Shown: piece by piece, positions 1 through 64,000 of the stretch | How the letters are laid out: each line of letters opens with the position of its first letter | How positions within the stretch are numbered: the first letter of the stretch is position 1 | Sequence record: PZ347661.1 | From: a phage | Length of the DNA: 64,000 nucleotides | Reading direction: 5' to 3' (one strand) | Program-made: the position numbers and the translations under genes | Notes under the pieces: model-generated | Database searches by the model: none | What the model saw: only the letters and a program-made list of their open reading frames with translations | What the model was told of the DNA's origin: nothing

Positions 1-86
1 GGCTGAGGCTACACCCTTACACTCAACTAGCCCCCCCGGTATGTTGACGGTGTAGCCACCACCCTACCCCACCTTACACGTTACAC

Positions 87-99
87 GTTGCTCCGCAAC
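87..99 (+). promoter_or_regulatory. Hairpin promoter candidate of the N4 virion-RNAP type (stem GTTGC/GCAAC, loop TCC, then CTATGG)
   Basis: Inverted repeat with 3-nt loop read directly; same architecture and CTCCGC core as the hairpins at 756, 1016 and 5877; lies ~45 nt upstream of the first ORF. Confidence 0.5.
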
Positions 100-142
100 C
101 TATGGACATGTCGTCCTATCATCAACTATTGGAGCTATCATC

Positions 143-466
143 ATGACTACTCAAGCTACTGTACGTATGACCGCAGGAACTTTACTTGGTACTGTTAACT
201 CAGCTGCTACTACTGTTGCAGATACATTCAGCACAGCAACTAAAGCAGTAGGTATGCTTAATTCATATGTTAGTACGATGGCAGAGAAACAAGCCATTCG
301 TACTAAATTAGAAATGCATACCTTTGTTAATAAACTGGCAGAGGAAACAGCTATGACTGAGACTCTGCGTAAGAAAAGTATCGAGGAATTCTGCAAGGAT
401 TCAGAGAACGCTCGAATCTATAACGCAGAATATTCCAAAGTAATCGACATCCTGACTAAAGACTAA
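143..466 (+). CDS. hypothetical early protein (107 aa)
   Basis: ORF with GGAG RBS about 8 nt upstream; between hairpin promoter and terminator. Confidence 0.6.
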   Translation: MTTQATVRMTAGTLLGTVNSAATTVADTFSTATKAVGMLNSYVSTMAEKQAIRTKLEMHTFVNKLAEETAMTETLRKKSIEEFCKDSENARIYNAEYSKVIDILTKD

Positions 467-473
467 GTCATCA

Positions 474-499
474 AGGAGACTCTTCGGAGTCTCCTTTTA
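474..499 (+). terminator. intrinsic terminator (9-bp GC-rich stem, TTCG loop, T tract)
   Basis: AGGAGACTC-TTCG-GAGTCTCCT followed by TTTTAT. Confidence 0.7.
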
Positions 500-554
500 T
501 AAACATTAGATAGATAATCAAAAGTAGATAACTATCTACTTTAGGAGAAGTAAA

Positions 555-749
555 ATGTCCGTGACAGAATGCAAATCTGAAAGTCCAGGAGAAGCTTTGG
601 AAAGATTCGAAAAAGCTTTGATGGATTACCAACACGCTTTAACAATTCATCGCTTAGACTTCGATACAGAAGACGATTTGCCTGATTTAAAGGCAAAGAT
701 GGAAACTGCTAAGGAAGAACTTCTAACCTGGTTGTCTTACATTCCTTAA
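555..749 (+). CDS. hypothetical early protein (64 aa)
   Basis: ORF with AGGAG RBS. Confidence 0.55.
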   Translation: MSVTECKSESPGEALERFEKALMDYQHALTIHRLDFDTEDDLPDLKAKMETAKEELLTWLSYIP

Positions 750-755
750 AACCCG

Positions 756-770
756 AGAAGCTCCGCTTCT
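756..770 (+). promoter_or_regulatory. Hairpin promoter candidate of the N4 virion-RNAP type (stem AGAAGC/GCTTCT, loop TCC, then GTTGG)
   Basis: Perfect 6-bp inverted repeat with 3-nt loop; complementary strand reads GAAGCGGAGCTTC; conserved with 1016 and 5877. Confidence 0.6.
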
Positions 771-794
771 GTTGGATACAATTAGGAGACAACC

Positions 795-1010
795 ATGAAC
801 GTAGAAAATATCCGTATAATTGAGAATTGCTTTAGTAATAAACCTGTAGACCTCAGCAACGCAAGAAGGTCTACAGATAAAGAGTATGGAAAGTTTCTAT
901 CCTTACTCGATGAGTATCGTATGCAAGGGCATGTTGAATTACATGCTTATCTGCATAACTCAGGCTACTTCATGGACAAACTGGAAGCTAATACAGGCTG
1001 TCCATTCTGA
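795..1010 (+). CDS. hypothetical early protein (71 aa)
   Basis: ORF with AGGAGA RBS. Confidence 0.55.
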   Translation: MNVENIRIIENCFSNKPVDLSNARRSTDKEYGKFLSLLDEYRMQGHVELHAYLHNSGYFMDKLEANTGCPF

Positions 1011-1015
1011 AAACC

Positions 1016-1030
1016 AGACGCTCCGCGTCT
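1016..1030 (+). promoter_or_regulatory. Hairpin promoter candidate of the N4 virion-RNAP type (stem AGACGC/GCGTCT, loop TCC, then TATGG)
   Basis: Perfect 6-bp inverted repeat with 3-nt loop; same pattern as 756 and 5877. Confidence 0.6.
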
Positions 1031-1166
1031 TATGGAGTGCGTAGCACAACCTTCGAAGAAGGTTATGATGTAAATGCATCCACTAATCATTGAACTTTTA
1101 TCCTTTTGTTTGGGTGTTCTCACCGACGAGTTCACCCGTAAATCACATAAATCTGGAGAGTACAAA

Positions 1167-1547
1167 ATGTCTATTCAAAAATTCACTTTCGGTCAATCTA
1201 ACGCTGCTGCTACCACTGCTAAAGCTGATAAACCAAAAGCTCAGTTATGGCTGAACATTGGTTATGTAGCTAATGAAGGCTCTGATGATGAGAAATTCAT
1301 CTCTCTGCCTACTGGTATTCCACTGGATACTCAGGAACCACTGCCTACTAACAGTAGCAATGCTGACTTCCGTGCTATGCGTTGTGCACAGAACGATTTG
1401 CTGGAACAGTTAATCGCATATGCTCAGAACCTGGAACCAGGTGAAGAAGGTATCATTAACCTGCAAGTTCAACTTCGTCGTGTGAAAGCAGAGGCTGCTG
1501 ACATCCCAGCAGACGAGAATAAATATGCTCGTAAACTGACTTTCTAA
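1167..1547 (+). CDS. hypothetical early protein (126 aa); track ORF 1074 trimmed to the ATG with GGAG RBS
   Basis: ATG at 1167 preceded by CTGGAGAG; position would fit N4 early transcription factors but no motif supports that. Confidence 0.55.
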
Positions 1548-1557
1548 TCAACTACTA

Positions 1558-1586
1558 GACTCCCTTCGGGGAGTCTTTTATTTTTA
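1558..1586 (+). terminator. intrinsic terminator (GACTCCC-TTCG-GGGAGTC plus T tract)
   Basis: 7-bp stem, tetraloop, TTTTATTTTT tail. Confidence 0.7.
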
Positions 1587-1690
1587 ACTATGCGAAAGGC
1601 TATTTCTACTTTTTGAGTATCTTTAGACGAAGGGTACTGAAACAGTAACCAGATAGATATAGATTTATATTAGATGAAGGAGTAACCATT

Positions 1691-1876
1691 ATGCGTACAA
1701 TTTGTAACCGTTATAATTCACAGAAGATGATTGTTATGTTGCAACCATGGGGCAGTAAGATGACACTAAATGCACGTTGGCAGGTATCTGTAAAAGATGA
1801 GAATGGTCACTGCTATGACCACTTCTTTGTAACTAAACCTACTCGTAAACAAATTCGTAAACTTCATAAGGCATAA
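1691..1876 (+). CDS. hypothetical protein (61 aa)
   Basis: ORF with GAAGGAG RBS. Confidence 0.5.
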   Translation: MRTICNRYNSQKMIVMLQPWGSKMTLNARWQVSVKDENGHCYDHFFVTKPTRKQIRKLHKA

Positions 1877-1880
1877 GACT

Positions 1881-2099
1881 ATGTTGGACTTCATTGCGTT
1901 TGTAATACTCTGTTATGTGCTATATCGCCTACGTGGTTACATCCTCAATGGAGCCAAGTGGGTAAGAACTAAGCTGGTACTTATCTGTAAGTTACCTGTT
2001 GTATTCGTTAAGTGTCTGTTTGCTTCCATCATAGCCAAAGAAGTTCGTAAGCAACTCTGGGCTAAGGAAGCAGAAGAGTTTGCAAAGAGGAACCAGTGA
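1881..2099 (+). CDS. hypothetical small hydrophobic protein (72 aa)
   Basis: ORF tightly packed after previous gene; weak RBS. Confidence 0.4.
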   Translation: MLDFIAFVILCYVLYRLRGYILNGAKWVRTKLVLICKLPVVFVKCLFASIIAKEVRKQLWAKEAEEFAKRNQ

Positions 2100-2278
2100 T
2101 ATTCACTAACATAGAAGATGCCATTGAAGAATGTATCTTTCGTAGGTATCACACTGGTATACAGAAACGACACTATGGTGTTGTACAACTCAATGGCTAT
2201 CAAATGGTTGTAAGAATTGTACGTAAGAGTAAACCTTTTAACTTTATGTGGAGTACTAAATCATGCGTAAGTCATTAA
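2096..2278 (+). CDS. hypothetical protein (60 aa, GTG start)
   Basis: ORF with non-ATG start overlapping previous stop. Confidence 0.3.
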   Translation: MIFTNIEDAIEECIFRRYHTGIQKRHYGVVQLNGYQMVVRIVRKSKPFNFMWSTKSCVSH

Positions 2279-2391
2279 TCATGGGAACCAAAGAAGACGT
2301 ACAAAAGATGAAAGAGCGTCTGGCTGCTAAGAAACAGACATCTGAACCAGTACGTAAGATTGTTACCTTCAATCATCCGTGTATCAAATAA
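2263..2391 (+). CDS. hypothetical small basic protein (42 aa, below the ORF-track cutoff)
   Basis: ATG with GGAG about 9 nt upstream; ends right before a terminator. Confidence 0.3.
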   Translation: MRKSLIMGTKEDVQKMKERLAAKKQTSEPVRKIVTFNHPCIK

Positions 2392-2396
2392 CAAGG

Positions 2397-2427
2397 AGTC
2401 CTCCATTAGGGGGACTTCTATTTTTTA
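2397..2427 (+). terminator. intrinsic terminator (8-bp stem, ATTA loop, T tract)
   Basis: AGTCCTCC-ATTA-GGGGGACT followed by TCTATTTTTT. Confidence 0.6.
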
Positions 2428-2502
2428 TTCCTGAATAGTTAGACCCGAAGGGTCAACCGTACGAAGTACGGTTAGATATGTATTTAAATAGGAGAAATAA
2501 CC

Positions 2503-2820
2503 TTGAATGAAATTGTTTGTATACTTCCTCAATCAGCTAAGATAGCTGACCGGAATATACGTATCCACTTACCATTCCCATTAAGCAATCCATTCACTCG
2601 TAATGAAAGAACCACAGTAGAAGACGTGGAGGTAGCTTATGAGGCTTACCTTCGTAATCGTCTTATTAGTGGTGACAAGTTAATTACAGCAGAGATGGAA
2701 AGGATTGCATCCTTTGTAACAGATAGTACAGGTAAGCCTGTTGGCTTAATTGGTACTGAATCTGATGTGAATGTTATTCGTAAAATATTAATGGAGGCAC
2801 TAAGTGAACAACCTCAGTGA
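2503..2820 (+). CDS. hypothetical protein (105 aa, TTG start)
   Basis: ORF with AGGAG 8 nt upstream of TTG. Confidence 0.45.
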   Translation: MNEIVCILPQSAKIADRNIRIHLPFPLSNPFTRNERTTVEDVEVAYEAYLRNRLISGDKLITAEMERIASFVTDSTGKPVGLIGTESDVNVIRKILMEALSEQPQ

Positions 2821-3037
2821 TGTAATTGTAGGTAATGAGATATTCGTTGACCGAAAAGGTTATGCCCGAATTAAACTAAAGGGTACTAACAGAACTATTG
2901 TTCGTAAGGTGTACTCTAAACCTTTTAGCAATTTCTCTATTGATGAAGTACGTATTAATAACAGGATGTACTTCATAGATAGTAAAGTATCTGTATGTCA
3001 TACAGATGGTAAAACCTCTCTTGAATATACTTACTAA
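2804..3037 (+). CDS. hypothetical protein (77 aa, GTG start)
   Basis: ORF overlapping previous gene end. Confidence 0.35.
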   Translation: MNNLSDVIVGNEIFVDRKGYARIKLKGTNRTIVRKVYSKPFSNFSIDEVRINNRMYFIDSKVSVCHTDGKTSLEYTY

Positions 3038-3049
3038 GGAATAAACAAA

Positions 3050-3271
3050 ATGTTGTTCAGCACTAATTATGGTATTTGCCCGATTTGCAATAAAGGAAGA
3101 GGAGTTGCTAATCATAAGAAGTGTAGTCGTATTCTACAGAAACAACGGAACCAGAAAGAATGGGATAAGATATTGGAAAACCAACACAAAGATGAGTTCA
3201 AGAAGACAGCTGTTAAGGCATCTACTCAGCTCATTCGTCGTACTAACTTCATAGAAGGTTATCAGAAATGA
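3050..3271 (+). CDS. hypothetical protein with N-terminal CPICNK motif (73 aa)
   Basis: ORF with AAGGA RBS; Cys pair may indicate a zinc ribbon. Confidence 0.5.
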   Translation: MLFSTNYGICPICNKGRGVANHKKCSRILQKQRNQKEWDKILENQHKDEFKKTAVKASTQLIRRTNFIEGYQK

Positions 3272-3624
3272 AACTAATCGTAGCTGGTGGAAGAGACTTC
3301 GTAGATACCAATCGTATGATTGAGGAATTACAGAAGTTAGTAAATTCAGGGAATATACCTGAATGCCCAGAATTAGTATGTGGCATGGCTCGTGGAGCAG
3401 ATATATTAGCTTTCCGTCTATGGAAATCTGCAAATATGCAGATACATGTATTCCCTGCTGAATGGGATACCTATGGCAAGTCTGCTGGATTCCGTAGGAA
3501 TAAAGAAATGGGTGAATTTGCAGATGCTGCTGTATGTTTCTGGGATGGTAAATCCAAAGGAACCAAGCACATGATTGATATCATGAATAGGCTTAATAAA
3601 CCTGTATACGTTGTGAGGTACTAA
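3268..3624 (+). CDS. Rossmann-like SLOG/DUF2493-like protein (118 aa)
   Basis: LIVAGGRDF ... CGMARGADILA pattern resembles LOG/DprA-type nucleotide-binding folds; family assignment is an inference. Confidence 0.5.
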   Translation: MKLIVAGGRDFVDTNRMIEELQKLVNSGNIPECPELVCGMARGADILAFRLWKSANMQIHVFPAEWDTYGKSAGFRRNKEMGEFADAAVCFWDGKSKGTKHMIDIMNRLNKPVYVVRY

Positions 3625-3882
3625 ATGATTATTACATATCCTACAGGCAAGAACGTAGATTATATGGGACATACTATCCAAGTACCACATTGGGTTAAGT
3701 ATATAGCTTTATATACTCGGCAATATAAAAGTGCTAATACCTCATTAATAGGATTCTCTAAGAAACCTAAGCTAACAGAAAACAATATCTGGGTATCCTC
3801 TGGGAGACAAGAAGAGATTGGTTTTTGTGATTTGAGTATTATCGATAATAACGTTTACCTAACGCTGGAGAAAGTAGCATGA
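3625..3882 (+). CDS. hypothetical protein (85 aa)
   Basis: ORF in tight operon. Confidence 0.45.
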   Translation: MIITYPTGKNVDYMGHTIQVPHWVKYIALYTRQYKSANTSLIGFSKKPKLTENNIWVSSGRQEEIGFCDLSIIDNNVYLTLEKVA

Positions 3883-4070
3883 ATATTGAAAATTATGAAA
3901 TCACTTTAGTAACAGCAGATAGTAAAACTGTGATTAAAAAACAATTAAATAATGACCCCGAGATGCTTAACTGGGTTGCAGAGCAATTTGCTGATGTTAA
4001 CTCAGCACAGGTAACCATACGGAATATGTCAGGAAAAGTAGTAGCATTTACAGGCAAGGAGCCAGTATGA
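3879..4070 (+). CDS. hypothetical protein (63 aa)
   Basis: ORF, start overlaps previous stop. Confidence 0.45.
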   Translation: MNIENYEITLVTADSKTVIKKQLNNDPEMLNWVAEQFADVNSAQVTIRNMSGKVVAFTGKEPV

Positions 4071-4381
4071 AAACTATTTTAGTAGTCCATGATTCTACAT
4101 TTACTGATGTAGATAAGATGATGCGTAATATTGATTATGTATCTCAGACAAGCCAAGCATTCAATGAAGAGTTTACTCTGTACTGTAATGCTGAATCACC
4201 ACTGGTTCCTATCCTTAAGGAATCAGGTCTACCATTCTCTACAGAGAACTTCCCGGAAGAACCGGACTATGTAATCTCATTTATCTATGACTTACATGAT
4301 GGTTCTGAAACCAGTGAATTAGCTATGAACCAGTGGCGTAGTAAACGTCCTGTGTTCGCATTTCAGGTACTTAAGCCATGA
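4067..4381 (+). CDS. hypothetical acidic protein (104 aa)
   Basis: ORF, ATGA overlap coupling. Confidence 0.5.
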   Translation: MKTILVVHDSTFTDVDKMMRNIDYVSQTSQAFNEEFTLYCNAESPLVPILKESGLPFSTENFPEEPDYVISFIYDLHDGSETSELAMNQWRSKRPVFAFQVLKP

Positions 4382-4620
4382 TATATGAAGAATATTACGT
4401 ATTTAAAAAAGGAGATGAGTTTATAGCCATGCCTGATGATTACATTGATTGGCATACAACTCCAGTATTAAGCGAAGCATTTTCCGTACCTAACCTAGAA
4501 GAGGTTAATAAAGTAATGAACGGGGTAATGTTAACTAGAGGACTAGCTTATAAAATAGACGCATTAGAAGGAACTACTGTATGTAAAGTAGTTACATCTA
4601 TTGAGGTACTTAAACCATGA
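4378..4620 (+). CDS. hypothetical protein (80 aa)
   Basis: ORF, overlap coupling. Confidence 0.5.
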   Translation: MIYEEYYVFKKGDEFIAMPDDYIDWHTTPVLSEAFSVPNLEEVNKVMNGVMLTRGLAYKIDALEGTTVCKVVTSIEVLKP

Positions 4621-4997
4621 AGATTATGTCATTAGGTGACGACACCAATGCTTTACTAGGTGTATCTGCACGCCCAATCATCATTGTTAATAAACATCAC
4701 GGTAAATCCGGTGAGTATATTGGACGTGGCTCACCATTAGGCAATCCATTCGTTATTGGTAAAGACGGTTCGAGAGAACAGGTTATAGCCAAGTATCGAG
4801 TATGGCTTAATGAACAAATTATGAGAAAGAATCCAGTTGTACTGGATGAACTTAATCGTCTTGGTAATAAAGCCATTGACGAGAAAGGATTAGCCTTACA
4901 GTGCTTCTGCTATCCAAAACCATGTCATGGTGAGGTTATTAAAGAGAAGCTAGTAAAGGCTATGTATAACTACTTTGTAGAAAACCCAAAAGGATAA
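4617..4997 (+). CDS. DUF4326-like protein (126 aa)
   Basis: GRGSPLGNPF motif; family assignment from memory, needs HMM confirmation. Confidence 0.5.
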   Translation: MKIMSLGDDTNALLGVSARPIIIVNKHHGKSGEYIGRGSPLGNPFVIGKDGSREQVIAKYRVWLNEQIMRKNPVVLDELNRLGNKAIDEKGLALQCFCYPKPCHGEVIKEKLVKAMYNYFVENPKG

Positions 4998-5000
4998 TTT

Positions 5001-5360
5001 ATGAAAGAAATCCTAGTATTCACTACTAATACACTAGGGCAGCATACCAATGCTGCTGCCAAGCTAGCTTATAAGAAGCATGGTGCTCGCTGGGGTATGG
5101 CCTATGGTCATTACGGTAATAGCTTTGCCATTCCAGTAAGGGATGGCAGTGGTAACCGAATTAAAGAAGGTGCTATCTATGGCTTCGTTGAAGGCTTTAT
5201 TTCCTATGCATCTACTAATCCTCAGTGGGATTTCAAAGTAATGGGGGATGACTTTCTGGACCCATACCTGTTCAATAATGTCACTGGCAATGTGCTATTG
5301 CCAGAAGCATGGCGTAAATACTTAGGTGATGCTTACAACTACTGGGGAACCTCCTCATGA
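5001..5360 (+). CDS. hypothetical protein (119 aa)
   Basis: ORF with AAAGGA RBS. Confidence 0.55.
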   Translation: MKEILVFTTNTLGQHTNAAAKLAYKKHGARWGMAYGHYGNSFAIPVRDGSGNRIKEGAIYGFVEGFISYASTNPQWDFKVMGDDFLDPYLFNNVTGNVLLPEAWRKYLGDAYNYWGTSS

Positions 5361-5533
5361 CTAAAAAAGAGCGCAGTCAATTACAATCCTTAATACGTAA
5401 ACATGTAGCAGCTCAAGTTGCTCTATCATGGTCTGGTTCTCAAGATCCAGAAGACAGAGAAATAATTGAAGCCAATGCAGAGTATGCAAAGCGTAAATTA
5501 TACAATTGGATTTCAATGAGAGTAGACCAATAA
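5357..5533 (+). CDS. hypothetical small protein (58 aa)
   Basis: ATGA overlap with previous stop fills a gap without ORF-track entries. Confidence 0.35.
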   Translation: MTKKERSQLQSLIRKHVAAQVALSWSGSQDPEDREIIEANAEYAKRKLYNWISMRVDQ

Positions 5534-5607
5534 ATGGAGTTACTAACTTATTTAATAGTCCTATGGTCCATAGGTGGAACCACTGTATGGCTTATACCGG
5601 AGATACT

Positions 5608-5871
5608 ACCATGACATATGAAGAACTGTGGTCTGCTCAAGTCAGAGCCAGAGCACTCACACGGCATGACATCTATTGTGCATTACAAAATGAATTAAAG
5701 AGTCGTACTAAACTAGGCCACATATCTGGCTTCATCAAAATACCTATGACTAGCCTAGTCTGGCCTTATCAGAAGAAAAGTAATGAGTTTAATGGTAATG
5801 GTCTGCATGTACGCATCGACTACATTGGTAATGAAAATAGTATTCGTATTACCTTTTGGACCAAACGTTAG
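5608..5871 (+). CDS. hypothetical protein (87 aa; track ORF 5506 trimmed to ATG with GGAG RBS)
   Basis: ATG at 5608 preceded by CCGGAGATACTACC; start uncertain. Confidence 0.35.
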   Translation, partial: TMTYEELWSAQVRARALTRHDIYCALQNELKSRTKLGHISGFIKIPMTSLVWPYQKKSNEFNGNGLHVRIDYIGNENSIRITFWTKR

Positions 5872-5876
5872 GTAAT

Positions 5877-5891
5877 AGCTGCTCCGCAGCT
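5877..5891 (+). promoter_or_regulatory. Hairpin promoter candidate of the N4 virion-RNAP type (stem AGCTGC/GCAGCT, loop TCC, then TTTGG)
   Basis: Perfect 6-bp inverted repeat with TCC loop, immediately upstream of the RNAP II genes. Confidence 0.55.
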
Positions 5892-5924
5892 TTTGGTTAT
5901 TAATCATATTTAGGAGAATAAGCG

Positions 5925-6743
5925 ATGTACTCATCTATTGAACATCAGAAGCAACTTGAAATCCTTTTCAACAAGAATCAATTACTCCCTCGCATGAGGA
6001 AGGAATTCGAGGACTCCGAAGAAATTGACTTTAAGGCATTTGCTGCCTATTTAGAAATTGATTATAAGCTGCTCATTGATGCAATGGTGCAGATTGCCCT
6101 ACATAAACGTGCTGACATTCAGACTATGATTGGCTCTCTCATGAGTCACTCAGATGATGCTCAGTACATCGCTGACTGTCTGTATAAGATGGCAGAGAAT
6201 GACTGCTTCAACTATGACCCTACCATCGACAAGTTCGGTGTTATCTATGAGATTAGTGAAGATGTTCAGATGGAACTGGAAGCATTCCAGTATCCTTTGC
6301 CTATCGTAAGTGCTCCTAAGCCTGTTAAGTGTAACCGTGATACTGGTTACTACGAAAGCAGAGGTAGCATCATCCTCAAGAAGAACCATCATGAGATGGA
6401 TGTCTGTCTTGATCACATCAACCGCATGAATAACCAACGTCTCTGCATTAACTGGGACGTTGCTAACTATGTAAAAGACTCTCGTCCTAATATGGATAAA
6501 CCTAAAGAGGGTGAAACCCGTCAGGACTATGAGAAACGTGTCAAAGCCTTTGAGAAGTACAGCCGTACAGCTAAGGAAGTAATGGAGTTAGTGACCAAGG
6601 AAGGTAATAACTTCTCTCTGGCTCACAAATATGACAAACGTGGGCGTACATATGCCTGTGGCTACCACATCAACTATCAGGGAACCAGTTACAACAAAGC
6701 TGTTCTGGAGTTCGCTGATAAGGAGCTAGTAAACAATGATTAA
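5925..6743 (+). CDS. phage RNA polymerase II small subunit (N4 gp15-like, 272 aa)
   Basis: Size and position match the N4 two-subunit RNAP II (recalled sizes 269 and 404 aa); adjacent to the large subunit, which carries polymerase motifs. Confidence 0.65.
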   Translation: MYSSIEHQKQLEILFNKNQLLPRMRKEFEDSEEIDFKAFAAYLEIDYKLLIDAMVQIALHKRADIQTMIGSLMSHSDDAQYIADCLYKMAENDCFNYDPTIDKFGVIYEISEDVQMELEAFQYPLPIVSAPKPVKCNRDTGYYESRGSIILKKNHHEMDVCLDHINRMNNQRLCINWDVANYVKDSRPNMDKPKEGETRQDYEKRVKAFEKYSRTAKEVMELVTKEGNNFSLAHKYDKRGRTYACGYHINYQGTSYNKAVLEFADKELVNND

Positions 6744-6846
6744 TCATCGTGCAGTAGCTGACTTCTACGCTCACAGAGAACTAGTGTTAAAACGTATTAA
6801 CGAAGCTCTCAAACGTGAGGCAGAGGCCAAACGTAAACGTAAATAA
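6736..6846 (+). CDS. hypothetical small basic protein (36 aa) between the RNAP II subunit genes
   Basis: ATG with AGGAGC RBS; very short, speculative. Confidence 0.25.
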   Translation: MINHRAVADFYAHRELVLKRINEALKREAEAKRKRK

Positions 6847-6900
6847 ATCCAATAAGCAGGCTCTCCATAGTGGGGAGCCAAGAAGCAAAAGGAACATAAA

Positions 6901-8118
6901 ATGCAACTGTTAACCGCTAAAGAATACCTGAAAGTAGATATCGCCAATAACTATGGCTTAGATAAGAAGACATGGGATGAACGTATTGCCTGGTTCGATG
7001 AGAACGAAGCTAACCTGCTTAATCTGGTAGATGAAGCTGAAGATTCTGCTCTGTTCTTTGCAGGTGTAAATGCATGGAAAGACATGAAAGCTGGTAAACC
7101 TATCGGTTATGCCGTAGCTCTGGATGCTACATCATCTGGCTTACAGTTACTGGCTTGCCTGACTGGTGACCGTTCTGCTGCTGAACTGTGTAACGTAGTT
7201 AACTATATGGGTGAGAATGGTAAACCCTTACGTCGTGATGCTTATACAGTTATCTATCACAAGATGCTGGACATCCTTGGTGAAGCATCACGTATTAAAC
7301 GTAGTGACACTAAGCAGGCAGTTATGACTGCATTCTACGGTTCAGAAGCCAAGCCTAAAGAAGTATTCGGTGAAGGTATTCGTCTCAAGACTTTTGAGAA
7401 TGTAATGGAAACTGTTGCTAGTGGTCCTTGGGCACTTAACAAGTTCTTACTGCAATGTGGTAATCCTGATGCTAACCGTTACGTATGGGTACTTCCTGAC
7501 AACTTCCATGCTGTCATTAAGGTCATGGTTCCAGAAGTACAGACTGTTAACTTCTTAGGTAAACCATTCGACATCACTCGTATGGTTCAGGGTACTGAAG
7601 AGAAGACTCGTATGCTCTCTGCTAACATTACCCACTCTATTGATGGGATGGTAGTACGTGAGATGCTGCGTCGTTGTAACTTCGACCCTAAACTGGTTGC
7701 CTATGTACGTGAACTATGTGATATCGGGCCAAGCAATTATCCTGCTATCGAAGGGAACCTGGAAATGACTATGGAAATTTGGAATCATTATGAGAAGTCT
7801 GGGTTCCTGTCACTATCTATTCTGGACTACCTTGACCCGAATACCATTGCATTGGTAGACCGTCAGGTAATAGCAGATATGATTGACACTCTGCCTAAGA
7901 AACCATTCCCTGTAATGACTGTACATGACTGCTTCCGTTGTCATCCTAACTACGGTAATGACCTGCGTCGTCAGTACAATCAGATTCTGTCTGATATTGC
8001 TAAGAGTGACCTACTGGGCTTCATCTTGTCTCAGGTACTAGGACAAGAGTTCTCCGCTGGTAAGCTGGATGACAGCCTCTGGCAGGACATTCTTGAAACA
8101 GACTATGCATTAAGTTAA
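6901..8118 (+). CDS. phage RNA polymerase II large subunit (N4 gp16-like, 405 aa)
   Basis: KQAVMTAFYGS resembles motif B and TVHDCF motif C of T7-like single-subunit RNAPs; size matches N4. Confidence 0.8.
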   Translation: MQLLTAKEYLKVDIANNYGLDKKTWDERIAWFDENEANLLNLVDEAEDSALFFAGVNAWKDMKAGKPIGYAVALDATSSGLQLLACLTGDRSAAELCNVVNYMGENGKPLRRDAYTVIYHKMLDILGEASRIKRSDTKQAVMTAFYGSEAKPKEVFGEGIRLKTFENVMETVASGPWALNKFLLQCGNPDANRYVWVLPDNFHAVIKVMVPEVQTVNFLGKPFDITRMVQGTEEKTRMLSANITHSIDGMVVREMLRRCNFDPKLVAYVRELCDIGPSNYPAIEGNLEMTMEIWNHYEKSGFLSLSILDYLDPNTIALVDRQVIADMIDTLPKKPFPVMTVHDCFRCHPNYGNDLRRQYNQILSDIAKSDLLGFILSQVLGQEFSAGKLDDSLWQDILETDYALS

Positions 8119-8125
8119 TAAACTA

Positions 8126-8159
8126 GCCTCATTCCTTCGGGAGTGAGGCATATTTTTTG
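8126..8159 (+). terminator. intrinsic terminator (10-bp stem with TTCG loop, T tract)
   Basis: GCCTCATTCC-TTCG-GGAGTGAGGC followed by ATATTTTTT. Confidence 0.65.
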
Positions 8160-8175
8160 CTTGGAGGTAATAACT

Positions 8176-8358
8176 ATGCTAATCCCTTTTGAAGTAATCT
8201 CTCAGCTAATACTGATAGTTTTATCTGTACTGGTTCTGTCTACAATAGTTCATGCCCACAAATCTAAGTTTGCTTGCTACTGTTATGGAGCATACTCGCT
8301 AGGCTGCTTTGTAATGGCAGGATGGATAGCTTTTGCTGTCTACTGTGTAAACAACTAA
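8176..8358 (+). CDS. small membrane protein (60 aa)
   Basis: ATG with GGAGG RBS; two hydrophobic segments. Confidence 0.4.
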   Translation: MLIPFEVISQLILIVLSVLVLSTIVHAHKSKFACYCYGAYSLGCFVMAGWIAFAVYCVNN

Positions 8359-8386
8359 CCCTCTTAACGGAGGGTTTTTATTTTTA
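8357..8386 (+). terminator. intrinsic terminator
   Basis: AACCCTC stem, GAGGGTT partner, TTTTATTTTT tail. Confidence 0.6.
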
Positions 8387-8432
8387 TTCATCATGTATAC
8401 TAATCCTGCTATTTACTTATGAGGAAATTGAT

Positions 8433-9266
8433 ATGCCAACTTTGAAAGTAGGTTTTAACAAAACCACTAATGTTGCAACTGTACTGGATGCCAGTGGTTC
8501 TATCCCAGGTGGTTCCGTAGAAGTAGGAACCTTTGTACACCCAGATGCTACCTACCCAGATAGCTTAGTTATCTATCATGGTGTTCGTGACCTGCTGTAT
8601 AAACGTTCTGCTAAAGACCCTAGTAAAGAAGGCTCCTGGCCTAACAACATCGTAGATATGCAGTCTATCTCTATTGATATGAAAGCTACTCCACGACTGA
8701 TTATTGCTACTAAACTGCCTCGTGTAATCTCTGCTATCGAAGGTGAAGACATTAACTGGCACGTTGATGTAGCAGGTGGTAAAGCACCATTTACTTATAA
8801 ATGGCAATTCAAAGCTAATACCGCTGGTGCAGCATTCGCTGATATTAGCTCCAGTACTAACCCATCTGCTGCTACTGCAACATTGACTCTTAATGATGTA
8901 ACAGCTTCTTCTGCTGGTACTTATAAAGTGATTGTTACTGATGCTAATGGAACCACGGTAGAAGATGAGTCGCTGCTGGCTGTAGGTTATTATGAAGCAA
9001 GCTCTCTGGTAGCTACTCCTGCTTCACTGGCTCTGTCTGTTGCTGCTGATACTACTGATGGCAAAACCGTAACTATTGTTGCTATGCCTGTTGGTTCTTC
9101 TTCCGGTGCTTTGTCTATCAAGACTGCTCCAGATTCTGGTCGTGCTACGGCTACCATTGCTGGTAACGTACTGACAGTTAAACCAGTGGCTGCTGGTGAT
9201 GCTACTTCTGTAGTAGTTACCAATGGTACGGTAGATGTAACAATCCCTGTTACTGTTGCAGAGTAA
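8433..9266 (+). CDS. Ig-like domain protein, possible capsid decoration protein (N4 gp17-like, 277 aa)
   Basis: Thr/Ala/Val-rich beta-sandwich-like repeats (YKWQFKANTAG..., SAGTYKVIVTD); start trimmed to ATG with GAGG RBS; N4 encodes its decoration protein in this region. Confidence 0.55.
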   Translation: MPTLKVGFNKTTNVATVLDASGSIPGGSVEVGTFVHPDATYPDSLVIYHGVRDLLYKRSAKDPSKEGSWPNNIVDMQSISIDMKATPRLIIATKLPRVISAIEGEDINWHVDVAGGKAPFTYKWQFKANTAGAAFADISSSTNPSAATATLTLNDVTASSAGTYKVIVTDANGTTVEDESLLAVGYYEASSLVATPASLALSVAADTTDGKTVTIVAMPVGSSSGALSIKTAPDSGRATATIAGNVLTVKPVAAGDATSVVVTNGTVDVTIPVTVAE

Positions 9267-9288
9267 GAGTATTTCTTTTTGTGATTAT

Positions 9289-9313
9289 AGCCCTCCTTAG
9301 TGAGGGCTTTCTT
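9289..9313 (+). terminator. intrinsic terminator
   Basis: AGCCCTC-CTTAGT-GAGGGCT then TTCTT. Confidence 0.5.
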
Positions 9314-9333
9314 GTATATATAGGAGAGTAAAA

Positions 9334-9648
9334 ATGACCCAGAAATTACGTGTATGGCACATCCCCCAAGTGCCAATGAAGGCATTTCATGTAGAGACTG
9401 ATAGTCTTCAGGAAGCTGTTAAGATTAAGAATGCGCTAGCAGACTACGATCTATTCCAATATGAGAACAACGTCAAAGGCGATTATGCTAATGCTAACGG
9501 TATTGAGATGTGGGATGAGTCCCTCACTGACCAAGACCTTATTGATATGGAATTGGATGACCGTTGGGTAGATTGGTATATTGAAACTGAAGAATATTTC
9601 TTTGATGACCCAGAAGAGTATCTGAATTATCTAGCCAAGCAAGTATGA
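9334..9648 (+). CDS. hypothetical acidic protein (104 aa)
   Basis: ORF with GGAGAG RBS. Confidence 0.55.
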   Translation: MTQKLRVWHIPQVPMKAFHVETDSLQEAVKIKNALADYDLFQYENNVKGDYANANGIEMWDESLTDQDLIDMELDDRWVDWYIETEEYFFDDPEEYLNYLAKQV

Positions 9649-9694
9649 TTGCTTTATTTGGGGCTATAAACCCTGAAATAAAACCCTCAAGTTT

Positions 9695-9725
9695 GACCTC
9701 CCTATTGAAGGGAGGTCTTTTTTTG
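9695..9725 (+). terminator. intrinsic terminator
   Basis: GACCTCCC-loop-GGGAGGTC followed by TTTTTTT. Confidence 0.7.
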
Positions 9726-9749
9726 ACTTAAACATCCTGGAGCCAGGAA

Positions 9750-9938
9750 ATGTATAAAGAGATTGCATTTTTCTCATTCTTACTTGGTGGTTTAATAGGT
9801 GCAGGAATTGTAGCTATTTCTAATACCTACTTTGGTTCTACTCCAAACTCTCTAACACAAACCCTCAAGCATGAATGTGAATTGAATATCCCTCGTAATC
9901 AAAACTGTGTAATGCAGTTCGTACCGGAGAAAAAATGA
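9750..9938 (+). CDS. small membrane protein (62 aa)
   Basis: ORF with hydrophobic N-terminal helix. Confidence 0.45.
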   Translation: MYKEIAFFSFLLGGLIGAGIVAISNTYFGSTPNSLTQTLKHECELNIPRNQNCVMQFVPEKK

Positions 9939-10195
9939 ATATTCATAACCTACGTTTGGTTGAAAAACTGTATGAAGAATACAACGACAACCGGCAGCAA
10001 TTAGCTAGTTTGAAGAAGTCACCACATATGGTGAAAGTATCATTCAATGATACGGATTTAGGACTACAAGCCCGTACAAGAATACTTCCTGAACTACTGT
10101 CCTTTTATCAAAAGAGGATTGCTGTTTTAGAAAAACGCTTTGAGCATTTAGGCGTAGATTTATCACCACTCCCAGATGAAGGAGAAGAAGAGTGA
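9935..10195 (+). CDS. hypothetical protein (86 aa)
   Basis: ORF, overlap coupling. Confidence 0.5.
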   Translation: MNIHNLRLVEKLYEEYNDNRQQLASLKKSPHMVKVSFNDTDLGLQARTRILPELLSFYQKRIAVLEKRFEHLGVDLSPLPDEGEEE

Positions 10196-10401
10196 AAGTA
10201 ACAAATCGTTCTGAGAACAATGAGGTAACTTTCGGTGATGTAGAGCCTGCTAATGGTTTTATTTATAACCAGACAGTGTGTCTAAAGATTCACTTACCTG
10301 AAGGTAAACCTGCTGCTGTTGCTGTAGAAACTGGCAAATCATTCTATCTATCAGCAAATACATATGTAACACCAATAAACCTGGAAGGATATTACCTTTG
10401 A
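10192..10401 (+). CDS. hypothetical protein (69 aa, GTG start)
   Basis: ORF overlapping previous stop. Confidence 0.4.
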   Translation: MKVTNRSENNEVTFGDVEPANGFIYNQTVCLKIHLPEGKPAAVAVETGKSFYLSANTYVTPINLEGYYL

Positions 10402-10583
10402 AACTTACCCAGTCCCAAGCAATCTTCCTTCGTATGGTTCAAGGTGGTTCTGCCACCAGCAACCGTAATAACAAAACCGCACAGTCTCTTAAGAAGCTGG
10501 GCTTAGTACAGTTCAATACTGGTCTTGGGTGGTCATTAACCCCTATCGGTGTACTTCAACTTAACGAAATGAAAGGTAACTAA
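10398..10583 (+). CDS. hypothetical protein (61 aa, TTG start)
   Basis: ORF with GGAAGGA upstream. Confidence 0.35.
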   Translation: MKLTQSQAIFLRMVQGGSATSNRNNKTAQSLKKLGLVQFNTGLGWSLTPIGVLQLNEMKGN

Positions 10584-10913
10584 ATGAAAACTTTACTTAA
10601 AGGTATTGCAGTAGCCGCACTGATAGCTTTGGCCCCAAGTGCACAAGCAATTGAACCAGAACCAATTCTGGAAGGTGCTCAGGCTTATCTGGATGACACC
10701 CGTGATGCGTTCGGGCAAGGATTCTTCATGGGCAGTATGATCTCTTATATCGAGAGTACAAATAATTGCGTTCCTGAAGGTGTTAAGTATTCAGTCATTC
10801 TGCCTAAGATTGTCAAAGTAGTTATTTATGACTCTGCAATTCTCAAATTGAAGAATACATCTCAAATTGTTGTGTACTCAGTACACAAGGCATATCCCTG
10901 CACTAAATCTTAA
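10584..10913 (+). CDS. secreted/periplasmic protein with signal peptide (109 aa)
   Basis: N-terminus MKTLLKGIAVAALIALAPSAQA is a typical Sec signal with AQA cleavage site. Confidence 0.55.
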   Translation: MKTLLKGIAVAALIALAPSAQAIEPEPILEGAQAYLDDTRDAFGQGFFMGSMISYIESTNNCVPEGVKYSVILPKIVKVVIYDSAILKLKNTSQIVVYSVHKAYPCTKS

Positions 10914-10947
10914 TCAGTAATTCCATTAGCTTTAGGAGAGTAAGTAA

Positions 10948-12000
10948 ATGGCAAGCATTGACTCCTTGACTGTATGTAATTCACGTCAAGCTCGTAACTT
11001 TATTATCCGTGCCCTGAAAGCAGGTAACGTACCATTCCTGACTTCATCACCGGGCATGGGTAAATCTGCAATCATTCGTTCTATTGCAGAAGAATTTGGT
11101 ATGAAGCTGATAGACCATCGTCTGTCTACTTCTGCTCCAGAAGACCTTTCTGGCTTACCATTCCGCAATGGTGACCGTGCAGAGTTTATCCCATTCGCTG
11201 ACTTATTTCCTATTGAAGGGGATGCTGTACCGAAGGGTTATAATGGCTGGCTCCTGTTCCTCGATGAGTTCAACTCAGCTAAGAAAGAAGTAGTAGCTGC
11301 TGCATACAAACTGATTCTCGACCGTATGACTGGTCAGAAAAAACTACATCCTAATGTGATGATTGTCTGTGCAGGTAACAAAGCTACTGACCGTGCCATT
11401 GTTAACCCACTGGGTACTGCAATGCAGTCCCGTGTGGTTCACTTCGAAATGGAACTTAACTTCGACATCTTTGTTGAAGACGTAATGATTCCTCAGCAAT
11501 GGGATGAACGTCTGGTTGCATTCTTACATGCTAACCCCGGTTACCTGCATGACTTCGACCCGGCACATAAGAACAAAACATTCTGTTGTCCTCGTACCTG
11601 GGACTTTGTTAACAAAGACCTCAAGAACTTGCCAGAAGGTGCTCTGCCTGATGAAGATTCTATCTACTATGCAGGTCACGTTACTGCTGGTAAGGCTACA
11701 GAATTTGTTCAGTTTACCCAGGTGTACAATCGTATCATTACGATTGAGAAGGTAGTCAAAGACCCACTGGGCTGTGCACTACCGGATGATAACAACCTGT
11801 GTTGGGCTACTGTTAACCATCTGGCTAACAAAACTACTGAAGAGAACTTTGTTGATGTTCTTCGGTATATTGAACGCTTTAAAACGTTCACCCATAGGAT
11901 TCTATACTTCCGTACAGTAGGCAATGCATTACCAGATCTTCAGGCTACCCCTGAATGGCGTAAGGCTGCTGCTAATATCTCTCGCTACATTCACGGATAA
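10948..12000 (+). CDS. AAA+ ATPase, MoxR-like (350 aa)
   Basis: Walker A SPGMGKS and Walker B LLFLDEFN. Confidence 0.75.
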   Translation: MASIDSLTVCNSRQARNFIIRALKAGNVPFLTSSPGMGKSAIIRSIAEEFGMKLIDHRLSTSAPEDLSGLPFRNGDRAEFIPFADLFPIEGDAVPKGYNGWLLFLDEFNSAKKEVVAAAYKLILDRMTGQKKLHPNVMIVCAGNKATDRAIVNPLGTAMQSRVVHFEMELNFDIFVEDVMIPQQWDERLVAFLHANPGYLHDFDPAHKNKTFCCPRTWDFVNKDLKNLPEGALPDEDSIYYAGHVTAGKATEFVQFTQVYNRIITIEKVVKDPLGCALPDDNNLCWATVNHLANKTTEENFVDVLRYIERFKTFTHRILYFRTVGNALPDLQATPEWRKAAANISRYIHG

Positions 12001-12007
12001 TCACAAC

Positions 12008-13183
12008 ATGAACCAATTTCCTCAGCACACACTTAGTGATGAACAACTCATGCGTGAGTATGACCGTATTCAGGCCCAAGCCTTCCTGGGCAAGTCTGCT
12101 GCGTTCTTTGGTTCATTACTGTGTAGTCTTAAATTCTCATGGAAACGTGAGGATTGTCCCACTGCATGTACTGATGGGATAGAACTTCATTTCAACCCAG
12201 ACTTCTTTATCTGGATGTGTCCAGATGTAAGAGAAACAGTATTAATGCACGAACTATGGCATGTAGCATATCTACATGACATCCGTCGTGGAAGCCGTGA
12301 CCCGGAAGTCTGGAACCAGGCATGTGACCACTTCATTAACCTTCAGTTAGAAGAGGATGGTTACAAGTTCACTGGTATCGACAAGGGCATTTGCAAAGAC
12401 CCTAAATATAAAGATTGGGTCGAAGAAGACATCTACGATGACCTGATGAAGAACCCTCAGAAAAGGCAGAAGCCGTCAGGGGGTGCTGGAGCAGGTCTTG
12501 CTGGCGACATGAAATCCCCTACTTCGGGGCAGTCCCAGGGTGCTGTCGTCAACAACGTAGTACGTGCAATGCAGAGCCAGAAGATGGCTGGTGGACAGAT
12601 GCCCGGTAAGGGTGCTGGTCGTATGGAAGAGGTTATTACCCAATTCCTTAAACCAGTAGTTCCCTGGCAGGAAGTTCTGATAAACTTCTTTACCGACATT
12701 GATGACACCCATTATACGTGGGCCAGACCTAATCGTCGTTACACTGACATCTATCTACCTTCCATGGAAGATGATGAAGGACGCTTACGACACTTAGCCT
12801 ACTTTGAGGATGTATCTGGTTCCATTAGTAGTGATGACTCTCTGCGTTTTAACTCAGAGGTTGCTTACGTTAAGAGCCAATTCAATCCTAAGAAGATGTC
12901 CTTAATTACCTTCGACGATGTTATCCAGGAAGAAATAGACATCACTGAAGAAGATACTTTCGAAGAGATTAAGATTACTGGTCGTGGTGGTACAAACCTG
13001 GAACCAGTACGCGAATGGATTATTAAGAATAAGCCAACCGCTGCAATCATATTCTCCGATATGTATGTTCGCCCAATGGAAGAATTACCATTTGATATCC
13101 CCATCATCTGGTGTGTTCTGAATAATCCCAATGCTACCGTACCTTTTGGGGAGGTAGTTCATATCCCTAAAGGAATGAAATAA
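12008..13183 (+). CDS. zincin-like (HExxH) plus VWA-domain protein (392 aa)
   Basis: MHELWHVAYLH motif, Gly/Gln-rich linker, C-terminal DxSGS MIDAS-like motif (FEDVSGSISS); start trimmed to ATG at 12008. Confidence 0.6.
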   Translation: MNQFPQHTLSDEQLMREYDRIQAQAFLGKSAAFFGSLLCSLKFSWKREDCPTACTDGIELHFNPDFFIWMCPDVRETVLMHELWHVAYLHDIRRGSRDPEVWNQACDHFINLQLEEDGYKFTGIDKGICKDPKYKDWVEEDIYDDLMKNPQKRQKPSGGAGAGLAGDMKSPTSGQSQGAVVNNVVRAMQSQKMAGGQMPGKGAGRMEEVITQFLKPVVPWQEVLINFFTDIDDTHYTWARPNRRYTDIYLPSMEDDEGRLRHLAYFEDVSGSISSDDSLRFNSEVAYVKSQFNPKKMSLITFDDVIQEEIDITEEDTFEEIKITGRGGTNLEPVREWIIKNKPTAAIIFSDMYVRPMEELPFDIPIIWCVLNNPNATVPFGEVVHIPKGMK

Positions 13184-13689
13184 TGGTTGTTAACGGTAAT
13201 TCTCTATATCGTTCCTCTCAGTTGCTGGATGTTCCAGACCATAAGGTATCTGAACACGGTGTAAGCTATGGATTAGGTGAAGCTGGTTATGATATTCGTA
13301 TCAAACAAGATATTACCTTCTATCGCTTATTTGGGTTGATTCCAATGGTGAAGGTCGTTGATGGAAATCAAGTATCACGCCATCTCGGTAAGTTCACATT
13401 GGCTTCAGCAATTGAGAAGTTCAACATGTCCCCATCCTGTGTAGCTATCGTTCACGATAAGTCTACCTGGGCAAGACGTGCATTATCTGTGTTCAATACC
13501 GTAATAGAACCAGGATGGAAAGGGTATCTTACCCTCGAACTGGTCTATCATGGTCGCAAGAAATTGCATATCCCAGCTGGTTCTGGGATAGCTCAAGTAT
13601 TATTTCATCTGGTTCAGGAACCTGCTAATTACAATGGCAAGTATATGAACCAGGAAAACAAACCAGTAGCTGCAAGAAGCAGCAAATAA
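13183..13689 (+). CDS. dCTP deaminase / dUTPase-fold protein (168 aa)
   Basis: IEPGWKGYLTLEL motif typical of the Dcd/dUTPase superfamily. Confidence 0.6.
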   Translation: MVVNGNSLYRSSQLLDVPDHKVSEHGVSYGLGEAGYDIRIKQDITFYRLFGLIPMVKVVDGNQVSRHLGKFTLASAIEKFNMSPSCVAIVHDKSTWARRALSVFNTVIEPGWKGYLTLELVYHGRKKLHIPAGSGIAQVLFHLVQEPANYNGKYMNQENKPVAARSSK

Positions 13690-13698
13690 GGAAACAAC

Positions 13699-13908
13699 AT
13701 GTCAGTATTTCAAGTAACTCATGCAACCTCAGATGTACGTTTAACCATTAATGCTGCAAATGTAATTGCAGTAGAACAGATTCCACAGTCTGACCATGCA
13801 CGCGTCATATTTGTAGATAATAACTATATAGAAACCAAAGAAACCTATCGTTCAGTACGCAATTACCTGAAGAAAGCTCTTGCTCCTGCAAGCAAAGACG
13901 CTGAGTAA
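13699..13908 (+). CDS. hypothetical protein (69 aa)
   Basis: ORF with AGGAAAC RBS. Confidence 0.5.
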   Translation: MSVFQVTHATSDVRLTINAANVIAVEQIPQSDHARVIFVDNNYIETKETYRSVRNYLKKALAPASKDAE

Positions 13909-13920
13909 GTAGCTGCCTAA

Positions 13921-13946
13921 ATAGCCCAACATAGTTGGGCTATTTG
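13921..13946 (+). terminator. terminator-like hairpin
   Basis: TAGCCCAA-CATAG-TTGGGCTA then TTTG; short T tract. Confidence 0.45.
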
Positions 13947-13981
13947 TGAAGAAACTAACTCAACCTCACATAGGAACCATC

Positions 13982-14224
13982 ATGGAATCTTTAGCAGCAA
14001 TCCTTGTTTTCTTATTCATATTGGCTGTATACCTTATCCCTACTATCATTGCTTTTTCACGAGGCCATGTCTCTAAGTGGGGCATTGGTGTACTCAATAT
14101 CGTATTAGGCTGGTCACTGGTATTCTGGGTAGTAGCACTGATTTGGTCACTGTCCAACAAAGGGCAGAACCAGGTTACAAATGTAACCGTTGTTCAAACC
14201 AATGGTGGCAGTAAAACAGAGTAA
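13982..14224 (+). CDS. membrane protein with two TM helices (80 aa)
   Basis: ATG with AGGA RBS; hydrophobic segments. Confidence 0.5.
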   Translation: MESLAAILVFLFILAVYLIPTIIAFSRGHVSKWGIGVLNIVLGWSLVFWVVALIWSLSNKGQNQVTNVTVVQTNGGSKTE

Positions 14225-14296
14225 CTAATCGTAATAGTCTCATGAGGCTATTACTGGAAGTTACTTCCAGCTCATTGCTTATCCATCTCCTAATCC

Positions 14297-14323
14297 AAGC
14301 CCACCTAACCCGTGGGCTTTTTT
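14297..14323 (+). terminator. intrinsic terminator
   Basis: AAGCCCAC-loop-GTGGGCTT followed by TTTTT. Confidence 0.65.
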
Positions 14324-14339
14324 AATTACAGGTACTCTT

Positions 14340-14720
14340 ATGTCAAACAGACGAAATGGTAAGTCTATCCTGCAAGGACTGGACTTCAGTAAGCTGGAAC
14401 AAACTGCAATGCTTGCTTTAGGTAAAACTATCCATGACCAAGTGGAGAGTAAAATTGAATTAGATCTTTATGCAACAATGCAGACTCTTATTCAGAAAAA
14501 ATGGATTACTAGCAGACTTTTTCCTTCATACATTCCCCCAGAACCTCATCTGAAATCTAAGGTAGACCGAATCATAGATAAGTTCTGGCTTAACCCATAC
14601 GGGGATGATATGCAACTTTATCTGACTCAAATACAAAAGAATCCTCATACTAAGGATGTGTTCAAGGGTAAAAGTACTACCCATCACTACCCCTGGTATA
14701 GAAGAGGTAGTAAATACTAA
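14340..14720 (+). CDS. hypothetical protein (126 aa)
   Basis: ORF. Confidence 0.5.
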   Translation: MSNRRNGKSILQGLDFSKLEQTAMLALGKTIHDQVESKIELDLYATMQTLIQKKWITSRLFPSYIPPEPHLKSKVDRIIDKFWLNPYGDDMQLYLTQIQKNPHTKDVFKGKSTTHHYPWYRRGSKY

Positions 14721-15163
14721 TGCGTATCCCATTCCTAAGAAAAAGGGAACGAAATCCTGTTCTTTATAATAAAGGCATAGAGGATGAGTATGCACTCAAC
14801 AGTAAAGCTCGTTCCTACACAACAAAATTATTTATGGGGACTAAAAACCCTGATAGATTACTGGACTTTGTTTTTGAACAAGTCTTTATCATATACAGCT
14901 TAGCTATGACTGCTGGTTCACAAGAAGTAAGTGATAAGGCAAGAGATGCTCTCTGTATGCTCCGTAAAGAGTATGAAGCCCTCATGTATGAAGACTTGTA
15001 CTCCTTTAAAAAAGAAACCGCTGTAGCGTGTTCTGTGGCTCTTACTGAAGGTGTAGCAGTATTACAAGAACTACCTCGTAGTGAGTTTAAGCTGGTATAT
15101 GTTCAGGTTAAGAGAATCACAGAGACTAGAAGTGGTATCACCAACTATCTAAGGTCATTCTAA
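14720..15163 (+). CDS. hypothetical protein (147 aa)
   Basis: ORF, coupled to neighbours. Confidence 0.5.
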   Translation: MRIPFLRKRERNPVLYNKGIEDEYALNSKARSYTTKLFMGTKNPDRLLDFVFEQVFIIYSLAMTAGSQEVSDKARDALCMLRKEYEALMYEDLYSFKKETAVACSVALTEGVAVLQELPRSEFKLVYVQVKRITETRSGITNYLRSF

Positions 15164-16107
15164 TGATTAAGGCATCAGTAATTGCAGATTCTGTTCATCC
15201 AGAAACAGGAACTCGTATAACAACCTTTGAATTGGTTTATCCCCGATTCATTCACAGTGAGTTTATGACTCACCGTGTATTCAACCGTAATGCTTCGAGC
15301 AGTCGTGCTATTCCTACCTCTAAGCTTATCGAACAGGTTCGTAATGAACCAGTGATGCCAAGTCACTGGGGCAAGAACCAGAAAGGTATGCAAGCAGAGG
15401 AAGAACTCACTCCTATGGAGATTGGGGATGCCAAGTTTATCTGGGATAACGCTGCATCTGCTGCTGCTGTGTACGCTGAACAACTACGCCGTGGTCAGGT
15501 ACATAAGCAGATTGTTAACCGTATTCTGGAACCCTTCACGCATATTCGTGTAGTGGTAACTTCAACTAGCTGGGCTAATTTCTATGGACTGCGTGACCAC
15601 AAAGATGCACAACCAGAGATTCGTGAACTGGCTCAAGCAATGCGTAAGGCACATGAAGAAAGCACACCAAGAGCACTATCATATGGGCAATGGCATATGC
15701 CGTACATTACTCATATTGATCGTGTTGGGGCTTACAATTTCTGCAAACGCAATCGAGTTACACGCGATGAACCAAGTGATGCAGAAGTACATGGACTACT
15801 TCTTAAAGTAAGTGCTGCACGCTGTGCTCGTGCTTCCTATAACAACTTTGAAGGGCGACCTTCTACTATCGAAGAAGACCTTGGCTTATTTGCTAAGTTA
15901 GTGGAAAACCAACCTATTCATGCTTCTCCAACGGAACATCAAGCTACGCCTATGAACCTTAGTGAGAAGTACGTGAATAACATGAACCCAGTTACATGGG
16001 AACAAGGTGTTACATCCATGGATAAAGAAGGGAATCTGTACTCAGGTAACCTGCTTCACTTTATCCAATTCCGTAAATTAATTCCTGGTGAGACTATTAC
16101 TGAATGA
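15163..16107 (+). CDS. thyX: flavin-dependent thymidylate synthase ThyX-like (314 aa)
   Basis: EFMTHRVFNRNASSSRAIP resembles the ThyX RHR-x7-S signature (THR variant); inference from motif only. Confidence 0.55.
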   Translation: MIKASVIADSVHPETGTRITTFELVYPRFIHSEFMTHRVFNRNASSSRAIPTSKLIEQVRNEPVMPSHWGKNQKGMQAEEELTPMEIGDAKFIWDNAASAAAVYAEQLRRGQVHKQIVNRILEPFTHIRVVVTSTSWANFYGLRDHKDAQPEIRELAQAMRKAHEESTPRALSYGQWHMPYITHIDRVGAYNFCKRNRVTRDEPSDAEVHGLLLKVSAARCARASYNNFEGRPSTIEEDLGLFAKLVENQPIHASPTEHQATPMNLSEKYVNNMNPVTWEQGVTSMDKEGNLYSGNLLHFIQFRKLIPGETITE

Positions 16108-16343
16108 AAAAACTAGCTCTATACGCAATGCTAATTAGTACCTTACTTACACTAACCTACGCATACAAAGTTGCCTTTGTCGTAGAAACAGATATGCAGT
16201 TCATTCGAGCTAGTATTCTGTTCTTTGTAAGTGAAATTGGTTTATGGTGTGTCTACTACTTTGCTCGTGATTATGAAGCGATTCGTGAGCATGATGAAGC
16301 AAAGGAACGAATGAGACGCTTCATTGAAGAAAATAGTAAGTAA
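16104..16343 (+). CDS. small membrane protein (79 aa)
   Basis: Two hydrophobic helices; ATGA coupling. Confidence 0.5.
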   Translation: MKKLALYAMLISTLLTLTYAYKVAFVVETDMQFIRASILFFVSEIGLWCVYYFARDYEAIREHDEAKERMRRFIEENSK

Positions 16344-16348
16344 ACTTA

Positions 16349-16376
16349 AGACCTCCTCCGGGAGGTCTTTTTTTTG
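16349..16376 (+). terminator. intrinsic terminator
   Basis: GACCTCC-TCCG-GGAGGTC followed by TTTTTTTT. Confidence 0.7.
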
Positions 16377-16403
16377 GTTTCAATAACTGTCCCAGGAGGA
16401 CTT

Positions 16404-16628
16404 ATGGCAAGTTGGTATGCAACTATGTTGGAGAAAGACTCCAATGGAATATACAGAGAATCCGCAGGCAGTTTTAAAAACATCTGTATAGATGGGCGTT
16501 TATGCAAAATTAATGCAATAGACACTGCGGAAGAAATCCTGTCTAAAGAATCAGGGTATGCAGGATTCAAGTTAGAAAAACTTAGTAAAGCCTGGGATTA
16601 CAGAAATCCCATTGTTATTAAAAAATAA
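16404..16628 (+). CDS. hypothetical protein (74 aa)
   Basis: ATG with AGGAGG RBS. Confidence 0.45.
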   Translation: MASWYATMLEKDSNGIYRESAGSFKNICIDGRLCKINAIDTAEEILSKESGYAGFKLEKLSKAWDYRNPIVIKK

Positions 16629-16637
16629 GGAAACAAT

Positions 16638-16850
16638 ATGCCTGCTAAATATCGTATTAAAGACACTCCCGTAATGTGTGAGGGAGAAAAGGGTGACATT
16701 GTATATGCCTGTATCCAGGATGATTTCAATGCTGCTCTAATGTTAACCCAAATGACAAATACACTGCATGTATCAGTAACACTGGACCCTACCGGTGACT
16801 ATCCATGCTTCCCTATTCCTGCCCATAACCTGGAGCAAATTCATGATTAA
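16638..16850 (+). CDS. hypothetical protein (70 aa)
   Basis: ORF with AAGGAAAC RBS. Confidence 0.45.
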   Translation: MPAKYRIKDTPVMCEGEKGDIVYACIQDDFNAALMLTQMTNTLHVSVTLDPTGDYPCFPIPAHNLEQIHD

Positions 16851-17157
16851 CCCTGAAGTAATTCATAGTAAAACCGGTAAGGCTGTCCCGCTTAGTGAGA
16901 TTGCAGTAACTGGTGATATTGCTGCTTGTCCAGCTAACATCGCTTCTCTATGTATGTGCATTGCTGCATTAGCAGAAGAACGTAAATTATGGCTGGAACC
17001 AAGCAAGGAGATGGTACTGGCTGGTATGTCTGAACTGAATGCTCTTCTGAAAGAAATGTATGACGAGAATGGGCAATTAGTTGAACCTACTGATGACCAA
17101 ATTTCAGACACTGTAGTATTTGTACTACAAGCAATGGCGGAGAAACGAAATGGCTAA
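16843..17157 (+). CDS. hypothetical protein (104 aa)
   Basis: ATG with GGAGC RBS; overlaps previous stop. Confidence 0.45.
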   Translation: MINPEVIHSKTGKAVPLSEIAVTGDIAACPANIASLCMCIAALAEERKLWLEPSKEMVLAGMSELNALLKEMYDENGQLVEPTDDQISDTVVFVLQAMAEKRNG

Positions 17158-17344
17158 CGCTACAGTAAAAAACAAAAAACAATTCTCCATCACTATTGAT
17201 GGTTTATCTGAAGAAGATTTACTAATTCTGGCTAGTTTTATGCAAAACAGTCCTTTTGGTTACAGTCCTCATGAGGAACCGGAAAAAGAACGGGAATTAC
17301 GTAAAGTAATCTTTGAAGCCTGTAAATCGGCATTAGATTCTTAA
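17150..17344 (+). CDS. hypothetical protein (64 aa)
   Basis: ATG overlapping previous stop. Confidence 0.4.
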   Translation: MANATVKNKKQFSITIDGLSEEDLLILASFMQNSPFGYSPHEEPEKERELRKVIFEACKSALDS

Positions 17345-17387
17345 TAGTCATAACCAAGAAGCAACATTTAATCTGGAGAGTAAATAA

Positions 17388-19952
17388 ATGTTAGTTGCAG
17401 ATACTAATGAAGTAGCTACCTCAGCGACACTGGGTGGCAAAGAAACAATTGCCTTTGGCATCTCTGATGACCCGGCATTCTTCCATGTATTAAGTACTTC
17501 TCTGTATAACAATCCTACTCTGGCAGTAGTCCGTGAGACTATCTGTAACAGTTGGGATGCTCATATTGAAGCAGGTAAGACTAATACTCCTATTCGTATC
17601 ACCATTGATACAGACAACTTTATTACCTTCCGTGACTACGGTAACGGTATCCCAGATGAACTCATTGGTTCCATTTATGGTGTCTATGGTGCATCTACTA
17701 AGAAAGCCAACAGTAGTGTTACTGGTGGCTTTGGTCTGGGATGTAAATCCCCATTCGCTTATACGGATAGCTTCCAGGTTACTTCATGGAACCAGGGAAA
17801 GATGTCGGTATACAACGTAGCTAAGGCTGCGATTGAGAATGATGGTAAGCCAGGTATTGTTCCTATTGTTACTGGTATTCCTACTGAGGAATCTGGTCTG
17901 GAAGTTAAATTCCAGTTAGGCAAACATGATTTAAATACCTTTATTCATTACATCAAATCAATCGTGTTTAACGGTGAGATTAAAGCTGAGCTAAGTACCA
18001 CTAAACTCGTTAAAACAGAAGAGGGCATTAGTATTCAGCAAGGTGACTACACTCTACTGAATACATTGGGTATGTCATTTGAACCCGGTTCGTATGATAT
18101 GTCTGATAGCTGGTATCAGGGTTATATGGGTAACAGTAACATTTTCGTTCGTTACGGCAACGTAATGTACCCAATTGTATCCAGTCCTGCTAGTGAAGAA
18201 GCTGTAGGTCTTATTCTCAACTTTATGAATATCATTGGTGCTTCTAATTTAGTAGTTCAAGCTGCACCAGATACTCTGGCTATTGCTCCTAGTCGAGAAA
18301 CTCTGTCTAACCAGAAGTTAACCGACGATGGTATTACTACTCTATGTGTAGATTTAGTAGACCGTATGGAGAAAGAGATTAAGGCTAAAATTCCTGAAGC
18401 TATTAAGCAGGTTGAAGAATTCGCCTCTAAATCCTCTACTCGCTTTTGGGAATATCCTTCTTTCCTGTCTGCTGTTACAAACCCAATTGTTCAACGTTAT
18501 ATGTCTTCTAGTTTGTGGGCTAAGCAACGTAAGCATCACATCAAGCACTGGCGTAACCTATCCAATAAAGCATTACTAGCTCGTCCTGAATATGCAGGTC
18601 TTAAGAAGCTGTATGGTAAAGCTATACGTGCTCTTAAGCATACGCGTACAGACAGCACCTATTTATTCCAGGATTTAGTATACCGTCACCTACACTTACC
18701 CCAACTTGCTGCTCTAAAGGCTACTGGTATTAAGTGGTCTGGTTACATAGTGAACCAGGGTAGCTGTGTTGACTTAGTAAAAGGTAAGCTTACTGATTAC
18801 TTTAAGATGACTCATCTTAGTCATTTAGGTATCGGCATATTCACTACCAAGAACGTTGTAGTTACCCGACGTTTATCTGATTGTGCAGACTCTTTCTCAT
18901 ACTTCCCTGAGTACAACCGAGGTGACTTGGAGCGTACAGCTTTTGTTCATGTCGTTGGTCCTAAGAAGGGTGCAGCAGAGGAAGCTGTAGCTAAGTTTAC
19001 TGTTATGGGTTATCGGGTAATTGACCTTACTCAATATAATGAGTGGGACAAACCAACTAACTTCCGTAGAGAACAAGCTAAGATGGCTGCTGAAAAACGG
19101 GCTAAGACAATAGCTGCCAATAAAACCAAAGCAGGAGGTAAAACCAATGCTCTGATTTCATTGAATGCAGTTCTTGATACTACCCGGGTACGGAATAAAA
19201 ATGGTGATTGGGAACCCAAGCCCTATATCCAGAAGGAATTTGCTGACCCAAGTCGCCATGAGAAGTACGGTTTCGTTGAAGTGGAGCAACCTAAGTACTA
19301 CGTACTAGCCAATCAGGTTGGTTCAGGTAGCCCAGTAACAGCCAGTATTGGAACCATGTGGAAATGGTATGAGTTGTCCGATGAGATGAAAGCAGAGACT
19401 GTTGTCTGCCGTAATCAAATCGAAGCTAACAAGGCCAAGCGACGTGGTGCTATCCACATTGATGATGTTCGCTTTATGGAACTGATGCCCGTAATTACTA
19501 GTAAAGGCTTCAAGAAGTATGTTACTGAACATCGCATCGGTATTCTGGAATACGTAGGACTGGATGACAGGGAATACTGGGAAATTCTAGACATACTGGG
19601 TCTAACCTTCAAACCATTACAGAATCTGATTTTTAAACCAGAGTATGAGTGGGCATATGACTTTCTACGGAATCGACCACATGACAACAAAGAAAAACTT
19701 GTTGAAATGGGTTGTATTAAGTCAGTGAGTGACTTAGAACCATATACAAAACTGGTTAATCCCCGTAATCATAAGTACTTTAAAATACTTAATGATTACA
19801 AAGAATTATTCAGTTATAGCTGGGCTAAAAATGACATCCTACAGACGCTGGACTTAGGTAGTTTGGTCAAACACCTTAAGAAGAATCCAGAGGATATTCC
19901 TGGGTTTAAGTCCCTCTACCGTAATCGTCTAAATAAACTGAAAGGTAACTAA
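17388..19952 (+). CDS. rIIA: rIIA-like protein (854 aa)
   Basis: Large protein with N-terminal ATPase-like region (CNSWDAH), followed directly by a second large gene as in rIIA/rIIB pairs of N4 and T4; inference. Confidence 0.6.
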   Translation: MLVADTNEVATSATLGGKETIAFGISDDPAFFHVLSTSLYNNPTLAVVRETICNSWDAHIEAGKTNTPIRITIDTDNFITFRDYGNGIPDELIGSIYGVYGASTKKANSSVTGGFGLGCKSPFAYTDSFQVTSWNQGKMSVYNVAKAAIENDGKPGIVPIVTGIPTEESGLEVKFQLGKHDLNTFIHYIKSIVFNGEIKAELSTTKLVKTEEGISIQQGDYTLLNTLGMSFEPGSYDMSDSWYQGYMGNSNIFVRYGNVMYPIVSSPASEEAVGLILNFMNIIGASNLVVQAAPDTLAIAPSRETLSNQKLTDDGITTLCVDLVDRMEKEIKAKIPEAIKQVEEFASKSSTRFWEYPSFLSAVTNPIVQRYMSSSLWAKQRKHHIKHWRNLSNKALLARPEYAGLKKLYGKAIRALKHTRTDSTYLFQDLVYRHLHLPQLAALKATGIKWSGYIVNQGSCVDLVKGKLTDYFKMTHLSHLGIGIFTTKNVVVTRRLSDCADSFSYFPEYNRGDLERTAFVHVVGPKKGAAEEAVAKFTVMGYRVIDLTQYNEWDKPTNFRREQAKMAAEKRAKTIAANKTKAGGKTNALISLNAVLDTTRVRNKNGDWEPKPYIQKEFADPSRHEKYGFVEVEQPKYYVLANQVGSGSPVTASIGTMWKWYELSDEMKAETVVCRNQIEANKAKRRGAIHIDDVRFMELMPVITSKGFKKYVTEHRIGILEYVGLDDREYWEILDILGLTFKPLQNLIFKPEYEWAYDFLRNRPHDNKEKLVEMGCIKSVSDLEPYTKLVNPRNHKYFKILNDYKELFSYSWAKNDILQTLDLGSLVKHLKKNPEDIPGFKSLYRNRLNKLKGN

Positions 19953-19956
19953 TCTG

Positions 19957-21993
19957 ATGAAAATCGAACTGATTTCTATCATCGCACTGGCAGTTGACAG
20001 TCGTAACCTTACACTGTGGAAGCCCGATGGCTCCACGCTTATATATCCTCAGAGCGATCCACGGGTTGCTCGTATTGTATCTGAAGCACAAACCAAAGGT
20101 CTGGGAACTACCAAAGACCAAATAGAAGTGAATATTGCACCAGAAGTAAACCTGCGTACTGAATATCTGGAAGCAGAGAAGAACACTAATGGATTCGTCC
20201 GTTTCTTCAAGGTAGCTAAAGCTAAACTTATGGAGTTCTTTCAGGATGGTACAGGTGTTCCTCCTGCACGTATCGTCTCAGATATTAAGCTGGGTAACCC
20301 TACTAAGACGTTGGTATCTAAAGCCATGGATACCTTCCTGGCTGTACAAGCTAATGAACCAGAAGTAACTGTAACAGATGGTTTCTACGACAGACGAGAC
20401 AACCTGATGTGGGTTACTGGCTGGGATAAGGACCATAACCATCCTGCACTGGTTCGTTTTATCAATGACGTACTGCGTTGTGGTTATGACCATACCAACC
20501 GTACTCTTGCACAGGAATGGCCTATTGCAATTCGTGCAGTATCCGATGATGAAATGGGTGAGTTTGCTAAACAAGCTCAGCACATCAAAGGAGTACACAT
20601 TGTATTTACCAGTCGTGATGTAACGCCATTTCCTTACGTAGAAGTAGTTAAAACTACGAACCAGGATAAGCTGGCTGCCGCTTCTGAGAAGCTGGCTGCA
20701 TTGGGGGCTATTAGTACTGATGATGCTAACTTCCACACTGATGTGAAGGAAGATGAAGTGGTTGTTGCTGTTACCAACAATGGGGTTATCCCTGGAGTTG
20801 AGAACCTGCATCGTCACTTGCGTCAATCTGCTCAGCTGAAAGACTACAAGGGCTTTACTAAGTTCCTTGAGCGTCTGGCTCCGGTTATTAAAGACCGTCT
20901 GCACTCAGTAGAAGACCTGATGAAGTTCATGGAGACTGCTGAACTGCCTATTGCCGATGATGGTTCAATCCTGTTCCTCAAACGCCTTAAGTCTAGTGGT
21001 ATAGAAAACGGTAAACGTGTATTCGTTGACTGTCACTCAGGTAACATTCGTCAATGGGTAGGCTGTAAAGTGCAGGTACGTGAAGACCTGGTAGACCCTG
21101 ACCGTCGTCAGGATTGTTCTAACGGTCTGCACGTAGCATCCATGAGCTATCTACGTGGCTTCGGTGGTAACGTAACTATCCTTGGTAAAGTAGCACCGGA
21201 AGATGTATTTGCTGTTCCTGAGTACAGCACTAATAAGATGCGTGTATCTGCATATCATATTATTGCTGAGCTACCCGAAGAGGAACGTAATAACGTTAAC
21301 AACGGTATCTATCTTTCTAAAACTGAAGTAGGTAAAAAGCTACTTAATGATGCCATCGTTGGGAACCATAGTTCACCTACCACACTTATTATGGTTGGTG
21401 GTCATTATGGTACTAACCTCAAATACACCAATCTATCTTCTGGTTCCGTAGAACAATTCCGTACAGTTGCTAGTAAAGAAGCACTGAATATGGAAGAGTC
21501 ACTGAATGAAGCTGTAGCTGCTGAACCAGTGAAAGCTACTGACCTTAAACCTATTAGTAAGAAGGCTCCTACTGTGAAAGAACAAATCCAGGAACTGGTT
21601 AAAGAGTTCCTTAATGCAACAACCCCTGAAGATAAGTTAGCTGCTGCTGACCTTCTGGTAGAACTGCGTGGTAAAGCTCGTAAGCCCTGGGGTGCATTCG
21701 ACGTAGGTAGTGATGTAGTAGACGCTATTGCTACTATCCGTAGTACTCGCATTCCTGCACCAAAAGCTAAACCGGTGAAGGTAAGCAAACCTATTAAAAC
21801 TGCCCCTAAACCAATTAATGGAACACACGCTGATAATCTGCGTAGCATCCTGAACGATACGACGTACTCCGACTATCAGAAAGGCCATGCTCTGCAAGAC
21901 TATAAGCGTCATGCTAAGAAGTCATTCACTGCAATGGGTTTGACTGAAGAAGAAGCTAAATTAGCTACCAAACTGGTCAAAGCTGTTAAGTAA
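19957..21993 (+). CDS. rIIB: rIIB-like protein (678 aa)
   Basis: Position directly after the rIIA-like gene and size; no specific motif. Confidence 0.5.
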   Translation: MKIELISIIALAVDSRNLTLWKPDGSTLIYPQSDPRVARIVSEAQTKGLGTTKDQIEVNIAPEVNLRTEYLEAEKNTNGFVRFFKVAKAKLMEFFQDGTGVPPARIVSDIKLGNPTKTLVSKAMDTFLAVQANEPEVTVTDGFYDRRDNLMWVTGWDKDHNHPALVRFINDVLRCGYDHTNRTLAQEWPIAIRAVSDDEMGEFAKQAQHIKGVHIVFTSRDVTPFPYVEVVKTTNQDKLAAASEKLAALGAISTDDANFHTDVKEDEVVVAVTNNGVIPGVENLHRHLRQSAQLKDYKGFTKFLERLAPVIKDRLHSVEDLMKFMETAELPIADDGSILFLKRLKSSGIENGKRVFVDCHSGNIRQWVGCKVQVREDLVDPDRRQDCSNGLHVASMSYLRGFGGNVTILGKVAPEDVFAVPEYSTNKMRVSAYHIIAELPEEERNNVNNGIYLSKTEVGKKLLNDAIVGNHSSPTTLIMVGGHYGTNLKYTNLSSGSVEQFRTVASKEALNMEESLNEAVAAEPVKATDLKPISKKAPTVKEQIQELVKEFLNATTPEDKLAAADLLVELRGKARKPWGAFDVGSDVVDAIATIRSTRIPAPKAKPVKVSKPIKTAPKPINGTHADNLRSILNDTTYSDYQKGHALQDYKRHAKKSFTAMGLTEEEAKLATKLVKAVK

Positions 21994-22005
21994 TAGCCTG
22001 TTCAA

Positions 22006-22039
22006 ATAGCCTCACTTATAATAAAGTGAGGCTATCTTT
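22006..22039 (+). terminator. intrinsic terminator (12-bp stem)
   Basis: ATAGCCTCACTT-ATAATA-AAGTGAGGCTAT then CTTTG. Confidence 0.5.
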
Positions 22040-22055
22040 GAAGAGGAAATAAGCT

Positions 22056-22451
22056 ATGTCTAAAGTATTCAGAAGTAATCGCAAAGCAACTGATGAAGAC
22101 ATCATTCGTATGAATGCTGTTGGTCTATCCCTCGCAACTATCGCTAAGACGTTGGGGGTTCACCCCACTACGGTTACTTTGCGATTGCGTTCTCTAAACA
22201 TTGAACCAGCCGACACACGTCGGACGTTCATGGAAAACGTATTACGACCTTTACCAACCCATGTGGCTGATTGGCTATCGGAACAAGTTGGTCCTGCTTA
22301 TGAGATTCGCTCATATGTAAGAGACTTGATTCTGGAGGCATATAATAATCGCCACCTTAACCAAGAGAGTGAGCATGACAAGTTCATCCGTTTGTACGCT
22401 GGCAAATACGGAAGCCTGGTTCCGGAAAGCAGTACCAAATCCAACGAGTAA
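22056..22451 (+). CDS. hypothetical protein, possible helix-turn-helix DNA-binding (131 aa)
   Basis: ORF with GAGGAAA RBS; LSLATIAKTLGVHPTTV looks like an HTH. Confidence 0.5.
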   Translation: MSKVFRSNRKATDEDIIRMNAVGLSLATIAKTLGVHPTTVTLRLRSLNIEPADTRRTFMENVLRPLPTHVADWLSEQVGPAYEIRSYVRDLILEAYNNRHLNQESEHDKFIRLYAGKYGSLVPESSTKSNE

Positions 22452-22497
22452 GAACATTAGTACCCAGATTGGCTGCCATCTGGAAGAAGTATGTGAA

Positions 22498-22836
22498 ATG
22501 TTAGATGAGTTAACCCCATCCTGCGAGGATAGTATGCAAGTGTTAGCCGATGCACAGGCTGCTTTGGGTAAATTATCTCTGCTAATGAAATCAAACCACA
22601 TGGCTATCTTCCCAGCGAATAGCAATCGCTTAGCTTTGCTGGATTCACTGGCAGACCAGATTGTTACAGCAACTGGCGTCGGTACTTTCCTTGGGATGAA
22701 TGTCTCTGGAGCATTGGCTGAAGTCAATCGCTCAAACTATTCTAAGTTTGAAGATGGAGAACCTGTCTTCAATGAGAACATGAAAGTTATGAAAGGGAAA
22801 GACTACACTCCCCCAGATTTAACGCCATATATCTGA
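22498..22836 (+). CDS. MazG-like nucleotide pyrophosphohydrolase candidate (112 aa)
   Basis: EEVCEMLDE resembles the MazG EExxE-xxD metal-binding motif; start trimmed to internal ATG. Confidence 0.4.
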   Translation: MLDELTPSCEDSMQVLADAQAALGKLSLLMKSNHMAIFPANSNRLALLDSLADQIVTATGVGTFLGMNVSGALAEVNRSNYSKFEDGEPVFNENMKVMKGKDYTPPDLTPYI

Positions 22837-22843
22837 GGTACAT

Positions 22844-22975
22844 ATGACTGAAGATTTTCTGACATGGTTTGAAAAGACTTTTCCCGTGCATCTTTGGCCC
22901 TCTGAAGAGGAACGGGAGGAACTAAAAACCTACACCTGGCTTGCTTGGCGTGATGCCAAAAGAGTAACTACTTAA
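22844..22975 (+). CDS. hypothetical small protein (43 aa)
   Basis: ATG with GAGG RBS; ends before terminator; below ORF-track cutoff. Confidence 0.25.
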   Translation: MTEDFLTWFEKTFPVHLWPSEEEREELKTYTWLAWRDAKRVTT

Positions 22976-22980
22976 AAACA

Positions 22981-23000
22981 ACCCTCTACGGAGGGTTTTT
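22981..23000 (+). terminator. intrinsic terminator
   Basis: ACCCTC-TACG-GAGGGT followed by TTTTT. Confidence 0.6.
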
Positions 23001-23013
23001 ACTGGAGATTTTA

Positions 23014-24324
23014 ATGTTTTCCAAACCTACCAAAGCCCCGCTGAACAAGGGGCAAGAAGCGGTTGCGAAGGAGTTCTTCGACTTCCTGCTCAACCCTAAT
23101 GCTACCGAATTCAATATTAGTGGCCCAGGGGGAACTGGCAAGACATTCCTGATGTCGCACCTCATTGATGACACAATGCCTGCATATATGGAAACTTGCT
23201 CCCTTATGGGAACCAAGTCTCTGTATAACGAAGTTGTTATGACTGCGACCACGAACAAAGCTGCTGAAGTTCTGGCTCAGGCTACTGGACGTCCTACATC
23301 TACTTATCATTCCTTCCAGGGATTGATTGTTAAGAATGACTTTAAGACTGGTGAGGCTAATGTCGTACCATCTAAATCATTCAATATTAAGAAGAACAAA
23401 ATCATCTTCGTAGATGAAGCATCCATGATTGACCGTCAGTTACTTAAGTATGCCCGTGAAGGTACTCACCAGTGCAAACTGGTATTTGTAGGAGATGCTT
23501 CCCAGCTTCTGCCTGTTAAAGAGAATAAGTCTCCAGTGTATGCAGGTAATATCCCAACACACTATCTGACTGAACAGATGCGTACCGATGTACCGGAACT
23601 CAAAGCATTGAACCAGCAATTGCGTGATACGGTAGAAGGTAAGACAGGCTTCCTGCCTATTAAGTGTATTCCAGGCATCATTGATTGGGTACAGGGGGAA
23701 GAGATGGAGAAACTGGTTCTCAGTCACTTCACTCAACCTACTAATAGCCGTATTGTTGCTTACACAAATGACCAGGTTATTAATTACAATAACTACATTC
23801 GTGAAGCTAATGGCTACGTGGGTGAGTACTCCATTGGTGAACAGCTAGTCTCTAACTCTGCTATTCGCTTAGGTGTGGATAATCGTCTGTCTATCGAACA
23901 AGACGTAAAACTCATCGACCAGGATAGCAGTACTCGCATGATTAAGGTTACAGGTGACCTGGAACTGGAAGTTCGTGATAGTACTCTGGACCTTGGTTAT
24001 GGTGGTATTGTAAGTGAAGTTCCTGTTCCTACTGACCCAGACTACTTCAACCGTTTGGTTAAGTGGTTAGGTAAAGAGAAGAACTGGGAACCTTACTTCC
24101 GTCTTAAAGAAACCATTCCAGACCTGCGTGCTACTCATGCATGTACTGTCCATAAATCACAAGGCTCTACTTACGACACAATCTTCATTGATGCAGATGA
24201 CCTCTCAAGCTGTCGCCAACCTGATATGGTTGCTCGTCTGCTTTACGTCGCTGTGTCCCGTGCGCGTAAGCGAGTAGTGTTCTATGGCAATCTTGCCAGT
24301 AAGTATGGTGGTCTAACTTTCTAA
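23014..24324 (+). CDS. SF1 DNA helicase, Dda/RecD-like (436 aa)
   Basis: Walker A GPGGTGKTF, Walker B FVDEASMI, C-terminal TVHKSQGSTYD motif. Confidence 0.8.
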   Translation: MFSKPTKAPLNKGQEAVAKEFFDFLLNPNATEFNISGPGGTGKTFLMSHLIDDTMPAYMETCSLMGTKSLYNEVVMTATTNKAAEVLAQATGRPTSTYHSFQGLIVKNDFKTGEANVVPSKSFNIKKNKIIFVDEASMIDRQLLKYAREGTHQCKLVFVGDASQLLPVKENKSPVYAGNIPTHYLTEQMRTDVPELKALNQQLRDTVEGKTGFLPIKCIPGIIDWVQGEEMEKLVLSHFTQPTNSRIVAYTNDQVINYNNYIREANGYVGEYSIGEQLVSNSAIRLGVDNRLSIEQDVKLIDQDSSTRMIKVTGDLELEVRDSTLDLGYGGIVSEVPVPTDPDYFNRLVKWLGKEKNWEPYFRLKETIPDLRATHACTVHKSQGSTYDTIFIDADDLSSCRQPDMVARLLYVAVSRARKRVVFYGNLASKYGGLTF

Positions 24325-24334
24325 GGGAGGGTAT

Positions 24335-24865
24335 ATGCCTCAGATTGGTTCAGCGACTATTGGTCAAGTTGCCAATAGCAGTGATATAGTCAAACACCTG
24401 TTCTTAGCAGAACTGGTTCGTCTTGATAGTGTGTTAAACGGTATCATTGATAAGAACGACCGTATCAATGGTATTGATGTATCGGCTGGATTCCTTTATC
24501 AAGGGGAATTCTATCAGCGTTCTAATGCTGCCAGACCCCCAACCTACGGTGAGCGATTAACACTTAATCCAGAACTATGGCCTGCAATGGACAAGTATCT
24601 GAAAGCCTCCAGTCGCTTGATTATGGAAGTACACCTTGTGAACCAGACAGTATATCGTCTGGTTCGTGGTTGTATGTCTTATCAGGATGTACGTGATGCT
24701 TTACCTGAGTGCCTGGTAGCCCAGGACCAGACTGGTAAGTACAAGGAACTGCCACGTACTCGTGAAGCAGCCTGGACACTTGCTGGTGATCCTATGGCAA
24801 TAAAACAGTATGAGAAGATTCTTCCCTCTATTGAGTATTATGCAGCTTCCCATCTGATTTTCTAA
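24335..24865 (+). CDS. hypothetical protein (176 aa)
   Basis: ORF with GGGAGGG RBS. Confidence 0.55.
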   Translation: MPQIGSATIGQVANSSDIVKHLFLAELVRLDSVLNGIIDKNDRINGIDVSAGFLYQGEFYQRSNAARPPTYGERLTLNPELWPAMDKYLKASSRLIMEVHLVNQTVYRLVRGCMSYQDVRDALPECLVAQDQTGKYKELPRTREAAWTLAGDPMAIKQYEKILPSIEYYAASHLIF

Positions 24866-24874
24866 GGTAAAGCT

Positions 24875-27454
24875 ATGCGTTACATCACCTCTCAAGATAC
24901 GGGTAAGTATCCCATTGCTATCCTCGGTCATCAAATCCGAAGGGAGGAGATGATTAAAACCTACCTGCTGCCTAATGACTTAAGCATGGAAGATTTCATC
25001 TTCATTGAGCTTCATTCTGCCCCAGGCAAGAAGAAGACTCCTGCAAGGGAAATTAAAGAGTTCATACAGCAGGAACTTCAACAAGTACTGGATGATGCAG
25101 AAACTCAATACATAATCTGTACCGATTCTGATTACTTCAAAATACTGACTAAAGAAGCTAAAGCAGAGGCTAACCTCGGCTATGTTTGTGACTCAATATG
25201 GGGTAAGCAGAAGGTTATCTATGCACCTAGCTACAGGCAGGTCTTTTATGATCCTCCTGTAGTGAAATCCAAGATTGCTCAGGGTATGGATGCATTACTT
25301 AACCACATCCGTGGGCAGTATGCCGAACCAGGTCAGGGAATCATTGAGTTTGAAGCCTATCCAGATACACCAGAGAAGATTAAAGCCTGGTTAGACCAGT
25401 TGCTTGAGATGAATAAGCCACTGGCTATAGACATTGAAACATTCGGTTTAAAGCACTATAACGCCGAGGTAGGAACAATTACATTCTGTTGGAGTAAGAC
25501 ACAAGGCATAGCCTTTAATGTGGACTACGAGCCGATTCCTGGGGCTACTGAAGCACCTTACGGGCGTATCAACAGAAATGATATTGTTCGAAATCTTCTC
25601 CGTGAGTTCTTCATTAAGTACACCCAACGGCAGATGTATCACAACATTAGCTATGACGTGTATGTGCTTATCTATCAGTTATTCATGGATAACCTGATTG
25701 ATACAGAAGGCTTACTACATGGCATGGAAATCATGCTACGTAACTGGGATTGCACTAAGTTAATTACCTACCTGGCTACTAACAGTTGTGCCGGTAATCA
25801 CCTTAGTCTGAAAGATCAGGCTCAGGAGTATGCTGGTAACTATGCTCAGGATGATATTAAAGACATCTGTCTTATTCCTAATGAGCAGCTGTTACGCTAC
25901 AACCTCATTGACGGTTTGTGTACGTGGTACACCTATGAGAAGCACTGGGATACTCTCATTGCTGATAACCAATTGGATGTTTACAACAACATCTTTAAGC
26001 CAGCTTGTGAAGATATTATCCAGATGCAGTTAACCGGTATGCCCATGAATATGGATACCGTTAACCAAGTAGCTAAGGAGATGGAAACTGACAGGAACCA
26101 GGCTCTGAAAACTATTCGTGAGTCTAAGCTCATGAAGAACTTCACACTGATGCTTCGTCAGGAATGGGTAGACGATAAGAATGCTAAGCTGAAGAAGAAG
26201 CAAGTAACACTTGCTGACTGTGACATCGAGTTTAATCCAAACTCCGGTCCACAGCTACAGAAGCTGTTATTTGACTATATTGGCTTACCGGTTCTTGGTC
26301 TTACTAAGAGCAAGCAACCTGCTACTGATGGTGACACTATTAAAGCACTGCGTACCCATACGCAGAGTGAAGATGTTAAGGAACTGCTCAATGCACTTAT
26401 CGACTATAAGCTCGTGGATAAGATTATCACTAGCTTTATACCAGCTTTCAGGAATGCCCAACCGGGACCGGATGGCTGGCACTACCTATTCGGTAACCTC
26501 AATCTGGGAGGCACAGTCTCCGGTAGGCTATCGGCTTCAGAGCCAAATCTACAAACAATTCCATCCGGCTCTAAATATGCCAAGAAGATTAAGAAATGCT
26601 TCGAAGCTCCTCCAGGCTGGATATTTTGCGGCTTGGATTTCGCCTCGCTGGAAGACAGAATCTCTGCACTGACTACTAAAGACCCACAAAAGCTCAAGGT
26701 ATATACCGACGGCTATGATGGTCACAGTCTACGTGCATATGCTTACTTCGGCGAGCAGATGCCAGACATAGAAGACACAGTAGAATCCATTAACTCCATT
26801 CAGCATAAGTACAAATCATTACGTAGTGATTCGAAGGCTCCAACCTTCCTGCTTACCTATGGTGGTACTTATATGGGCTTAATGAAAAACTGTGGCTTCT
26901 CTGAAGAGAAGGCTAAAACTACAGAGAAACGTTATCACGATCTCTATGTAGTTAGTGACAGGTGGGTTCAGGCTAAGCTGGACGAAGCTGCCAAAACTGG
27001 CTATGTTACTGCCGCATTCGGTTTGAGAGTGCGTACTCCTTTACTGGCTCAGGTTTTACGTGGGACATGTAAGACTCCGTATGAAGCAGAAGCAGAAGGC
27101 AGAACTGCTGGTAATGCTTTAGGGCAAAGCTGGTGTCTACTGAATAACCGTGCTGGTTCAGAATTTATGCGTAAAGTCAGAGCCAGTGAGTTCAGATTAG
27201 ATATTCGTCCTAGTATTCATATTCATGATGCTCAGTACTTCATGATTCGTGACAACATGGATACCTTGCAGTTTACGAACAAGCACTTGGTTGAAGCTGT
27301 TAACTGGCAAGACCATCCTGATATTGCTCATCCAGAAGTTGGCTTGGGTGGGGAACTATCCTTGTTTTACCCAACGTGGGCTAACGAGATTGAAATTCCA
27401 AATCACGCTACCCCAGAAGAAGTTCATCAAATAATTCAAAAGGCATTCGCATGA
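24875..27454 (+). CDS. family A DNA polymerase with 3-prime-5-prime exonuclease domain (859 aa)
   Basis: Exo I LAIDIETFG; Pol A motif A LDFASLEDRI, motif B RSDSKAPTFLLTYGG, motif C HIHDAQYF. Confidence 0.85.
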   Translation: MRYITSQDTGKYPIAILGHQIRREEMIKTYLLPNDLSMEDFIFIELHSAPGKKKTPAREIKEFIQQELQQVLDDAETQYIICTDSDYFKILTKEAKAEANLGYVCDSIWGKQKVIYAPSYRQVFYDPPVVKSKIAQGMDALLNHIRGQYAEPGQGIIEFEAYPDTPEKIKAWLDQLLEMNKPLAIDIETFGLKHYNAEVGTITFCWSKTQGIAFNVDYEPIPGATEAPYGRINRNDIVRNLLREFFIKYTQRQMYHNISYDVYVLIYQLFMDNLIDTEGLLHGMEIMLRNWDCTKLITYLATNSCAGNHLSLKDQAQEYAGNYAQDDIKDICLIPNEQLLRYNLIDGLCTWYTYEKHWDTLIADNQLDVYNNIFKPACEDIIQMQLTGMPMNMDTVNQVAKEMETDRNQALKTIRESKLMKNFTLMLRQEWVDDKNAKLKKKQVTLADCDIEFNPNSGPQLQKLLFDYIGLPVLGLTKSKQPATDGDTIKALRTHTQSEDVKELLNALIDYKLVDKIITSFIPAFRNAQPGPDGWHYLFGNLNLGGTVSGRLSASEPNLQTIPSGSKYAKKIKKCFEAPPGWIFCGLDFASLEDRISALTTKDPQKLKVYTDGYDGHSLRAYAYFGEQMPDIEDTVESINSIQHKYKSLRSDSKAPTFLLTYGGTYMGLMKNCGFSEEKAKTTEKRYHDLYVVSDRWVQAKLDEAAKTGYVTAAFGLRVRTPLLAQVLRGTCKTPYEAEAEGRTAGNALGQSWCLLNNRAGSEFMRKVRASEFRLDIRPSIHIHDAQYFMIRDNMDTLQFTNKHLVEAVNWQDHPDIAHPEVGLGGELSLFYPTWANEIEIPNHATPEEVHQIIQKAFA

Positions 27455-27756
27455 CCAAAAGTACTAAAGAAACTGTAGTCAGAAAATATCATTGGATGGT
27501 GGCAGCACAAGTAGTCTTCCAGCTTCCTAAAGTGGATGATGGTTCCCTGCTTACCATGAACACAATGTTGCTCACTGATGAACCTTATGTGACCTATAAA
27601 GATTTGGCCCGTGCCAATCATTCCCTGAAGATTAGTCTGGACCAGCGTTTCGACACTTCGGTTGACCTGAAAGACATTGTTTATCTGTCTCTTAGTAACC
27701 TGGGTCTGATGTCTGAACCAGAGTTCCAGGCAAACATGATTCCAAAGGATAAATAA
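27451..27756 (+). CDS. hypothetical protein (101 aa)
   Basis: ORF, ATGA coupling. Confidence 0.5.
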   Translation: MTKSTKETVVRKYHWMVAAQVVFQLPKVDDGSLLTMNTMLLTDEPYVTYKDLARANHSLKISLDQRFDTSVDLKDIVYLSLSNLGLMSEPEFQANMIPKDK

Positions 27757-28040
27757 TGACTAAGCTCTCCGGTGGATTGAATAACTGGTATGTAGTACCA
27801 GTTAAGCACCCTCAACGGAAAGAGCAAGAGCCATACCAAGCAGAGTGTGAGGATATTATCCAAGCACTGGGCATGACCTTCGATGAAGGTTGTGCCTTTA
27901 AAGCTCTGTGGCGAAATGCTGCTGCCCGTATGGGTAATGGTAAACCTGGAAACTCTTCAGTGTACGACTCAGAGAAGATTGTGCACTATGCCAACCGTAT
28001 ATTAAAAAAGGCTTACAATGAAGATAACCAACAATCATGA
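27756..28040 (+). CDS. hypothetical protein (94 aa)
   Basis: ORF, overlap coupling. Confidence 0.5.
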   Translation: MTKLSGGLNNWYVVPVKHPQRKEQEPYQAECEDIIQALGMTFDEGCAFKALWRNAAARMGNGKPGNSSVYDSEKIVHYANRILKKAYNEDNQQS

Positions 28041-28998
28041 TGTCTCACTGGCTCTGGCTGTATGGCTACTACATGATGAGTATGATTACGTAGACAATCC
28101 TAAGTATCTGTCTGTTACTACATTGCTTAAGCCTATTAAGCAAATCGTCATGAAACATCGTGTAGATCTCAGTGACCAGTCAATTGATGTTATGGATTTT
28201 GTCTCCACATCAATGGGTACTGGCTTACATGACTCTATCGAGAAAGCCTGGAAGCTGGGTCATAAGACTGCATTGAAGAAGCTAGGTTATCCTCAGCGCG
28301 TAATTGATGCAGTAGTCATTAATCCAACCGAAGCAGACTTTGATGCTAACCCTGACCTTATCCCAATCTACATTGAACAACGTGGAACCAGGGTAGTTAA
28401 GGGTTGGACTATCGGTGGTAAGTTCGACATCGTAACAGAAGGTCTGTTGCAGGACTTTAAGTCCACTTCAACCTATTCCTGGGTTGCTGGTTCCCGTGAT
28501 GATGAACACAAGATGCAAGGTAGCTTATATCGTTGGATTCACAACGACATCATTACCGAGGATGTAATCCGTATTAACTACATCTTCACTGACTTCATGA
28601 AGCATATGGCCAATAGCAATCCGAACTATCCTGCTAATCGTATTATGCACAAGGATATTCCGTTGCTATCTGTCGATAAGACTGAACGTTGGGTAGAAGA
28701 GAAGATTCACCTCATTGAGAAGTACTGGAATGCACCTGAAGAGGAAATTCCTGAATGTACTGACGAGGAGTTGTGGCGAACAGAGCCACAGTTCAAATAC
28801 TTCTCTGATGCTTCTAAGGTAGATGTACCTGGAGCCAGAAGTACCAAAAACTTTGACGATATGGCATCTGCTCGTATCTTCATGGCTGAAAAAGGTGGCA
28901 AGGGTGCTATCAAGGTCGTGGAGGGGCAGGTTAAGCGTTGTCTATACTGCCCTGTCGCGTCCATTTGCAAACAAAGAGAGAGATATTTTCCATCATGA
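28018..28998 (+). CDS. putative PD-(D/E)XK-type exonuclease with C-terminal CxxCx5C motif (326 aa)
   Basis: GKFDIV ... LQDFKST nuclease-like motifs and C-terminal CLYCPVASIC cysteine cluster; N4 encodes a 5-prime-3-prime exonuclease in this region; inference. Confidence 0.5.
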   Translation: MKITNNHDVSLALAVWLLHDEYDYVDNPKYLSVTTLLKPIKQIVMKHRVDLSDQSIDVMDFVSTSMGTGLHDSIEKAWKLGHKTALKKLGYPQRVIDAVVINPTEADFDANPDLIPIYIEQRGTRVVKGWTIGGKFDIVTEGLLQDFKSTSTYSWVAGSRDDEHKMQGSLYRWIHNDIITEDVIRINYIFTDFMKHMANSNPNYPANRIMHKDIPLLSVDKTERWVEEKIHLIEKYWNAPEEEIPECTDEELWRTEPQFKYFSDASKVDVPGARSTKNFDDMASARIFMAEKGGKGAIKVVEGQVKRCLYCPVASICKQRERYFPS

Positions 28999-29510
28999 GT
29001 AAGCTGACCCAGCAACGTCTGAAAGAATTACTGCATTATGATGCTCAAACTGGCATCTTCACTCGTCGTATATCTCTCAGTAATCGCACACCAGTAGGTA
29101 GCATTGCTGGGTCAGTTAACAAGAGTGACGGCTATATCTATATAACTGTTGATGCCAAACGGGAAGCTGCTCACAGATTAGCTTGGTTCTATGTATATGG
29201 GGTATGGCCAGAAGGTCTTTTAGACCATAAGGACACTATTAAAACCCATAACTGGATAGACAATCTGAGAGAAGCCGATAAAAGTACTAACGGAGCTAAC
29301 CGTGGACTGAATAAAAACAACACTACAGGTTTTATGGGTGTTACAAAATTCAGGAGTGGATACCGAGCAGCAATTAAGGTAAACCACAAATCACATTTTC
29401 TAGGTGTATTCCCAGATGTAGTAGAGGCAGCTAAGGTATACGACAAAGCTGCATTAGAACATTTTGGGGAATTTGCCGTTACTAACATGAGCTTAGGATT
29501 ATTTAAATGA
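28995..29510 (+). CDS. HNH homing endonuclease with AP2 DNA-binding domain (171 aa)
   Basis: HNH motif LDHKDTIKTHNWIDNLREA...N and AP2 motif GYRAAIKVNHKSHFLGVF...EAAKVYDKAALEHFGEFA. Confidence 0.8.
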   Translation: MSKLTQQRLKELLHYDAQTGIFTRRISLSNRTPVGSIAGSVNKSDGYIYITVDAKREAAHRLAWFYVYGVWPEGLLDHKDTIKTHNWIDNLREADKSTNGANRGLNKNNTTGFMGVTKFRSGYRAAIKVNHKSHFLGVFPDVVEAAKVYDKAALEHFGEFAVTNMSLGLFK

Positions 29511-31660
29511 GTATTGACCTTACTGGCATAAGTCACCACCCTGCAATTGAAGAAATTGTAGACGTGCTGTGTAACAAGACACAAAACAACGACAGAGGAT
29601 TCTTCCGTGTCGAAGTAGCCTACTTCCTGGCTAAAATGGCATCCTGTATGGGTGCAACCATTGTCACTAAAGACCGTGGTGACTTACCAGTCAACATTTA
29701 CGCTATGGCATTAGCAACGTCTGGCTTCGGTAAAGGTCACTCGGTAAATATTATTGAAGACGGATTTATGACTGGCTTCCGTAAACGCTTTATGGAAGAC
29801 ACCATGCCCGTCATTGCAAATGACCGTTTATGGAAGATTGCTAACGAACGTGCTGCTCGTCAGGGTACAGACCAGAATGATGAGTTTGATAAAGTTGAGG
29901 CAGAGTATAAGCGTGCTGGAGCATATCCGTTTACGTTTGACTCAGGTACTCCACCAGCAGTTAAACAATTACGTCACAAGCTGTTAATGGCTGGGTGTGG
30001 TTCAATCAACCTTCAGATTGATGAGATTGGTTCAAACCTGTTAGCTAACACAGATGTATTAACCCTGTTCCTGGAGCTATATGACCAGGGTAAGGTTAAG
30101 CAGAAGCTAACCAAAAACACTGCTGAAAGTGTTCGTGGAGAAGAACTGGATGGTAAGACTCCAGCTAACCTGTTGTTGTTTGGTACACCAAGTAAGCTAC
30201 TGGATGGTGGTCAGACCGAAGATCAGTTCTATGACTTCCTCGATACAGGGTATGCACGTCGCTGTCTGTTTGCCATTGGGCATTTAGACAAACGAGCACA
30301 TGCAACAATGTCTCCGGAAGAAATCTACCGTAACCTGATTAAACAGGATAACGTGCAGTCTCTTGGCAAGTGGGCTAATCATTTCCATAGTCTGGCTGAC
30401 CCAAACCTGTTTGGTTTTAAAATGGTTGTGGAAGATGCTGTGGGGATTGCTCTGATTACTTACAAGATTGATTGTGAGAAACAGGCAGAGGCTATGGCTG
30501 ACCACGAAGAGATTCGTAAGGCTGAAATTTCACACCGTTACTTCAAAGCTCTTAAGCTGGCAGGAGCACTGGCATTTGTTGACCAGAGTTCATTCATTGA
30601 GATGTCCCATCTTAAACAAGCAATCCTGCTTGTAGAGGAATCTGGAGCAGCATTCCAGGGTATTCTCAATCGTGAGAAAGCCTATGTGAAGCTGGCTAAG
30701 TACATTGCCTCTGTAGGTAAAGAAGTAACTCATGCTGACTTGCTGGAGTCATTGCCTTTCTATAAGAGCGGTAATGCAGCTCGTAATGAGATGATGACTC
30801 TTGCTACAGCATGGGGTTACAAACAGCACATCATCATTAAGAAAACCTTCAATGAAGGTATTGAGTTCTTCCGTGGTGAGACTCTGAAAGAAACTGACAT
30901 CAATGAGATGATAGTGGCATATAGTGATAGCTTTGCTTATGACTACATTGGTGAACGTGTACCGTTCGACCAGTTGCATGTATTAACCCAAGCTCCCGGT
31001 ATGCACTGGGTAAACCATCATATGAAGAATGGGCATCGTTCTGAAGAGAACGTTATTCCAGGATTTAACATGATTGTTATTGACTGTGATGGTGGAGTAC
31101 CACTGCATATGTGCCATGAACTGATGAAGGAATATAAGTTCATGACCTATACCACTAAACGTCATTCTGATGAAGAGAACCGATTCCGACTGATTATTCC
31201 AATGAACTATGAGTTACACCTCGACACTGAGGAATACAAAGAGTTCATGAATAACGTTATGTCTTGGCTACCGTTCGAAACGGATGAGTCTGCTAATCAG
31301 CGAGCCAAGAAGTGGATGTCCTGCGAGATTGGTTCCTATCATTACAATCTTGAAGCAAATCTGTTGGATGTGCGTGACTTTATTCCTCGTACTAGTAAGA
31401 ACGAGCAGTTCCGGAACCAGATGAAGGAAGTACAGTCGTTGGATAATCTGGAGCGTTGGTTCGCTAGTCGTATTGCTACCGGTAATCGTAATAATCAAAT
31501 GATTAAGTACGCACTGGCATTGGTTGACAGTGGTTGGGATTTTGCCCAAGTACAGCAAGCCGTCCACTCATTCAATAAGAAACTGGTTAATCCATTGCCA
31601 GATGATGAATTGAATGCAACCGTAATGGTCACCGTGGCTAAACGCTTCGCTGGCAAGTAA
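29507..31660 (+). CDS. primase-like replication protein (N4 gp43-like, 717 aa)
   Basis: Large replication-module protein with P-loop-like SGFGKGHS; primase role inferred from synteny, not from a clear motif. Confidence 0.5.
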   Translation: MSIDLTGISHHPAIEEIVDVLCNKTQNNDRGFFRVEVAYFLAKMASCMGATIVTKDRGDLPVNIYAMALATSGFGKGHSVNIIEDGFMTGFRKRFMEDTMPVIANDRLWKIANERAARQGTDQNDEFDKVEAEYKRAGAYPFTFDSGTPPAVKQLRHKLLMAGCGSINLQIDEIGSNLLANTDVLTLFLELYDQGKVKQKLTKNTAESVRGEELDGKTPANLLLFGTPSKLLDGGQTEDQFYDFLDTGYARRCLFAIGHLDKRAHATMSPEEIYRNLIKQDNVQSLGKWANHFHSLADPNLFGFKMVVEDAVGIALITYKIDCEKQAEAMADHEEIRKAEISHRYFKALKLAGALAFVDQSSFIEMSHLKQAILLVEESGAAFQGILNREKAYVKLAKYIASVGKEVTHADLLESLPFYKSGNAARNEMMTLATAWGYKQHIIIKKTFNEGIEFFRGETLKETDINEMIVAYSDSFAYDYIGERVPFDQLHVLTQAPGMHWVNHHMKNGHRSEENVIPGFNMIVIDCDGGVPLHMCHELMKEYKFMTYTTKRHSDEENRFRLIIPMNYELHLDTEEYKEFMNNVMSWLPFETDESANQRAKKWMSCEIGSYHYNLEANLLDVRDFIPRTSKNEQFRNQMKEVQSLDNLERWFASRIATGNRNNQMIKYALALVDSGWDFAQVQQAVHSFNKKLVNPLPDDELNATVMVTVAKRFAGK

Positions 31661-31716
31661 GCAAACAGGAGTCTTTCTTTGGTTTGAAGGACTCCTAAAT
31701 TAAATGAGGAAAAATA

Positions 31717-32469
31717 ATGTCCGAAGTAATTCCCAATGATATGAACACTCAGCTAATCCTGATTGCAGGATTCTCAGCGAGCGGTAAATCAGCATCACTG
31801 CGTAACATCCGGAACCAGGAACGCTGGCTCTATCTGAACACTGAAGCAGGTAAACGTCTGCCTTTCCGTAACAAATTCAATACCTACAACATCGAAGACC
31901 CATATCAGATTTGGGAAGCATTTGATGTTGCATCTCCTGGTGGAGAAATGGCAGATGATGTTGATGGTATCATCATTGACTCAGCAACCTTTATGATGGA
32001 TATGCTGGAATCCCAGTATGTATTGCCCTCTGCAAACACACAAAAGGCATGGGGTGATTTTGCACAGTTCTTTAAGATACTGCTGCAACAGAAAGTTGTT
32101 AAGTTTGGTAAGCCAGTAATCATTACTGCTCATGCTAAAGACGAACTGGATGAAGCTGCTGGTGTGATGAAAACATTCATCCCAGTGAAAGGTTCTCTTA
32201 AGAATAACGGGCTTGAAGCCTACTTCTCTACAGTGGTTTACGCAGAACGTGTAGACATTAAAGAACTGGAGAAGTATGGGAACAAGATGCTTGAAATTAC
32301 GGAAGAAGAACGTGACTTAGGGTATAAGCACGTATTCCAGACCCGTCCAACCAAGAAGTCAGTAGGTAAACGACTTCGTTCCCCAATGGGTATGTTTGAT
32401 AAGTCCGAGACTTATATCGACAATGATGCCCAGAAACTCTTAGACCACCTGGCTGAATACTACGCTTAA
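31717..32469 (+). CDS. P-loop ATPase (250 aa)
   Basis: Walker A GFSASGKSAS and Walker B-like IIIDSAT. Confidence 0.55.
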   Translation: MSEVIPNDMNTQLILIAGFSASGKSASLRNIRNQERWLYLNTEAGKRLPFRNKFNTYNIEDPYQIWEAFDVASPGGEMADDVDGIIIDSATFMMDMLESQYVLPSANTQKAWGDFAQFFKILLQQKVVKFGKPVIITAHAKDELDEAAGVMKTFIPVKGSLKNNGLEAYFSTVVYAERVDIKELEKYGNKMLEITEEERDLGYKHVFQTRPTKKSVGKRLRSPMGMFDKSETYIDNDAQKLLDHLAEYYA

Positions 32470-32508
32470 GCGTTTGTCTGGTTGTTAATCACTTATTAGG
32501 AAAATCAT

Positions 32509-33312
32509 ATGTCATTGTTCAGTAATCTGAAAGAAAAAACCAAAAACGTTGAAGCTGCTAAAGACTCCCTGGGTGGGGGTGGCTTCGGTGCAAAAGAAAC
32601 CGATATCTACACCGGTACTGTAAAAGTAGCTTACGTAGGCAAAGCTGACTCTGGTGCAGACTGGATGCAGTTAATCATTGAAGACCTGAAGAACTCTGAT
32701 GGCGTACCTGCTGGTGAGTTCCGTGCTCAGGTGTACTTCACTTCTGGTAATGCTAAAGGTAACAAGCCAACTTACGAGAAGAATGGCAAAGAATACTTCT
32801 TGCCTGGCTACACTGTCATTAACGACATGATGCTGATGGCTACCGGTACTGAACTGCCTGAAGCAGACTTCGAAGAGAAGATTGTTAAGGTCTATGACTT
32901 CGATGCTAAAGCAGAGGTTAATAAATCCGTCATGGTTCCAGTTGACCTGGTTGGTCAGACTGTTACCTTCGCTCTGGAAAAAGTTCTGGAATCTAAGCAG
33001 GTTAAAGGTGACAACGGCTACGTTGACTCCGGTGAAACTCGTGAAGTAAACGAGATCCAGAAAGTGTTTCATCCGGAACTGCTGGTCACAGTCGTCGAGG
33101 CTCAGGAAGCAGAGAAGGCTGAGAAAGAACTGACCCCAGAACTGGCTGTATTCTATGCAGCATGGCTGGAAAAGAACAAAGGCAAGACTCGTGATAAGAC
33201 CAAGGGTTCTGCTGGTGGTAATGGTAAAGGTGGCTTGCCTCCTAAACCAGGTGCAGGTGCTGGCACGGGTACTACTCCTGCTGGTGGTAAATCACTGTTC
33301 GGTAAACGTTAA
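32509..33312 (+). CDS. single-stranded DNA-binding protein candidate (N4 gp45-like, 267 aa)
   Basis: Size and position match the N4 SSB (recalled as ~265 aa); Gly/Pro-rich flexible C-terminal tail; inference. Confidence 0.5.
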   Translation: MSLFSNLKEKTKNVEAAKDSLGGGGFGAKETDIYTGTVKVAYVGKADSGADWMQLIIEDLKNSDGVPAGEFRAQVYFTSGNAKGNKPTYEKNGKEYFLPGYTVINDMMLMATGTELPEADFEEKIVKVYDFDAKAEVNKSVMVPVDLVGQTVTFALEKVLESKQVKGDNGYVDSGETREVNEIQKVFHPELLVTVVEAQEAEKAEKELTPELAVFYAAWLEKNKGKTRDKTKGSAGGNGKGGLPPKPGAGAGTGTTPAGGKSLFGKR

Positions 33313-33866
33313 TGAAAATCCCAATTGTTGGTGCAGACATTAGTCTCCGCAATTGGGGTTTAGCTCGTGGGATGCTGGACATTGAGTCCGGCGTCTTCGA
33401 GCAGGTCGAACTTAAACTGGTTCAAACTGAAGTTGACCACAACAAACAAGTTCGAACCAACTCCAAAGATATACAAGCCGCTCACGATTTGTTTCTTGGT
33501 TGTGAGGAATGGTTACGGTCTGCTAAAGCAGTATTCGTAGAAGTACCAGTAGGCTCTCAGTCTGCTAACGGTATGAAATCCTATGGAGTATGCGTAGGAT
33601 TAATCGGTGCATTTCGTGCATTGGGTTGTCCAATCTTTGAAGTATCCCCAATTGAAAACAAACTTGCACTGGTCGGTGATAAAACTGCATCTAAGGACAC
33701 GATGATTCGTGCTGCTCATGCCATTTATCCTGAAGCCAACTGGCTCACAGATAAGAAGGGCAAACTTCTGAATAAGAATGAGCACTTAGCAGATGCAATC
33801 GGTGCAATCCATGCTGGTGTAAATCTCCCAGCTTTCCAGAACCTCATTAAGTTATTAAAGGCGTAA
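33312..33866 (+). CDS. RuvC-like Holliday junction resolvase (184 aa)
   Basis: N-terminal VGADISL (catalytic Asp), FVEVP (Glu), C-terminal HLADAIGAIHAG resembling the RuvC HxxDAxxxA motif. Confidence 0.55.
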   Translation: MKIPIVGADISLRNWGLARGMLDIESGVFEQVELKLVQTEVDHNKQVRTNSKDIQAAHDLFLGCEEWLRSAKAVFVEVPVGSQSANGMKSYGVCVGLIGAFRALGCPIFEVSPIENKLALVGDKTASKDTMIRAAHAIYPEANWLTDKKGKLLNKNEHLADAIGAIHAGVNLPAFQNLIKLLKA

Positions 33867-33867
33867 T

Positions 33868-34320
33868 ATGCAAATCATTTTGAACCAGTCCGAAGTAGAA
33901 GCTGCTGTACAGGCTTATGTTGATGATCAAATCAATCTTGCTGGTGACATTAATATTGTCATCAATGCAGATGGTACAGCCTCCGTTGGTATCAACGAAG
34001 AGGTTCACGAAGATACTCCACCCGTGGGAGTAGAGAAGAAAACTCGTCGTTCTCGCAAAAATCCACAGGAAGCTAAACATCGTCCGGTAGAACCAGAGCC
34101 GGAAGAAGCTGTTGAAGAGGTAAAGGTAGAAGAAACCCAGACCTCTACTGGTGGTCCGAACGGGAATTCTACGCCGGAACCTGAAGAAGAAGCAGTAACT
34201 GAACCAGTAGCACAAGAAGAAGTTGTGCAGGAAGAGGCCAAGAAAGAAGATCGTGAGCTTCCTCCGGAAGAACGACCGGTAACGAAGCCTTCACTGTTCG
34301 CTGGCCTTAAACGTAGTTAA
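33868..34320 (+). CDS. hypothetical acidic protein (150 aa)
   Basis: ORF; Glu/Pro-rich C-terminal half. Confidence 0.5.
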   Translation: MQIILNQSEVEAAVQAYVDDQINLAGDINIVINADGTASVGINEEVHEDTPPVGVEKKTRRSRKNPQEAKHRPVEPEPEEAVEEVKVEETQTSTGGPNGNSTPEPEEEAVTEPVAQEEVVQEEAKKEDRELPPEERPVTKPSLFAGLKRS

Positions 34321-34551
34321 TCTGGTAGGTGGCTCAGAAGCTGCTGCTATTTGTGGTAGTGTTCATAATTCTGATGCTATTGCTTATCAGGATTCTGGAC
34401 GTGTCGGCTCCATACATAGCATTTATCATCACTGTGCTTATACTTTGGAAACTCAGTGATAAAAACGGTGGTGACAAGCCGCCAGACTAACAACAACCGA
34501 ACCAGTGTGCAGGAATACTCTCCCCTGTGCATTGGTTCAACTGAGACTAAT

Positions 34552-34722
34552 ATGAACAAATTTACTATTCACTGGCTCAATGGAAAGGTTAGTTCTTTCA
34601 TGGGTGGAGAACCTGTTGAAGGAAAGAAAGCATTTCACATTGAATCAGAAGGCTGCAAAATCTTAATACCATACGCTTGGTATAAAGATGGTGAAGTAGA
34701 AGCATTAAAAAAGAGTAGTTAA
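34552..34722 (+). CDS. hypothetical small protein (56 aa)
   Basis: Internal ATG of track ORF 34456; weak RBS. Confidence 0.25.
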   Translation: MNKFTIHWLNGKVSSFMGGEPVEGKKAFHIESEGCKILIPYAWYKDGEVEALKKSS

Positions 34723-35144
34723 TATCGTGAAGGGTTCTGTTAGAATCCTTTGAGATAGGAACTCCTATCATAACCTTTCTTAACTTAATCTTTGCCGTAT
34801 GGCACTGACGCTAGGGGTGGCCCCCCATCCGTCAGGTAGACTATTTTAAGAATGGGTTATCACAGCAAATGTAAAGCAACATTCGGGTTAATCAATGGCC
34901 TCTCCCTATAGGGGCCATTTCTGAATCTTAGGCTATATCCCAAAGGTTAATATCTTTGGGATAAGGCTTCAGATCCCTTATCAACTAACCGCTCAATGTT
35001 GAGCATTTTAATCACATAAGCCCCTATATGGGCTGGGTTAAATGTCGGATAGCATAGCTACCTACAGCATCGAATTGTTAGGTCTTACATGCAAACTAAA
35101 TCATAGGGTAAAGAGGGACTCGTCCTCCCTCCCCTATTATAATG

Positions 35145-35214
35145 GTCGGGGTAGCGCGTAGGCATGTGCAGAAGGTCGCTACTTCTCTCGCTGGTTCGAA
35201 TCCAGCCCCCGACC
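35145..35214 (+). tRNA. tRNA-like element A (about 70 nt, isotype undetermined)
   Basis: 7-bp acceptor pairing GTCGGGG/CCCCGAC, U8-A9, T-arm GCTGG-TTCGAAT-CCAGC, possible anticodon stem AGAAG/CTTCT; hand fold leaves a short variable loop; no encoded CCA. Confidence 0.4.
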
Positions 35215-35765
35215 TACTGACATCCTATCAATGAGTACATTAGGCTAACGTGCGGAGGTTTACACTGTAGCCGGTGTAGGTGGAGAAGACGGCAGGATAG
35301 CTACCTGTGCTTAGTGTACTCTTTGATAGTTTTCGTAAGCGATTATGCGGTTTTTTAGAAACGAACCAATAACATAAATGCAAACGATGATGTTGTTCTG
35401 ATGGCGGCGTAATAGCCTATAAGTCAGCAAGGTCTTCCGATTCCTTGTAAACAAATTCGGCGCAGTGGCCCGCTGTGATTAATAATGGGCACACAACAGG
35501 TAAGAGCATTTAGGCTACTGAGAAATCATCCGAGGCAATCAGACCTATCTTCTGTTAAGTGCTCTTTCCGTTGTGGTGAATGTGCAGGCTGATGCGCAGT
35601 GGGACGTGGCTGACTCACGAGGATGGCTCAAGCGAATAAGCAAGCTCGACGCCGCCGAATAAGCGCCTTATGCCGGAGATCAGTACCGGCCACCACAACA
35701 AGTCCAGACGATATCTGAGTGACTATAAAAACAGATGGAGCCAGGTGGAATCCCTGGCAACTAAT

Positions 35766-35831
35766 TCCGGTGTAGGTACTAGTGTCGTGCACGGCATGAG
35801 TGTTCTGGTTCGAGTCCAGACGCCGGAACCA
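35766..35831 (+). tRNA. tRNA-like element B (only about 63 nt plus encoded CCA; non-canonical)
   Basis: Acceptor pairing TCCGGTG/CGCCGGA (one G-U), T-arm TCTGG-TTCGAGT-CCAGA, discriminator A and CCA encoded; too short for a standard D plus anticodon arm. Confidence 0.3.
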
Positions 35832-35833
35832 AT

Positions 35834-35957
35834 TACCAGTTGCACGAGATGGCTTGATATGTTCAAGTTTGGACTAAGTGTGACACCGCTAGATTGGAGA
35901 GCTGCTGCGGTAAGCTATAGACTCCAACCGGGGGTTCGAATCCCTCACTGGTAACCA
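35834..35957 (+). tRNA. tRNA-like element C (perfect 7-bp acceptor pairing spanning about 121 nt; possible insertion)
   Basis: TACCAGT at 35834 pairs with ACTGGTA at 35947; T-arm GGGGG-TTCGAAT-CCCTC; discriminator A and CCA encoded; internal length exceeds any standard tRNA. Confidence 0.3.
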
Positions 35958-36401
35958 ATTCAAAGTAGCATTGCACTAATCCATCCCGGAGTTCAAAGGC
36001 CAAACATGGAGCAGTGCTACTTTGAATTAGAAAGATTATGGGGGTAAGTCGTAACCATACGACGGCGTAAGTACCAGATGAGACTTCTGGACGCCCCTAC
36101 CAGATTTGGGGTGTAACAGTTAGATCCAGTTGCCGGAAGTGCTATTCTAGATACGCTGCCAATGTGTGAACGGTAAGGCTGTACAGGACTCGGACTCCCA
36201 CCTCAAACCAAAGTCGCCAGGTACTTATGGCAAACGGGTAGTAACGAACTAGTCATTCGTCAAACGCCCAACCTATTATGAGTCAGCAAGAACGCCTTCA
36301 CTTAAACTTAAACAAAAAAGCTTAACGCAATAATTATGTAGGGGTATGTAAGGATTGCGAAGAAGGAGCCAGTTAAAGTCTGGCATGGCTCAACCTATTA
36401 T

Positions 36402-36475
36402 GCCCACTTAGCTTAGACAGGGAAAGCAACCGACTAATAATCGGAAGGTCACTGGTTCAAATCCAGTAGTGGGTA
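36402..36475 (+). tRNA. tRNA candidate D (74 nt cloverleaf, anticodon uncertain)
   Basis: Acceptor GCCCACT/AGTGGGT (G-U first pair), D stem GCTT/AAGC, anticodon stem CCGA/TCGG with loop CTAATAA, T-arm ACTGG-TTCAAAT-CCAGT; the hand fold gives an unusual AAU anticodon. Confidence 0.45.
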
Positions 36476-36791
36476 CTTATTTGCTGCAATATTCCCATAG
36501 GGAATGGTGCCGTATACGCCACCTAGTTTCTGGTGAAACTCCAGATGCAGCAATCCATTCAGCAGTAACATAGTCCTGATTGCATTGCACTCTAAAGACA
36601 ACACTGGTAAGACAGTCCAGTGACTGCTAATGTACTGTTATTCCCCTCGACGGGAATTTCGCTAGTGAAGGTAACACTTAAAAATCCAAACCTACGTCTT
36701 ACTACTATCGGGCTATCAACCCACAGTCGCTTAACACACTAGTGGTAGTAGTTTGACGGCCTAGCCTCGTTAGCTGCGTTAAAGCTACTAA

Positions 36792-36817
36792 GTCCCTCTT
36801 CGGAGGGACTTTTTTAT
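36792..36817 (+). terminator. intrinsic terminator
   Basis: AGTCCCTC-TTCG-GAGGGACT followed by TTTTTT. Confidence 0.7.
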
Positions 36818-36986
36818 TTGAGTATTAATAAATGGATATTCAGGATGATTGACCTAATTTCTACTCCGTATGCCTATGAGGTAACGGATAACCGAGGACA
36901 TAAGTACTTGGTATTTGCAGGTAGCGTAGCCTATAACAACGCAGTAATGTTTAAGTACAAACTCAAACCACTCTATGAGGCTAATA

Positions 36987-37367
36987 ATGGCAACAGTAAG
37001 TAAAGAAGCAATCGAAGCTAAGATTAAGAGCATTTACTTTTTCAATGGTGCTGACGCAGTGAAGTCTGCATTCGTTGATCCATCTGCACTTCCAGCAGAT
37101 GATTTGGCTAACCTGGGTCTGACAACTCATTGCATTATCATCCTGGAAAATGGATTCAAAGTTGAAGGCGTATCCGCCTGCGTAGACCCGGCTATCTATG
37201 ATGAGCAAAAAGGTCGTCAGTATGCATATGAAAATGCATTCAATAAGATTTGGGAATTAGAAGGTTATCTGCTACGTCAGGCACTGCATGAGAAAGAAGA
37301 GACTGCTAAAGCTCTGGCTTCCTTTGCAGAAAACAATACCTGTGATGGTGGTGGTTGTACAATCTGA
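36987..37367 (+). CDS. hypothetical protein (126 aa)
   Basis: ATG with GAGG RBS. Confidence 0.5.
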   Translation: MATVSKEAIEAKIKSIYFFNGADAVKSAFVDPSALPADDLANLGLTTHCIIILENGFKVEGVSACVDPAIYDEQKGRQYAYENAFNKIWELEGYLLRQALHEKEETAKALASFAENNTCDGGGCTI

Positions 37368-37449
37368 TTCAAAGGTGTATGGTAGTTTTTACCGAAAGGT
37401 ACTGAACTACCCGACAAAGTAGTAAGGCTCAAGAAGCCAAAACAAAACA

Positions 37450-37472
37450 AGCCCTCCTAGCGAGGGCTTTAT
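37450..37472 (+). terminator. terminator-like hairpin
   Basis: AGCCCTC-CTAGC-GAGGGCT then TTATCATTT. Confidence 0.5.
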
Positions 37473-37486
37473 CATTTGAGGTAGTT

Positions 37487-37978
37487 ATGTCAGAAGAAAT
37501 TAAAGTCCATTTCACCAATTATATCGGAACCAAGTGTGTAAATGGTTTCCCGATGAACAAAGAAACATACTGCAAACTTCGTGGCTGGAATGTACCTGCT
37601 AAAGAAGACCCACTAGAAGAAGGTTATTTAGTCGAGTACCCAGACTCTAAGTCCAACCATCCTCAGTTCCGTGGCTATATTAGCTGGTCACCTAAAGCTG
37701 CATTCGAAGCTGCATACCATGACGTAGAAAAAGGTTGTACCTTTGGTCATACAGTAGAGCTTCTCAAATCAGGCTTCAGAATGACCCGTAAAGGTTGGAA
37801 CGGAAAAGGAATGTATATCACCTTAGTATCTGGTGAAAATTGGGCCATGGATAAACATGAAAATACCGTTTGTGAGAAACGGGATTGGCTGGGTATTAAA
37901 ACCGTTGATAACCAGTTTATGCCATGGGTTCCATCTCAATCAGATGTATTAGCAGAAGATTGGGTGTTAGCTCAGTAA
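37487..37978 (+). CDS. hypothetical protein (163 aa)
   Basis: ORF with GAGG RBS; last + strand gene before the strand switch. Confidence 0.55.
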   Translation: MSEEIKVHFTNYIGTKCVNGFPMNKETYCKLRGWNVPAKEDPLEEGYLVEYPDSKSNHPQFRGYISWSPKAAFEAAYHDVEKGCTFGHTVELLKSGFRMTRKGWNGKGMYITLVSGENWAMDKHENTVCEKRDWLGIKTVDNQFMPWVPSQSDVLAEDWVLAQ

Positions 37979-37984
37979 AAAGAT

Positions 37985-38009
37985 AAGCCCCTCATTAGAG
38001 GGGCTTTTT
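37985..38009. terminator. terminator hairpin between convergent + and - strand gene blocks
   Basis: AAGCCCCTC-ATTA-GAGGGGCTT with TTTTC on the + strand; sits between the stop at 37978 (+) and the stop at 38013 (-). Confidence 0.6.
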
Positions 38010-38012
38010 CAT

Positions 38013-41000
38013 TTAGTTAGTGAGGTTGAGCCAAGGGTTCAGGTTATGAGCACGTAAGCCTTGACCGAAACCGAAGGAGTAACCAAGGTTGCCTTGTGCA
38101 GCAATGCTAAAGATGTTGTCCTGAATAGGCAGGCCAACGTTACCAAACATAGTAGGAGTTGGAGCCAGCATAGCCATAGCAGCATGTACAGGGTTGTTAC
38201 GAATCATGGACACTGCAACTTTTGCGGAACGAATCTTAAAGTTGTAGAACCACATAAGACCAACGCTTTCCATATAACCACGGAAGCGTCCTGGCAAACG
38301 GTCATAGTTAATGAACTCTTCCGTCACACGTCCAAGTGCTTCTTCACGGGTTTTACCTTTACGCTTAGTCAGTTCATCATAGATGATCGCTTTAGCAATA
38401 AAGTCAGAGTACTCAACCGTCTTCTGGATACCCTGGAAGAGAGCAGTATCCTTAGTGATAAGTGCATAACGACCTGCATTGCGTACAGACTTAGGCAGCT
38501 TATCAGCCAGCTTATCCATGTATTCGTGGAGTTTGCCCTCAGTAATCAGGATGTCATCACGTCCAATACCAGCATCTGCAATTGAGGAGAACTCACCTGC
38601 TTCTAGCAGAGGCCAGATACTCAAACGCTTATGACTATCCGTGATGGACTGAATCTCAGCTTTCAACTTACGAATCTGGTTCGGGTTAGTAGCTGCACGT
38701 AATTCTGCTTCTGCATCTACCTGACGTAAACGAGATTTCAGATACTGGTTAATCTCAGCAGTCTTCTGTGGAATGCTCTTAGCAATGTTCTTAACGGGTA
38801 CACCACGAGCAACCATCTGATAAAGGTTAGCCAGGAAGTTAACAGCAGGTACGACTACTGACTTAACTACAATCAGAGTCTTAGCTTCTTTAACTAAGTT
38901 TTGAACCAGGTTCTCACCACCCATTACATACTTGTAGGCACGGTTGCCGAATACACCCAACATAGCCTTCTTGAAGGTATCCAGCGTTTCTGGGGACCAA
39001 CGAGAATTACCAGACCAGGCATCACCAACGGAAGCTGCACGATAACCAAGAGCATCATTAAGCATGTCACGACGTACCCACAGCTCACCTGGGCCAAACA
39101 GACTTTCTGCTTTCTGACGTGTTTCACTGTTCATCAGTTTAAGAGCATCGGCAGTTACTGGGTCCAGTTTAGAACCAAGAAGGTTAACGTACTGAGACTT
39201 ATTAGAAGCAGACATCTTAATGTCGTTCTCATACATGCTATACAGATTCTCAATTAGCATATCGTTGAAACGCTGGGCCTTGGCCTCTTCTACCTGACGA
39301 CCACGCCATACACCAATTGCACGAGCAAGATGGTTCTCACCCTCAATGTGCTTCAGCATGTTAGGGTCAATGGATTGCTCATAAGCAACCACATTACCAT
39401 TGGCATCATATACAGGCAGAAGTGGTTCATTACCTCGTTCACCACGAGCCAGTGCTTTGGTGATACGGTCCACGGAAGGCTTGTCAGTAATACGACCTGC
39501 TACCATGGTTCCCATCGTAAAGCCTGTACCAAGGTCTACACCACCAGCAGTATTACGAACGTTCTGTAAGATACCCTGTGAGAATGGAGCCTGTGACTGT
39601 ACTGGTGCAAAGTAGTAGCTACGTGCTGGACCACGATTAGCAGAGCTACCCTGATAAGTACCCAGACGTACATAAGACTTCTCAATCAAATCAGCAAATT
39701 GATTATCTTCAGCAACAATCAGGTTAACACCTTGTTTGTTCTCACCAGGGATATACCCTTTGTACTGGTTCAAGGTTGCACGCGAATCAGACTTGGCTTT
39801 AGCCATTTCATCCTTACGTTGACCAACCAGGTAAGAAGTAGCAAAGTCCATACCTTCAATTTCTGTCTGAGCCAGTAAAGATAACATCTCACGGTCAGAT
39901 TTATTCATTGCTTCCAGTGCATACAGGGTAATGAGTTTATCCAGTTGAGCTACATCAACAACAGAGCGTGTAGTCTTACGCTCACCCAGCAAGCGTGAAA
40001 TTGCAGTAGCATTACGCAACAAGTTATTTCCGACTGTACCATTAATCATGTACTGAGCCAGTTGCTTAGATTTACGGCTAATCAGATGCCAGTTACGTCC
40101 TGCTTGTTTCTGCAAATCTGCTTCCAGTTTATTAACCTCACGGTCAACAATCTTCTGGTCAGACAACAGGTCACGAATTTCAGCCAGAGACATAGTGTCA
40201 CGCAGGACAGCTAAGTCAGTTTTACCCATACCGGTATGCATTGCTTTCCACTCAACATTAGTCAGCTTACGGCTGAACTTAGATGCGATAGTGGTAGGCA
40301 GGTGTTCACGGAACTGTTGACGGTCAGCCTGTACCTGTGCACGTACTGCTTTAATCAAATCATATACAGAAGCATTACTCTTAGTACGACCGATTATGTC
40401 ATTAACCAGGTCATGGAACGGTTGCCATACTTTACCCTGGTTCATTGCAGCCATAACACCTTCAGCTACGATTGAACCATTCTTCTCTGTAGCAATAGCA
40501 GCTACCAGTTGTGCAGCATGAGCAGCACCTTTAACCAATGGGTTCTTGGTATTAGCTGCAACTTCACGAGCACCTTCCAAAGCACGGGTAGACAGTACAT
40601 CAATAGAATCCACCAGATACTGGTTAGCACGGTCAATAGCATTACCGGTAGGAGTAGCAACGGAATCATAGAAGGACTCTGCATTAAGACTGGTCTGCAT
40701 AATTGTCTGAGCTAGTGCATCCATACCTTCTTGTACGTTAGTGGCTTTAGTATCGCCTGCTACACGGGCATTCAGACTAGCCATTGCAGCAGTACCGATG
40801 TTAGTCAGCATTGCATCAACAGTATTGCCTGACTTCTTATCTGCTTTCATAACAGGAATATCAGCCAGTACTTTACGTACCTCTTCACTTACCATTGCCA
40901 GACCAACAAAGGTAGGCAGCAAGGAAGAACGACCCTGTGCATCAAACTCAATGTTGTTAGCACCCATGATGGTATCGAACTTCTGCTGTGCATAGTAACG

Positions 41001-44000
41001 GTCAGCAGGGTTAGTACTATCTGGGTCAGCCATGAACGATTCAACAGTTAGGTTCTTAGTAACGTGTGTGTAGTATTCCTGTGCACGAGCCATGGCAGCT
41101 GGGTTAATAGCAGCCTCGGTAGCCAGTGCAGCAACAATGTTAGTGAAGAGACGCTGTTCCTGCATATTCATGGTGAAGCCATGAGCCTGAACATCACGAG
41201 TTACTTTAGTTGCATTCACTACTGCATCAGAGAACTTACCTTTACGAATTACTTGCTGTACTGGTTCTGAACCAATGTAGTCAGTAATCAGTTTATCGAA
41301 GGTTTTTCCTAACTCTTCCAGACGAGTATTGTTACCGTATGCTTTGTTATGGAACAGGGTAGTGTCCTTAGCTACAGCAGCAGTAGGAGCCTGTCCACGC
41401 ATAACTACAGCAGAGTTAAACAGTAAGCCAGAGAACATATCATCTGCATTAGACGGAGCTTTCTTACGTCCAAATACCAGGCGTTTGATTGCTTCATATA
41501 CAGCCTGAGCCATAGCTTTAAGTGCAGTGGTTTTCTTCTGCTTACCAATCAGTTCACGGTTAGTTAAGCCCCAAGCCATGTACTCATTCAATGCAGCAGC
41601 TTTAGCCATTGCTGGTTCAATGAAGCCATTGGACAAGTGACCATTAATGGTATTCAGTGCATCAGCATATGCTTCACGTACTACCGGAGATTCATCCTTA
41701 ACATCCAGAGTACGGAATTGGTTCATCAGGTCTTCAATATTCTGGACAGCTTCATTAGGAGTACCCTCATAGTGAGCCAGTACAGATTCAAAAGTAGAGG
41801 CATGTACTAATTCATGAACCAGAGTCTCTAAGGAAGGGGTAACTAAGTAGATGGTCTTATCTTCAAAGTTAGTCCAGCCATATGCATTACCAGCTTCAGC
41901 AGCTTCAATATCTTCCGGTGCAGGGCGAGTAATATTCTTCTCAATAGCGTAGGCATCCAGTTGAGAAGGTGTACCGTAAACAACCTTATAGTCTTTAGCA
42001 GCAAGAGATTTCTGTATTTCTTTCAATACTGCTTGCTGTTCAGGAGACATCTCTTTAGCCAGCTTAGTGATAGCAGTATTAGACAGCAGACGTACACCAG
42101 ACTTCAGTACACGACCTACCTTCTCCATAGCTGGTACAACTTTCACCGGCACTTCCTTCACTGGTTCTGCCTTCGTTGGTTCCGCTTTAGCAGCACGTAC
42201 TGCTTCACGACGCTTGTTTAGTTCAGCATCAAACAGCTCGTTCAGCTTAGCTACTTGCTGGTCTACAGTCAGACCTTCCAGAGAGATTTTACCGTTGTTC
42301 ACATAAGGAGCACCTACAGCAGCCATCTGGTCAACAGTGACCTGTACCTGGTCCATTACCTTGTGACGAATATCTACACCCAAAGCAATGTTACGCAGGT
42401 TACGCTCAATCAGTGCAATACCAGAATCTCTAATCATAGAAATTTTATAATCTCTATCACCATCTACTCTGGCAATATGAGCACGTTGCTCAAAGTCTAA
42501 AGCAGACTTTGCAATAGCATCTATTGCTGAATCGGACAGCTTATTTAAATCAACATTCTTAACAAACTTAGAGAAAGACTCATATACATTCTTGATAGGG
42601 TTACCCTGCCAGGAAGTATATACAGCCTCATTAGCTTTACGGCTTGCATCAGTAATGTCATTAATACCAATGTTCATACCATCAAAGATTTTCAGGGTAT
42701 TCTTCGGAGCACCTTTCATAGTAGAAAGAGTCTGCATCATCATGCCATCACCAGTACCGATGGTCATAAATGGAATACCTGCAACACCTGCTTGCGAAGG
42801 AGCATAGATGCTCATTGGCACACGCATACGGTCATCTAAGTTGGTGGCCAGTACTTGGTTAGCAACATCAGTGTTTTCACTACCAGCAATGTAGAAAGTC
42901 TGTGAGCCAGTCTTAATCATTGGAGCCAGTGGTGCTAAGCTATTCTGGATTTCATTCAGTTCTTTCTGTGTTAAGAAATCGCCTTTTTTCCATGTTGGGT
43001 CTTTTTCTTTTTCTGCCAGCTTAGCCTGTACTGCCTGTTGGAACATATCCTGCAATACCAGAGATTGTATCTGAGTAGCCTTCTGCAAGTTCTCAGTAGA
43101 GTGCATCAACCCTTCACCAACAGTAAATCGGATACCTTGTCTCATTGGCTCAACAAAGAAATGCAGCATATTCTCTTGTAAGTTCTTCAGAGCATCCCCG
43201 GATACGGTAAACTCCTGAGGATTTAACTCACCAGTCAGAACACCATCTACTTCCTTAATAAATAACCTACCTTTGCGTTTGGCTGGAATCTTGCCAGTCA
43301 ATGCTTCCATAGAAGTAAGGAAGGTATCCAGCATAGCCTGAGCATCAGCTTCAGAAGCAGCCTCCTTACCAAACATCGCCATAGCTGGGGAAATGCTAGG
43401 GTCAGCAGCACGGGCTTTTAGAACGTCGCTTAAGCGTTCATAGATGGCGTCAGTAATTGCACTTACCATCTTGCCTGCAATACCGCGAGCACCAGAACCA
43501 TAAATGGTAATAGTCAGTGGGTTTTTAGCGATACCACGCTTCAGGTCCAGAGTACCATCTTCATTAAGATTGAAGTCTTTGATGAACAGGTCCATTAACT
43601 TCTGGAGATGGTCCATCTGATTTATAATAGGAATATTTTTGCTGTAAGTATTGCGTAGTTCATTCAGATGGAATTGCAGACTATTGGTAGATGCTTCATA
43701 CAGGTCAACATTATCATCCTGAGTATGATGCTCATTCATAGTCTTACCGGCTTTACCGAAGAACAAACCACCTTTAGCAGTATTCTTAATCCAGTTTGGG
43801 GTGAACTTACCACCAGTCATTAATACCATTGCGTTGATTGGCCCGTTGGTTACACCATCGGCTTCAACGTACAGTGGGGTATTAAAGTTGGCTCGGTCAT
43901 CACTGTTAAGGTAACGGGCATATTCCATAAGAGCCATGAGAGCTACAAATGATTTATCATTACCCAGAGATGTTCTCAGGATATCCACTGCGTCAGCAGG

Positions 44001-47000
44001 CAAGTATCCAGACTTATCAAACTCAACCATCATATCTACAGCAGGCTTCAGTTTACCTTCCAGAGCCTTGGTAAGTTCTTCTGACATAGTTTCACGAGTC
44101 ATTTTATGAACTTTGATACCCAATGCCTGAGCCAGACCTAACTGGAAGCCAGAGAAGTCTTCATTGTTTTGGTTCGATAAATCCAGAGTAGCTTTAGTAG
44201 GTAAGATAGCCTCACGAACCAGCTTAGCTGATTGAGGATTGTATTTGCCCAACATCTGCATACGACCAACACGGGTCATATTGTAAGCATAGTGAATAGG
44301 TACAGAAGAAATGTCTTCACTCTGTGCTCTCACCTGTTCAATAACAGAGAACAGTTGGTTGTAAGAATCTTCTACAGAACGATTCTTACCTTCCAGAGAT
44401 TTAGCATGGTTCTTATTAAGTAAATCCTTATCCAGAGTACCTGCACCCATCAGTTCAAGGATACGGTCTTTACCTAATGCTTCATAGAACTGAACCATTG
44501 GAGTATGTACAAAGAACTCAGTAGCCTGTTCTGCTTTAAGAGCAGCTTTCTGTTCTGGAGTATTACGGACAGCAGGGTTACGTAACTGAGTAGGAGCCAC
44601 TGAAGGAATATCATCACCCAGGTACAATTTCTCTTCTGGTTCTACGAGGACAGCTTCCTCGATAGCAGTAGGGAATTTGTTAATGGCATCGTTATCATCC
44701 AGTTTCTCAATGGTATACAGACCAATAGTCTTATTAGATTCTGGGTCAATTTCAGACACATCAAGCATAGACTCTTTAACTTCACCCATCTCAATGAGAG
44801 AAGACAGAATCTCTGTAGCCATTGCCATTGGAATACCTTTGGTATAACCCAATGGTGCATCAGCATTACGATTAAGTCCCCAATAAGATTCAATCTTTTG
44901 AGCCAGTGAGTTAGTAGCTTCTACTAAGGTTTGTGCATTCTCAAATTCTGCGAGGATGCCCTCTGGTAACAAGGAAGCATTTACACCAGTAATTGCAGCC
45001 ACATCCTGCATGTCTTTAATAGCAGCATTCTGTGTAGCAGTAAGTCGCCATTGCAGACCAGCAAGTACAGCAGTCTCTAATAACTGGTCATTGAACTTAA
45101 AGGTATCACCATCTTTCTCTACGATGTTAAGCAGTTTGCCACCTACCCAACGGTTAGCCTCAGTACCCTCTGCAAAACGTTTACCAACATTCTTGTTAGC
45201 AAGGAACTTAGCCAGACGATCAGACAGAGTAGTCTTCAGAGTTTCACCAAAATCAAATAAGTCCTGGTAACGCTTAATCACATCACTTGTGAGAGCGTTA
45301 TTTTCTCTTTGAGTGAATGCTTCAAAACGAGCAGCAGAAGACAATGCTTTCTTAACATCAGTCAAAGGAGATTCAGAACCAATGGTACGAGACTTAGGTT
45401 CTTCTGGAAGAGAAAATGCTTTAAGGAACTGGTTCGGTGTCTTGTCGTTGTTATAGACAGGGAACACTGTTTCTATTCCCGATAGAGGTTTACCGCCAAC
45501 GGTATAGTCTGCTTTCAGTTGAGCCAGTGATACTTCTTCCTTCTCGACGTTATTGGTATTAAGCCCAGATGTATCTACACCAATCTGAATCAGTGCATTG
45601 TTTGCTTCTACGAATGATTGAACAGTATTAAATTGTTCCGGGGTCAGCTTCTGGTTATCAAACAGTTGCAAAGATACAAATGGTTGTTCACTACCTTTGT
45701 AGAAGGTAGAGCGAATAGCACCAGTATCTAAAGACATATCACGATAACCATCATGACCAAATACATCAGACAGACTGATATGGTCACCATTAGAACCAAC
45801 AACAGTACCATCAGCAAAGAGCCATGGACTTTCCCTACGGTCACCATACTTATTAAGAGTATCTTGTGAAATAGTATTCTCTTTCACATAAGAATCTCTT
45901 TCAGATTCAGTAGGCTGTTCAACGGTATCCTGTTTTTCAGACTGGTTCTCAGGTTCTTTTACAGTCTGTGGTTTAGACTCTTTATTAGTAGGTTCTGTTT
46001 TAACAGCTTCACTAACAGAGGGTTTAGTCTGTACAGTAGGGGTAACTGGTTCCTGTTTCGTAACAGGAGTTTCATCAACCTGATTCACTGGTTCATTGGT
46101 CTGTTGGGATTGAGCAGCATCAAGATTGCCCTGACGGAACTCTTTAACTACCTGGGCAGCAGGCTTGTCCAGACGTGAATCCAATGGGGTAACTTTCACA
46201 TGAGAAACATTAAGCTCCGGGTAAGCCGTAGCAAGTGCGTTAGCAATATCAGCTACGGTCTTGGCTTCCAGTCCTACTTGCTGGGCAAACTTAACAGACT
46301 TGGTATCATACGGATTGACACCGAGGCCAGTACGACTACGTACCCATTCACGCGAGGGAGTAAGAGCCTGATAATGGACAGACTTATTCTTATCCGCATT
46401 CCCAGAAATCAGATGCTCATTCAACGCTCCGACCTTATTCTGCATGTGCTGGGCGAACTTCATAAAGTCGTCGAGATAAGCGGAAGCCAAATCGAAGTTA
46501 CCAGAGTTGTACGCAGAACGAATGCGTTTAGCATGTTGCAACGCAGAGTACTGGCCTTCATTAGAACGAGATTCGTCGGTTTTAATTTGTTTACTAACAA
46601 TGTCTTGAGGACGTAAGCCTAGTTCTTCTGCTTTAGCGTCAAATTCTCGTGCTCCTTGCAATAGAGCAGCAGCAGATTGCAGGGCAGCACGCTGACGATT
46701 CCCCAGTGTAATCTTACCTTCACTCGCATGTTTCAGAACCATGTTCACTGAATCTGCATCCAGTACTTCTGGAGACACATCAGCAGCCATAGCAATATTG
46801 TTTGCCTGGGCTTGGTTAGCTTCTTCAGTAGCTTTCAGTTTACCTGCTTCAGCCTGTTCCTGAATCATGGAATGAATGGCACGGAATGCACGGAGTACTT
46901 TCGGTGTATTCTGAACATTAGCCATCAGGCCGGAGAACTGGTCAACGATATTAGCAGCAGGAGAACCCTGTTCCAGATTAGCTAATGCACCTGGGTCACG

Positions 47001-48848
47001 GTTAATGAAGCTATCCATAGACATGATGTTGTCATACATCTGGATTGCAGCTTCCATTTGAACGTTAGGGTCTTCAGCAGTATTAACCAGGTCAGCCATC
47101 TTCTGAATAGCTTCAACACGGTTAGTGGAACCAGAAACAGCTTCACGGATTGCAGGACTAGCTTGTTCCAGTTCTACTGGGTCAAACTTCATTGCCTGAG
47201 TTAAGTCAGCAGCATACTGAGTAGCAGCAGCTTTCTCTTCAGGAGAAATATCCATTGCATCTACTGCTTCCTGAACAGTTGCTTGTGCTTGTTCTGCCTG
47301 AGCAGTAGCTTCCTGTGCAGCAGCGTTAACTGTAGCATCTGATACAGGGGATGCTTGTTCATTACGCTTAGCAACTTCTTCTCCACGTTGAACCAGAATG
47401 TTAGTAATAGGTGAAGCTACTTTTGCTAATGCCTTACCAGCCAGAGAAGCACCAGCCAAGGTAGTACGTACAGCAGGACCAACGGCAGCACCAGCAGCCT
47501 TAACAGTTGCACCAGGAGCTTGAGCAACTCCAGCAGAACCGAAGCCGTACAGTGCACCCAGACCTGCTTGCTCACCAACACCTTTGAGGATGTCACGAGA
47601 TGCATCAACATTACCTTGGATTGCCTTGTTCTGTGCAAACTGACTTGTACCAGACTGGATACCTTCTTCTACAGTCTCACGCAGCATGTTGGAACCAGCA
47701 CCAGCCAGTGAACCTACCTTAAGTGGATTAAGTTCAAACTTGGATACCAATGGAGCAGTAAGAGCAGCAACTGGAGCAGTTAAACCAGCAGCAGTGATAC
47801 CTGTTTCAGATGCAGTCTGACGTCGTGCCTCTTCAGGAGTTAAGCCGTCTTTAATGTGTTGTTGGTATACAGGAGATTTAGCAGCCAGTTCACTGAATGG
47901 CATTTCCATAATTTCATTGGCAGTCTGTTGATATGCACCACCAGCTTCCATACCACCAATTGCTATAGCAGGTGCAGCAATACGACCAGCAGTCTGTGCA
48001 ATCCGTGCAGGACGTGAACCTAACTCAGCAGCTAAGGTAATACCCTTAACAGCTTTGTCCCCACCTACCATTACTTTACCAAGTGCGGATACACCACGGA
48101 TAAGTGGACCACCAGTGAAGAGAGAACCAACGCCTTCAGCCAGACCATCTGTAGCAGCCATGCCATTGGACAAGGTATTAGCAACAGAATCATAAGCATC
48201 CCGACCAATTCGAGACAGAGAAGCAACGAGTTCACTTTCTCCTTTAGCAATATCCTGCTTATAGAGTTTCTCATTTTCCTGTGCAGATATTACGTTCTGG
48301 TTCTGTACTACATTACGACGAGCATTCAGTGCATCAGACTGTAGGTTGTGTACACCTTTATTCAACCAGTCAAGACCGGAAGCAATGGATGCCCCGGCAT
48401 TATCATTGACCAAGCCTGTGCCAAGAGCAGCAATGCCCCCAAGGGTATTAGCAACACCAAGACCAACACCAGAAAGGGTATCACCAAGTGCTTCACCATA
48501 TGTGCGACTCTTAGTTAAATCACGACGAACAGCATTAGCTGCATTGACACGAGCATTGAGAATGTCCATTCCTTGCTCATTGCCATACTTGTTTACGATT
48601 TCAAGAGGGGAGGCATTAGTAAAATCTGCCTGAATAGAACCTGGGTCAAATGCACCAGCACCTAAGTCACCGGCACGTCCTGCCTGTAATTGGTAAGCGT
48701 TCTGAGAAGTTAATTGGAAAGGGTTTTGCCCTTGTTCAGCTTGTTTCCGAGAGGTTGCAGTAGAGACATCGACTTGCTTAGCAGTAGTGATGCTGTCTGC
48801 GAAACCTGCCAGACGGTCAAATGTTGACATAGCATGATTCCTGTTCAA
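38013..48848 (-). CDS. virion-encapsidated RNA polymerase (N4 gp50-like vRNAP, 3611 aa)
   Basis: Single giant ORF at the late-region position where N4 encodes its ~3500-aa vRNAP; internal KNPLTITIYGSGARG resembles motif B of T7-like single-subunit RNAPs. Confidence 0.85.
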   Translation of the reverse strand: MNRNHAMSTFDRLAGFADSITTAKQVDVSTATSRKQAEQGQNPFQLTSQNAYQLQAGRAGDLGAGAFDPGSIQADFTNASPLEIVNKYGNEQGMDILNARVNAANAVRRDLTKSRTYGEALGDTLSGVGLGVANTLGGIAALGTGLVNDNAGASIASGLDWLNKGVHNLQSDALNARRNVVQNQNVISAQENEKLYKQDIAKGESELVASLSRIGRDAYDSVANTLSNGMAATDGLAEGVGSLFTGGPLIRGVSALGKVMVGGDKAVKGITLAAELGSRPARIAQTAGRIAAPAIAIGGMEAGGAYQQTANEIMEMPFSELAAKSPVYQQHIKDGLTPEEARRQTASETGITAAGLTAPVAALTAPLVSKFELNPLKVGSLAGAGSNMLRETVEEGIQSGTSQFAQNKAIQGNVDASRDILKGVGEQAGLGALYGFGSAGVAQAPGATVKAAGAAVGPAVRTTLAGASLAGKALAKVASPITNILVQRGEEVAKRNEQASPVSDATVNAAAQEATAQAEQAQATVQEAVDAMDISPEEKAAATQYAADLTQAMKFDPVELEQASPAIREAVSGSTNRVEAIQKMADLVNTAEDPNVQMEAAIQMYDNIMSMDSFINRDPGALANLEQGSPAANIVDQFSGLMANVQNTPKVLRAFRAIHSMIQEQAEAGKLKATEEANQAQANNIAMAADVSPEVLDADSVNMVLKHASEGKITLGNRQRAALQSAAALLQGAREFDAKAEELGLRPQDIVSKQIKTDESRSNEGQYSALQHAKRIRSAYNSGNFDLASAYLDDFMKFAQHMQNKVGALNEHLISGNADKNKSVHYQALTPSREWVRSRTGLGVNPYDTKSVKFAQQVGLEAKTVADIANALATAYPELNVSHVKVTPLDSRLDKPAAQVVKEFRQGNLDAAQSQQTNEPVNQVDETPVTKQEPVTPTVQTKPSVSEAVKTEPTNKESKPQTVKEPENQSEKQDTVEQPTESERDSYVKENTISQDTLNKYGDRRESPWLFADGTVVGSNGDHISLSDVFGHDGYRDMSLDTGAIRSTFYKGSEQPFVSLQLFDNQKLTPEQFNTVQSFVEANNALIQIGVDTSGLNTNNVEKEEVSLAQLKADYTVGGKPLSGIETVFPVYNNDKTPNQFLKAFSLPEEPKSRTIGSESPLTDVKKALSSAARFEAFTQRENNALTSDVIKRYQDLFDFGETLKTTLSDRLAKFLANKNVGKRFAEGTEANRWVGGKLLNIVEKDGDTFKFNDQLLETAVLAGLQWRLTATQNAAIKDMQDVAAITGVNASLLPEGILAEFENAQTLVEATNSLAQKIESYWGLNRNADAPLGYTKGIPMAMATEILSSLIEMGEVKESMLDVSEIDPESNKTIGLYTIEKLDDNDAINKFPTAIEEAVLVEPEEKLYLGDDIPSVAPTQLRNPAVRNTPEQKAALKAEQATEFFVHTPMVQFYEALGKDRILELMGAGTLDKDLLNKNHAKSLEGKNRSVEDSYNQLFSVIEQVRAQSEDISSVPIHYAYNMTRVGRMQMLGKYNPQSAKLVREAILPTKATLDLSNQNNEDFSGFQLGLAQALGIKVHKMTRETMSEELTKALEGKLKPAVDMMVEFDKSGYLPADAVDILRTSLGNDKSFVALMALMEYARYLNSDDRANFNTPLYVEADGVTNGPINAMVLMTGGKFTPNWIKNTAKGGLFFGKAGKTMNEHHTQDDNVDLYEASTNSLQFHLNELRNTYSKNIPIINQMDHLQKLMDLFIKDFNLNEDGTLDLKRGIAKNPLTITIYGSGARGIAGKMVSAITDAIYERLSDVLKARAADPSISPAMAMFGKEAASEADAQAMLDTFLTSMEALTGKIPAKRKGRLFIKEVDGVLTGELNPQEFTVSGDALKNLQENMLHFFVEPMRQGIRFTVGEGLMHSTENLQKATQIQSLVLQDMFQQAVQAKLAEKEKDPTWKKGDFLTQKELNEIQNSLAPLAPMIKTGSQTFYIAGSENTDVANQVLATNLDDRMRVPMSIYAPSQAGVAGIPFMTIGTGDGMMMQTLSTMKGAPKNTLKIFDGMNIGINDITDASRKANEAVYTSWQGNPIKNVYESFSKFVKNVDLNKLSDSAIDAIAKSALDFEQRAHIARVDGDRDYKISMIRDSGIALIERNLRNIALGVDIRHKVMDQVQVTVDQMAAVGAPYVNNGKISLEGLTVDQQVAKLNELFDAELNKRREAVRAAKAEPTKAEPVKEVPVKVVPAMEKVGRVLKSGVRLLSNTAITKLAKEMSPEQQAVLKEIQKSLAAKDYKVVYGTPSQLDAYAIEKNITRPAPEDIEAAEAGNAYGWTNFEDKTIYLVTPSLETLVHELVHASTFESVLAHYEGTPNEAVQNIEDLMNQFRTLDVKDESPVVREAYADALNTINGHLSNGFIEPAMAKAAALNEYMAWGLTNRELIGKQKKTTALKAMAQAVYEAIKRLVFGRKKAPSNADDMFSGLLFNSAVVMRGQAPTAAVAKDTTLFHNKAYGNNTRLEELGKTFDKLITDYIGSEPVQQVIRKGKFSDAVVNATKVTRDVQAHGFTMNMQEQRLFTNIVAALATEAAINPAAMARAQEYYTHVTKNLTVESFMADPDSTNPADRYYAQQKFDTIMGANNIEFDAQGRSSLLPTFVGLAMVSEEVRKVLADIPVMKADKKSGNTVDAMLTNIGTAAMASLNARVAGDTKATNVQEGMDALAQTIMQTSLNAESFYDSVATPTGNAIDRANQYLVDSIDVLSTRALEGAREVAANTKNPLVKGAAHAAQLVAAIATEKNGSIVAEGVMAAMNQGKVWQPFHDLVNDIIGRTKSNASVYDLIKAVRAQVQADRQQFREHLPTTIASKFSRKLTNVEWKAMHTGMGKTDLAVLRDTMSLAEIRDLLSDQKIVDREVNKLEADLQKQAGRNWHLISRKSKQLAQYMINGTVGNNLLRNATAISRLLGERKTTRSVVDVAQLDKLITLYALEAMNKSDREMLSLLAQTEIEGMDFATSYLVGQRKDEMAKAKSDSRATLNQYKGYIPGENKQGVNLIVAEDNQFADLIEKSYVRLGTYQGSSANRGPARSYYFAPVQSQAPFSQGILQNVRNTAGGVDLGTGFTMGTMVAGRITDKPSVDRITKALARGERGNEPLLPVYDANGNVVAYEQSIDPNMLKHIEGENHLARAIGVWRGRQVEEAKAQRFNDMLIENLYSMYENDIKMSASNKSQYVNLLGSKLDPVTADALKLMNSETRQKAESLFGPGELWVRRDMLNDALGYRAASVGDAWSGNSRWSPETLDTFKKAMLGVFGNRAYKYVMGGENLVQNLVKEAKTLIVVKSVVVPAVNFLANLYQMVARGVPVKNIAKSIPQKTAEINQYLKSRLRQVDAEAELRAATNPNQIRKLKAEIQSITDSHKRLSIWPLLEAGEFSSIADAGIGRDDILITEGKLHEYMDKLADKLPKSVRNAGRYALITKDTALFQGIQKTVEYSDFIAKAIIYDELTKRKGKTREEALGRVTEEFINYDRLPGRFRGYMESVGLMWFYNFKIRSAKVAVSMIRNNPVHAAMAMLAPTPTMFGNVGLPIQDNIFSIAAQGNLGYSFGFGQGLRAHNLNPWLNLTN

Positions 48849-48892
48849 ACTTATATCGTATAAGAAGATTCACTGTACAGTAAGTGAATGTA

Positions 48893-48918
48893 AGAGAAAA
48901 GCCCCGGATGGGGCTTTA
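48893..48918 (-). terminator. intrinsic terminator between the 648-aa gene and the vRNAP gene
   Basis: On the - strand AAAGCCCC-ATCC-GGGGCTTT followed by TCTCTT. Confidence 0.5.
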
Positions 48919-48933
48919 TTAGTATGTAAGATT

Positions 48934-50880
48934 TTATCGAGGTTGCATATAGGGAGGTAAACCCTCTGCTAATTTTAGGTAACGTTTAGCACGTTCTTCA
49001 TCTTCACGACTACGTTCACGCTCTACTGAAGCATTAGAACGGAAGTTCTGTGGAACCAGGTTTCCTTGGTCAGCCACTACAGTATTGACAGCAGCATCTA
49101 GTGCAGCCCGTGCTCTTGCTAACTCAGCTTCACGAGCAGGGATAGTAGCAGCAAGCCCACTTTGCCCAGCAGCTACACGACGACGAGTATCAGCAAGTAA
49201 GGCTTCTGCTTGTGTTACCTGGTTCTGGGCATTAGCAATATTACCCTGTACCTGGGTAAGAACATTATCACGAGCAGTAGCTTCAATACCTTCCCCACGT
49301 CGTACCGAACGTGCCAGTTCTCTGGCAACGGTATCGTCAATACGAATTCCATTACCACCTTCCGGTGATTTCCCTGGTGTAAGCGCATCCCAGGTACGAC
49401 CGAGGATACCTTCCGGTACGTTGGTAATAGACTGCTTAAGAATCTCAGCAGCTACAGCAGGAGACTGTCCGGATTCCTGCATAACTTTATTCAGTCGAGC
49501 TATCATCCATCCTTTCTCAGAACCTTTGAAAGCATCCTTAAGAAGACGGTCTGCCACTTCACCAATGGTAGAATTATCACGCAATGCACGAGCATAGTTA
49601 GCAGTAATGGTTCCAGTATTATCTTCCGACTGACGTGCAGCAACTGTATTGCCTGCCATGTTTGAAACTACTTGCTGGGTCTGTAGCTGGTCAATAGGTG
49701 CACCTACTTCTGCCTGTGCAATTAACTGACGTGCTTCACTCCATGGCATGTCCTTATAACCACCCACACCCAAGTCAGGCAATGCTGCCCAAGTCTTGGA
49801 AAGGTTACCATTCTTACGGTCATTGAAGATTGCTTCAGCTATTTTGTCCTGTACTTCAGGAGTCATTTGCTGATTACGCCAACCTGAACCAAGTACTTTG
49901 GGGGCATAGTCTTCCAGAGTAGCTTTATTAATCTGGAATGCACCTACAGGAGAATGACCTTGTGATGGGTTATTAATCATAGTTTGCTGATGATTAGTAA
50001 CCTCTCCCAGTGTCATCTCGGTAATAGGCTTATCAGTAGCAGCAAAGGTATATGTTGCATCATAAGGGGAACCAGAACGAGTACCAGCAGTTCCTGGAGC
50101 AGAGCCAGAAGAAGACGTAGCATAAGTACCAGGGAATCTCTGGTTCACACCTCGCATGATTGCAGCACGTACACCAGGAGAAGCATTCTGCATAGCAGAC
50201 TCTGCCAGTGTAAGAGCATCCATAGGTGTGGAAGCACTACGGAAAATATCAGTCAGTATACCGGATGCAGCTTGCGAATCAGCATCATTACGCTGAGCCA
50301 CACCCAAATCAAAGCGGTTCTGTGCTTGGTTAATAGCCTGACCACCCTGACCTTGAAGACGACTCAGCATATCCAGTTGTTGGTCAGCAGGAAGTGCAGA
50401 CAGTGCCTCACGAGTCTGATTCAATGCAGCATTAACACGGTTCTGGTCACCAGACTGATAAGCCTCAGATAATAAACGGATAGCTGGGGATGCATTATCT
50501 AATGCAGAATCAGTATTCTGTAAACGATCAAAACGATATGCATTGTAATCATTAATTCCCTGCTGACCTTGTTGAGTCAGAAGAGTACCTGCTCGCTCAT
50601 CCAGATTCTGGAGGGTATGTTGGTTTACCAGTGATGGGTCAACTCCCTGGAACAATGCACCAGATGCCAAAGCATTGCGATACTCAGTAGGGTCTTGATA
50701 CTGCATAGCATTCATCATGACGGCATTGCCAGCCTCCTGCTTGGCAGCGTTCTGGAAGTTACCCAGTGCATCACTTAAGCCGGAGGTGGCGTTACCAATC
50801 ATGCTTCCAAATGTGCGAATGCTGTCACCAACTCCAGAAAAGTTAGGTGCATCAACATTACGCCATGTAATCTGAGCCAT
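48934..50880 (-). CDS. virion protein (N4 gp51 position, 648 aa)
   Basis: Large ORF in the late operon; role inferred from synteny only. Confidence 0.55.
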   Translation of the reverse strand: MAQITWRNVDAPNFSGVGDSIRTFGSMIGNATSGLSDALGNFQNAAKQEAGNAVMMNAMQYQDPTEYRNALASGALFQGVDPSLVNQHTLQNLDERAGTLLTQQGQQGINDYNAYRFDRLQNTDSALDNASPAIRLLSEAYQSGDQNRVNAALNQTREALSALPADQQLDMLSRLQGQGGQAINQAQNRFDLGVAQRNDADSQAASGILTDIFRSASTPMDALTLAESAMQNASPGVRAAIMRGVNQRFPGTYATSSSGSAPGTAGTRSGSPYDATYTFAATDKPITEMTLGEVTNHQQTMINNPSQGHSPVGAFQINKATLEDYAPKVLGSGWRNQQMTPEVQDKIAEAIFNDRKNGNLSKTWAALPDLGVGGYKDMPWSEARQLIAQAEVGAPIDQLQTQQVVSNMAGNTVAARQSEDNTGTITANYARALRDNSTIGEVADRLLKDAFKGSEKGWMIARLNKVMQESGQSPAVAAEILKQSITNVPEGILGRTWDALTPGKSPEGGNGIRIDDTVARELARSVRRGEGIEATARDNVLTQVQGNIANAQNQVTQAEALLADTRRRVAAGQSGLAATIPAREAELARARAALDAAVNTVVADQGNLVPQNFRSNASVERERSREDEERAKRYLKLAEGLPPYMQPR

Positions 50881-50892
50881 GATGGTTTCCTA

Positions 50893-51336
50893 TTAACGGG
50901 TTAATTTATTAGCTGCAATATAAGCATCAGCAGTAGACTGGTCACGGTTCTCTGCAACAGCACGACTACGAGCACGGTCTTCCAGTGCAGTGTTATAAGA
51001 CTTAATCTGGTTATTCAGGTTAGTGTTAGTAACACTCTTAGCAAAGTTCAACTGGTCTTTGGCTAACTTATTGGCCTGGAAACCACTATAGATATTAGCT
51101 AATGAACCAAGTGCACCCAGTCCTAACTGAAATGTGGGTACGTTCATACCCAACTGATTGGCCGAACCAGACATGAACGAAGTAGGGGCAGATGCACCCA
51201 AATTCGTACCCATACCAATAGCTGCACCTGGGTTATAGTTCATAGCCGGGGTATTAAAGTTCTGATTGTTATTAGACATCCAAGACATAGCTGCTGGCTG
51301 TGGGGTTTGGTTGCCTGTTAAGAATGACAAATCCAT
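50893..51336 (-). CDS. virion protein (N4 gp52 position, 147 aa)
   Basis: ORF in late operon; Asn/Gly/Ala-rich. Confidence 0.5.
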   Translation of the reverse strand: MDLSFLTGNQTPQPAAMSWMSNNNQNFNTPAMNYNPGAAIGMGTNLGASAPTSFMSGSANQLGMNVPTFQLGLGALGSLANIYSGFQANKLAKDQLNFAKSVTNTNLNNQIKSYNTALEDRARSRAVAENRDQSTADAYIAANKLTR

Positions 51337-51349
51337 GGGGATTCTCCTG

Positions 51350-53992
51350 TTAAACTAAGTCAGTATTAAGGGTCATGTCAGAGTAGTTACCTATCATGTC
51401 TAAAGACAGGTCGGCTATATCTGAACCAGTCATGAGAGTACGTGATAAGAATGAATCCAGTGACTCCATTGACACGAATTGCATTGGGTCAATTACACCC
51501 TGTCCAGCAGTACCAAACATTTCTTCATACTGCTTATTGATTTCCATCATATCAGTATTGTACTGCTGCATTACTTTCTCTGCTTTCTGAATAGTAGCAG
51601 CCGTAGATGCATTAATATACTGGCTAATACCATTACCTACTGAACTGGTAAGCTGCATGATGTTTTGGGCATTCATCATTTCACTTGCCAGAGCAGACAG
51701 AGATGTACCAGTAGACATAGCAGTACCAACATTCATAGCTACCATCGAAGCAACGGCTGCAATGATAAAGCCCAGTTTGTCTCCGAACAGTGCAGCAGAT
51801 ACTTTAGTGATAATGGATACCAGAATCATTCCAGCAATAGCGTTTGCTACAGCACCGACTATCACAGCAGCTAATCCAACAAAACCCAGAGATGCACCAA
51901 CTGCACCATATGCACCAAGTATACCTGCACCACCAGCACCAGCTGTAAATACAGAGATAACCACAGCGACCACTACAACAACAATCTTAAATGCCCCAGT
52001 CTGATACCACTTCTGCTTAACCTTCTTATATGAGTTCATCACTAAGTAGGAGCAGGCAGTAGATAACTGAGTACTTCGAACTAGTGACATGGAACGATAG
52101 ATGTTGGTGTGCAGTGGGATAATGAACCCACTCTCTTCTGCATCACCCATTGCTTCGGCTACATCAATGTGCACTGACTTATTTTTGTATACCCTGTTAT
52201 TGTGGTTTAGGCCCAGTACCCTGAGTTTACGGTAAGTGTCATTACCATCCTGCCAGAGTAACTCATACTCCTGCATAGAGTAGAATGTAGTGGTAACTTC
52301 CAGTTTGTTGTTAGTACCAGTGCGTATGTTCTTACGAGTAAGAGTTATATCCCCTGCATATCTGGATCGAAGTTGCCCTTGCTTAGCACCAGACCATGCT
52401 TGCCCCGAATGAGTAGTTTCAGATACATAGTTCCAGCCAATAGTCATGTCGTACTTGTACTGCTTATTGCTATGTACCCTAAACTCTCGCTTAGGTATAA
52501 CTGGGTATTCCGGCAGTGGAGGAGGTGTTCCAACAATCTGACCTTCCTGCCTGTTCCACCATTCTACATATGCATCAACTGCATCATTAGCTGCCTGATA
52601 ACCTGCAATTACTGCTTCCAAAGTCGGGTAGGTTGGGTCAGGTGGGAATGCTTCAGTAGCCATCTGAAAGAAACGATAGATATATTCCTTAGCAGTGTCT
52701 TCTGGAGTATTAAGAGATACACCGAATGTGCCGTAAATGTACTGAATATCTCCTATGTCATCATTCTTCTTAAGCTCTGTCACCACCTTATCAATTTTCC
52801 CACCAGTAGCTTTATAAAGAGCTTTCTTACAGTGTGGGTAGATTGAGTCATTCTCTACCCATTGCTTGTCATTCCTGATTGGAATGAATGGATAGAATCG
52901 GTTATCAGTAGCTTCGGTATTAAACAGTGAATCTAGTGCAACATTACCAGAGTTTTGCTTATAGATAAGCAATTTAGGTGTACCAACAGCAGTCATCTCA
53001 GTATCTGTACGGGTAGTCTGGGATGAGTACTTACGAACCAGTGTCTCTGTGGTTGTAGTAATTGTGTCAGTACGTGTAACACCACCACCTATATCAACTA
53101 CATTGGTAGTTACAGTAGTACTGGATTGAACCTCACCAAACTTTTTGTGGGTCATTACTCTGTCAGATACAACTACAGTCACATCATCAGGTTTCTCTGT
53201 AAATCCTCTACGATAAACCTTAACGTAAGAATTCCAGTTATCCACACTTGGTTCAGTGACAGTACTATCTTCATCCGGTCTGCCATCAGAGTAGACAGAA
53301 TGAGTATGTGTAGTCTTAGTAAGATTAGTTGTATTAGCTGTTGTATCACTTGATACAGTAGTCCATAACAAAGTGGAGGGTAAGTCACCCTCATTGTCAT
53401 AGACAGTAGTCGGCCCTACTACCGGAGGATTAGTATTAGGGGACTTGTAAAATGAGTAATAAGCATAGAGATATAAAGCACCTGGTTCAAAGTTAGTAGG
53501 TGTGAATTTAATAGTGGAACCTCCATCTAAGGAGGTCATAGTAATTTCATTGGTATCTTCATCAATATCTATGTCGAATCGTTCCATGATTCGACTTGGA
53601 GCATTCTCATAAAGATACTGGTCACACCATTGTTCAAAGTCAGCAAAGCCAATCTCTGCTGCCTGAACATAGACAGACTCTCCAGTAGGAGGTGTAATTT
53701 GACCCTCTATAACAGTAGGGTCAATCTTAGCCAACACACCTAATGAAGAACCAGCCATACCAACTTTTGAATCATAGTGATTCTTACTCCAGCTGGAGAA
53801 CAGTCGCATACGAATACCCGGCCCATTCAGATAACTATCAGAGATAGTGTCTGCCATAGTGAATCCTGTATTGGAAACAATGTTACCAATGACCACAGTT
53901 TTCATATAGTTAGGACGTTTATGTATATCCCCTGCCATGTTATAGACAGAGGATGCTACGTATACTTTGGTCTTCCCACTGAATAAGCCCAT
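51350..53992 (-). CDS. virion protein with C-terminal multi-helix hydrophobic region, possible ejection/channel protein (880 aa)
   Basis: C-terminal ~200 aa contains several Gly/Ala/Val-rich hydrophobic segments (e.g. FKIVVVVVAVVISVFTAGAGGAGILGAYGAVG). Confidence 0.55.
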   Translation of the reverse strand: MGLFSGKTKVYVASSVYNMAGDIHKRPNYMKTVVIGNIVSNTGFTMADTISDSYLNGPGIRMRLFSSWSKNHYDSKVGMAGSSLGVLAKIDPTVIEGQITPPTGESVYVQAAEIGFADFEQWCDQYLYENAPSRIMERFDIDIDEDTNEITMTSLDGGSTIKFTPTNFEPGALYLYAYYSFYKSPNTNPPVVGPTTVYDNEGDLPSTLLWTTVSSDTTANTTNLTKTTHTHSVYSDGRPDEDSTVTEPSVDNWNSYVKVYRRGFTEKPDDVTVVVSDRVMTHKKFGEVQSSTTVTTNVVDIGGGVTRTDTITTTTETLVRKYSSQTTRTDTEMTAVGTPKLLIYKQNSGNVALDSLFNTEATDNRFYPFIPIRNDKQWVENDSIYPHCKKALYKATGGKIDKVVTELKKNDDIGDIQYIYGTFGVSLNTPEDTAKEYIYRFFQMATEAFPPDPTYPTLEAVIAGYQAANDAVDAYVEWWNRQEGQIVGTPPPLPEYPVIPKREFRVHSNKQYKYDMTIGWNYVSETTHSGQAWSGAKQGQLRSRYAGDITLTRKNIRTGTNNKLEVTTTFYSMQEYELLWQDGNDTYRKLRVLGLNHNNRVYKNKSVHIDVAEAMGDAEESGFIIPLHTNIYRSMSLVRSTQLSTACSYLVMNSYKKVKQKWYQTGAFKIVVVVVAVVISVFTAGAGGAGILGAYGAVGASLGFVGLAAVIVGAVANAIAGMILVSIITKVSAALFGDKLGFIIAAVASMVAMNVGTAMSTGTSLSALASEMMNAQNIMQLTSSVGNGISQYINASTAATIQKAEKVMQQYNTDMMEINKQYEEMFGTAGQGVIDPMQFVSMESLDSFLSRTLMTGSDIADLSLDMIGNYSDMTLNTDLV

Positions 53993-53993
53993 A

Positions 53994-54836
53994 TTAGTTC
54001 AGCCCGTTGTTAGACTTCAGCTTGGTCAGAATGGTGTCAATACTTGCGTTAGTGAAGCCATTCGGTGGGTTCAAGCCTTCATCAATAGTCTTCTGTGTAA
54101 TCCATGCATCAGTAAACAGCTTAGATGCTTTAACTTCTGCATCACGTTGATAAGAAGTAATCTGTTGGGAGTACAACTCTTTCTGTTTACCTACAGAACC
54201 AGTAACAGTAGCACCATCACTACGGGTATCCAGTGTCTGTGCACGTTGTGCTTCGGTCTGCTCAGTAACCAGCTTAAGCTGTTGAGGTAACATCTGACTA
54301 GCATTAAACAATGCAGCACAGTATGTCTCAGACTCAGTAGCAATTTTCATCTTAGTAAGAGCATATTCACTCTTAGCAGATATTGCCTGAATCTTAGCCA
54401 GTACAAACTGAGCTTTAGAAGTAGCTAATGTAACGCGTGCAGTAACTGCCTGAATCTGTGCCAGTGCAGCAGCCCAGTATGCCTGGTCACGACCAAGTAA
54501 GAACTGAACAGCATTACTCATGCATGATTCCATCATAGCAATGTATGCTTTGGTATATTCACCACCTGTAATACGGTTAGCCTTAAACTCAGCTTTAAGG
54601 TGATTATGTGCAGACTCCATTAATGCATCAAACGTACCACTACCACCTACTTCACGGGTAGTAAGGGATTCATTGGTTACTTTAGAAATAGCACCAAAGA
54701 TTGGAGAACCATCTCCACCTGGGATATCCCATTCAGGGCCGGACATATCAATATCAGGAAGGGTAAAGTCATCACCCTTAGTTAACTCTTCTAGAAGTCG
54801 GTTAGCTTCTACCTCAGCAGAACAAGACATAATCAT
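53994..54836 (-). CDS. virion structural protein (280 aa)
   Basis: ORF in late operon. Confidence 0.5.
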
Positions 54837-54847
54837 TCCTCTTGGTT

Positions 54848-54886
54848 CAAAAAGAAACGGCCCACGGAGTTACCCCAGTGAGCCGT
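54848..54886 (-). terminator. terminator-like hairpin
   Basis: On the - strand ACGGCTCAC-loop-GTGGGCCGT (one mismatch) followed by TTCTTTTTG. Confidence 0.45.
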
Positions 54887-54906
54887 GTTGAACTGTAGCT
54901 TATACG

Positions 54907-55545
54907 TTAATCGTTAAGGCTACCAGCAGCAATCTGTGCTTGAGCCAGTTGAGCTAATTCAGCTTCAGTCAACGGAGGCAGTACTTCAATGGAGAACTCA
55001 CGTGCTTCTGTTGCACGGATGTCCGGTAAGCCATTCTTACCTTTACGAGTAGTAATGTTAATGAACTTACGTTCTTTAAGAAACTCGTAGATACAGTACG
55101 GAATATGATAACCATTGTCGGTCACTTCACCGAATGGAACAAACTTACGTACAGTACCCATATATTCGTTAGCTACGGTGATAATCTCACCTGGCAGGTC
55201 TTTCTTCTTCGGATCAAGGTTCTGGATACGTACACGAATCAGTCGAGTCTGTTCTGCACGAATCTTCTGACCCAGGGTCATCTTCTTAACACCAGATTCT
55301 TGGTTAGCACCCAGTGGGTTAACAGCAGCTTCTACTACTGGTTCATCTTTTACTTGTGCAGCTTCAATCTTCTCGCGAAGCTTCTCAACGGAAATGTTGT
55401 TAGAGAACTTGATATTCATCAACGTTGCACGTTGCTTAAGAACTTCAAGTTCGCTAGGCATTGCAATATCGTTAACGGTATCTTCGTTGCCCTGTACGTT
55501 CACTTCTACGTCAGTGGTCGGTTTATCGTTAATGCTCATGTTCAT
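54907..55545 (-). CDS. virion structural protein (212 aa)
   Basis: ORF in late operon. Confidence 0.5.
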   Translation of the reverse strand: MNMSINDKPTTDVEVNVQGNEDTVNDIAMPSELEVLKQRATLMNIKFSNNISVEKLREKIEAAQVKDEPVVEAAVNPLGANQESGVKKMTLGQKIRAEQTRLIRVRIQNLDPKKKDLPGEIITVANEYMGTVRKFVPFGEVTDNGYHIPYCIYEFLKERKFINITTRKGKNGLPDIRATEAREFSIEVLPPLTEAELAQLAQAQIAAGSLND

Positions 55546-55575
55546 ATTTCCTGTGGTTCATTTAGTTTTATTAAG

Positions 55576-55595
55576 AGGGGGACTTATGTCCCCCT
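55576..55595. terminator. GC-rich hairpin downstream of the major capsid gene
   Basis: GGGGGAC-TTAT-GTCCCCC; T tract is on the + strand side, so - strand terminator function is uncertain. Confidence 0.4.
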
Positions 55596-55612
55596 TGTTT
55601 TATTTCGGACTA

Positions 55613-56815
55613 TTACAGAGGAGCAACAGTCTTAATCAGAGCCAGACGTTCTGGGCGTTTAACCAGGATACCATAGTACCACTTGATAGAACTGAAGCCA
55701 GTTTCACCATACGGGTCATTACGGTCAGCAGTTTCTTTACCAGGCATCTTAGTCATGATGGTGAACTTAACAGACTTACCATCAGTCTGGAAGCCAATGG
55801 TAGAGAAGGAGTCATCACCAACTACCAGCATTGGGAATACGTCGTAGTGCTCCTGACCAGATACCATAGAAGTACGGTAACCCGGGTTAGTAGTAACCTG
55901 AGCACCAGCACCTGCCCAATGCAGCATCTCAGGAACCTGAATGATACGGAACTTATCAATACAACCGATTTCACCATTCATCAGAGTACCAGCATCAGCA
56001 TAGTGCTGAACTTCGATGAATGCTTTATTACCGAACAGGTCTTTCATCGCTTTCAGTTCTGGAACCAGTTCAGAACCAACGTACATTACACGAGTACCAC
56101 CAAGTACTTTGGTATCTGTCAGTTTAGAACCAGTGATGATAGTAGTCTGGGTCGGAGTACGGTTCTCAGTAAGAATCTGGTCAAGACGCATCAGGTTCTT
56201 ATAAGAAACTACAGACGGGGTAGCACCTTCACCTGTGATGGTAGCATCAGAGACAGCAGCACCTGCATACAGTACAGTACCAGCAGCAGCCAGCAGGTCT
56301 TTCTGGAGAACAGCTTCAGTCAACTGCACAGCACCGTTCATCAGTTCACGAGACAGGTGTTCTTTCAGTTGGTCATCAGAATCAAAGTCCAGAGACTCTT
56401 GGGTAAATTCATAGAAGAAACCGAACTTATGAATAGAGCCTTCACGAGCAATACGAGTAAAGCCTACACGGTTAACACGACCACCGTTCTCTGACAGCAG
56501 AGGCAGTTTAGAAGTGATGTTACCTACGTCTTTGGAAGAACCGTACAGGTTACCATTAACGATGGTAGCACCATTAGCATCAATACCCTGGTCGTTAATG
56601 TTCTTATCGTCGAGCAGAGGAACGTACTCATACACCTTAACAGTCTTACCGTAGTTCTTCGGCATGTTAACGGTGTTAGCCAGAGGCATAAAATACTGGT
56701 CTTTACGGGACTGAATAATAGCCTTCTTCAGCCAGTAATAGGTATTCATCTGGTCGGAACCAGCACCATCAATGCTAGATTTCTGACCGTCAATTGGAGC
56801 GTTATAGTTTAACAT
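55613..56815 (-). CDS. major capsid protein (N4 gp56-like, 400 aa)
   Basis: Size and position match N4 gp56 (recalled as ~401 aa); upstream of portal in the late operon; followed by a strong hairpin; no motif-level proof. Confidence 0.6.
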
Positions 56816-56831
56816 ATCATCTCATTCCTGT

Positions 56832-58052
56832 TTAAAGACTACCCGGTACTGGGAGTTTAGCGAAATCTTCATCACTCATAGCGAGTGGGTTTACAATAGG
56901 CGTTGCTTTACGTGTAGCAGCCCGATTAAGGGAAGCTGCTTTAGCTTGCTCACTGTTAGCCAGAGTCTGCTTAGGTCGTGCTACACGCACTACCGGCTGA
57001 ACTGCTGGTTTAACTGCTTGTACCGGTTCAGGCTTAGCCACTTGGTTAAATGCACCCTGCTGTGCAAGGAGATTACCAACGTAGTTATAAGCCTGAATGA
57101 ACGGAGTACCTACCGGAATCTGACCTAACACCTGAAGACGATTCACTTCGTTAGCAATGGTGTCATAAATACCATTCTCACGCTGTTCGTGAATGGTGTG
57201 GAGTAAGCCACGATTCTGATAAAGAGCATCTTTACTGGCAGCATCCCATGTCGAGCTAATAACACCTAATGTAGCTTGTCCTTCTTGAGTAGACTTTAAG
57301 TCGTCAATTTCGGTTGCAAAATCTGCTTCGGTGTCTGTAACACGGTGTTTGCCACCCTGGTAGTTAATTTCCTCATCAGGATTAAAGTCCAGAGGATCTG
57401 TACCAGAGTCTTTTAACAACTTTTTAATGGCTTCAGGATTCTTTTTATCCAGGTCAATCAGGAAAGAAAGTTTTTCCTCATCCATTAAACCGTTGTTCTG
57501 TAGCATCAGCATTACCTTACGGTACGGCTGAAGTTCTTGCATCTTACGAGTATAGTTAGCACCCATCTGCATCAGGCTAATGGCCTCCTCCGGTGAACGG
57601 GGAGTAATCATTTTGCCGTTAGCTTTAAAAGGAGCCATCAACTTCTCGTAACCTTCCTTATAGTTGAAGTCAGCAGGCAGACCTTCAGACTGTTTGCCTT
57701 CTTCTTTCTGTTCCTGGCCTGGTTCAGTAGTAGAAGGTTCAGCTTTAGTAATCGGCTCACCGTTACTATCAACTTCTGTGTCAACAACTTTATCATCAAC
57801 TTTATCAGAAGTTAAAGAATTTGCTGAATCATCTTCAACTGGCTCAGTTTCAGGGGAGGTTTCTTCGGTTGGTAGGTCTTCAACAGCAGAGGGGTCAACT
57901 TCTTCATCAGGAGTCTGTACGCCGTTGGTTTCTGGGTTGTTCTGAGTGGAAGTATCTTCCTCAGCAATAATTGCTGGGGCTTCCATATTCAGAATCTCAT
58001 CATCCGACATTGCGAGAATGTCGGAAGCTGTGGTTGCAGCTTCCGTAGTCAT
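56832..58052 (-). CDS. head assembly protein, possibly scaffolding (406 aa)
   Basis: Strongly acidic N-terminal third; lies between portal and capsid genes. Confidence 0.45.
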   Translation of the reverse strand: MTTEAATTASDILAMSDDEILNMEAPAIIAEEDTSTQNNPETNGVQTPDEEVDPSAVEDLPTEETSPETEPVEDDSANSLTSDKVDDKVVDTEVDSNGEPITKAEPSTTEPGQEQKEEGKQSEGLPADFNYKEGYEKLMAPFKANGKMITPRSPEEAISLMQMGANYTRKMQELQPYRKVMLMLQNNGLMDEEKLSFLIDLDKKNPEAIKKLLKDSGTDPLDFNPDEEINYQGGKHRVTDTEADFATEIDDLKSTQEGQATLGVISSTWDAASKDALYQNRGLLHTIHEQRENGIYDTIANEVNRLQVLGQIPVGTPFIQAYNYVGNLLAQQGAFNQVAKPEPVQAVKPAVQPVVRVARPKQTLANSEQAKAASLNRAATRKATPIVNPLAMSDEDFAKLPVPGSL

Positions 58053-58071
58053 AGGAAATATCTCCGGTTAA

Positions 58072-58416
58072 TTATTCGTCTTCAGGTTCAGCACGAACTG
58101 CATCGAGTTCTTCTTCTACCTGAAGAATAACGTCAGCTTCATTTTCACCCATACGAATGGCGAGGTCGAGCCAACGACGTAAGTGACCAGCAGCTTGAGC
58201 CATGTTGAGTGCATCTGCACGGTTATTCGGTTCAAGCAGTGGATCACCAGACTCTTGTACGTAACGTGCACAATCTTCCACACAGAACTGACGAAGGATT
58301 ACTTTACGGAACAGTGGATTCTCCAGAAGTTTACGTACATCTTCTGCATGTGCAACTGCACCTTTAGCAGCTTCCAGTCGATGTTCCAGTCCTGCGATTG
58401 TTGATTCTTTACTCAT
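58072..58416 (-). CDS. hypothetical protein (114 aa)
   Basis: ORF in late operon. Confidence 0.5.
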   Translation of the reverse strand: MSKESTIAGLEHRLEAAKGAVAHAEDVRKLLENPLFRKVILRQFCVEDCARYVQESGDPLLEPNNRADALNMAQAAGHLRRWLDLAIRMGENEADVILQVEEELDAVRAEPEDE

Positions 58417-58429
58417 GTGAAGGTCTGCC

Positions 58430-60700
58430 TTATAAGTTCATACCAAGAGCCGATGCTGGGTCTTGGCTAGGGTCATAAAACTGGGAACTAAGTGAATAAG
58501 TCGGATCTTGCTGTGCAGCTAAGTCACGTTCCTGTAAAGAGTTCCCGTTAGTCAAAGCGTTATATCCGACAGCAGCAGATATGTTGGGGGTAGTTTCACC
58601 TTCTTTAGTAGGTGTTGTCAACGCCTTAGTTATTTGAAGGTTCTGGTTTCCTTGAGATTGTGCTTTTTGTTTTTCCATATCACGGGCATGTTTAGTACCA
58701 GATTCTTGTTCCAGATAATCCAGGTCTTTAAGGTCACCGCTAGAAATAGCTTCTTTAGCCTTAGCATTATTGAGTGCAATCTTACTTTTCAACTCCTCAT
58801 TCTCAAGCTGTGCTTTCTGAATTGCTAATTGCTTAAGCTGTTCTTCCATAGGGTCTGGTTGTGGTTTCCAGGTACGTAACTCATGTGCAAGGTCTGGCAT
58901 ACGTTTAAGTTCTGCAATCTTAGCTACAAGAGATAACGTAATAGTCTGGTCAACTGTATTACCTAATGTTTGAACCATGAAGCTCAAATCCTGGGACTTC
59001 TGGTTATCAATTTCAGCAGTATTAATATCAACCTCAATGTCGAAGTTACCTTTAAGGTCTTCACGGTTAATTTCTACATACTGCTCATTAGTAATACGTA
59101 CCACTTCCTTTTCAGATAAGAACACAGCATTCATTGCACAAATCTTAGTACCAATGTCTGCCATACCCTTAGCTAATCGACGAAGGATTGCCATCTCACG
59201 TTTGGATGCTGCATCGAGTGCACCACGAATACCAGCAGCTACATCCCCATAAGCTGCACCAGTTACACCACCAGAAAATGCTTTAACACCAGTTAGTGCT
59301 TCTGCTTCCTGGTTCTGCATCTGAGTCATTACTATTGCCGACTGAGGTAATTCCGGGAACTTATGTTCCATAATGGCCTGACTAGGATTACCCTGCATTG
59401 GGTTATATTCATAGTCTTGCCCATCATCATATCGACGACGGTTAAGGGTATCTAACATCCCCTTGGGATATCCACGCTGCCCATTTGCACTTCGGCCTAA
59501 CAGGTCAATCATCCCACGCATAGTTGCACCAAGAATTGCTTGGTTATCCCCTAACAGTTCAGCATCAGCCTCACCATAGAGTTCACGTTTACGTGGCATA
59601 TAAGGAACAACTACCAAAGGTAGCTTACCATCCGGGAATGGGTTCTTTTCCATACGGATAAGAGTAGAACCAATCCAGGTAGCAACAATTGGTTCCAGTG
59701 AACCATCGTCGTTAATGTCGTAGAATCCCCAGTATTCATAGGCAATGACTTTCTTACGAAGTGCATCCTTAAACTGGAAATCGCCAGGGGTTTTACTTTC
59801 ATGGTCTGGGTCAGTCATAGGACTGGAACTTTCCCAGTCAATCTTATCCAGATTGTGGTAACGGTCCTTGTTCTTCATAAGGTCTGCTTTGCAAGTCTCA
59901 AATGAGATAACTGCATACAGAGCCTTATCCAAATCACCATTACAGCTTGGGTCAATAACTACGTTATTGGGGTTAAGCATTTCAACAGTAGGCCTGTTAA
60001 CCAGTGCCTTCTCTACCTCTACCTCAGTAACACCAGTCTGGATTGCATAGGTAGCTTCCCCAGTTTCATTGAAGTAGTTAACAGCTTCCTTAATATCTTC
60101 TGGCATTGTTTCGTCATATTCACGAGGATTTTCTGCCTGAAGCTGCAAAGCCTGCTGAAGAATATCTGCTTGCTCTTGGTTCTCAATTGGATACAACTGG
60201 AAGACTGGTGTTTCTGTTTTAATCTTAACAGTCTTACGTTCCCAACCAATACGAGCAATACCAGTACCGTCATCTACGACACTGTGTACGTAATCATCTA
60301 CCAGTTTTACTTTATTAAGCTGGGTACGGAATTGGTAGTTAAGAACTAATTCATTCTGACGTGCAGCTAACTCATCTTCAAAAGTAACAGGGGTTACTTT
60401 AAAGAGTTTGTTAGACGAGAGGAATGGTTCTGACAATGGTGCATAACGCCACTCTGCCTGACGGCGAACCAGTCTAGGTTGGACTTGTGATCGTCCCTTA
60501 ACCTTTGGGGGTTTAGCCTTACCCTTAACTTCCATTAAGTCATTCCACTCACGAATCTGAGCCATGATTGCATCGTGAGCAGGCTTAGCTGATTCCAAAT
60601 CACCCTTGAGTAATTGGATACTTGGTTCCTTCTTCCAGTCCGTTAACTTCTCTGATTGAGTCGGGTCTGGTAAAGGCTTAAAAGTGTCTTGGTGTTCCAT
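58430..60700 (-). CDS. portal protein (N4 gp59-like, 756 aa)
   Basis: Size and position match N4 gp59 (recalled as ~760 aa), three genes upstream of the capsid gene; synteny inference. Confidence 0.6.
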
Positions 60701-60702
60701 AG

Positions 60703-61209
60703 TTATTCCTGTTCAAAAAGTTTACGGTCAGCCTGAATCTGTTTACCCAACTCAATTAGTTGGCTGTCACGGAGTCTAACAGTTGCCCTGAGTTCTTCAA
60801 CCAAACGTCTGCCTTCTTCAAGACTGTTGTCGAGTCTGGCTGCATGGCTTGCAAGACTTCTGCACTCAAAGGTTCCGGCTTCGGCTTTACGTTTATATAC
60901 CGATGCTCGTCTTTCAGACTGTTGCATCCGGCTGTCGTAATCACTGCTAACGCGAGCAAGCTCGCTTGCGTAATTACTCTCAGCCGTCTGCAACCGGGAA
61001 GTGAGTAACCCGACTTCATAACTATGGTTTCTTTGGAGAGCATTGTATTTGTCCTGTAATTTTTGTGTTGCCTTTTGATCTTCAATCTTTTGGTCATCCC
61101 ACTTCTTTTGAACAGTAGACTGTCCATTGGAATTACCCCAAAAGTAAATGGTGGCCCCTAGGACCACCACCAGAAGATAAGGCCAACCTTTAGAGATTAG
61201 CATCTTCAT
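60703..61209 (-). CDS. Rz: i-spanin (Rz-like, 168 aa)
   Basis: N-terminal TM helix [22 protein letters not shown] then charged coiled-coil periplasmic domain; GGAGG RBS before the ATG at 61209; directly after the endolysin gene. Confidence 0.6.
60756..61019 (-). CDS. Rz1: o-spanin (Rz1-like lipoprotein, 88 aa precursor) embedded in the +1 frame of Rz
   Basis: Embedded ORF with lipoprotein-type signal ending ...[11 protein letters not shown] and a Pro-rich mature part (VKPKPEPL); start codon choice uncertain. Confidence 0.45.
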   Translation of the reverse strand: MKSGYSLPGCRRLRVITQASLLALAVITTAGCNSLKDEHRYINVKPKPEPLSAEVLQAMQPDSTTVLKKADVWLKNSGQLLDSVTAN

Positions 61210-61825
61210 TACATGCCTCCAGTGGCACATTGCCTATTCGGTTAGCTACCCAACCATACGTAAAGTCTGGCATGTTTAATGAGGTGTAGTGGTTCAGTTG
61301 TTTGGCATCAAGTAACTTAATCATTACCTGACATGCTGCAACTTTGCCTCGTTTTTTCTGCAATGCTTTATATGCATTAACAGTACTTGTACCGACTTTA
61401 CCATCAACCTGTATTTTAGGGTAGTCTTTGCCATTGCGAGACATTTCATTAAGAGATAACTGCAACCATTTAGCAGGACGAGTTACACCAGTGTTAACAC
61501 CAGCATCTACCAGCTTGTGTGTTACAGCAGGAGATATATCAGCGAAGGCTACGAAGTTAGGCTTAAGTACGTAGTCATCAATGTATATCTCAGCAGCCAT
61601 CTCTTTAGATAAACCTTTCATAGAACCATCCCAACCATACTCAGTAGCCAGAACTTCTTTATGAGATTTAGCTACAGATTGGGTAATACCATAATTAGTT
61701 TCCCCACCTGGGTCACGAGGATTGTTTACATATCCCCCTTCCATATAGAACACTGCCCCCAGGATAGCAGCGACAACTCCTCCCACTGCACCACCTTTCG
61801 CAGCAAGTTTCTGTTTAGCTTTCAT
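61190..61825 (-). CDS. endolysin, GH108-type N-acetylmuramidase with N-terminal SAR-like hydrophobic segment (N4 gp61-like, 211 aa)
   Basis: YMEGGYVNNPRDPGGETNYGIT matches the GH108 EGGY signature; N-terminus KGGAVGGVVAAILGAVF is Gly/Ala-rich like signal-anchor-release domains. Confidence 0.7.
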   Translation of the reverse strand: MKAKQKLAAKGGAVGGVVAAILGAVFYMEGGYVNNPRDPGGETNYGITQSVAKSHKEVLATEYGWDGSMKGLSKEMAAEIYIDDYVLKPNFVAFADISPAVTHKLVDAGVNTGVTRPAKWLQLSLNEMSRNGKDYPKIQVDGKVGTSTVNAYKALQKKRGKVAACQVMIKLLDAKQLNHYTSLNMPDFTYGWVANRIGNVPLEACNEDANL

Positions 61826-62075
61826 GTGAATCTTCCTTTGGTCGGAATCGTATTAATCTGCCTACGATGTTTAAGGCAAACAGTGCAATTGCAATATTGG
61901 AACCATGGGGAATATCTTCCAGGATGTGACGAGGTAATCCTGTCAGCATTGGTTGAATGATATCTATGGCAGAAAACATAATTAACCCAAAAGTACTAAT
62001 CTGAATGGATGCCCACTTCCAGCATCTTTTCCAATTAGGTACTAACTCAATCTTTCTTCTTAACCTGCGAACCAT
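61815..62075 (-). CDS. holin candidate with two TM helices (about 86 aa)
   Basis: Internal ATG with GGGAGA RBS; two hydrophobic helices; immediately upstream of the endolysin. Confidence 0.4.
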   Translation of the reverse strand: MVRRLRRKIELVPNWKRCWKWASIQISTFGLIMFSAIDIIQPMLTGLPRHILEDIPHGSNIAIALFALNIVGRLIRFRPKEDSHES

Positions 62076-62389
62076 GCGAATATCTCCCGTCTTGCAGCAG
62101 CCAATACACCAATGATTGCACCTGCCCCAGCCCACACCCACTTACCAAAAATCCCAGCACCAACAACTTTATGTTTAATGGTAATGAACTCTTCAATAGT
62201 AGGTTCATTCTTAGCTAAACTATCCTCCACGTTTTTCAGTCTATTACCTATGTCATTGATTGAATCCCGTAGCTCCACCAGAGTTTCCTCCAGTTTCTCA
62301 CGATCCTGTCTTTCTCTTGTCTGGTTCTCAAACAGAGTCTTCAATCGTTCCTCCAGCCTGACTAGGAGTAGTTCACCCGATTCATTCAT
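62060..62389 (-). CDS. membrane protein with N-terminal coiled coil and C-terminal TM segment, holin/antiholin candidate (109 aa)
   Basis: C-terminal VVGAGIFGKWVWAGAGAIIGVLAAA hydrophobic region; first gene of the lysis cluster. Confidence 0.45.
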   Translation of the reverse strand: MNESGELLLVRLEERLKTLFENQTRERQDREKLEETLVELRDSINDIGNRLKNVEDSLAKNEPTIEEFITIKHKVVGAGIFGKWVWAGAGAIIGVLAAARREIFAWFAG

Positions 62390-62629
62390 AATATTACCGT
62401 AGTTGTGTAGTTAGAATCCCCAATAGGGTCATATCATAAGATGACTCATAGATAATACTTAGTATGATGAGGTACATCCAGACATAGTGTCTGGTATCAA
62501 CACATGGTAGATAGCGTTCAGTTGGGTATGTTTAATATCTCAAGGCAAGTAATTACCTTAACAGCAGTATCAGTTAGGGTAATGCAAACAGTGAACTCTA
62601 TATAAAAAGTATCATTAGTAGGTAAAACT

Positions 62630-62652
62630 AACCCCGCCGAAGCGGGGTTTTT
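62630..62652. terminator. GC-rich terminator hairpin between tail gene and lysis cluster
   Basis: ACCCCGC-CGAA-GCGGGGT with T tracts on both sides (stronger on the + strand). Confidence 0.5.
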
Positions 62653-62653
62653 G

Positions 62654-64000
62654 TTATGGCATTCTTATGATTCCAGTTATGTTATTAGGGGTTGCTGGCA
62701 AGGCTGTACCGCTGAATGTCAACTTCAAGAGTCCACCATTATTTGACGGTGTTATAGTTAAATTAGGTGCCGTCCCGTCTAAGTAAACAGCATCGTTATA
62801 TACGCGACCCCGCACCCGAATACCTTCAACCGTCAAGTTGATTAGAACAATCATATGCGGTCTAAAAGTAATGGCGGTATAGATAGCCCGGGTCGCAACA
62901 CCCTCATTAATCTGAGAGCAGAACGGTATAGTTGTGGAAGCATCACCTTGGTCACCACTAAACGGCAAATCTACTTTACCGCCGGTGAAGTTCTGACGTG
63001 CAATGAAATTACCAGACCCATCAAGCGCCACAGCAGGAAATACTATTTTCTCGAAACCAGAGAATGTCCACCCAGACGGAACCCCCGGCAGAGTGTTAAC
63101 CGATACCGCAGCAGGAGGAATGTTGACCGTTAAGCCATTCAGGTTTCCAGCATCAGTATTGAATTTGGTGGTGCAGTTCAGGAAGTACGTATTCTCACCG
63201 AATACACCAGAGCTTAACTGGTTGCCGTAGAAACAAGTATTTACGTTGTTAAAGAATCCACCAATTTTAACGGCTCTATGCGCTTGCGCCGCACCCATGT
63301 CAATGGCTACATCGGTGATATCTTCGTAGTAACCGTAAATTTCCAACGGCATTACTTCCCCGGTGAATACTAGCCCTTTATCACAGCTTTCAGCGTTCAC
63401 GAATTCAAGGCGCTGCCCGTTTATAGCGCCGTCAAAACGATACGCAAGTTTGCGCTGTGTAACGTTAATGTTATGGATGTTCTGCGAGTTGATATAGGTA
63501 TCAAACAAGAACGCCGGTTGTGTATGCGTTTTTGGTGCCGTCAGGTTTCGGGAAGTCATAGTATGGAACGCACCATACCAGCTTGACTTAGCAATTAGGT
63601 TTTGAGCACAATCCACGAACGTAATAGAGTGTAATTCGCTTGCCTCTGCAAAGTTCCGTACGCTAAAACCAATCCCTGCATTTCTTACGATGAAATTTCT
63701 AATCTTGGTTCCAGTTACGCGATAAGTATTATCTGCGAGGGCCACATTGCTCTCTAACACCCCTGTTGATGGGTTAAACCCACCAGTAACAAACATAGTA
63801 TTTGTACCATTTCCGACTAGTTCAGCGCCGTTCAGGTCGATGTCTACCATGGCAGGAATGATGATGGGGGAGCTGCCGATTACGTTAAATCGACCACCCC
63901 TTGATGATACTTTGCGGATGCCTTGTTTCATAGCATCAGCGTAGACATCGCCACTTATTCCATTACCAGCAGCTTTAACTGCATCAGCAATAGCTTGTGT
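62654..64000 (-). CDS. tail protein, partial (N-terminus lies beyond the window end)
   Basis: Reading frame stays open from the first Met at 63931 to the window edge; Asn/Gly/Thr-rich repetitive sequence typical of fibre or beta-helix tail proteins. Confidence 0.55.
   Translation of the reverse strand, partial: TQAIADAVKAAGNGISGDVYADAMKQGIRKVSSRGGRFNVIGSSPIIIPAMVDIDLNGAELVGNGTNTMFVTGGFNPSTGVLESNVALADNTYRVTGTKIRNFIVRNAGIGFSVRNFAEASELHSITFVDCAQNLIAKSSWYGAFHTMTSRNLTAPKTHTQPAFLFDTYINSQNIHNINVTQRKLAYRFDGAINGQRLEFVNAESCDKGLVFTGEVMPLEIYGYYEDITDVAIDMGAAQAHRAVKIGGFFNNVNTCFYGNQLSSGVFGENTYFLNCTTKFNTDAGNLNGLTVNIPPAAVSVNTLPGVPSGWTFSGFEKIVFPAVALDGSGNFIARQNFTGGKVDLPFSGDQGDASTTIPFCSQINEGVATRAIYTAITFRPHMIVLINLTVEGIRVRGRVYNDAVYLDGTAPNLTITPSNNGGLLKLTFSGTALPATPNNITGIIRMP

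Follow-up and report, generated by a model that had tools for sequence, protein, structure and literature searches.

Do the short inverted repeats near the left end of this phage genome serve as promoters for an RNA polymerase injected from the virion, like those of coliphage N4? The window analysed here, 64,000 nucleotides of sequence record PZ347661.1, makes up the leftmost 64 kb of the genome of a G7C-like (Gamaleyavirus, Schitoviridae) relative of N4. Its first 2.4 kb matches 84 phage records, the best of which are E. coli/Shigella Gamaleyavirus (G7C group) phages with 91–96% identity, and its position 1 aligns with position 1–3 of the N4 and G7C-group records, coinciding with the deposited left end of N4 and of several G7C-group phages. 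A sequence-only reading of this DNA had proposed three hairpins as promoters of the virion RNA polymerase (vRNAP). We find four, and judged from their sequence they are very probably vRNAP promoters of a G7C-group N4-like coliphage.

Hairpin sites and the N4 promoter rules

The four hairpin sites are all intergenic and on the + strand, lie within the first 5.9 kb of the left end, and have gp1, gp2, and RNAPII genes downstream (Table 1). Each has a perfect stem (5, 6, 6, and 6 bp) and a loop of 3 nt. The coordinates and sequences previously given for the hairpins at 87–99, 756–770, and 1016–1030, with 5–6 bp stems and a TCC loop, are exact. The TGG-type motif noted after each of them is xxxTGG at all three when aligned on the loop, with the T at -1 and the GG at +1/+2 (104–105, 774–775, and 1034–1035). 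All three hold up, but a fourth site at 5877–5891 had been missed. The predicted start G is located 11 nt past the central loop base at all four sites, and the second G 12 nt past it; hence all four carry GG at the predicted +1/+2 (from 104, 774, 1034, and 5895), positions that are predicted from sequence. The distance from the hairpin end to the next ATG is 44, 25, 44, and 34 nt for sites 1, 2, 3, and 4, respectively. The proposed spacing of about 40–60 nt to an ORF thus describes sites 1 and 3, but site 2 is closer, and the added site 4 is at 34 nt. Sites 2 and 3 begin 6–7 nt past stop codons, right after ORFs 555–749 and 795–1010. In DNA folding predictions, the template strand of the sites adopts exactly the described hairpin. 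The energies are modest, ranging from -3.6 to -5.7 kcal/mol, in a folding model that gives no credit for the special stability of the loop.

Table 1. Features of the window that bear on early transcription.
Feature	Position	Strand	Description
Site 1 hairpin	87–99	+	GTTGC-TCC-GCAAC, 5-bp stem; predicted start G104
gp1 homologue	143–466	+	66% identity to N4 gp1; phrog_5020
Intrinsic terminator after gp1	473–496	+	10-bp stem, UUCG loop, UUUUAU; -16.3 kcal/mol, z = -5.0; matches SP5M annotation
Site 2 hairpin	756–770	+	AGAAGC-TCC-GCTTCT, 6-bp stem; predicted start G774
71-aa accessory early ORF	795–1010	+	phrog_20790, E = 2e-51; annotated gp1.2 in G7C
Site 3 hairpin	1016–1030	+	AGACGC-TCC-GCGTCT, 6-bp stem; predicted start G1034
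gp2 homologue	1074–1547	+	66% identity to N4 gp2 over 161 aa; phrog_4099
Intrinsic terminator after gp2	1557–1576	+	-14.1 kcal/mol, z = -4.6; annotated in SP5M
Third early-region intrinsic terminator	2394–2419	+	-18.2 kcal/mol, z = -5.0; annotated in SP5M
Site 4 hairpin	5877–5891	+	AGCTGC-TCC-GCAGCT then TTTTGG, 6-bp stem; predicted start G5895
RNAPII (middle RNA polymerase) subunit, N4 gp15 homologue	5925–6743	+	phrog_2166 'N4-like RNA polymerase', E = 3e-117; annotated in relatives
vRNAP gene	38013–48830	-	likely ATG at 48830; 3,611-codon open frame reaches 48848 from TTG

The heptamer GCTCCGC by itself is not significantly enriched on the two strands of the window (4 observed versus 2.7 expected), and the test was therefore replaced by one for hairpin plus core. 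Counting only GCTCCGC cores within a perfect stem of 5 bp or more gives four in the window, versus a mean of 0.038 and a maximum of 1 in 1000 dinucleotide-preserving shuffles. A chance origin of the four hairpins is excluded. Scanning both strands of the full 64 kb under looser rules, which allowed one stem mismatch and a TCC or TTC loop together with -8C and +1G, returned no further promoter hairpins beyond the four. Hairpins with a TCC or GGA loop are also found at 23962, 30600, 34258, and 54524; they lack the GC core and were rejected as promoters.

The promoter determinants of N4 vRNAP were drawn from a 2015 review (PMC4496689) and a 2026 cryo-EM paper (PMC13492108). In the N4 promoters P1, P2, and P3, inverted repeats flank a common GC-rich heptamer with its centre at -11, and the polymerase specifically recognises -11A/G, -10G, -8G, and +1C of the template strand (PMC4496689). 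The N4 hairpin has a 3'G:C5' closing pair and a loop with a 3'A and a 5'G, it passes from double to single strand between -5 and -4, and transcription starts eight nucleotides downstream of -8 (PMC4496689). On the non-template strand these rules give the consensus C(-13) T C/T C G C(-8), followed by seven bases and then G(+1). All four sites read CTCCGC from -13 to -8 on the non-template strand and GAGGCG on the template strand (-12A, -11G, -10G, -9C, and -8G), and every published determinant of sequence and structure is present at each of them. As the four sites fit the N4 rules without exception, transcription is predicted to start at G104, G774, G1034, and G5895.

The N4 genome carries P1 at coordinate 90 (GTTGC TTC GCAAC TTATGG), P2 at 557 (AGAAGC TCC GCTTCT TTTGG), and P3 at 4546 (AGCTGC TCC GCAGCT TTTGG). 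The assignment of P2 is confirmed by a template oligonucleotide whose reverse complement is GAAGCTCCGCTTCTTTTGG (PMC13492108). Alignment with these promoters, a check that the earlier reading had suggested, matches sites 1, 2, and 4 to P1, P2, and P3, respectively. Alignment of sequence and flanks identifies site 1 as the orthologue of P1 and site 4 as that of P3, the latter with an identical hairpin, while site 2 has both its hairpin and its upstream flank identical to those of P2. By sequence and position, sites 1, 2, and 4 are orthologues of the three N4 promoters. Shared by N4 and the window are the core GC-T(C/T)C-GC centred at -11, the 3-nt loop, a stem of 5–7 bp, and GG eight bases past -8. 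In both, the promoters occupy the leftmost ~8% of the genome in identical orientation, upstream of gp1, gp2, and RNAPII. Differences are found in the promoter number (four in the window versus three in N4), in the loop (TCC at site 1 versus TTC in P1), and in the maximum stem (5–6 bp versus up to 7 bp). Position -3 is G at site 2 and T in P2, and the N4 structure has no base contacts in the stretch including -3 (PMC4496689).

Upstream of site 1, positions 7–86 form a strongly conserved left-end block common to N4, G7C, and SP5M. It consists of GGCTACACCCTTACAC, a run of seven C, and CCTACCCCACCTTACACGTTACACG, in that order, and its tandem TTACACG repeat adjoins the hairpin. The block could serve as a signal for the genome end, for packaging, or for injection. 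The G7C record marks 1–1160 as containing the terminal repeat. A terminal repeat of similar length in the window phage would place second copies of site 1 and gp1, and perhaps of sites 2 and 3, at the right genome end, which is outside the 64-kb window.

The sites were also followed in relatives, namely 34 related viral contigs (IMG/VR) retrieved with the gp2 homologue as query, to which N4 was added. The number of intact promoters in relatives ranges from two to four, and some copies are degenerate. In G7C, the site before gp1.2 reads GCTGT TCC ACAGC with a T:A closing pair; extrusion in N4 requires the closing G:C pair (PMC4496689). A further G7C site carries C where the start is predicted. 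Such cases speak for the possibility that the class is right but that not all four hairpins of the window are active, for example with site 2 or 3 being a decaying duplicate, which would leave effectively three promoters like N4. We consider this unlikely, given that neither site 2 nor site 3 of the window has lost any known determinant or its perfect 6-bp stem, and that four intact sites are also kept in SP5M, KP8, and several metagenomic relatives. The site 3 hairpin recurs upstream of gp2 in many relatives.

Early genes, terminators, and predicted transcription units

With the four hairpins taken as vRNAP promoters, four transcription units are predicted from the sequence. Unit 1 would run from site 1 through the gp1 homologue to the strong terminator behind it. 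Unit 2 would start at site 2 and cover ORF 795–1010, which is absent from N4, and would lead directly into the site 3 hairpin with no terminator between them. Unit 3 would run from site 3 through the gp2 homologue to its terminator, and unit 4 from site 4 into the RNAPII subunit gene. The claim that terminators follow the downstream ORFs accordingly stands for gp1 and gp2, but not for ORF 795–1010. N4 gp1 and gp2 are RNAPII cofactors, and gp1, gp2, and RNAPII constitute the N4 middle transcription machinery (PMC4496689); hence the cascade logic is preserved in the window. ORF 555–749 has no PHROG match and no hairpin promoter of its own, and is located between the terminator after gp1 and site 2. 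Possibly it is transcribed by read-through, and possibly it is no gene at all; with this ORF left without a promoter, the early map is not fully explained.

The gp2 homologue has an alternative internal start, Met at 1167, and the phrog_4099 profile starts at residue 32. The 31-residue N-terminal extension (1074–1166) is conserved with the annotated N4 gp2 start, while the SP5M annotation of gp2 begins at the internal Met, which has the better ribosome-binding site.

The intrinsic terminators nearby have stems of 8–11 bp, tetraloops, and U-runs. It could be argued that the promoter-like hairpins likewise function at the RNA level, either as intrinsic terminators or by marking upstream transcripts for processing, for sites 2 and 3 are directly past ORFs, and a terminator-like scan picks up site 4 since TTTTGGTTATT comes next. 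This is very improbable. The RNA folds of sites 2 and 3 are unremarkable, with z scores of -0.7 and -1.3 versus about -5 for the true terminators, and there is no U-run after sites 1–3, the TTTTGG of site 4 being the only one. Measured against a rho-independent terminator, i.e., a GC-rich stem with a direct U-run, the hairpins were rejected. Moreover, an RNA role leaves unexplained the invariant strand-specific TCC loop, the GC core, the GG at a fixed distance, and the orthology to mapped N4 starts.

Three other perfect hairpins with a C-GAA-G loop are found on the + strand at 1048–1064, 2442–2454, and 2455–2473, with stems of 7, 5, and 8 bp, respectively. The first falls in the gp2 leader, downstream of the predicted site 3 start, and the other two are in tandem just after the third terminator. 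They were rejected as vRNAP promoters because the rules failed on either strand. The corresponding intergenic region of N4 has nothing comparable, and an exact-match search of the retrieved related loci found no copy.

Relative to N4, the window adds two ORFs (555–749 and 795–1010) and one promoter between gp1 and gp2. ORF 555–749 belongs to a 210-bp insert versus N4 (530–575), just before the P2-type hairpin (window 545–760). GAGAAG, the left-arm sequence of the P2 hairpin, flanks the insert at 545–550 and 755–760. Ahead of gp2 there is also a second cassette, consisting of ORF 795–1010 and the extra promoter at 1016. It looks as if early genes were gained modularly at the promoter. As a tentative proposal, to which we give somewhat less than even weight, the vRNAP regulon might grow and shrink by promoter-plus-ORF cassettes at the hairpins, which would double as recombination junctions. 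If so, new early genes could plug into transcription by the injected polymerase.

Stem covariation and the virion RNA polymerase

A site list based on stems would bias the counts of base pairs, so the sites in relatives were re-selected by core only, with no stem requirement, and by core plus GG. The unique contexts of the core heptamer on the + strand are bimodal: 47 have at least three extra pairs and 23 have zero or one, while none has exactly two. The contexts on the - strand decay as by chance, with 22, 12, 4, and 1 having zero, one, two, and three extra pairs, respectively. GG is present at +1/+2 in 43 of the 47 hairpin sites.

For covariation we used 45 sequences picked by core plus GG and blind to the stem. 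The pairs -15:-7, -16:-6, and -17:-5 are paired in 96–100% of them, with 4–5 pair types each, whereas -18:-4 is paired in 73% and -19:-3 in 40%. The loss of pairing beyond -17:-5 agrees with where the N4 hairpin gives way to single strand, between -5 and -4. These statistics indicate a functional stem of 5 bp with optional extensions, as the N4 structure predicts. The covariation score is 0.479 versus 0.126 in shuffles, was reached by none of 500 shuffles, and drops to only 0.07–0.12 in slid registers. In the 34 related contigs, the core is invariant, and base changes in the stem leave its pairing intact. Specifically, the window, N4, and G7C share the P1 stem GTTGC/GCAAC, which is replaced by CATGC/GCATG in SP5M, and the P3 stem GCTGC/GCAGC is compensated to GGTGC/GCACC in G7C. 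The conservation in related phages that the sequence-only reading had called for is therefore present, and it comes with compensatory stem changes.

That perfect inverted repeats in intergenic, promoter-proximal positions are instead double-stranded palindromic operators, bound without extrusion by a dimeric regulator of phage or host origin, is barely credible: a dimer would conserve the arm sequence, whereas the arms vary yet stay complementary, which is the signature of selection on structure, the core GCTCCGC is asymmetric because its TCC loop is not palindromic, and the sites occur in a single strand orientation.

The assignment of the hairpins as vRNAP promoters also involves the polymerase. 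The gene had been placed at 38013–48848, and this placement is correct, as the product shares 68% overall identity with N4 gp50; the likely start is slightly inside the open frame (Table 1). In the polymerase domain (mini-vRNAP), the identity is 73%. Eight of nine N4 promoter-contact residues are identical in the window vRNAP. These include K114, R119, and W129, which belong to the -11 element, K268 of the intercalating hairpin, K849 and K850, which make backbone contacts, and D901 and R904 of the specificity loop. The catalytic residues checked are likewise conserved. The exception is K267, which is asparagine in the window (K267N; codon 44729–44731 on the - strand, residue 1372 counted from the TTG at 48848). 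In N4, K267 is one of two intercalating-hairpin lysines that melt the base of 7-bp stems. The promoter stems in the window have at most 6 bp.

Proposed initiation pathway and other N4-like phages

Sequence anatomy, statistics, orthology to N4 P1/P2/P3, stem covariation, and kept polymerase contacts are observations on the window and its relatives. Together, determinants, orthology, conservation, and contact residues support the earlier assignment of the hairpins to vRNAP. Gyrase-driven extrusion and dependence on host SSB are known for N4 only (PMC4496689), and by analogy the promoters in the window would depend on both. As in N4, the left genome end would enter the cell first, and host gyrase would supercoil the entered DNA, driving the extrusion of a small hairpin from each inverted repeat. 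The non-template hairpin would then be melted by host SSB, while the template-strand hairpin, with its 3'-AGG-5' loop, G:C closing pair, and G at -8, would stay. The injected vRNAP would bind this hairpin via the -11 element (K114, R119, and W129), the specificity loop (D901 and R904), and the β-intercalating hairpin, and would start with GTP eight bases past -8, i.e., at the four predicted start bases. The transcripts would encode the middle RNA polymerase, its cofactors gp1 and gp2, and the small accessory ORF, and would thereby open an N4-type cascade. The literature searched yielded neither transcript 5' ends nor biochemical data for the window phage or any other G7C-group phage, and initiation at the four G residues is hence a prediction.

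Sigma-70-like sites are depleted in 1–7000 (5 observed versus 21.3 ± 4.9 expected from dinucleotide shuffles) and in 7001–27000 (25 versus 41.8 ± 7.2). This fits early and middle regions that are unread by host RNA polymerase.

Comparable promoters are described for other N4-like phages. The Klebsiella N4-like phage KP8 has putative promoters P1–P4, which are predictions only (PMC6950046, Table 1). Their layout is like that of the window, with one before ORF1, two before the gp2 region, and one before the RNA polymerase subunit gene (PMC6950046). The KP8 P1 string ACGTTGCTCCGCAACCTATGGA is identical to window 85–106, and KP8 P2 differs from window 1014–1035 at the first bases only (PMC6950046). 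KP8 belongs to a different genus, and the stems of its third and fourth hairpins differ (GGCTGC and AAGCAGC; PMC6950046). In Pseudomonas phage LUZ7, early hairpin promoters were mapped by ONT-cappable-seq (PMC9163698). Like the window, LUZ7 has stems of at least 4 bp, a conserved 3-nt loop, a G start at a fixed distance, and more than the canonical three promoters (PMC9163698). It is of a distant genus, its start is 13–14 bp from the hairpin centre versus 11 in the window, and some of its nine early starts have no hairpin (PMC9163698).

The N4 mechanism is textbook, and with hairpin promoters predicted or mapped in many N4-like phages, the sites described here are known biology. The determinants and the four-promoter layout have already been published (KP8), and the window adds no new principle. 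The public records inspected (N4, G7C, and SP5M) annotate no promoters; the value of the four-site map is therefore one of annotation, not discovery. It places the first transcription events of the phage through four predicted start bases and three terminators, together with the early genes that they bracket, and is useful for the engineering and study of N4-like therapeutic coliphages.

What the first reader, a model, noticed from the sequence alone, without database searches (positions are those of the whole stretch)
3268..5360. Early-region cluster of small overlapping ORFs including SLOG-like and DUF4326-like candidates
Seven or eight short genes are translationally coupled by ATGA or 4-nt overlaps. 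One (3268-3624) has a Rossmann-like GG..GaD signature seen in LOG/DprA-type nucleotide-processing proteins, and one (4617-4997) has a GNPF motif I associate with DUF4326. Early phage gene blocks of this kind commonly encode host-takeover or anti-defence functions, so this is where undescribed activities would be expected.
Basis: partly seen in the sequence, partly recalled or inferred. Interest (0 to 1): 0.45.

Follow-up and report, generated by a model that had tools for sequence, protein, structure and literature searches.

The report
N4-type early counter-defence gene block
This is the tightly packed early gene block of a G7C/N4-like coliphage; it really does encode SLOG and DUF4326 proteins, plus a decayed macrodomain, a decayed DUF4326 copy and a Dmd-like mini-protein, a known but untested toolkit predicted to disarm NAD/ADP-ribose-based bacterial immunity.

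Summary
Eight short + strand ORFs (3268-5533) are joined by six ATGA overlaps. Both domain guesses pass Pfam's curated cut-offs: 3268-3624 is a YAcAr-family SLOG and 4617-4997 is DUF4326.

The window is a Gamaleyavirus (G7C-like, N4-like) phage. The block lies between N4-type virion-RNAP promoter hairpins and the RNAPII genes.

The real unit is larger (2503-5871). Its core is conserved in all 14 relatives, including N4:
- o105 = N4 gp9, shown here to be a degenerate DUF4326 paralogue lacking the invariant CxCxPxxCH motif
- o104 = gp11, unknown
- DUF4326 = gp12, whose closest fold is RapZ-C and Cys-phosphatases
- 5001-5360 = gp14, a TARG1/DarG-type macrodomain fold. The window's allele has lost the lysine and the RIGCGLAG loop.

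SLOG (7/14), a Dmd-like 63-aa ORF (2/14) and others are swap-in cassettes.

In unrelated viral contigs, SLOG is the commonest neighbour or fusion partner of DUF4326, followed by NADAR and Macro. This reproduces the association published by the Aravind lab. The most likely function is counter-defence against NAD+/ADP-ribose/nucleotide-based immunity. That function is inferred, not shown.

It is a new member of a known kind, of modest interest.

The parts
87..99 (+). N4 vRNAP early-promoter-like hairpin GTTGC-TCC-GCAAC followed by cTATGGA
   Evidence: N4 has the homologous GTTGC-TTC-GCAAC at position 90. It fits the 'GC-rich heptamer flanked by inverted repeats' description in PMC4496689.
756..770 (+). 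Early-promoter-like hairpin AGAAGC-TCC-GCTTCT followed by gTTGGA
   Evidence: Same stem as the N4 hairpin at 557, upstream of gp2.
1016..1030 (+). Early-promoter-like hairpin AGACGC-TCC-GCGTCT followed by TATGGA, upstream of the gp2 homologue (1074-1547)
   Evidence: Conserved in relatives with compensatory stem changes.
2394..2419 (+). Terminator-like hairpin plus T-run, immediately upstream of the block
   Evidence: Conserved in 11 of 14 relatives.
2503..2820 (+). o105 = N4 gp9 homologue. A degenerate DUF4326 paralogue: the CxCxPxxCH and GRG motifs are lost while LxNPF and the AY..YL helix are kept. Core gene, 14/14 loci.
   Evidence: BLASTP against the window's DUF4326, E=6e-7. Pfam DUF4326 below threshold, 16.7 bits. 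hhalign 97.8% probability, E=1e-12, 87 columns. Matrix. N4 gp9 at 73% identity.
2804..3037 (+). o77, accessory small ORF (3/14 loci), unknown function
3050..3271 (+). o73, small ORF with a CPICN...HKKC motif (possible zinc ribbon), 11/14 loci
   Evidence: phrog_6887 E=7e-43. Matrix.
3268..3624 (+). YAcAr-family SLOG protein with all 13 invariant family residues present. An accessory cassette (7/14 loci) inserted cleanly between o73 and o85.
   Evidence: Pfam PF10686 E=1e-8, above the gathering score. phrog_289 E=2e-30. 4885 homologues. 1337 phage records. Invariant columns. Matrix.
3625..3882 (+). o85, near-core small ORF (13/14 loci), unknown function
   Evidence: phrog_1972 E=4e-20. Matrix.
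3879..4070 (+). o63, a Dmd-like mini-protein and candidate antitoxin mimic. Rare accessory cassette (2/14 loci; 11 phage records).
   Evidence: phrog_2102 Dmd E=3.5e-4. PDB 5i8j Dmd E=0.92. My own Dmd HMM scores 19.8 bits against a maximum of 10.9 in 5000 shuffles. hhalign 84.8% probability, E=6.5e-6. Distribution.
4067..4381 (+). o104 = N4 gp11 homologue. Core gene (14/14 loci), always upstream of DUF4326; fold and function unknown.
   Evidence: phrog_7827 E=2e-59. Matrix. N4 gp11 at 82% identity. No link to SLOG or Macro.
4378..4620 (+). o80, accessory small ORF (3/14 loci), unknown function
4617..4997 (+). DUF4326 protein = N4 gp12 homologue. Core gene, 74-98% identical across the 14 loci, with invariant C96, C98, P100, C103 and H104. 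The closest fold is RapZ C-terminal domain and Cys-phosphatases.
5001..5360 (+). Macro-like protein = N4 gp14 family (NCBIfam A1S_2505_Nterm), with a TARG1/DarG-type macrodomain fold. The window carries the short, degenerate allele: TK becomes VR, GAGAA becomes TNAAA, and the RIGCGLAG loop is deleted.
5357..5533 (+). o58, small ORF specific to this window among the 14 relatives
   Evidence: phrog_27846 E=2e-5 and DUF7438 E=0.007. Matrix.
5611..5871 (+). o86, last gene of the block (10/14 loci), unknown function
   Evidence: phrog_14487 E=4e-60. Matrix.
5877..5891 (+). Early-promoter-like hairpin AGCTGC-TCC-GCAGCT followed by TTTGG, between the block and RNAP1
   Evidence: Present at this position in every relative that covers it, with compensatory stem changes. 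N4 has its equivalent at 4546, between gp14 and gp15.
5925..8118 (+). Context: N4 RNAPII subunit genes (gp15 homologue 5925-6743, gp16 homologue 6901-8118), which mark the right edge of the early region

Best explanation
The finding is the central part of the left-end, pre-replicative gene block (2503-5871) of a G7C-like (Gamaleyavirus) N4-type coliphage. The block is a translationally coupled string of small genes. It has a conserved core shared with N4: gp9-like degenerate DUF4326, gp11-like o104, gp12-like DUF4326 and gp14-like macrodomain. Exchangeable single-gene cassettes are spliced between the core genes: YAcAr SLOG, a Dmd-like ORF, o80, o77 and o58.

Shown: the domain identities, the core/accessory structure, and the fact that DUF4326 is preferentially adjacent to or fused with SLOG, NADAR and Macro domains in unrelated viruses.

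Inferred mechanism: the block is expressed from the injected genome end and acts as a counter-defence kit against immunity that uses NAD+/ADP-ribose- or nucleotide-derived chemistry.
- The SLOG protein binds, and possibly cleaves at the ribosyl-base bond, an AMP/ADPr-derived signal or nucleotide.
- The DUF4326 protein is a RapZ-C/Cys-phosphatase-fold enzyme with an invariant cysteine loop. It removes or transfers a phosphate on the ribose of such a product, or on a nucleic-acid end.
- The gp14-type macrodomain binds or removes ADP-ribose. In this window's allele the lysine and the phosphate loop are gone, so it is probably a non-catalytic binder or decoy.
- The cysteine-less gp9-like DUF4326 copy is likewise a pseudo-enzyme.
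- The Dmd-like ORF would neutralise RnlA/LsoA-type RNase toxins.
For: Domain identities.

Phage identity and synteny with N4 gp1-gp16.

Early-region placement. There are four (stem)GC-TCC-GC(stem) hairpins. All are intergenic, on the + strand and within the first 6 kb. They are conserved with compensatory stem changes and match the three such hairpins in N4, as the review PMC4496689 describes. Sigma-70-like promoters are depleted, 9 found against 25 +/- 5 expected.

Functional linkage. In 69 diverse DUF4326 loci, every SLOG ORF found (8 loci) abuts or is fused to DUF4326, and none lies elsewhere in the +/-5 kb flanks. YAcAr is the top Pfam family among 110 immediate neighbours, with SIR2 and PARP as singletons. 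Of the 30 longest DUF4326 representatives, 7 carry YAcAr, 2 DprA-like, 1 YpsA, 1 cpYpsA, 3 NADAR and 1 Macro.

Literature. The same association and an ADPr-processing prediction are published (PMC9503650, PMC7824862). A SLOG/LOG-like phage protein, ORF83, is an experimentally identified anti-Avs3 protein, and its amoeba-virus homologues carry C-terminal DUF4326.

Arms-race signature: clean presence/absence of cassettes and two divergent gp14 alleles about 50% identical to each other.

Dmd-like signal.
Against: There is no experimental function for any of these proteins in N4-like phages. No hit to any PADLOC model and no solved relative by sequence.

In the window, SLOG and DUF4326 are not adjacent (about 1 kb and four ORFs apart). 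SLOG is dispensable (7/14 loci), so the two need not act together here.

The window's macrodomain lacks its catalytic and binding motifs, so an ADPr-hydrolase step cannot be assigned to it.

The acidic residue after the SLOG G-T motif varies (H101 here; D in ORF83 and S in Tunisvirus), so catalysis as opposed to binding is open.

In T4-like phages DUF4326 is NrdA.1 and sits beside ribonucleotide reductase and thymidylate synthase genes. Some copies are fused to UDG or a 3'-5' exonuclease. That points towards nucleotide/DNA metabolism rather than ADPr signalling.

A conserved terminator-like hairpin precedes the block, so its timing (early read-through or middle) is not established.
Confidence: 0.55

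Rival explanations
1. Nucleotide-pool or DNA-precursor/modification role. DUF4326 (T4 NrdA.1 family) and a LOG-like SLOG phosphoribohydrolase would reshape host nucleotide pools or process DNA ends or bases for phage replication, not for immune evasion.
For: DUF4326 homologues in T-even and other large phages lie next to nrdA/nrdB/nrdD/td. There are fusions to the UDG superfamily (L048) and to a 3'-5' exonuclease. Neighbours include Thy1, IMPDH and DNA polymerases. PMC7824862 itself proposed a bridge to DNA modification. LOG-type SLOGs hydrolyse AMP.
Against: In N4-like phages the genes sit in the left-end block, far from the replication module. The commonest partners are SLOG, NADAR and Macro rather than nucleotide-synthesis enzymes. 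The window SLOG belongs to the YAcAr/YpsA-like branch, not the LOG branch.
Confidence: 0.2
2. General host takeover or transcription-switch accessory proteins. The small proteins would bind and inhibit host machinery, or tune vRNAP/RNAPII, as N4 gp1 and gp2 do. The enzyme-like folds would act only as binding scaffolds (pseudo-enzymes).
For: Two of the four fold-assigned core proteins have lost their family's invariant catalytic residues yet are strictly conserved. The block lies between the cofactor genes gp1/gp2 and the RNAPII genes. The N4 review assigns early products to the set-up of middle transcription.
Against: gp12-like DUF4326 keeps every invariant residue and is the most conserved protein in the block. 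The SLOG also keeps all its invariant residues. Intact active-site-like motifs argue for small-molecule or nucleic-acid chemistry.
Confidence: 0.15
3. The database labels are correct: 3268-3624 is a DprA-like DNA-processing (RecA-loading) protein or a GTP-binding protein, and 4617-4997 is an NrdA-like ribonucleotide reductase.
For: GenBank and PHROG annotations of the homologues. SLOG and DprA share a Rossmannoid core. Some more distant SLOG neighbours give a sub-threshold DNA_processg_A hit.
Against: The window protein is 118 aa, a bare SLOG core. It gives no Pfam DprA hit at E<=1 and shows no P-loop. The EVADES preprint notes that ORF83 lacks DprA's dimerisation and RecA-binding residues. 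'NrdA-like' is a naming artefact of the T4 gene nrdA.1 (row H68). A 126-aa protein cannot be a ribonucleotide reductase, and its fold is RapZ-C/phosphatase-like.
Confidence: 0.03

Closest known systems
Viral SLOG / DUF4326 / Macro / NADAR 'ADPr-processing' gene neighbourhoods and fusions (Iyer, Burroughs, Aravind et al.: Viruses 2021 PMC7824862; Viruses 2022 PMC9503650)
   Same: The same Pfam families (YAcAr SLOG, DUF4326) plus a macrodomain-fold protein, in one co-directional block near the genome end that enters the cell first. My own census reproduces the adjacency and fusion pattern.
   Different: Here the three are separate small genes interspersed with unknown ORFs rather than fused or adjacent. 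SLOG is optional. The macrodomain allele is degenerate. There is an extra cysteine-less DUF4326 paralogue (gp9-like), which I did not find mentioned in those two papers.
ORF83, a phage anti-Avs type III protein (Gao et al. 2022, as analysed in the EVADES preprint 10.1101/2025.06.06.658234)
   Same: A small stand-alone SLOG/LOG/DprA-like Rossmannoid protein. It has an R-N ... G-T motif with nearly the same spacing: R89-N90/T112 in ORF83, R73-N74/T95 in the Tunisvirus homologue, and R77-N78/T99 here. Its homologues are fused to DUF4326.
   Different: The residue two positions after the T is H here, against D in ORF83. No anti-Avs activity is known for N4-like phages.
RapZ C-terminal domain and the Cys-dependent phosphatase/rhodanese fold (Burroughs & Aravind 2023, NAR Genom Bioinform lqad029; I recall a 'RapZ-C-DUF488-DUF4326 clade' from memory; the paper was not readable here and only its citation was confirmed)
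TARG1 (OARD1/C6orf130) and DarG antitoxin macrodomains
   Same: They are the top structural neighbours of ORF 5001-5360. The wider gp14 family shares TARG1's T-K and RIGCGL motifs in register. N4 gp14 keeps both.
   Different: The window's allele has VR in place of TK and lacks the whole RIGCGLAG loop and the GAGAA motif. The Pfam Macro model does not match it. Even the long form has A where I recall TARG1 has the catalytic D125.
T4 Dmd (discriminator of mRNA degradation; antitoxin of RnlA/LsoA)
   Same: Same size (63 against 60 aa). There is a collinear core, xxLNWVAEQFADVNSAQV against DDVQWATTQYAEVNKALV, with significant profile scores.
   Different: Only about 20-25 residues align. The Pfam Dmd model does not report it, and tblastn in either direction finds nothing. 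The host toxin target is unknown.
Coliphage N4 early region, gp1-gp16
   Same: Collinear homologues of gp1, gp2, gp6, gp9, gp11, gp12, gp14, gp15 and gp16 at 47-91% identity. The hairpin promoters are homologous too.
   Different: N4 lacks the SLOG, o73, o85, o63, o80 and o58 genes, and it carries the intact long gp14 allele.

Membership tests
SLOG superfamily, YAcAr family (PF10686) | Score above Pfam's gathering threshold | tested here: met
   35.3 bits against 28.2, E=1e-8, model positions 1-66 of 66. phrog_289 E=2e-30.
SLOG superfamily, YAcAr family (PF10686) | Conserved nucleotide-binding motifs: glycine loop after strand 1, G..GAD, R-N, and S.G-T | tested here: met
   G7, R9, G39, G43, A44, D45, W66, A73, G74, R77, N78, M81 and G98 are invariant in A7, and all are present in the window protein.
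SLOG superfamily, YAcAr family (PF10686) | Rossmannoid three-layer alpha/beta fold | not tested
DprA/Smf (PF02481) | Match to the DprA model, plus extra domains for dimerisation and RecA binding | tested here: not met
   No DNA_processg_A hit at E<=1 for the window protein. At 118 aa it contains only the SLOG core.
DUF4326 (PF14216) | Score above the gathering threshold | tested here: met
   81.1 bits against 25, E=9e-23.
DUF4326 (PF14216) | Invariant residues of the family (GRG.PLGNPF, R, Y, CxCxPxxCH) | tested here: met
   C96, C98, P100, C103, H104, G36, R37, L41, G42, N43, P44, R53 and Y60 are all present.
DUF4326 (PF14216), for o105 (2503-2820) | The same invariant residues | tested here: not met
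   It is homologous (hhalign 97.8%), but the cysteine motif is deleted or replaced and GRG has become HLP. The Pfam score of 16.7 is below the cut-off of 25. It is therefore filed as a degenerate paralogue, not a functional member.
Cys-dependent phosphatase / rhodanese fold | Fold similarity | tested here: met
Cys-dependent phosphatase / rhodanese fold | CX5R catalytic P-loop signature | tested here: not met
   The sequence reads C96-F-C98-Y-P-K-P-C103-H-G-E-V-I-K109. No Arg lies at +6 from any of the cysteines (direct reading).
Macrodomain, TARG1/DarG type | Macro fold | tested here: met
Macrodomain, TARG1/DarG type | Match to the Pfam Macro model (PF01661) | tested here: not met
   No hit at E<=1. 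The NCBIfam A1S_2505_Nterm model is matched instead (83.5 bits against 45).
Macrodomain, TARG1/DarG type | Catalytic lysine (TARG1 K84) and the phosphate-binding loop (RIGCGL) | tested here: not met
   The window has V-R at the T-K position and an 8-residue deletion of RIGCGLAG. N4 gp14 and the other long alleles keep both.
Dmd antitoxin family | Significant profile match | tested here: inconclusive
   PHROG 2102 E=3.5e-4. My own HMM gives 19.8 bits, with 0 of 5000 shuffles reaching it. hhalign 84.8%. But only about 23 columns align, there is no Pfam hit, and the PDB match has E=0.92.
Dmd antitoxin family | Binding and neutralisation of RnlA/LsoA | not testable with these tools
   Needs co-expression or binding assays.
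N4 early (vRNAP-transcribed) genes | Location downstream of hairpin promoters (GC-rich heptamer flanked by inverted repeats) at the left genome end | tested here: met
   Hairpins at 87, 756, 1016 and 5877 are homologous to the three in N4. Description in PMC4496689.
N4 early (vRNAP-transcribed) genes | Rifampicin-resistant transcription within the first minutes of infection | not testable with these tools
   No expression data. A terminator-like hairpin (2394-2419) precedes the block.
ORF83-type anti-Avs3 proteins | Sequence homology to ORF83, and inhibition of Avs3 | not testable with these tools
   The ORF83 sequence is not in the held text or supplements. Only motif spacing could be compared.

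The most novel reading that the evidence does not exclude
The conserved core of N4-like early regions (gp9, gp11, gp12, gp14) may be one pathway in which pseudo-enzymes partner active enzymes. The cysteine-less DUF4326 copy (gp9-like) and, in G7C-type phages, the loop-deleted macrodomain would act as non-catalytic sponges or decoys, or as regulatory subunits, for an ADP-ribose-derived immune signal or for ADP-ribosylated nucleic acid. The intact DUF4326 (and SLOG, where present) would then destroy that molecule. If so, this would be a new sponge-plus-eraser anti-defence strategy built from decayed enzyme folds.
Probability: 0.1. Interest if true: 0.7.

Novelty: new member of a known kind. Interest (0 to 1): 0.35.

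Why it matters
N4 is a classical model phage, yet its small early genes other than gp1/gp2 and RNAPII have no assigned roles. This analysis gives a short, concrete candidate list for anti-defence screening:
- gp12-type DUF4326
- gp14-type macrodomain, in two natural alleles, one apparently dead
- gp9-type dead DUF4326
- an optional SLOG related in kind to the only SLOG-like protein with a known anti-defence phenotype
- a possible Dmd analogue outside the T-even phages

The natural presence/absence variants among sequenced Gamaleyaviruses are ready-made isogenic-like controls. It also flags three misleading database labels: 'DprA', 'GTP-binding domain' and 'NrdA-like ribonucleotide reductase'.

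Tried and rejected
1. o104 (4067-4381) as a degenerate SLOG paralogue, suggested by its MKTILVVHD..F.D start. BLASTP E=1.3 and hhalign probability 1-4%. It also shows no relation to the Macro-like family, and a PDB profile search gave only noise. Rejected; the fold remains unknown.
2. SLOG and the Macro-like ORF as paralogues: BLASTP E=5.7. Rejected.
3. An all-against-all hhalign of 13 block families gave only two signals, o105-DUF4326 and o63-Dmd. The other 76 pairs were below 5%.
4. PADLOC: no hits for any ORF.
5. Sequence searches of PDB with the single proteins found nothing useful.
6. A DUF4326 profile against PDB sequences gave only chance-level hits. The relation to RapZ-C and phosphatases is visible only at fold level.
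7. Direct comparison with ORF83 was not possible. Gao et al. 2022 is not held, and the EVADES supplements lack the sequence.
8. Burroughs & Aravind 2023 is not held, so I used only the confirmed citation plus memory.
9. The literature search for 'YAcAr' returned almost only caiman papers and nothing useful for this protein family.
10. The search for related loci with T4 Dmd found only near-identical copies, so diverse Dmd sequences were fetched record by record.
11. No correlation was seen between SLOG presence and the long or short gp14 allele.


Full report
OBSERVATION. The gene junctions are as described: six ATGA four-base overlaps, one direct stop/start abutment and one 3-nt gap between 3268 and 5533. 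GG(R)D and G..GAD fall on invariant columns of my SLOG alignment. GNPF falls on nearly invariant columns of a 118-sequence DUF4326 alignment. Pfam assigns 3268-3624 to YAcAr, a SLOG family (PF10686, 35.3 bits against a curated cut-off of 28.2). It assigns 4617-4997 to DUF4326 (PF14216, 81.1 bits against 25). PHROGs agrees. The observation and both domain guesses are confirmed.

WHAT THE WINDOW IS. Megablast of 2400-6000 finds 61 phage records, essentially all G7C-like coliphages of the genus Gamaleyavirus (Schitoviridae, N4-like). Relatives annotate the same genes as 'DUF4326 domain-containing protein', 'DNA processing protein DprA', 'GTP-binding domain', 'ADP-ribosylglycohydrolase' and 'antirepressor'. 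Mapping N4's own annotated genes onto the window gives collinear homologues of gp1, gp2, gp6, gp9, gp11, gp12, gp14, gp15 and gp16.

TRANSCRIPTIONAL CONTEXT. The intergenic gaps of the first 6 kb contain four hairpins of the exact form (stem)GC-TCC-GC(stem), each followed by TxTGG, at 87, 756, 1016 and 5877. All are on the + strand and intergenic. No other hairpin in the 64-kb window has the GC-TCC-GC core. They are conserved in all 14 related loci with compensatory changes in the stems. N4 has exactly three in its first 9.5 kb: at 90, at 557 (upstream of gp2) and at 4546 (between gp14 and gp15). This matches the published description of N4's three virion-RNAP early promoters, a GC-rich heptamer centred at -11 flanked by inverted repeats and confined to the left end that is injected first (PMC4496689). 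Sigma-70-like promoters are depleted in 1-8300, with 9 found against 25 +/- 5 in shuffles.

The block therefore lies inside the region bracketed by early promoters and by the early RNAPII genes. A conserved terminator-like hairpin at 2394-2419 sits directly before the block. 'Early' is therefore a well-supported inference from position, not a demonstrated fact.

THE UNIT IS LARGER AND HAS A CORE. I fetched 80 viral contigs that encode a DUF4326 relative. With three GenBank relatives this gave 14 close loci. Presence and identity of every window ORF in them were as follows.
- Core: o105 (2503-2820) 14/14; o104 (4067-4381) 14/14; DUF4326 14/14; ORF 5001-5360 in 13 of the 13 loci that cover it.
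- Near-core: o85 13/14; o73 11/14; o86 10/14.
- Accessory: SLOG 7/14; o80 3/14; o77 3/14; o63 2/14.
- o58: essentially unique to the window.

Where the SLOG gene is absent, o73 runs straight into o85 with the same overlap, so it is a clean single-gene cassette. The order o104, (o80), DUF4326, (0-2 small ORFs), gp14-like is fixed.

The family is a conserved left-end gene of N4-like phages: 324 records, LIT1 annotates it 'N4 gp14-like', and several records call it 'macrodomain protein'. N4 gp14 keeps all three motifs. The window's copy, like that of G7C (98% identical), reads FTTNTLGQHTNAAA, AIPVRD, and has an 8-residue deletion of RIGCGLAG. Long (126-128 aa) and short (115-119 aa) alleles about 50% identical to each other coexist within the genus. 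By the criteria of the TARG1 mechanism, I conclude that the window's protein is a non-catalytic descendant of a TARG1/DarG-type macrodomain.

A HIDDEN PARALOGUE. The first gene of the block, o105 (N4 gp9), lies just outside the finding's coordinates. It is a DUF4326 homologue: BLASTP against the window's own DUF4326 gives E=6e-7, Pfam gives a sub-threshold 16.7 bits, and profile-profile comparison gives 97.8% probability, E=1e-12, over 87 columns (reproduced). It keeps LxNPF and the following helix. It has HLP in place of GRG and a 4-residue deletion with no cysteines in place of CxCxPxxCH. It is nevertheless strictly conserved. The block therefore carries one intact and one 'dead' DUF4326.

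ARE SLOG AND DUF4326 FUNCTIONALLY LINKED? I ran HMMs built here over all ORFs of the 69 diverse DUF4326 loci. They find a SLOG ORF in 8 loci. In every case it directly abuts the DUF4326 gene or is fused to it, and none lies elsewhere in the +/-5 kb flanks. Pfam confirms a DUF4326-YAcAr fusion in L073 and YAcAr neighbours in L018 and L047. Among 110 immediate same-strand neighbours, YAcAr is the most frequent Pfam family (5), and SIR2 and a PARP catalytic domain occur once each. Among the 30 longest DUF4326 representatives the partner domains are YAcAr 7, NADAR 3, DUF488-N3a 3, DprA-like 2, YpsA 1, cpYpsA 1, Macro 1 and a 3'-5' exonuclease 1. This independently reproduces the association reported by Iyer, Burroughs, Aravind and colleagues, who predict that viral SLOG, Macro, NADAR and DUF4326 divide the labour of degrading ADP-ribose-derived immune signals or toxins (PMC7824862, PMC9503650). 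The only experimental anchor is ORF83, a SLOG/LOG/DprA-like phage protein that defeats type III Avs and whose amoeba-virus homologues carry C-terminal DUF4326. Its R-N...G-T motif spacing matches the window protein (R77-N78...G98-T99). I could not obtain its sequence to test homology.

A DMD-LIKE CASSETTE. The 63-aa ORF 3879-4070 gave a weak PHROG hit to Dmd (E=3.5e-4), and PDB Dmd 5i8j appeared at E=0.92. I built a Dmd profile from six T-even lineages. It scores the ORF at 19.8 bits. None of 5,000 shuffles exceeds 10.9, and no other window ORF exceeds 2 bits. hhalign gives 84.8% probability, E=6.5e-6. The match is collinear in proteins of equal length but covers only about 23 residues, and tblastn finds nothing in either direction. 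I treat it as a credible remote homologue whose function is untested.

MECHANISM. See Best explanation. The shown steps are identities, folds, motif loss, core/accessory structure and cross-virus linkage. The inferred steps are early expression, the counter-defence role and the substrates. The main rival is a nucleotide/DNA-metabolism role for DUF4326 and SLOG, supported by the T4-like genomic context next to nrd and td genes and by the UDG and exonuclease fusions.

NOVELTY AND SCORE. The sequences are in GenBank in dozens of phages. The families are curated and their association is published, with a predicted function. New here, and modest, are four points:
- the gp9-type degenerate DUF4326 paralogue
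- the assignment of the N4 gp14 family to the TARG1/DarG macro type, with a naturally decayed allele in G7C-type phages
- the Dmd-like cassette
- the core/accessory map tied to N4 gene numbers

A specialist would not be surprised, but the block is a good, well-defined target list for anti-defence screening. I rate it a new member of a known kind, interest 0.35.

Noticed in passing
window 2439-2471: A 33-bp insertion (GTTAGACCCGAAGGGTCAACCGTACGAAGTACG) that is absent from all alignable relatives. It is flanked by a GTTAGA direct repeat and carries two GAA-triloop hairpins (2442-2454 and 2455-2473). It lies between the conserved terminator-like hairpin and the first gene of the block. Its function is unknown.
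   Followed up: partly
window 87-99, 756-770, 1016-1030, 5877-5891: N4 virion-RNAP promoter-like hairpins, (stem)GC-TCC-GC(stem) followed by TxTGG. The window has four where N4 has three, the 756 and 1016 pair looking like a duplication of the N4 P2-type site. They are conserved with compensatory stem changes in 14 relatives.
   Followed up: yes
window 1-8300: Sigma-70-like promoter matches are strongly under-represented (9 against 25 +/- 5 in shuffles), while terminator-like hairpins are over-represented (15 against 5 +/- 2.4). Three terminator-like hairpins have TTCG tetraloops, at 475-494, 1557-1576 and 8126-8149.
   Followed up: no
window 1691-1876: A 61-aa ORF that matches Pfam DUF7279 (E=7e-10, above its cut-off). 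It is another uncharacterised small early gene.
   Followed up: no
window 3050-3271: The 73-aa ORF directly upstream of the SLOG gene has a C-P-I-C ... H-K-K-C pattern suggesting a small zinc ribbon. phrog_6887; present in 11/14 relatives.
   Followed up: no
L048:4677-5501 and L073:3812-4549 (also L074): Unusual DUF4326 architectures in metagenomic viral contigs. In L048 a DUF4326 domain is embedded in a UDG-superfamily protein. L073 and L074 carry a DUF4326-YAcAr SLOG fusion.
   Followed up: partly
phage records H34, H68, H81-H83; phrog_24867 and phrog_289: Annotation artefacts propagate in phage databases. DUF4326 proteins are labelled 'NrdA-like ribonucleotide reductase' because the T4 member is named nrdA.1. 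YAcAr SLOG proteins are labelled 'GTP-binding domain' or 'DprA'.
   Followed up: yes
L001-L014 and databases: Evolutionary rates differ sharply within the block. DUF4326 is 94-100% identical across more than 100 database clusters, whereas the SLOG protein ranges from 64 to 96%, and gp14 exists as two alleles about 50% identical to each other.
   Followed up: partly
L003:3444-3767 (phage 24-32N Gp8), homologue of window 4067-4381: Some GenBank records label the o104/N4 gp11 homologue 'antirepressor protein' and a neighbouring small ORF 'endonuclease'. I found no profile support for either label.
   Followed up: partly

Follow-up and report, generated by a model that had tools for sequence, protein, structure and literature searches.

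A conserved hairpin directly upstream of the RNAPII genes of a G7C-like phage is the probable counterpart of the N4 early promoter P3

Introduction

Is the short inverted repeat directly upstream of the RNAPII genes of an N4-like phage an early promoter of the injected virion RNA polymerase (vRNAP), and if so, does it belong to the promoter set of phage N4 or does it extend this set? The question concerns positions 5877-5891 of a 64,000-nucleotide stretch of phage DNA (sequence record PZ347661.1), which we call the window. An earlier note, made from the letters of the window, had interpreted this repeat as a fourth hairpin promoter beyond the three early promoters that it gave for N4.

For N4, three vRNAP start sites (P1-P3) have been mapped experimentally in the genome's leftmost 10% (PMC4496689). 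The mapping is due to Haynes and Rothman-Denes (1985) and the dissection to Glucksmann et al. (1992), with a summary in PMC4496689. The N4 vRNAP transcribes gp1, gp2, gp15 and gp16 (PMC13434306), and direct vRNAP control of RNAPII is the established scheme for this phage (PMC4496689; PMC13434306). RNAPII itself is a heterodimer and, with gp1 and gp2, is responsible for middle transcription (PMC4496689).

The hairpin and its genomic surroundings

The region 5400-6800 shares 90-96% identity with G7C-like coliphages (Gamaleyavirus, Schitoviridae) and St11Ph5 was the best match. As the first letter of the window aligns with position 1 of both N4 and St11Ph5, the window begins at the genome's left end, the first part to be injected. 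The + strand gene order follows that of N4 (homologues of gp1, gp2, gp9, gp11, gp12, gp14, gp15, gp16 and gp17). The open reading frame 5925-6743 is 99% identical to the St11Ph5 protein annotated as 'gp15; RNAP1 subunit B', and the small flanking ORFs gave no match to Pfam. The features of the locus are as follows:

5862-5876, + strand: upstream flank ACGTTAGGTAAT, which is conserved together with the hairpin (alignment, blastn) and contains the stop of the upstream ORF
5877-5891, + strand: inverted repeat AGCTGC-TCC-GCAGCT; the template (-) strand, 5'-AGCTGC-GGA-GCAGCT-3', is the putative promoter hairpin
5881-5887, + strand: heptamer GCTCCGC (-14 to -8; template -12A, -11G, -10G, -9C, -8G), invariant in 15 orthologues
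5895-5896, + strand: predicted initiation site, with G5895 as +1 (template C) and G5896 as +2, eight nucleotides after -8 (5887)
5912-5916, + strand: Shine-Dalgarno sequence AGGAG for gp15, read from the sequence
5925-6743, + strand: RNAPII small subunit (gp15 homologue), 65% identity to N4 gp15, first gene of the predicted unit
6901-8118, + strand: RNAPII large subunit (gp16 homologue), 68% identity to N4 gp16, Pfam RNA_pol PF00940 (E 3e-14)
8126-8149, + strand: terminator-like hairpin with a 10-bp stem, UUCG loop and T-run (RNA fold -18.8 kcal/mol, z -4.3)

When we inspected the + strand, we found AGCTGCTCCGCAGCT at 5877-5891 and TTTGG at 5892-5896, which is exactly where AGCTGC-TCC-GCAGCT and TTTGG had been reported before. 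The repeat consists of a perfect 6-bp stem and the 3-nt loop TCC, and a search for AGCTGCNNNGCAGCT gave one match in the window and none in 100 shuffled sequences. The hairpin starts 6 nt past the TAG that ends the upstream ORF (5869-5871) and is separated by 33 nt from the ATG of the gp15 homologue (5925). The earlier note had placed it 34 nt upstream of the small-subunit gene; the immediate upstream position was correct, but the value of 34 is the difference of the coordinates and not the gap. The distance of about 5 kb from the other three hairpins was also reproduced, with the nearest hairpin of this type ending at 1030 (4.85 kb away). A sequence scan listed no sigma-70 promoter in the gap between the two genes (5872-5924). 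When the - strand was folded as single-stranded DNA, it formed exactly the 5877-5891 hairpin (-5.7 kcal/mol, z -3.2) and none of 200 shuffled sequences reached an equal stability.

Strong terminator-like hairpins punctuate the early region (475-497, 1557-1576, 8126-8149 and also 2394-2419). They have G+C stems of 8-10 bp, mostly CTTCGG (UUCG) loops, T-runs and RNA z values of about -4, and they are placed after gp1, gp2 and gp16.

Promoter determinants and predicted transcription start

N4 vRNAP promoters carry a GC-rich heptamer, which is centred at -11 between inverted repeats, and they form a stem of 5-7 bp with a 3-nt loop, a G:C loop-closing pair and the loop bases 3'A and 5'G (PMC4496689). 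The enzyme specifically recognises template -11A/G, -10G, -8G and +1C, and it starts transcription eight nucleotides downstream of -8 (PMC4496689). Here, we found that the hairpin at 5877-5891 carries all of these published sequence determinants. In the template strand its 6-bp perfect stem encloses a 3-nt loop, the heptamer reads 5'-GCGGAGC-3' with a G:C closing pair and a 5'-GGA-3' loop, and the complements of C5884, C5885 and C5887 supply -11G, -10G and -8G. The element is located at the left end, 5.9 kb from the start of a roughly 72-kb genome, and has the same + strand orientation as all flanking ORFs.

Counting eight nucleotides from -8, we obtained G5895 as predicted initiation site and the mRNA would carry a 5' leader of 30 nt (5895-5924). 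A GG dinucleotide at this +1/+2 offset is present in all four hairpins of the window, in the three N4 promoters and in 15 of 15 P3 orthologues. Taken together, these data indicate that 5877-5891 is, with high probability, an early promoter for the injected vRNAP and the orthologue of N4 P3. Promoter activity is deduced here from the homology to N4-type promoters. Our literature search retrieved no transcript data for the PZ347661.1 phage or any Gamaleyavirus and no transcript-start data for N4-like coliphages; cappable-seq data were found for LUZ7 and other Pseudomonas phages only.

The virion RNA polymerase encoded in the window

The window also encodes the polymerase that is expected, from its homology to N4 gp50, to read the 5877-5891 hairpin:

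38013-48830 (start codon approximate), - strand: vRNAP gene (gp50 homologue), 68.5% identity to N4 gp50

The N4 enzyme comprises 3,500 amino acids. Eight of the nine promoter contact residues of the N4 mini-vRNAP (K114, R119, W129, K268, K849, K850, D901, R904) are identical in the window enzyme and these include all base-specific contacts (K114, R119, W129, D901, R904). The ninth residue, K267, which contacts the stem base, is replaced by N. In N4, K267 is reportedly one of two lysines that melt two base pairs at the foot of 7-bp stems. The stems in the window comprise only 5-6 bp and together with the K267N exchange, this may reflect a co-adaptation of enzyme and stem length.

Four hairpins of the same type in the window

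There are exactly four copies of the heptamer GCTCCGC in the 64 kb, all on the + strand and all at the apex of a 5-6 bp hairpin, and each copy is followed after exactly seven bases by GG. This common apex and orientation bear out the assignment of the 5877-5891 hairpin to the same type as the other three. When we defined the family by GCT[CT]CGC, N7, GG and a minimum stem of 5 bp, we counted four members in the window compared with a mean of 0.004 in 500 dinucleotide-preserving shuffles. All four hairpins are co-oriented, intergenic and located inside the first 6 kb. The three sister elements are:

87-99, + strand: putative promoter GTTGC-TCC-GCAAC before gp1 (143-466), counterpart of N4 P1, aligned with N4 90-102
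756-770, + strand: putative promoter AGAAGC-TCC-GCTTCT before ORF 795-1010, extra relative to N4
1016-1030, + strand: putative promoter AGACGC-TCC-GCGTCT before gp2 (1074-1547), positional counterpart of N4 P2

Conservation among relatives

For comparison, we collected sequences with a gp15 relative, 80 loci from IMG/VR and several phages from GenBank. A canonical hairpin precedes gp15 in 18 of 18 Enquatrovirinae genomes or contigs in which gp15 is at least 65% identical; this set includes the window, N4, St11Ph5, ECBP1, IME11, PhAPEC5, a KP8-like contig and JZBo1. The distance between hairpin and gp15 is 30-43 nt, or 248-292 nt when a small ORF is inserted between them.

An alignment of 15 orthologues showed that neither the heptamer nor the GG at +1/+2 varies, that the spacer between stem and GG is variable (TTT, TTA, TAA, TGT, TTC), and that the stem varies in sequence (AGCTGC, GCTGC, AAAGCTGC, GGTGC, AGGTGC, AAGCAGC, AAAGCAGC) with 100% of the stem cells paired. 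Two stem pairs have undergone compensatory exchanges, from C:G to G:C in three sequences and from T:A to A:T in three. The covariation score of 0.231 compares with 0.070 in shuffled alignments and was reached by none of 500 shuffles; controls in which the stem was slid along the alignment paired much less and all scored below the true stem.

The dedicated RNAPII promoter appears to be specific to Enquatrovirinae, at least for the N4-type motif. Among 65 loci with a gp15 identity of 56% or less, no N4-type hairpin was detected within about 900 nt before the RNAPII gene, a search that other motifs would escape, and in JWAlpha, Frozen, S6, Shigella B2 and LUZ7 no hairpin of this N4-type motif lies directly before that gene. 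Many of the distant Schitoviridae contigs (L026-L090) keep a GC-T(C/T)C-GC apex with a GG start in one to four hairpins, which are located 1-6 kb upstream of the RNAPII small-subunit gene and not directly before it.

In five loci, the P3-type hairpin and gp15 are separated by a small ORF (hairpins at L005 6694-6708, L009 6720-6734, L010 6717-6731, L011 6663-6681 and L024 5963-5979). In some of the relatives with such an insertion, the predicted +1 GG begins the Shine-Dalgarno sequence (GGAG), which would leave an almost leaderless 5' end. A further hairpin, AACGC-TCC-GCGTT at 503-515 of L006, has the canonical apex with CG instead of GG at the predicted +1/+2 and may be a decayed or weakened promoter.

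Termination as alternative function

RNA made from upstream would fold the same inverted repeat into AGCUGC-UCC-GCAGCU followed by UUUUGG. The hairpin might, therefore, be an intrinsic (Rho-independent) terminator that stops transcription of the ORFs before it, or a promoter with an additional terminator function, and it would then insulate the RNAPII unit. We consider this reading unlikely. Like intrinsic terminators, the element combines a G+C-rich stem-loop with subsequent Ts; the TTTT after the hairpin fits the pattern of a weak intrinsic terminator, and a consensus scan lists 5877-5891 with six pairs, four of them G-C, and the tail TTTGGTTATT. Its start immediately behind the upstream stop codon would suit such a function, as would the result that the scan found no other terminator-like site on the + strand between 2419 and 5877. 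With its flanks, the RNA folds at -11 kcal/mol; however, the z value is only -1.6 and 15 of 200 shuffled sequences were equally stable. Compared with intrinsic terminators, the stem of the window hairpin is short, the loop has 3 nt and the T-run measures only 4 nt. The clear-cut terminators of the phage are of another kind, with stems of 8-10 bp, UUCG loops, longer T-runs and z values of about -4, whereas the three sister hairpins are devoid of a T-run.

More detailed inspection of the orthologues also argues against termination. The T-run is not conserved (tails TTTGG, TTAGG, TAAGG, TGTGG and TTCGG), and a U-tract is absent in 8 of 15 orthologues, while the GG at fixed spacing is invariant. 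Neither the invariant loop nor the GG start has a role in intrinsic termination, and the constant TCC loop and GC closing pairs are accounted for by vRNAP contacts but not by termination. In the comparison with the terminators at 475-497, 1557-1576 and 8126-8149 and with the T-runs of the orthologues, we rejected termination as the main function of 5877-5891.

In the N4 and G7C lineages, in which the P3 hairpin is followed by a TTT(T) spacer, the early promoter might have a second role at the RNA level, as weak terminator or pause site for read-through from the 2419-5877 block. We regard this as a rather doubtful possibility. If it were correct, RNAPII synthesis would strictly need fresh initiation by vRNAP at P3 and, considering that relatives carry three or four promoters, promoter-terminator hairpins would act as modular insulators of early gene cassettes.

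Relation to the N4 promoter P3

We scanned the first 12 kb and then the whole genome of N4 (70,153 bp), also with relaxed criteria, and found exactly three canonical hairpins:

N4 90-102: GTTGC-TTC-GCAAC (N4 genome scan)
N4 557-573: AAGAAGC-TCC-GCTTCTT, the same as the P2 oligonucleotide printed in PMC13492108
N4 4546-4562: AAGCTGC-TCC-GCAGCTT, 40 nt before gp15, at 6.5% of the genome length

These three hairpins and the three mapped starts (PMC4496689) confirm the number of early promoters that had been given for N4. The hairpin at N4 4546-4562 is taken as P3 because it is the sole third canonical hairpin genome-wide and lies within the leftmost 10%. It agrees with the sequence 3'-TTCGACGAGGCGTCGAA-5', which we take to be the template strand of N4 P3. 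The publication PMC13492108 (J Bacteriol 2026) lists three early promoters (P1-P3) in its introduction and 'four early promoters (P1-P4)' of N4 in its discussion, compared with only three canonical hairpins in our scan of the N4 record.

In blastn, window positions 5862-5928 aligned with N4 4531-4606 (78.9% identity over 67 nt, E 5e-9), and both phages show the order gp14 homologue, promoter, gp15, gp16. Since the third N4 hairpin precedes gp15 and aligns with 5877-5891, the window hairpin is very probably the orthologue of P3; it is not an addition to the N4 set. The two elements share the apex GCTCCGC, the core stem GCTGC/GCAGC, the TTTGG start region and the downstream gene gp15, and the similarity extends to the upstream flank ACGTTAGG(T/C)AAT and the TTTTGGT start region. 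They differ in stem length (6 bp in the window, 7 bp in N4 P3) and in the length of the predicted leader, which is 30 nt in the window and 38 nt in N4 (+1 predicted at N4 4565, ATG at 4603). In the window, two extra small ORFs (5357-5533, 5506-5871) are located between the gp14 homologue and the promoter, whereas gp14 of N4 ends 17 nt before the hairpin.

The idea of a truly additional, lineage-specific fourth vRNAP promoter, which would define a regulatory unit that N4 lacks, can draw on the presence of four canonical hairpins in the window versus three in N4. For 5877-5891 it is very improbable, since the element occupies the same position in N4 and in every Enquatrovirinae genome examined. 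The difference in number goes back to the 756-770 hairpin, which accompanies an inserted ORF. We rejected 5877-5891 as extra promoter after the whole-N4 scan, which under relaxed criteria, too, gave the third site before gp15. The comparison with N4, which the earlier note had suggested, thus contradicts its 'fourth copy' at this position. Its second proposal, a separately regulated early transcription unit, fared better: a vRNAP-driven unit of its own is compatible with the promoter anatomy directly before the RNAPII genes, but such a unit is shared with N4.

By position and gene content, the predicted promoter that is additional relative to N4 is that at 756-770, which is tied to the inserted 71-amino acid ORF 795-1010. 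This ORF and the ORF 555-749 are without N4 homologues. St11Ph5 has the same four-site layout as the window, and close relatives have three or four promoters with all variation in the gp1-gp2 interval and never at gp15. This points to an acquisition of small early genes jointly with a hairpin promoter of their own.

The least probable interpretation, which can be discarded, is that the palindrome arose by chance or serves another factor (RNase III-type processing, operator of a DNA-binding protein) and has no promoter role: perfect palindromes can be protein-binding sites, but with 0.004 such motifs expected per window, with the strand bias, with the GG at fixed distance and with an asymmetric TCC loop (never GGA on the + strand), all of which fit a strand-specific promoter, a symmetric operator and a chance event are excluded, and the 6-bp stem is too short for RNase III.

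Comparison with other hairpin promoters

For Klebsiella phage KP8, predicted promoters P1-P4 have been tabulated (Morozova et al., 2019, Table 1; PMC6950046). Like the window, KP8 has four hairpins with GCTCCGC apex and GG start, of which P3 precedes a gp2-like gene and P4 (AAGCAGCTCCGCTGCTTGTGGG) the region of the RNAPII small subunit. The stem of KP8 P4 carries A:T where the window has T:A, which is a compensatory change, and a small ORF separates P4 from the polymerase gene (KP8-like locus L024). The KP8 sites are, like those of the window, predictions. A full-text literature search for the hairpin sequence retrieved only the KP8 paper and one unrelated eLife paper.

The early hairpin promoters of Pseudomonas phage LUZ7 were mapped by ONT-cappable-seq (PMC9163698). 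They resemble those of the window in having 3-nt loops on stems of 4 bp or more, a preference for G as start downstream of the loop and several early promoters per genome. In contrast to the window, LUZ7 has another sequence motif, nine early start sites and a start 13-14 nt from the hairpin centre.

Proposed mechanism and meaning

By homology with N4, we propose that supercoiling, presumably dependent on gyrase, would extrude the hairpin at 5877-5891. The template hairpin 5'-AGCTGC-GGA-GCAGCT-3' would then be stabilised, probably while host SSB covers the other strand. The vRNAP would read the loop purine -11G together with -10G and -8G and start with GTP at G5895, which would give an mRNA with the 30-nt leader. 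The transcript would span gp15 (5925-6743), a short overlapping ORF and gp16 (6901-8118) and probably end at the terminator-like hairpin 8126-8149.

The element at 5877-5891 is a known and conserved part of the Enquatrovirinae transcription programme and is not new: N4 has provided the precedent since 1985 and KP8, as a four-promoter relative, since 2019. No new biology arises from the element itself and the value of the analysis lies mainly in annotation. The hairpin is best described as a conserved switch that would let the injected polymerase make the second phage polymerase, and the likely start of the gp15-gp16 mRNA in the window can be set at G5895. The promoter bookkeeping is also corrected: the RNAPII hairpin is among the three of N4, and G7C-like and KP8-like phages gain their fourth near gp1-gp2 with a small inserted ORF. 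Among the matches listed (60 of the 66 matching the region), none of the 60 phage records annotates the element as a regulatory feature.

Additional elements at the left genome end

An AT-rich palindrome, GTAGATA-AC-TATCTAC, is located at 524-539 between the gp1 terminator and ORF 555-749. As ORF 555-749 lacks its own hairpin promoter, the palindrome may serve as a middle (RNAPII) promoter or bind a protein. The outermost left end of the genome, upstream of P1, carries the inverted repeat GGCTACACC ... GGTGTAGCC (window 7-15 and 50-58), which flanks a C-run. This repeat is conserved in N4 (7-15 and about 50-59) and St11Ph5 and may be a terminal, packaging or injection element.

Follow-up and report, generated by a model that had tools for sequence, protein, structure and literature searches.

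A probable 36-codon accessory gene between the RNA polymerase II subunit genes of a G7C-like coliphage

By sequence homology, positions 5925–8118 of the phage DNA analysed here contain the genes of a two-subunit N4-type RNA polymerase II (RNAPII) heterodimer, an enzyme of an already known type, with an open reading frame of 36 codons between them. The DNA is a stretch of 64,000 nucleotides (PZ347661.1), referred to in full as the window. We consider it likely that this region is the early RNAPII operon of a G7C-like coliphage, and that the 36-codon ORF is a real but dispensable early accessory gene, carried in a cassette slot and not encoding a third subunit of the polymerase.

Results

Organisation of the RNAPII unit

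The window was 92–94% identical in DNA sequence to Gamaleyavirus genomes, and is a Gamaleyavirus, a G7C/N4-like coliphage of the Schitoviridae. Its genome type is that of N4: it contains homologues of N4 gp1 and gp2 (66% identity to the N4 proteins) and a giant virion RNA polymerase, an ORF of 3611 aa matching phrog_2206, 'virion RNA polymerase', with 4110 bits. N4 and the window also share the same hairpin element upstream of gp15 and a terminator downstream. The features of the unit are listed below.

5877–5896, + strand: hairpin resembling an early promoter of the virion RNA polymerase, AGCTGC-TCC-GCAGCT followed by TTTGG (similarity to N4)
5925–6743, + strand: orthologue of gp15, RNAPII small subunit (N4 gp15/RNAP1), 272 aa (ORF list; PDB and PHROG matches)
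6720–6725, + strand: Shine–Dalgarno sequence AAGGAG of the 36-codon ORF, inside the last gp15 codons and 10 nt before the ATG of the ORF
6736–6846, + strand: 36-codon ORF ('cassette A'), 36 aa, MINHRAVADFYAHRELVLKRINEALKREAEAKRKRK (ORF list; frame-specific selection)
6859–6879, + strand: conserved hairpin GGCTCTCCA-TAG-TGGGGAGCC, downstream of the cassette slot and ahead of the ribosome-binding site of gp16
6889–6893, + strand: Shine–Dalgarno sequence AAGGA of gp16, 7 nt before the gp16 ATG (read from the sequence; conserved in relatives)
6901–8118, + strand: orthologue of gp16, RNAPII large catalytic subunit (N4 gp16/RNAP2), 405 aa (PDB, Pfam and PHROG matches)
8126–8159, + strand: hairpin and T-run resembling an intrinsic terminator, at the end of the gp15–ORF–gp16 unit; 10-bp stem with 6 G-C pairs, then ATATTTTTTG

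The coordinates given in an earlier note on this DNA for the two genes, the small ORF and the 157-nt spacer (6744–6900) were all correct when compared with the ORF list and the sequence.

The subunit genes and the position of the split

Over their whole length, the two proteins aligned with N4 RNAP1 and RNAP2 from the crystal structures (6DT7/6DT8/6DTA). The 272-aa protein matched PDB 6DT7_A over residues 3–269 (E 1.1e-117) and phrog_2166, 'N4-like RNA polymerase' (E 2.7e-117); the 405-aa protein matched 6DT7_B over residues 1–405 (E 2.4e-189) and phrog_2051 (E 5e-175). Identity to the N4 proteins over their full length was 65% for gp15 and 68% for gp16, in agreement with the earlier proposal that these products are the subunits of N4 RNAPII. 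A lack of RNAP homology in profile searches, named in the earlier note as a finding that would count against the proposal, was not what we saw: besides the two PHROG matches, PF00940 was found in gp16 with 53 bits against a gathering threshold of 22, although over profile positions 8–170 only. A Pfam search of gp15 gave no match.

Alignment with T7 RNAP, the means proposed earlier for locating the split, paired gp15 residues 210–264 with T7 residues 388–447 and gp16 residues 9–157 with T7 residues 459–612. The chain break therefore falls at about T7 residue 455, within the palm, and the subunits match an N-terminal and a C-terminal part of the single-chain enzyme that do not overlap. Both RNAPII proteins matched phrog_414, at positions 227–424 and 427–596 respectively. 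The gp15 protein comprises the N-terminal and thumb parts and carries the DxxGR motif as D237-KRGR (D237–R241). Motif B (R134SDTK138QAVMTAFY146GS; R134, K138, Y146) and motif C (VH342D343CF; H342, D343) had been assigned to the 405-aa protein, and they are indeed there. That assignment can be refined, as motif A (ALD75ATSSG) is in gp16 too, and gp15 adds only N-terminal and thumb parts and DxxGR. With D75 also in the large subunit, all the catalytic carboxylates and the O-helix residues are in gp16 alone. The same distribution of motifs across the two RNAPII chains has been published for N4 (PMC4496689).

The fold family and catalytic motifs of gp15/gp16 are those of T7 RNAP and the other single-subunit RNAPs (PF00940), but the chain is broken near residue 455, and the N-terminal domain and thumb are truncated. 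The N4 enzyme also differs from T7 RNAP in requiring the cofactors gp1 and gp2; it is inactive alone. LUZ7 Drc is reportedly a small early cofactor comparable to N4 gp2. The need of N4-like RNAPII for small early cofactors is documented, and N4 RNAPII has been purified as a two-chain enzyme (PMC4496689) and crystallised as a heterodimer (PDB 6DT7). It is encoded by two adjacent early genes of 269 and 404 aa, compared with 272 and 405 aa here. According to the N4 literature, the reason why the N4-like RNAPII is split into two genes is unresolved (PMC4496689).

Predicted transcription signals and the hairpin before gp16

The hairpin at 5877–5896 is nearly identical to N4 4548–4575, which lies directly upstream of N4 gp15, and its form is that of N4 P2, at N4 564. 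Its core, GCTCCGC, starts at 5881 and occurs at just three further sites in the window (90, 760 and 1020), all of them on the + strand in the early region. On the template strand the hairpin presents -11G, -10G, -9C and -8G, equal to the P2 oligonucleotide and to the contacts described in PMC13492108 and PMC4496689. By its similarity to N4 only, we infer that this hairpin is a virion-RNAP promoter, with a predicted transcription start at G5895, 30 nt before the gp15 ATG. A simple scan flagged 5877–5891 as a terminator; a promoter is preferred, as the hairpin agrees with the consensus of N4 P2-type promoters and with the sequence that precedes gp15 in N4. At the other end of the unit, SP5M and Jura have an annotated terminator at the place equivalent to 8126–8159.

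The hairpin at 6859–6879 occurs once in the window and has a fold energy of -16.3 kcal/mol (z = -2.6). Every slot variant has it, with a compensatory change from C-G to T-A in PBM-3 but single mismatches at the same pair in AN24P2 and L020. UE-S5a, L016 and L017 have another hairpin at this place, GAGCC-AAAT/AGTA-GGCTC, and N4 has AGCC-AATA-GGCT, from which the stem in the window differs and which it exceeds in length. The hairpin was rejected as a virion-RNAP promoter (a purine is required at the centre of the template-strand loop but T is found there, and the stem has 9 bp) and as an intrinsic terminator (there is no T-run on either strand). A role in RNA processing, in RNA stability or in translational control can be no more than guessed at.

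Evidence for coding in the 36-codon ORF

The ATG of the 36-codon ORF overlaps the gp15 stop codon (ATGATTAA). This overlap suggests translational coupling, and because of it the ORF is probably translated by coupling to gp15. Every genome with the ORF has kept its Shine–Dalgarno sequence, either as AAGGAG or as AAGGAA. The encoded peptide, of 4.4 kDa, is basic, with a pI of 10.6 and a net charge of about +5.7; with the AAGGAG at 6720–6725, this confirms its earlier description as a basic ORF preceded by a ribosome-binding site. AlphaFold2 modelled a helix over residues 4–35 (pLDDT 91.9), so that the peptide is predicted to be one basic amphipathic helix.

Selection was measured by comparing the ORF with its homologues in CU10EC, E20/F22 and one IMG/VR contig. 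The differences were mainly at the third codon position, for example 4/1/16 by position. In the ORF frame pN was 0.05–0.07 and pS 0.6–0.8, with dN/dS about 0.04 where it could be computed. The +1 frame gave 0.7–1.9; the +2 frame had zero synonymous changes and hence no ratio. An identical 36-aa peptide is encoded in six metagenome contigs, each differing from the window by 1–6 nt, and all 20 differences summed over the six are silent. Further homologues were sought with a degenerate DNA pattern on IMG/VR, which gave one locus, and by exact-sequence look-up, which found the peptide indexed in 110 blocks of the assembly collection; a phmmer search of the full library with the peptide returned two representative clusters only. 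The homologues are 35–38 aa long and always at the gp15/gp16 position. One of 35 aa with 68% identity is at this position in a phage whose RNAPII is 85–88% identical. Judged by this coding selection, what had earlier been listed as a possible ORF is very probably a translated gene.

No family was found for the peptide in Pfam or PHROGs, nor did either contain an HNH, GIY-YIG, endonuclease VII or other nuclease or DNA-binding domain match to it; a Pfam match to FAM165 (E 0.54) was dismissed as noise. A literature search on the slot polymorphism and the 36-codon ORF yielded nothing specific, and a proteomics paper on UE phage (PMC11927229) does not mention the peptide. The earlier statement that the ORF is missing from the ORF track holds for that track, but the records of vB_EcoP_CU10EC (PQ435408), E20 (OP745616) and vB_Eco_F22 (OP870143) list it as a 36- or 38-aa hypothetical protein.

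Variable contents of the gp15/gp16 junction

CU10EC, E20 and F22 have the same order of gp15, small ORF and gp16 as the window, and the same ATGATTAA overlap. E20 and F22 carry an additional ORF of 80 aa (phrog_5444) after the small ORF, which the window does not. Their small ORF is 76% identical to that of the window in DNA sequence and 91% identical over 22 BLAST-aligned residues; tblastn aligned residues 1–22 of the peptide only, since the KREAEAKRKRK tail was masked by the low-complexity filter.

Other relatives have other contents at this place. The 157-nt spacer of the window, with its 36-codon gene, contrasts with spacers of 47 nt in N4 and 56 nt in EC1-UPM that hold no ORF. Among GenBank phage records, counted with RefSeq/GenBank duplicates included, the slot held a 53-aa ORF in 24, a 79-aa ORF in 14, an HNH gene in 4 and the 36–38-aa ORF in 3. 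The cargo in related phages consists of unrelated ORFs of 53 or 79–80 aa, an HNH_3/AP2 endonuclease gene or an endonuclease VII-like gene of phrog_1035, and relatives with RNAPII genes about 93% identical carry different cargo at the same place. In the window the slot contains the small ORF only, without an endonuclease. In relatives, the unrelated slot ORFs likewise overlap or directly adjoin the stop codon of gp15; coupling thus seems to come with the slot and not with the peptide.

HNH endonucleases were found at the junction in two genera, Gamaleyavirus and Enquatrovirus, and in one relative a group-I-intron-like insert with an endonuclease gene lies inside gp16 motif B. One of the phages with an HNH gene is UE-S5a. 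Wherever the 36-codon ORF occurs, the last gp15 codons are present in a version particular to it. In L016 an HNH gene and the small ORF are found together at the junction: the HNH gene arrived with a foreign gp15 3′ end, and the ORF-linked end was left as a relic of 71 nt. The insertion seems to have happened about 70 nt further upstream, within gp15 and outside the ORF. Free-standing endonuclease genes between or inside conserved genes are familiar from T4-like phages as intron-less homing, or 'genes in pieces'. Like free-standing homing endonucleases, the HNH_3/AP2 and endonuclease VII-like genes of the relatives of the window sit exactly at the gp15/gp16 junction, although they are known from sequence and their homing is putative. 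The spacer between the subunit genes is most likely a polymorphic cassette and a homing hotspot, as judged from these comparisons.

Discussion

In the pathway that we propose, the injected virion RNAP probably initiates at the hairpin promoter at 5877–5896 and would transcribe gp15, the 36-codon ORF and gp16, stopping at 8126–8159. Coupled to gp15, translation of the ORF would give a highly basic peptide of a single helix. The gp15 protein, with the N-terminal and thumb parts and DxxGR, and the gp16 protein, with palm, fingers and motifs A, B and C, would form a heterodimeric T7-like RNAPII for the middle genes; homology is what we see here, and assembly and activity are taken over from the biochemistry and crystal structures of the N4 enzyme.

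The 36-aa peptide is probably not a subunit of RNAPII, because the spacers of N4 and EC1-UPM are empty. Across the family the ORF does not co-occur with gp15 and gp16, being absent from N4, EC1-UPM and most Gamaleyaviruses. The peptide might still serve RNAPII as an optional regulator or third component, produced in step with gp15 through coupling and docking by its basic helix either on single-stranded template DNA or on the heterodimer, much as N4 gp2 or LUZ7 Drc act as small early cofactors. Such a role would suit a gene that lies between the subunit genes, overlaps the gp15 stop codon with its start, is under strong purifying selection and encodes a basic amphipathic helix, in a family of polymerases with known small early cofactors (PMC4496689). 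Against this, the ORF is missing from most Gamaleyaviruses even though their RNAPII is 92–94% identical in DNA, the overlap with the gp15 stop is shared by unrelated slot ORFs, and the N4 enzyme works, and has been crystallised, as a heterodimer. We regard this role as quite unlikely.

It is very improbable that the ORF is non-functional, whether a chance ORF of the spacer or the decaying relic of an insert such as a homing endonuclease. The ORF is very short and belongs to no Pfam or PHROG family, and the slot often gains and loses inserts, with relics such as the 71-nt gp15 3′ end in L016. However, a dN/dS of about 0.04 in frame compared with 0.7–1.9 in the +1 frame, 20 silent differences out of 20 over six contigs, a length that holds at 35–38 aa down to 68% identity, and the conserved Shine–Dalgarno sequence and ATG all argue for function. 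The particular idea that it derives from a decayed HNH or endonuclease VII gene was rejected, the peptide having no similarity to that cargo, a stable length and strong selection. We give equally little credence to a tie between the ORF and homing-endonuclease traffic, by which it would alter or protect the target or would travel as a passenger by co-conversion with the RNAPII flank. The HNH genes at the same junction in two genera, the constant linkage of the ORF to its own last gp15 codons, and the replacement of the ORF-linked gp15 end in L016 are all consistent with such a tie. Yet L016 carries the ORF together with an HNH gene, which shows that the ORF was no barrier to invasion; the insertion seems to have taken place within gp15, outside the ORF; and the peptide has no detectable nuclease or DNA-binding domain.

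We still favour the reading of a cassette slot that holds a dispensable gene for an early accessory protein. This places the peptide in a class and does not give a mechanism; most likely it is something like a host-takeover factor, or a small modulator that binds nucleic acids or proteins. Its coupling to gp15, its basic helix and its place within the RNAPII operon also fit an optional RNAPII modulator.

For the polymerase itself the window adds nothing new, only one further orthologue of an enzyme whose biochemistry and structure have been described. The 36-codon ORF, treated inconsistently by gene callers and annotators, merits annotation and is a candidate small early effector. A broader proposal, which we consider unlikely, is that the gp15/gp16 junction is an active landing site for homing-endonuclease genes and small-gene cassettes across the Enquatrovirinae, and that insertions there split an ancestral single-chain polymerase or keep it split. 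If this were true, insertions at the junction would answer why the N4-like RNAPII is heterodimeric, and the 36-aa basic helix, brought in by the cassette, might modulate the polymerase instead of being a passenger that has nothing to do with it. The polymorphism of the spacer offers a concrete and testable angle on the two-gene N4-like RNAPII.

RNA polymerase II subunits

The region matched 63 phage records, nearly all of them Escherichia or Shigella Gamaleyavirus, with the top matches 92–94% identical. By sequence, the genome is of the Gamaleyavirus type (G7C-like, Schitoviridae, Enquatrovirinae). The relevant genes are:

143-454: homologue of the N4 early protein gp1, 66% identity to N4
1074-1544: homologue of the N4 early protein gp2, 66% identity to N4
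5925-6743, + strand: gp15 gene, 272-aa ORF
6736-6846, + strand: 36-codon ORF
6901-8118, + strand: gp16 gene, 405-aa ORF
38013-48848, - strand: 3611-aa ORF, PHROG family 'virion RNA polymerase', 4110 bits

The ORF list and the sequence agree exactly with the coordinates in the earlier note for the 272-aa, 405-aa and 36-codon ORFs and for the 157-nt spacer between gp15 and gp16. That note had also taken the two larger products for the subunits of N4 RNA polymerase II (RNAPII), and database comparison bears this out. The 272-aa protein matched PDB 6DT7 chain A (N4 RNAP1) end to end with 65% identity (E 1.1e-117), the 405-aa protein matched chain B (N4 RNAP2) end to end with 68% identity (E 2.4e-189), and profile searches of PHROGs and Pfam, which detected RNAP homology, concurred. 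The N4 enzyme, to which the window subunits are this closely related, works as a two-chain enzyme.

The alignment with T7 RNAP proposed earlier maps the split to about T7 residue 455, where the final gp15 residue falls in a three-way alignment. Residues 210-264 of gp15 align to T7 388-447, with gp15 D237-KRGR opposite T7 D421-WRGR, and gp16 residues 9-157 align to T7 459-612. The catalytic motifs were found as follows:

Motif A: gp16 ALD75ATSSG
Motif B: gp16 R134SDTK138QAVMTAFY146GS
Motif C: gp16 VH342D343CF

Motifs B and C are thus in the larger protein, as had been claimed, with one correction to that reading: motif A (D75) is there too, so that all three motifs lie in the large subunit. What gp15 contributes is the DxxGR motif together with the N-terminal and thumb portions. 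The same distribution of motifs between the N4 subunits is given in a review of N4 (PMC4496689), which, like later papers, cites the RNAPII structures. The polymerase half of the finding is therefore correct, and already known.

Two relatives are annotated differently. The pSb-1 gp16 gene (L004 3041-4257) is annotated as two overlapping CDSs of 264 and 151 aa, and the K57alpha1.2 record (L015) gives the RNAPII region the label 'virion RNA polymerase' and places it on the other strand; both probably reflect annotation or sequence problems.

Evidence for a small gene between gp15 and gp16

The 36-codon ORF was described earlier as basic and preceded by a ribosome-binding site, and both features are present. 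Its ATG overlaps the gp15 stop codon (ATGATTAA). The ORF encodes MINHRAVADFYAHRELVLKRINEALKREAEAKRKRK, a peptide with pI 10.6 and a net charge near +5.7. The upstream signal and the homologues are:

6720-6725, + strand: Shine-Dalgarno AAGGAG, 10 nt 5′ of the ATG
CU10EC: 36 aa, 93% DNA identity
E20 and F22: 38 aa, 76% DNA identity (91% amino-acid identity over the 22 residues aligned by tblastn)
L016, an IMG/VR contig: 38 aa
1.84-billion-protein library: two representative clusters, 38 aa at 86% and 35 aa at 68% identity

The 35-aa homologue occupies the same location in a phage with RNAPII subunits 88% and 85% identical to those of the window. Over the 32 collinear codons to which comparison was restricted, the window and E20 differ at 4, 1 and 16 first, second and third positions respectively, and third positions therefore dominate. 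In the ORF frame pN was 0.05-0.07 and pS 0.6-0.8, with dN/dS about 0.04 where computable; the +1 frame gave 0.7-1.9, and the +2 frame had zero synonymous changes and hence no ratio. A look-up of the exact 36-aa sequence found it in 110 indexed blocks of an assembly collection. At all six places read, the ORF lies between a 272-aa gene and the gp16 gene, with 1-6 base differences from the window each, all silent; gp16 is 405 aa in four of these contigs, 417 aa as called in a fifth, and interrupted in the sixth, the Logan metagenomic contig L019. AlphaFold2 predicted a single helix (residues 4-35, pLDDT 91.9), and no family match to the peptide was found in Pfam or PHROGs. Three GenBank records of relatives already annotate the ORF as a hypothetical protein. 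From the homologues, the third-position bias with low dN/dS and the silent-only variation, we conclude that the ORF is a real, uncharacterised small gene, very probably translated.

A putative early transcription unit

Hairpins and terminator-like sites around the operon are:

84-105, 755-775, 1015-1035 and 5877-5896, + strand: stem-TCC-stem with a GCTCCGC core, a T-rich stretch and GG
5877-5896, + strand: AGCTGC-TCC-GCAGCT, then TTTGG, 34 nt upstream of gp15
6859-6879: conserved hairpin, 9-bp stem and 3-nt loop, between the spacer ORF and the gp16 ribosome-binding site
8126-8159, + strand: strong intrinsic terminator-like site 3′ of gp16

The window has just four copies of the GCTCCGC core (90, 760, 1020 and 5881), all on the + strand. 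Three of the four sites lie just 5′ of the gp1, gp2 and gp15 homologues, and the fourth (760) is 5′ of another early ORF. A near-identical hairpin sequence stands directly 5′ of N4 gp15 (N4 4548-4575), and N4 564 has GAAGC-TCC-GCTTC-TTTTGG, complementary to the P2 hairpin oligonucleotide of cryo-EM work on N4 virion RNA polymerase (vRNAP; PMC13492108). Given these matches, all four are probably vRNAP early promoters. The template strand of 5877-5896 carries -11G, -10G, -9C and -8G, the bases contacted by vRNAP (PMC4496689), and the predicted transcription start is G5895. A simple scan scored this site as terminator-like; given the P2-type match and the contact bases, we instead infer an early promoter driven by vRNAP. 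Together with the terminator-like site, it would place the 36-codon ORF within a compact early transcription unit, in which a vRNAP-driven transcript from G5895 would span gp15, the small ORF and gp16 and end at 8126-8159.

A 71-aa hydrophobic ORF follows the terminator (8143-8358; a 60-aa version is annotated as gp16.1 in relatives), and a second hairpin at 8357-8376, terminator-like on both strands, closes this region (8143-8376). A 46-aa ORF is annotated over the gp16 end in CU10EC (L001 3802-3942) and IME11 (L011 2812-2952); the window lacks a counterpart, which makes the sequence just 3′ of gp16 variable as well.

The spacer is a polymorphic cassette slot

The spacers of N4 (47 nt) and EC1-UPM (56 nt) contain no ORF. 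Other close relatives carry:

53-aa ORF (phrog_15352): St11Ph5, SP5M and others
79-80-aa ORF (phrog_5444): PBM-3, AN24P2
53-aa and 79-aa ORFs: IME11, 24-32N
38-aa and 80-aa ORFs: E20, F22
168-aa HNH_3/AP2 endonuclease: UE-S5a, UE-M3, UE-M6, and Enquatrovirus Jura (71% identity)
204-aa endonuclease VII-like protein: pSb-1

Counted as GenBank phage records, RefSeq/GenBank duplicates included, the 36-38-aa ORF occurs in 3, the 53-aa ORF in 24, the 79-aa ORF in 14 and the HNH gene in 4. Among relatives (L001-L015, L025) the spacer is bordered by two conserved flanks, the final gp15 codons and ATCCAATAAGCAGG. The gp15/gp16 spacer is thus a polymorphic cassette slot. Every cargo gene overlaps or abuts the gp15 stop codon and has its own Shine-Dalgarno site within the last gp15 codons, so translational coupling to gp15 appears to be a property of the slot.

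The counterpart of hairpin 6859-6879 in PBM-3 has T-A in place of one C-G pair, a compensatory change; in AN24P2 and L020 this pair carries single mismatches. At this position N4, UE-S5a, L016 and L017 have another, shorter hairpin (GAGCC-loop-GGCTC).

The peptide could be imagined as a further RNAPII subunit, encoded as it is between the other two. This is unlikely, since the two-chain enzyme works in N4, the peptide is missing from N4 and EC1-UPM, and relatives about 93% identical in DNA lack it, with other cargo in the slot. The most economical reading of the small ORF is an early accessory gene that the phage can do without.

Endonuclease genes at the junction

In L016 (UViG_3300006879_000003), the HNH gene and the 38-aa ORF are separated by a 71-nt remnant of the gp15 3′ end (1931-2007). 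It is identical to the window gp15 end at 65 of 71 positions, translates to NHNQGTSYNKAVLEFADKELVNDD* and still provides the ribosome-binding site and ATG of the 38-aa ORF, while the functional gp15 3′ end, located 5′ of the HNH gene, has diverged in sequence. These two gene ends indicate that the endonuclease cassette arrived with its own replacement gp15 3′ end, as expected in intron-less homing, and that it apparently entered about 70 nt short of the gp15 stop codon.

In L019 (SRR7533035_2573), one of the contigs with the identical 36-aa peptide, the break in gp16 lies between V141 and M142, within motif B (KQAV/MTAFYGS). The insert of about 800 nt (3589-4395) contains an endonuclease VII-like ORF (3696-4256) and gave a full-length Rfam Intron_gpI match (36.8 bits, E 1.7e-7) below the gathering threshold; the likely explanation is a group I intron within the catalytic-subunit gene. 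A 158-aa HNH_3/AP2 ORF (1692-2168) directly 5′ of the gp15 homologue gives this phage a second endonuclease beside the RNAPII operon.

The observations on L016 and L019 leave the verdict on the window unchanged. The N4 review treats the reason for the split of N4-like RNAPII as open (PMC4496689), and the cassette arrival in L016 and the motif B insert in L019 make the gp15/gp16 junction a plausible place for studying why the polymerase is split.
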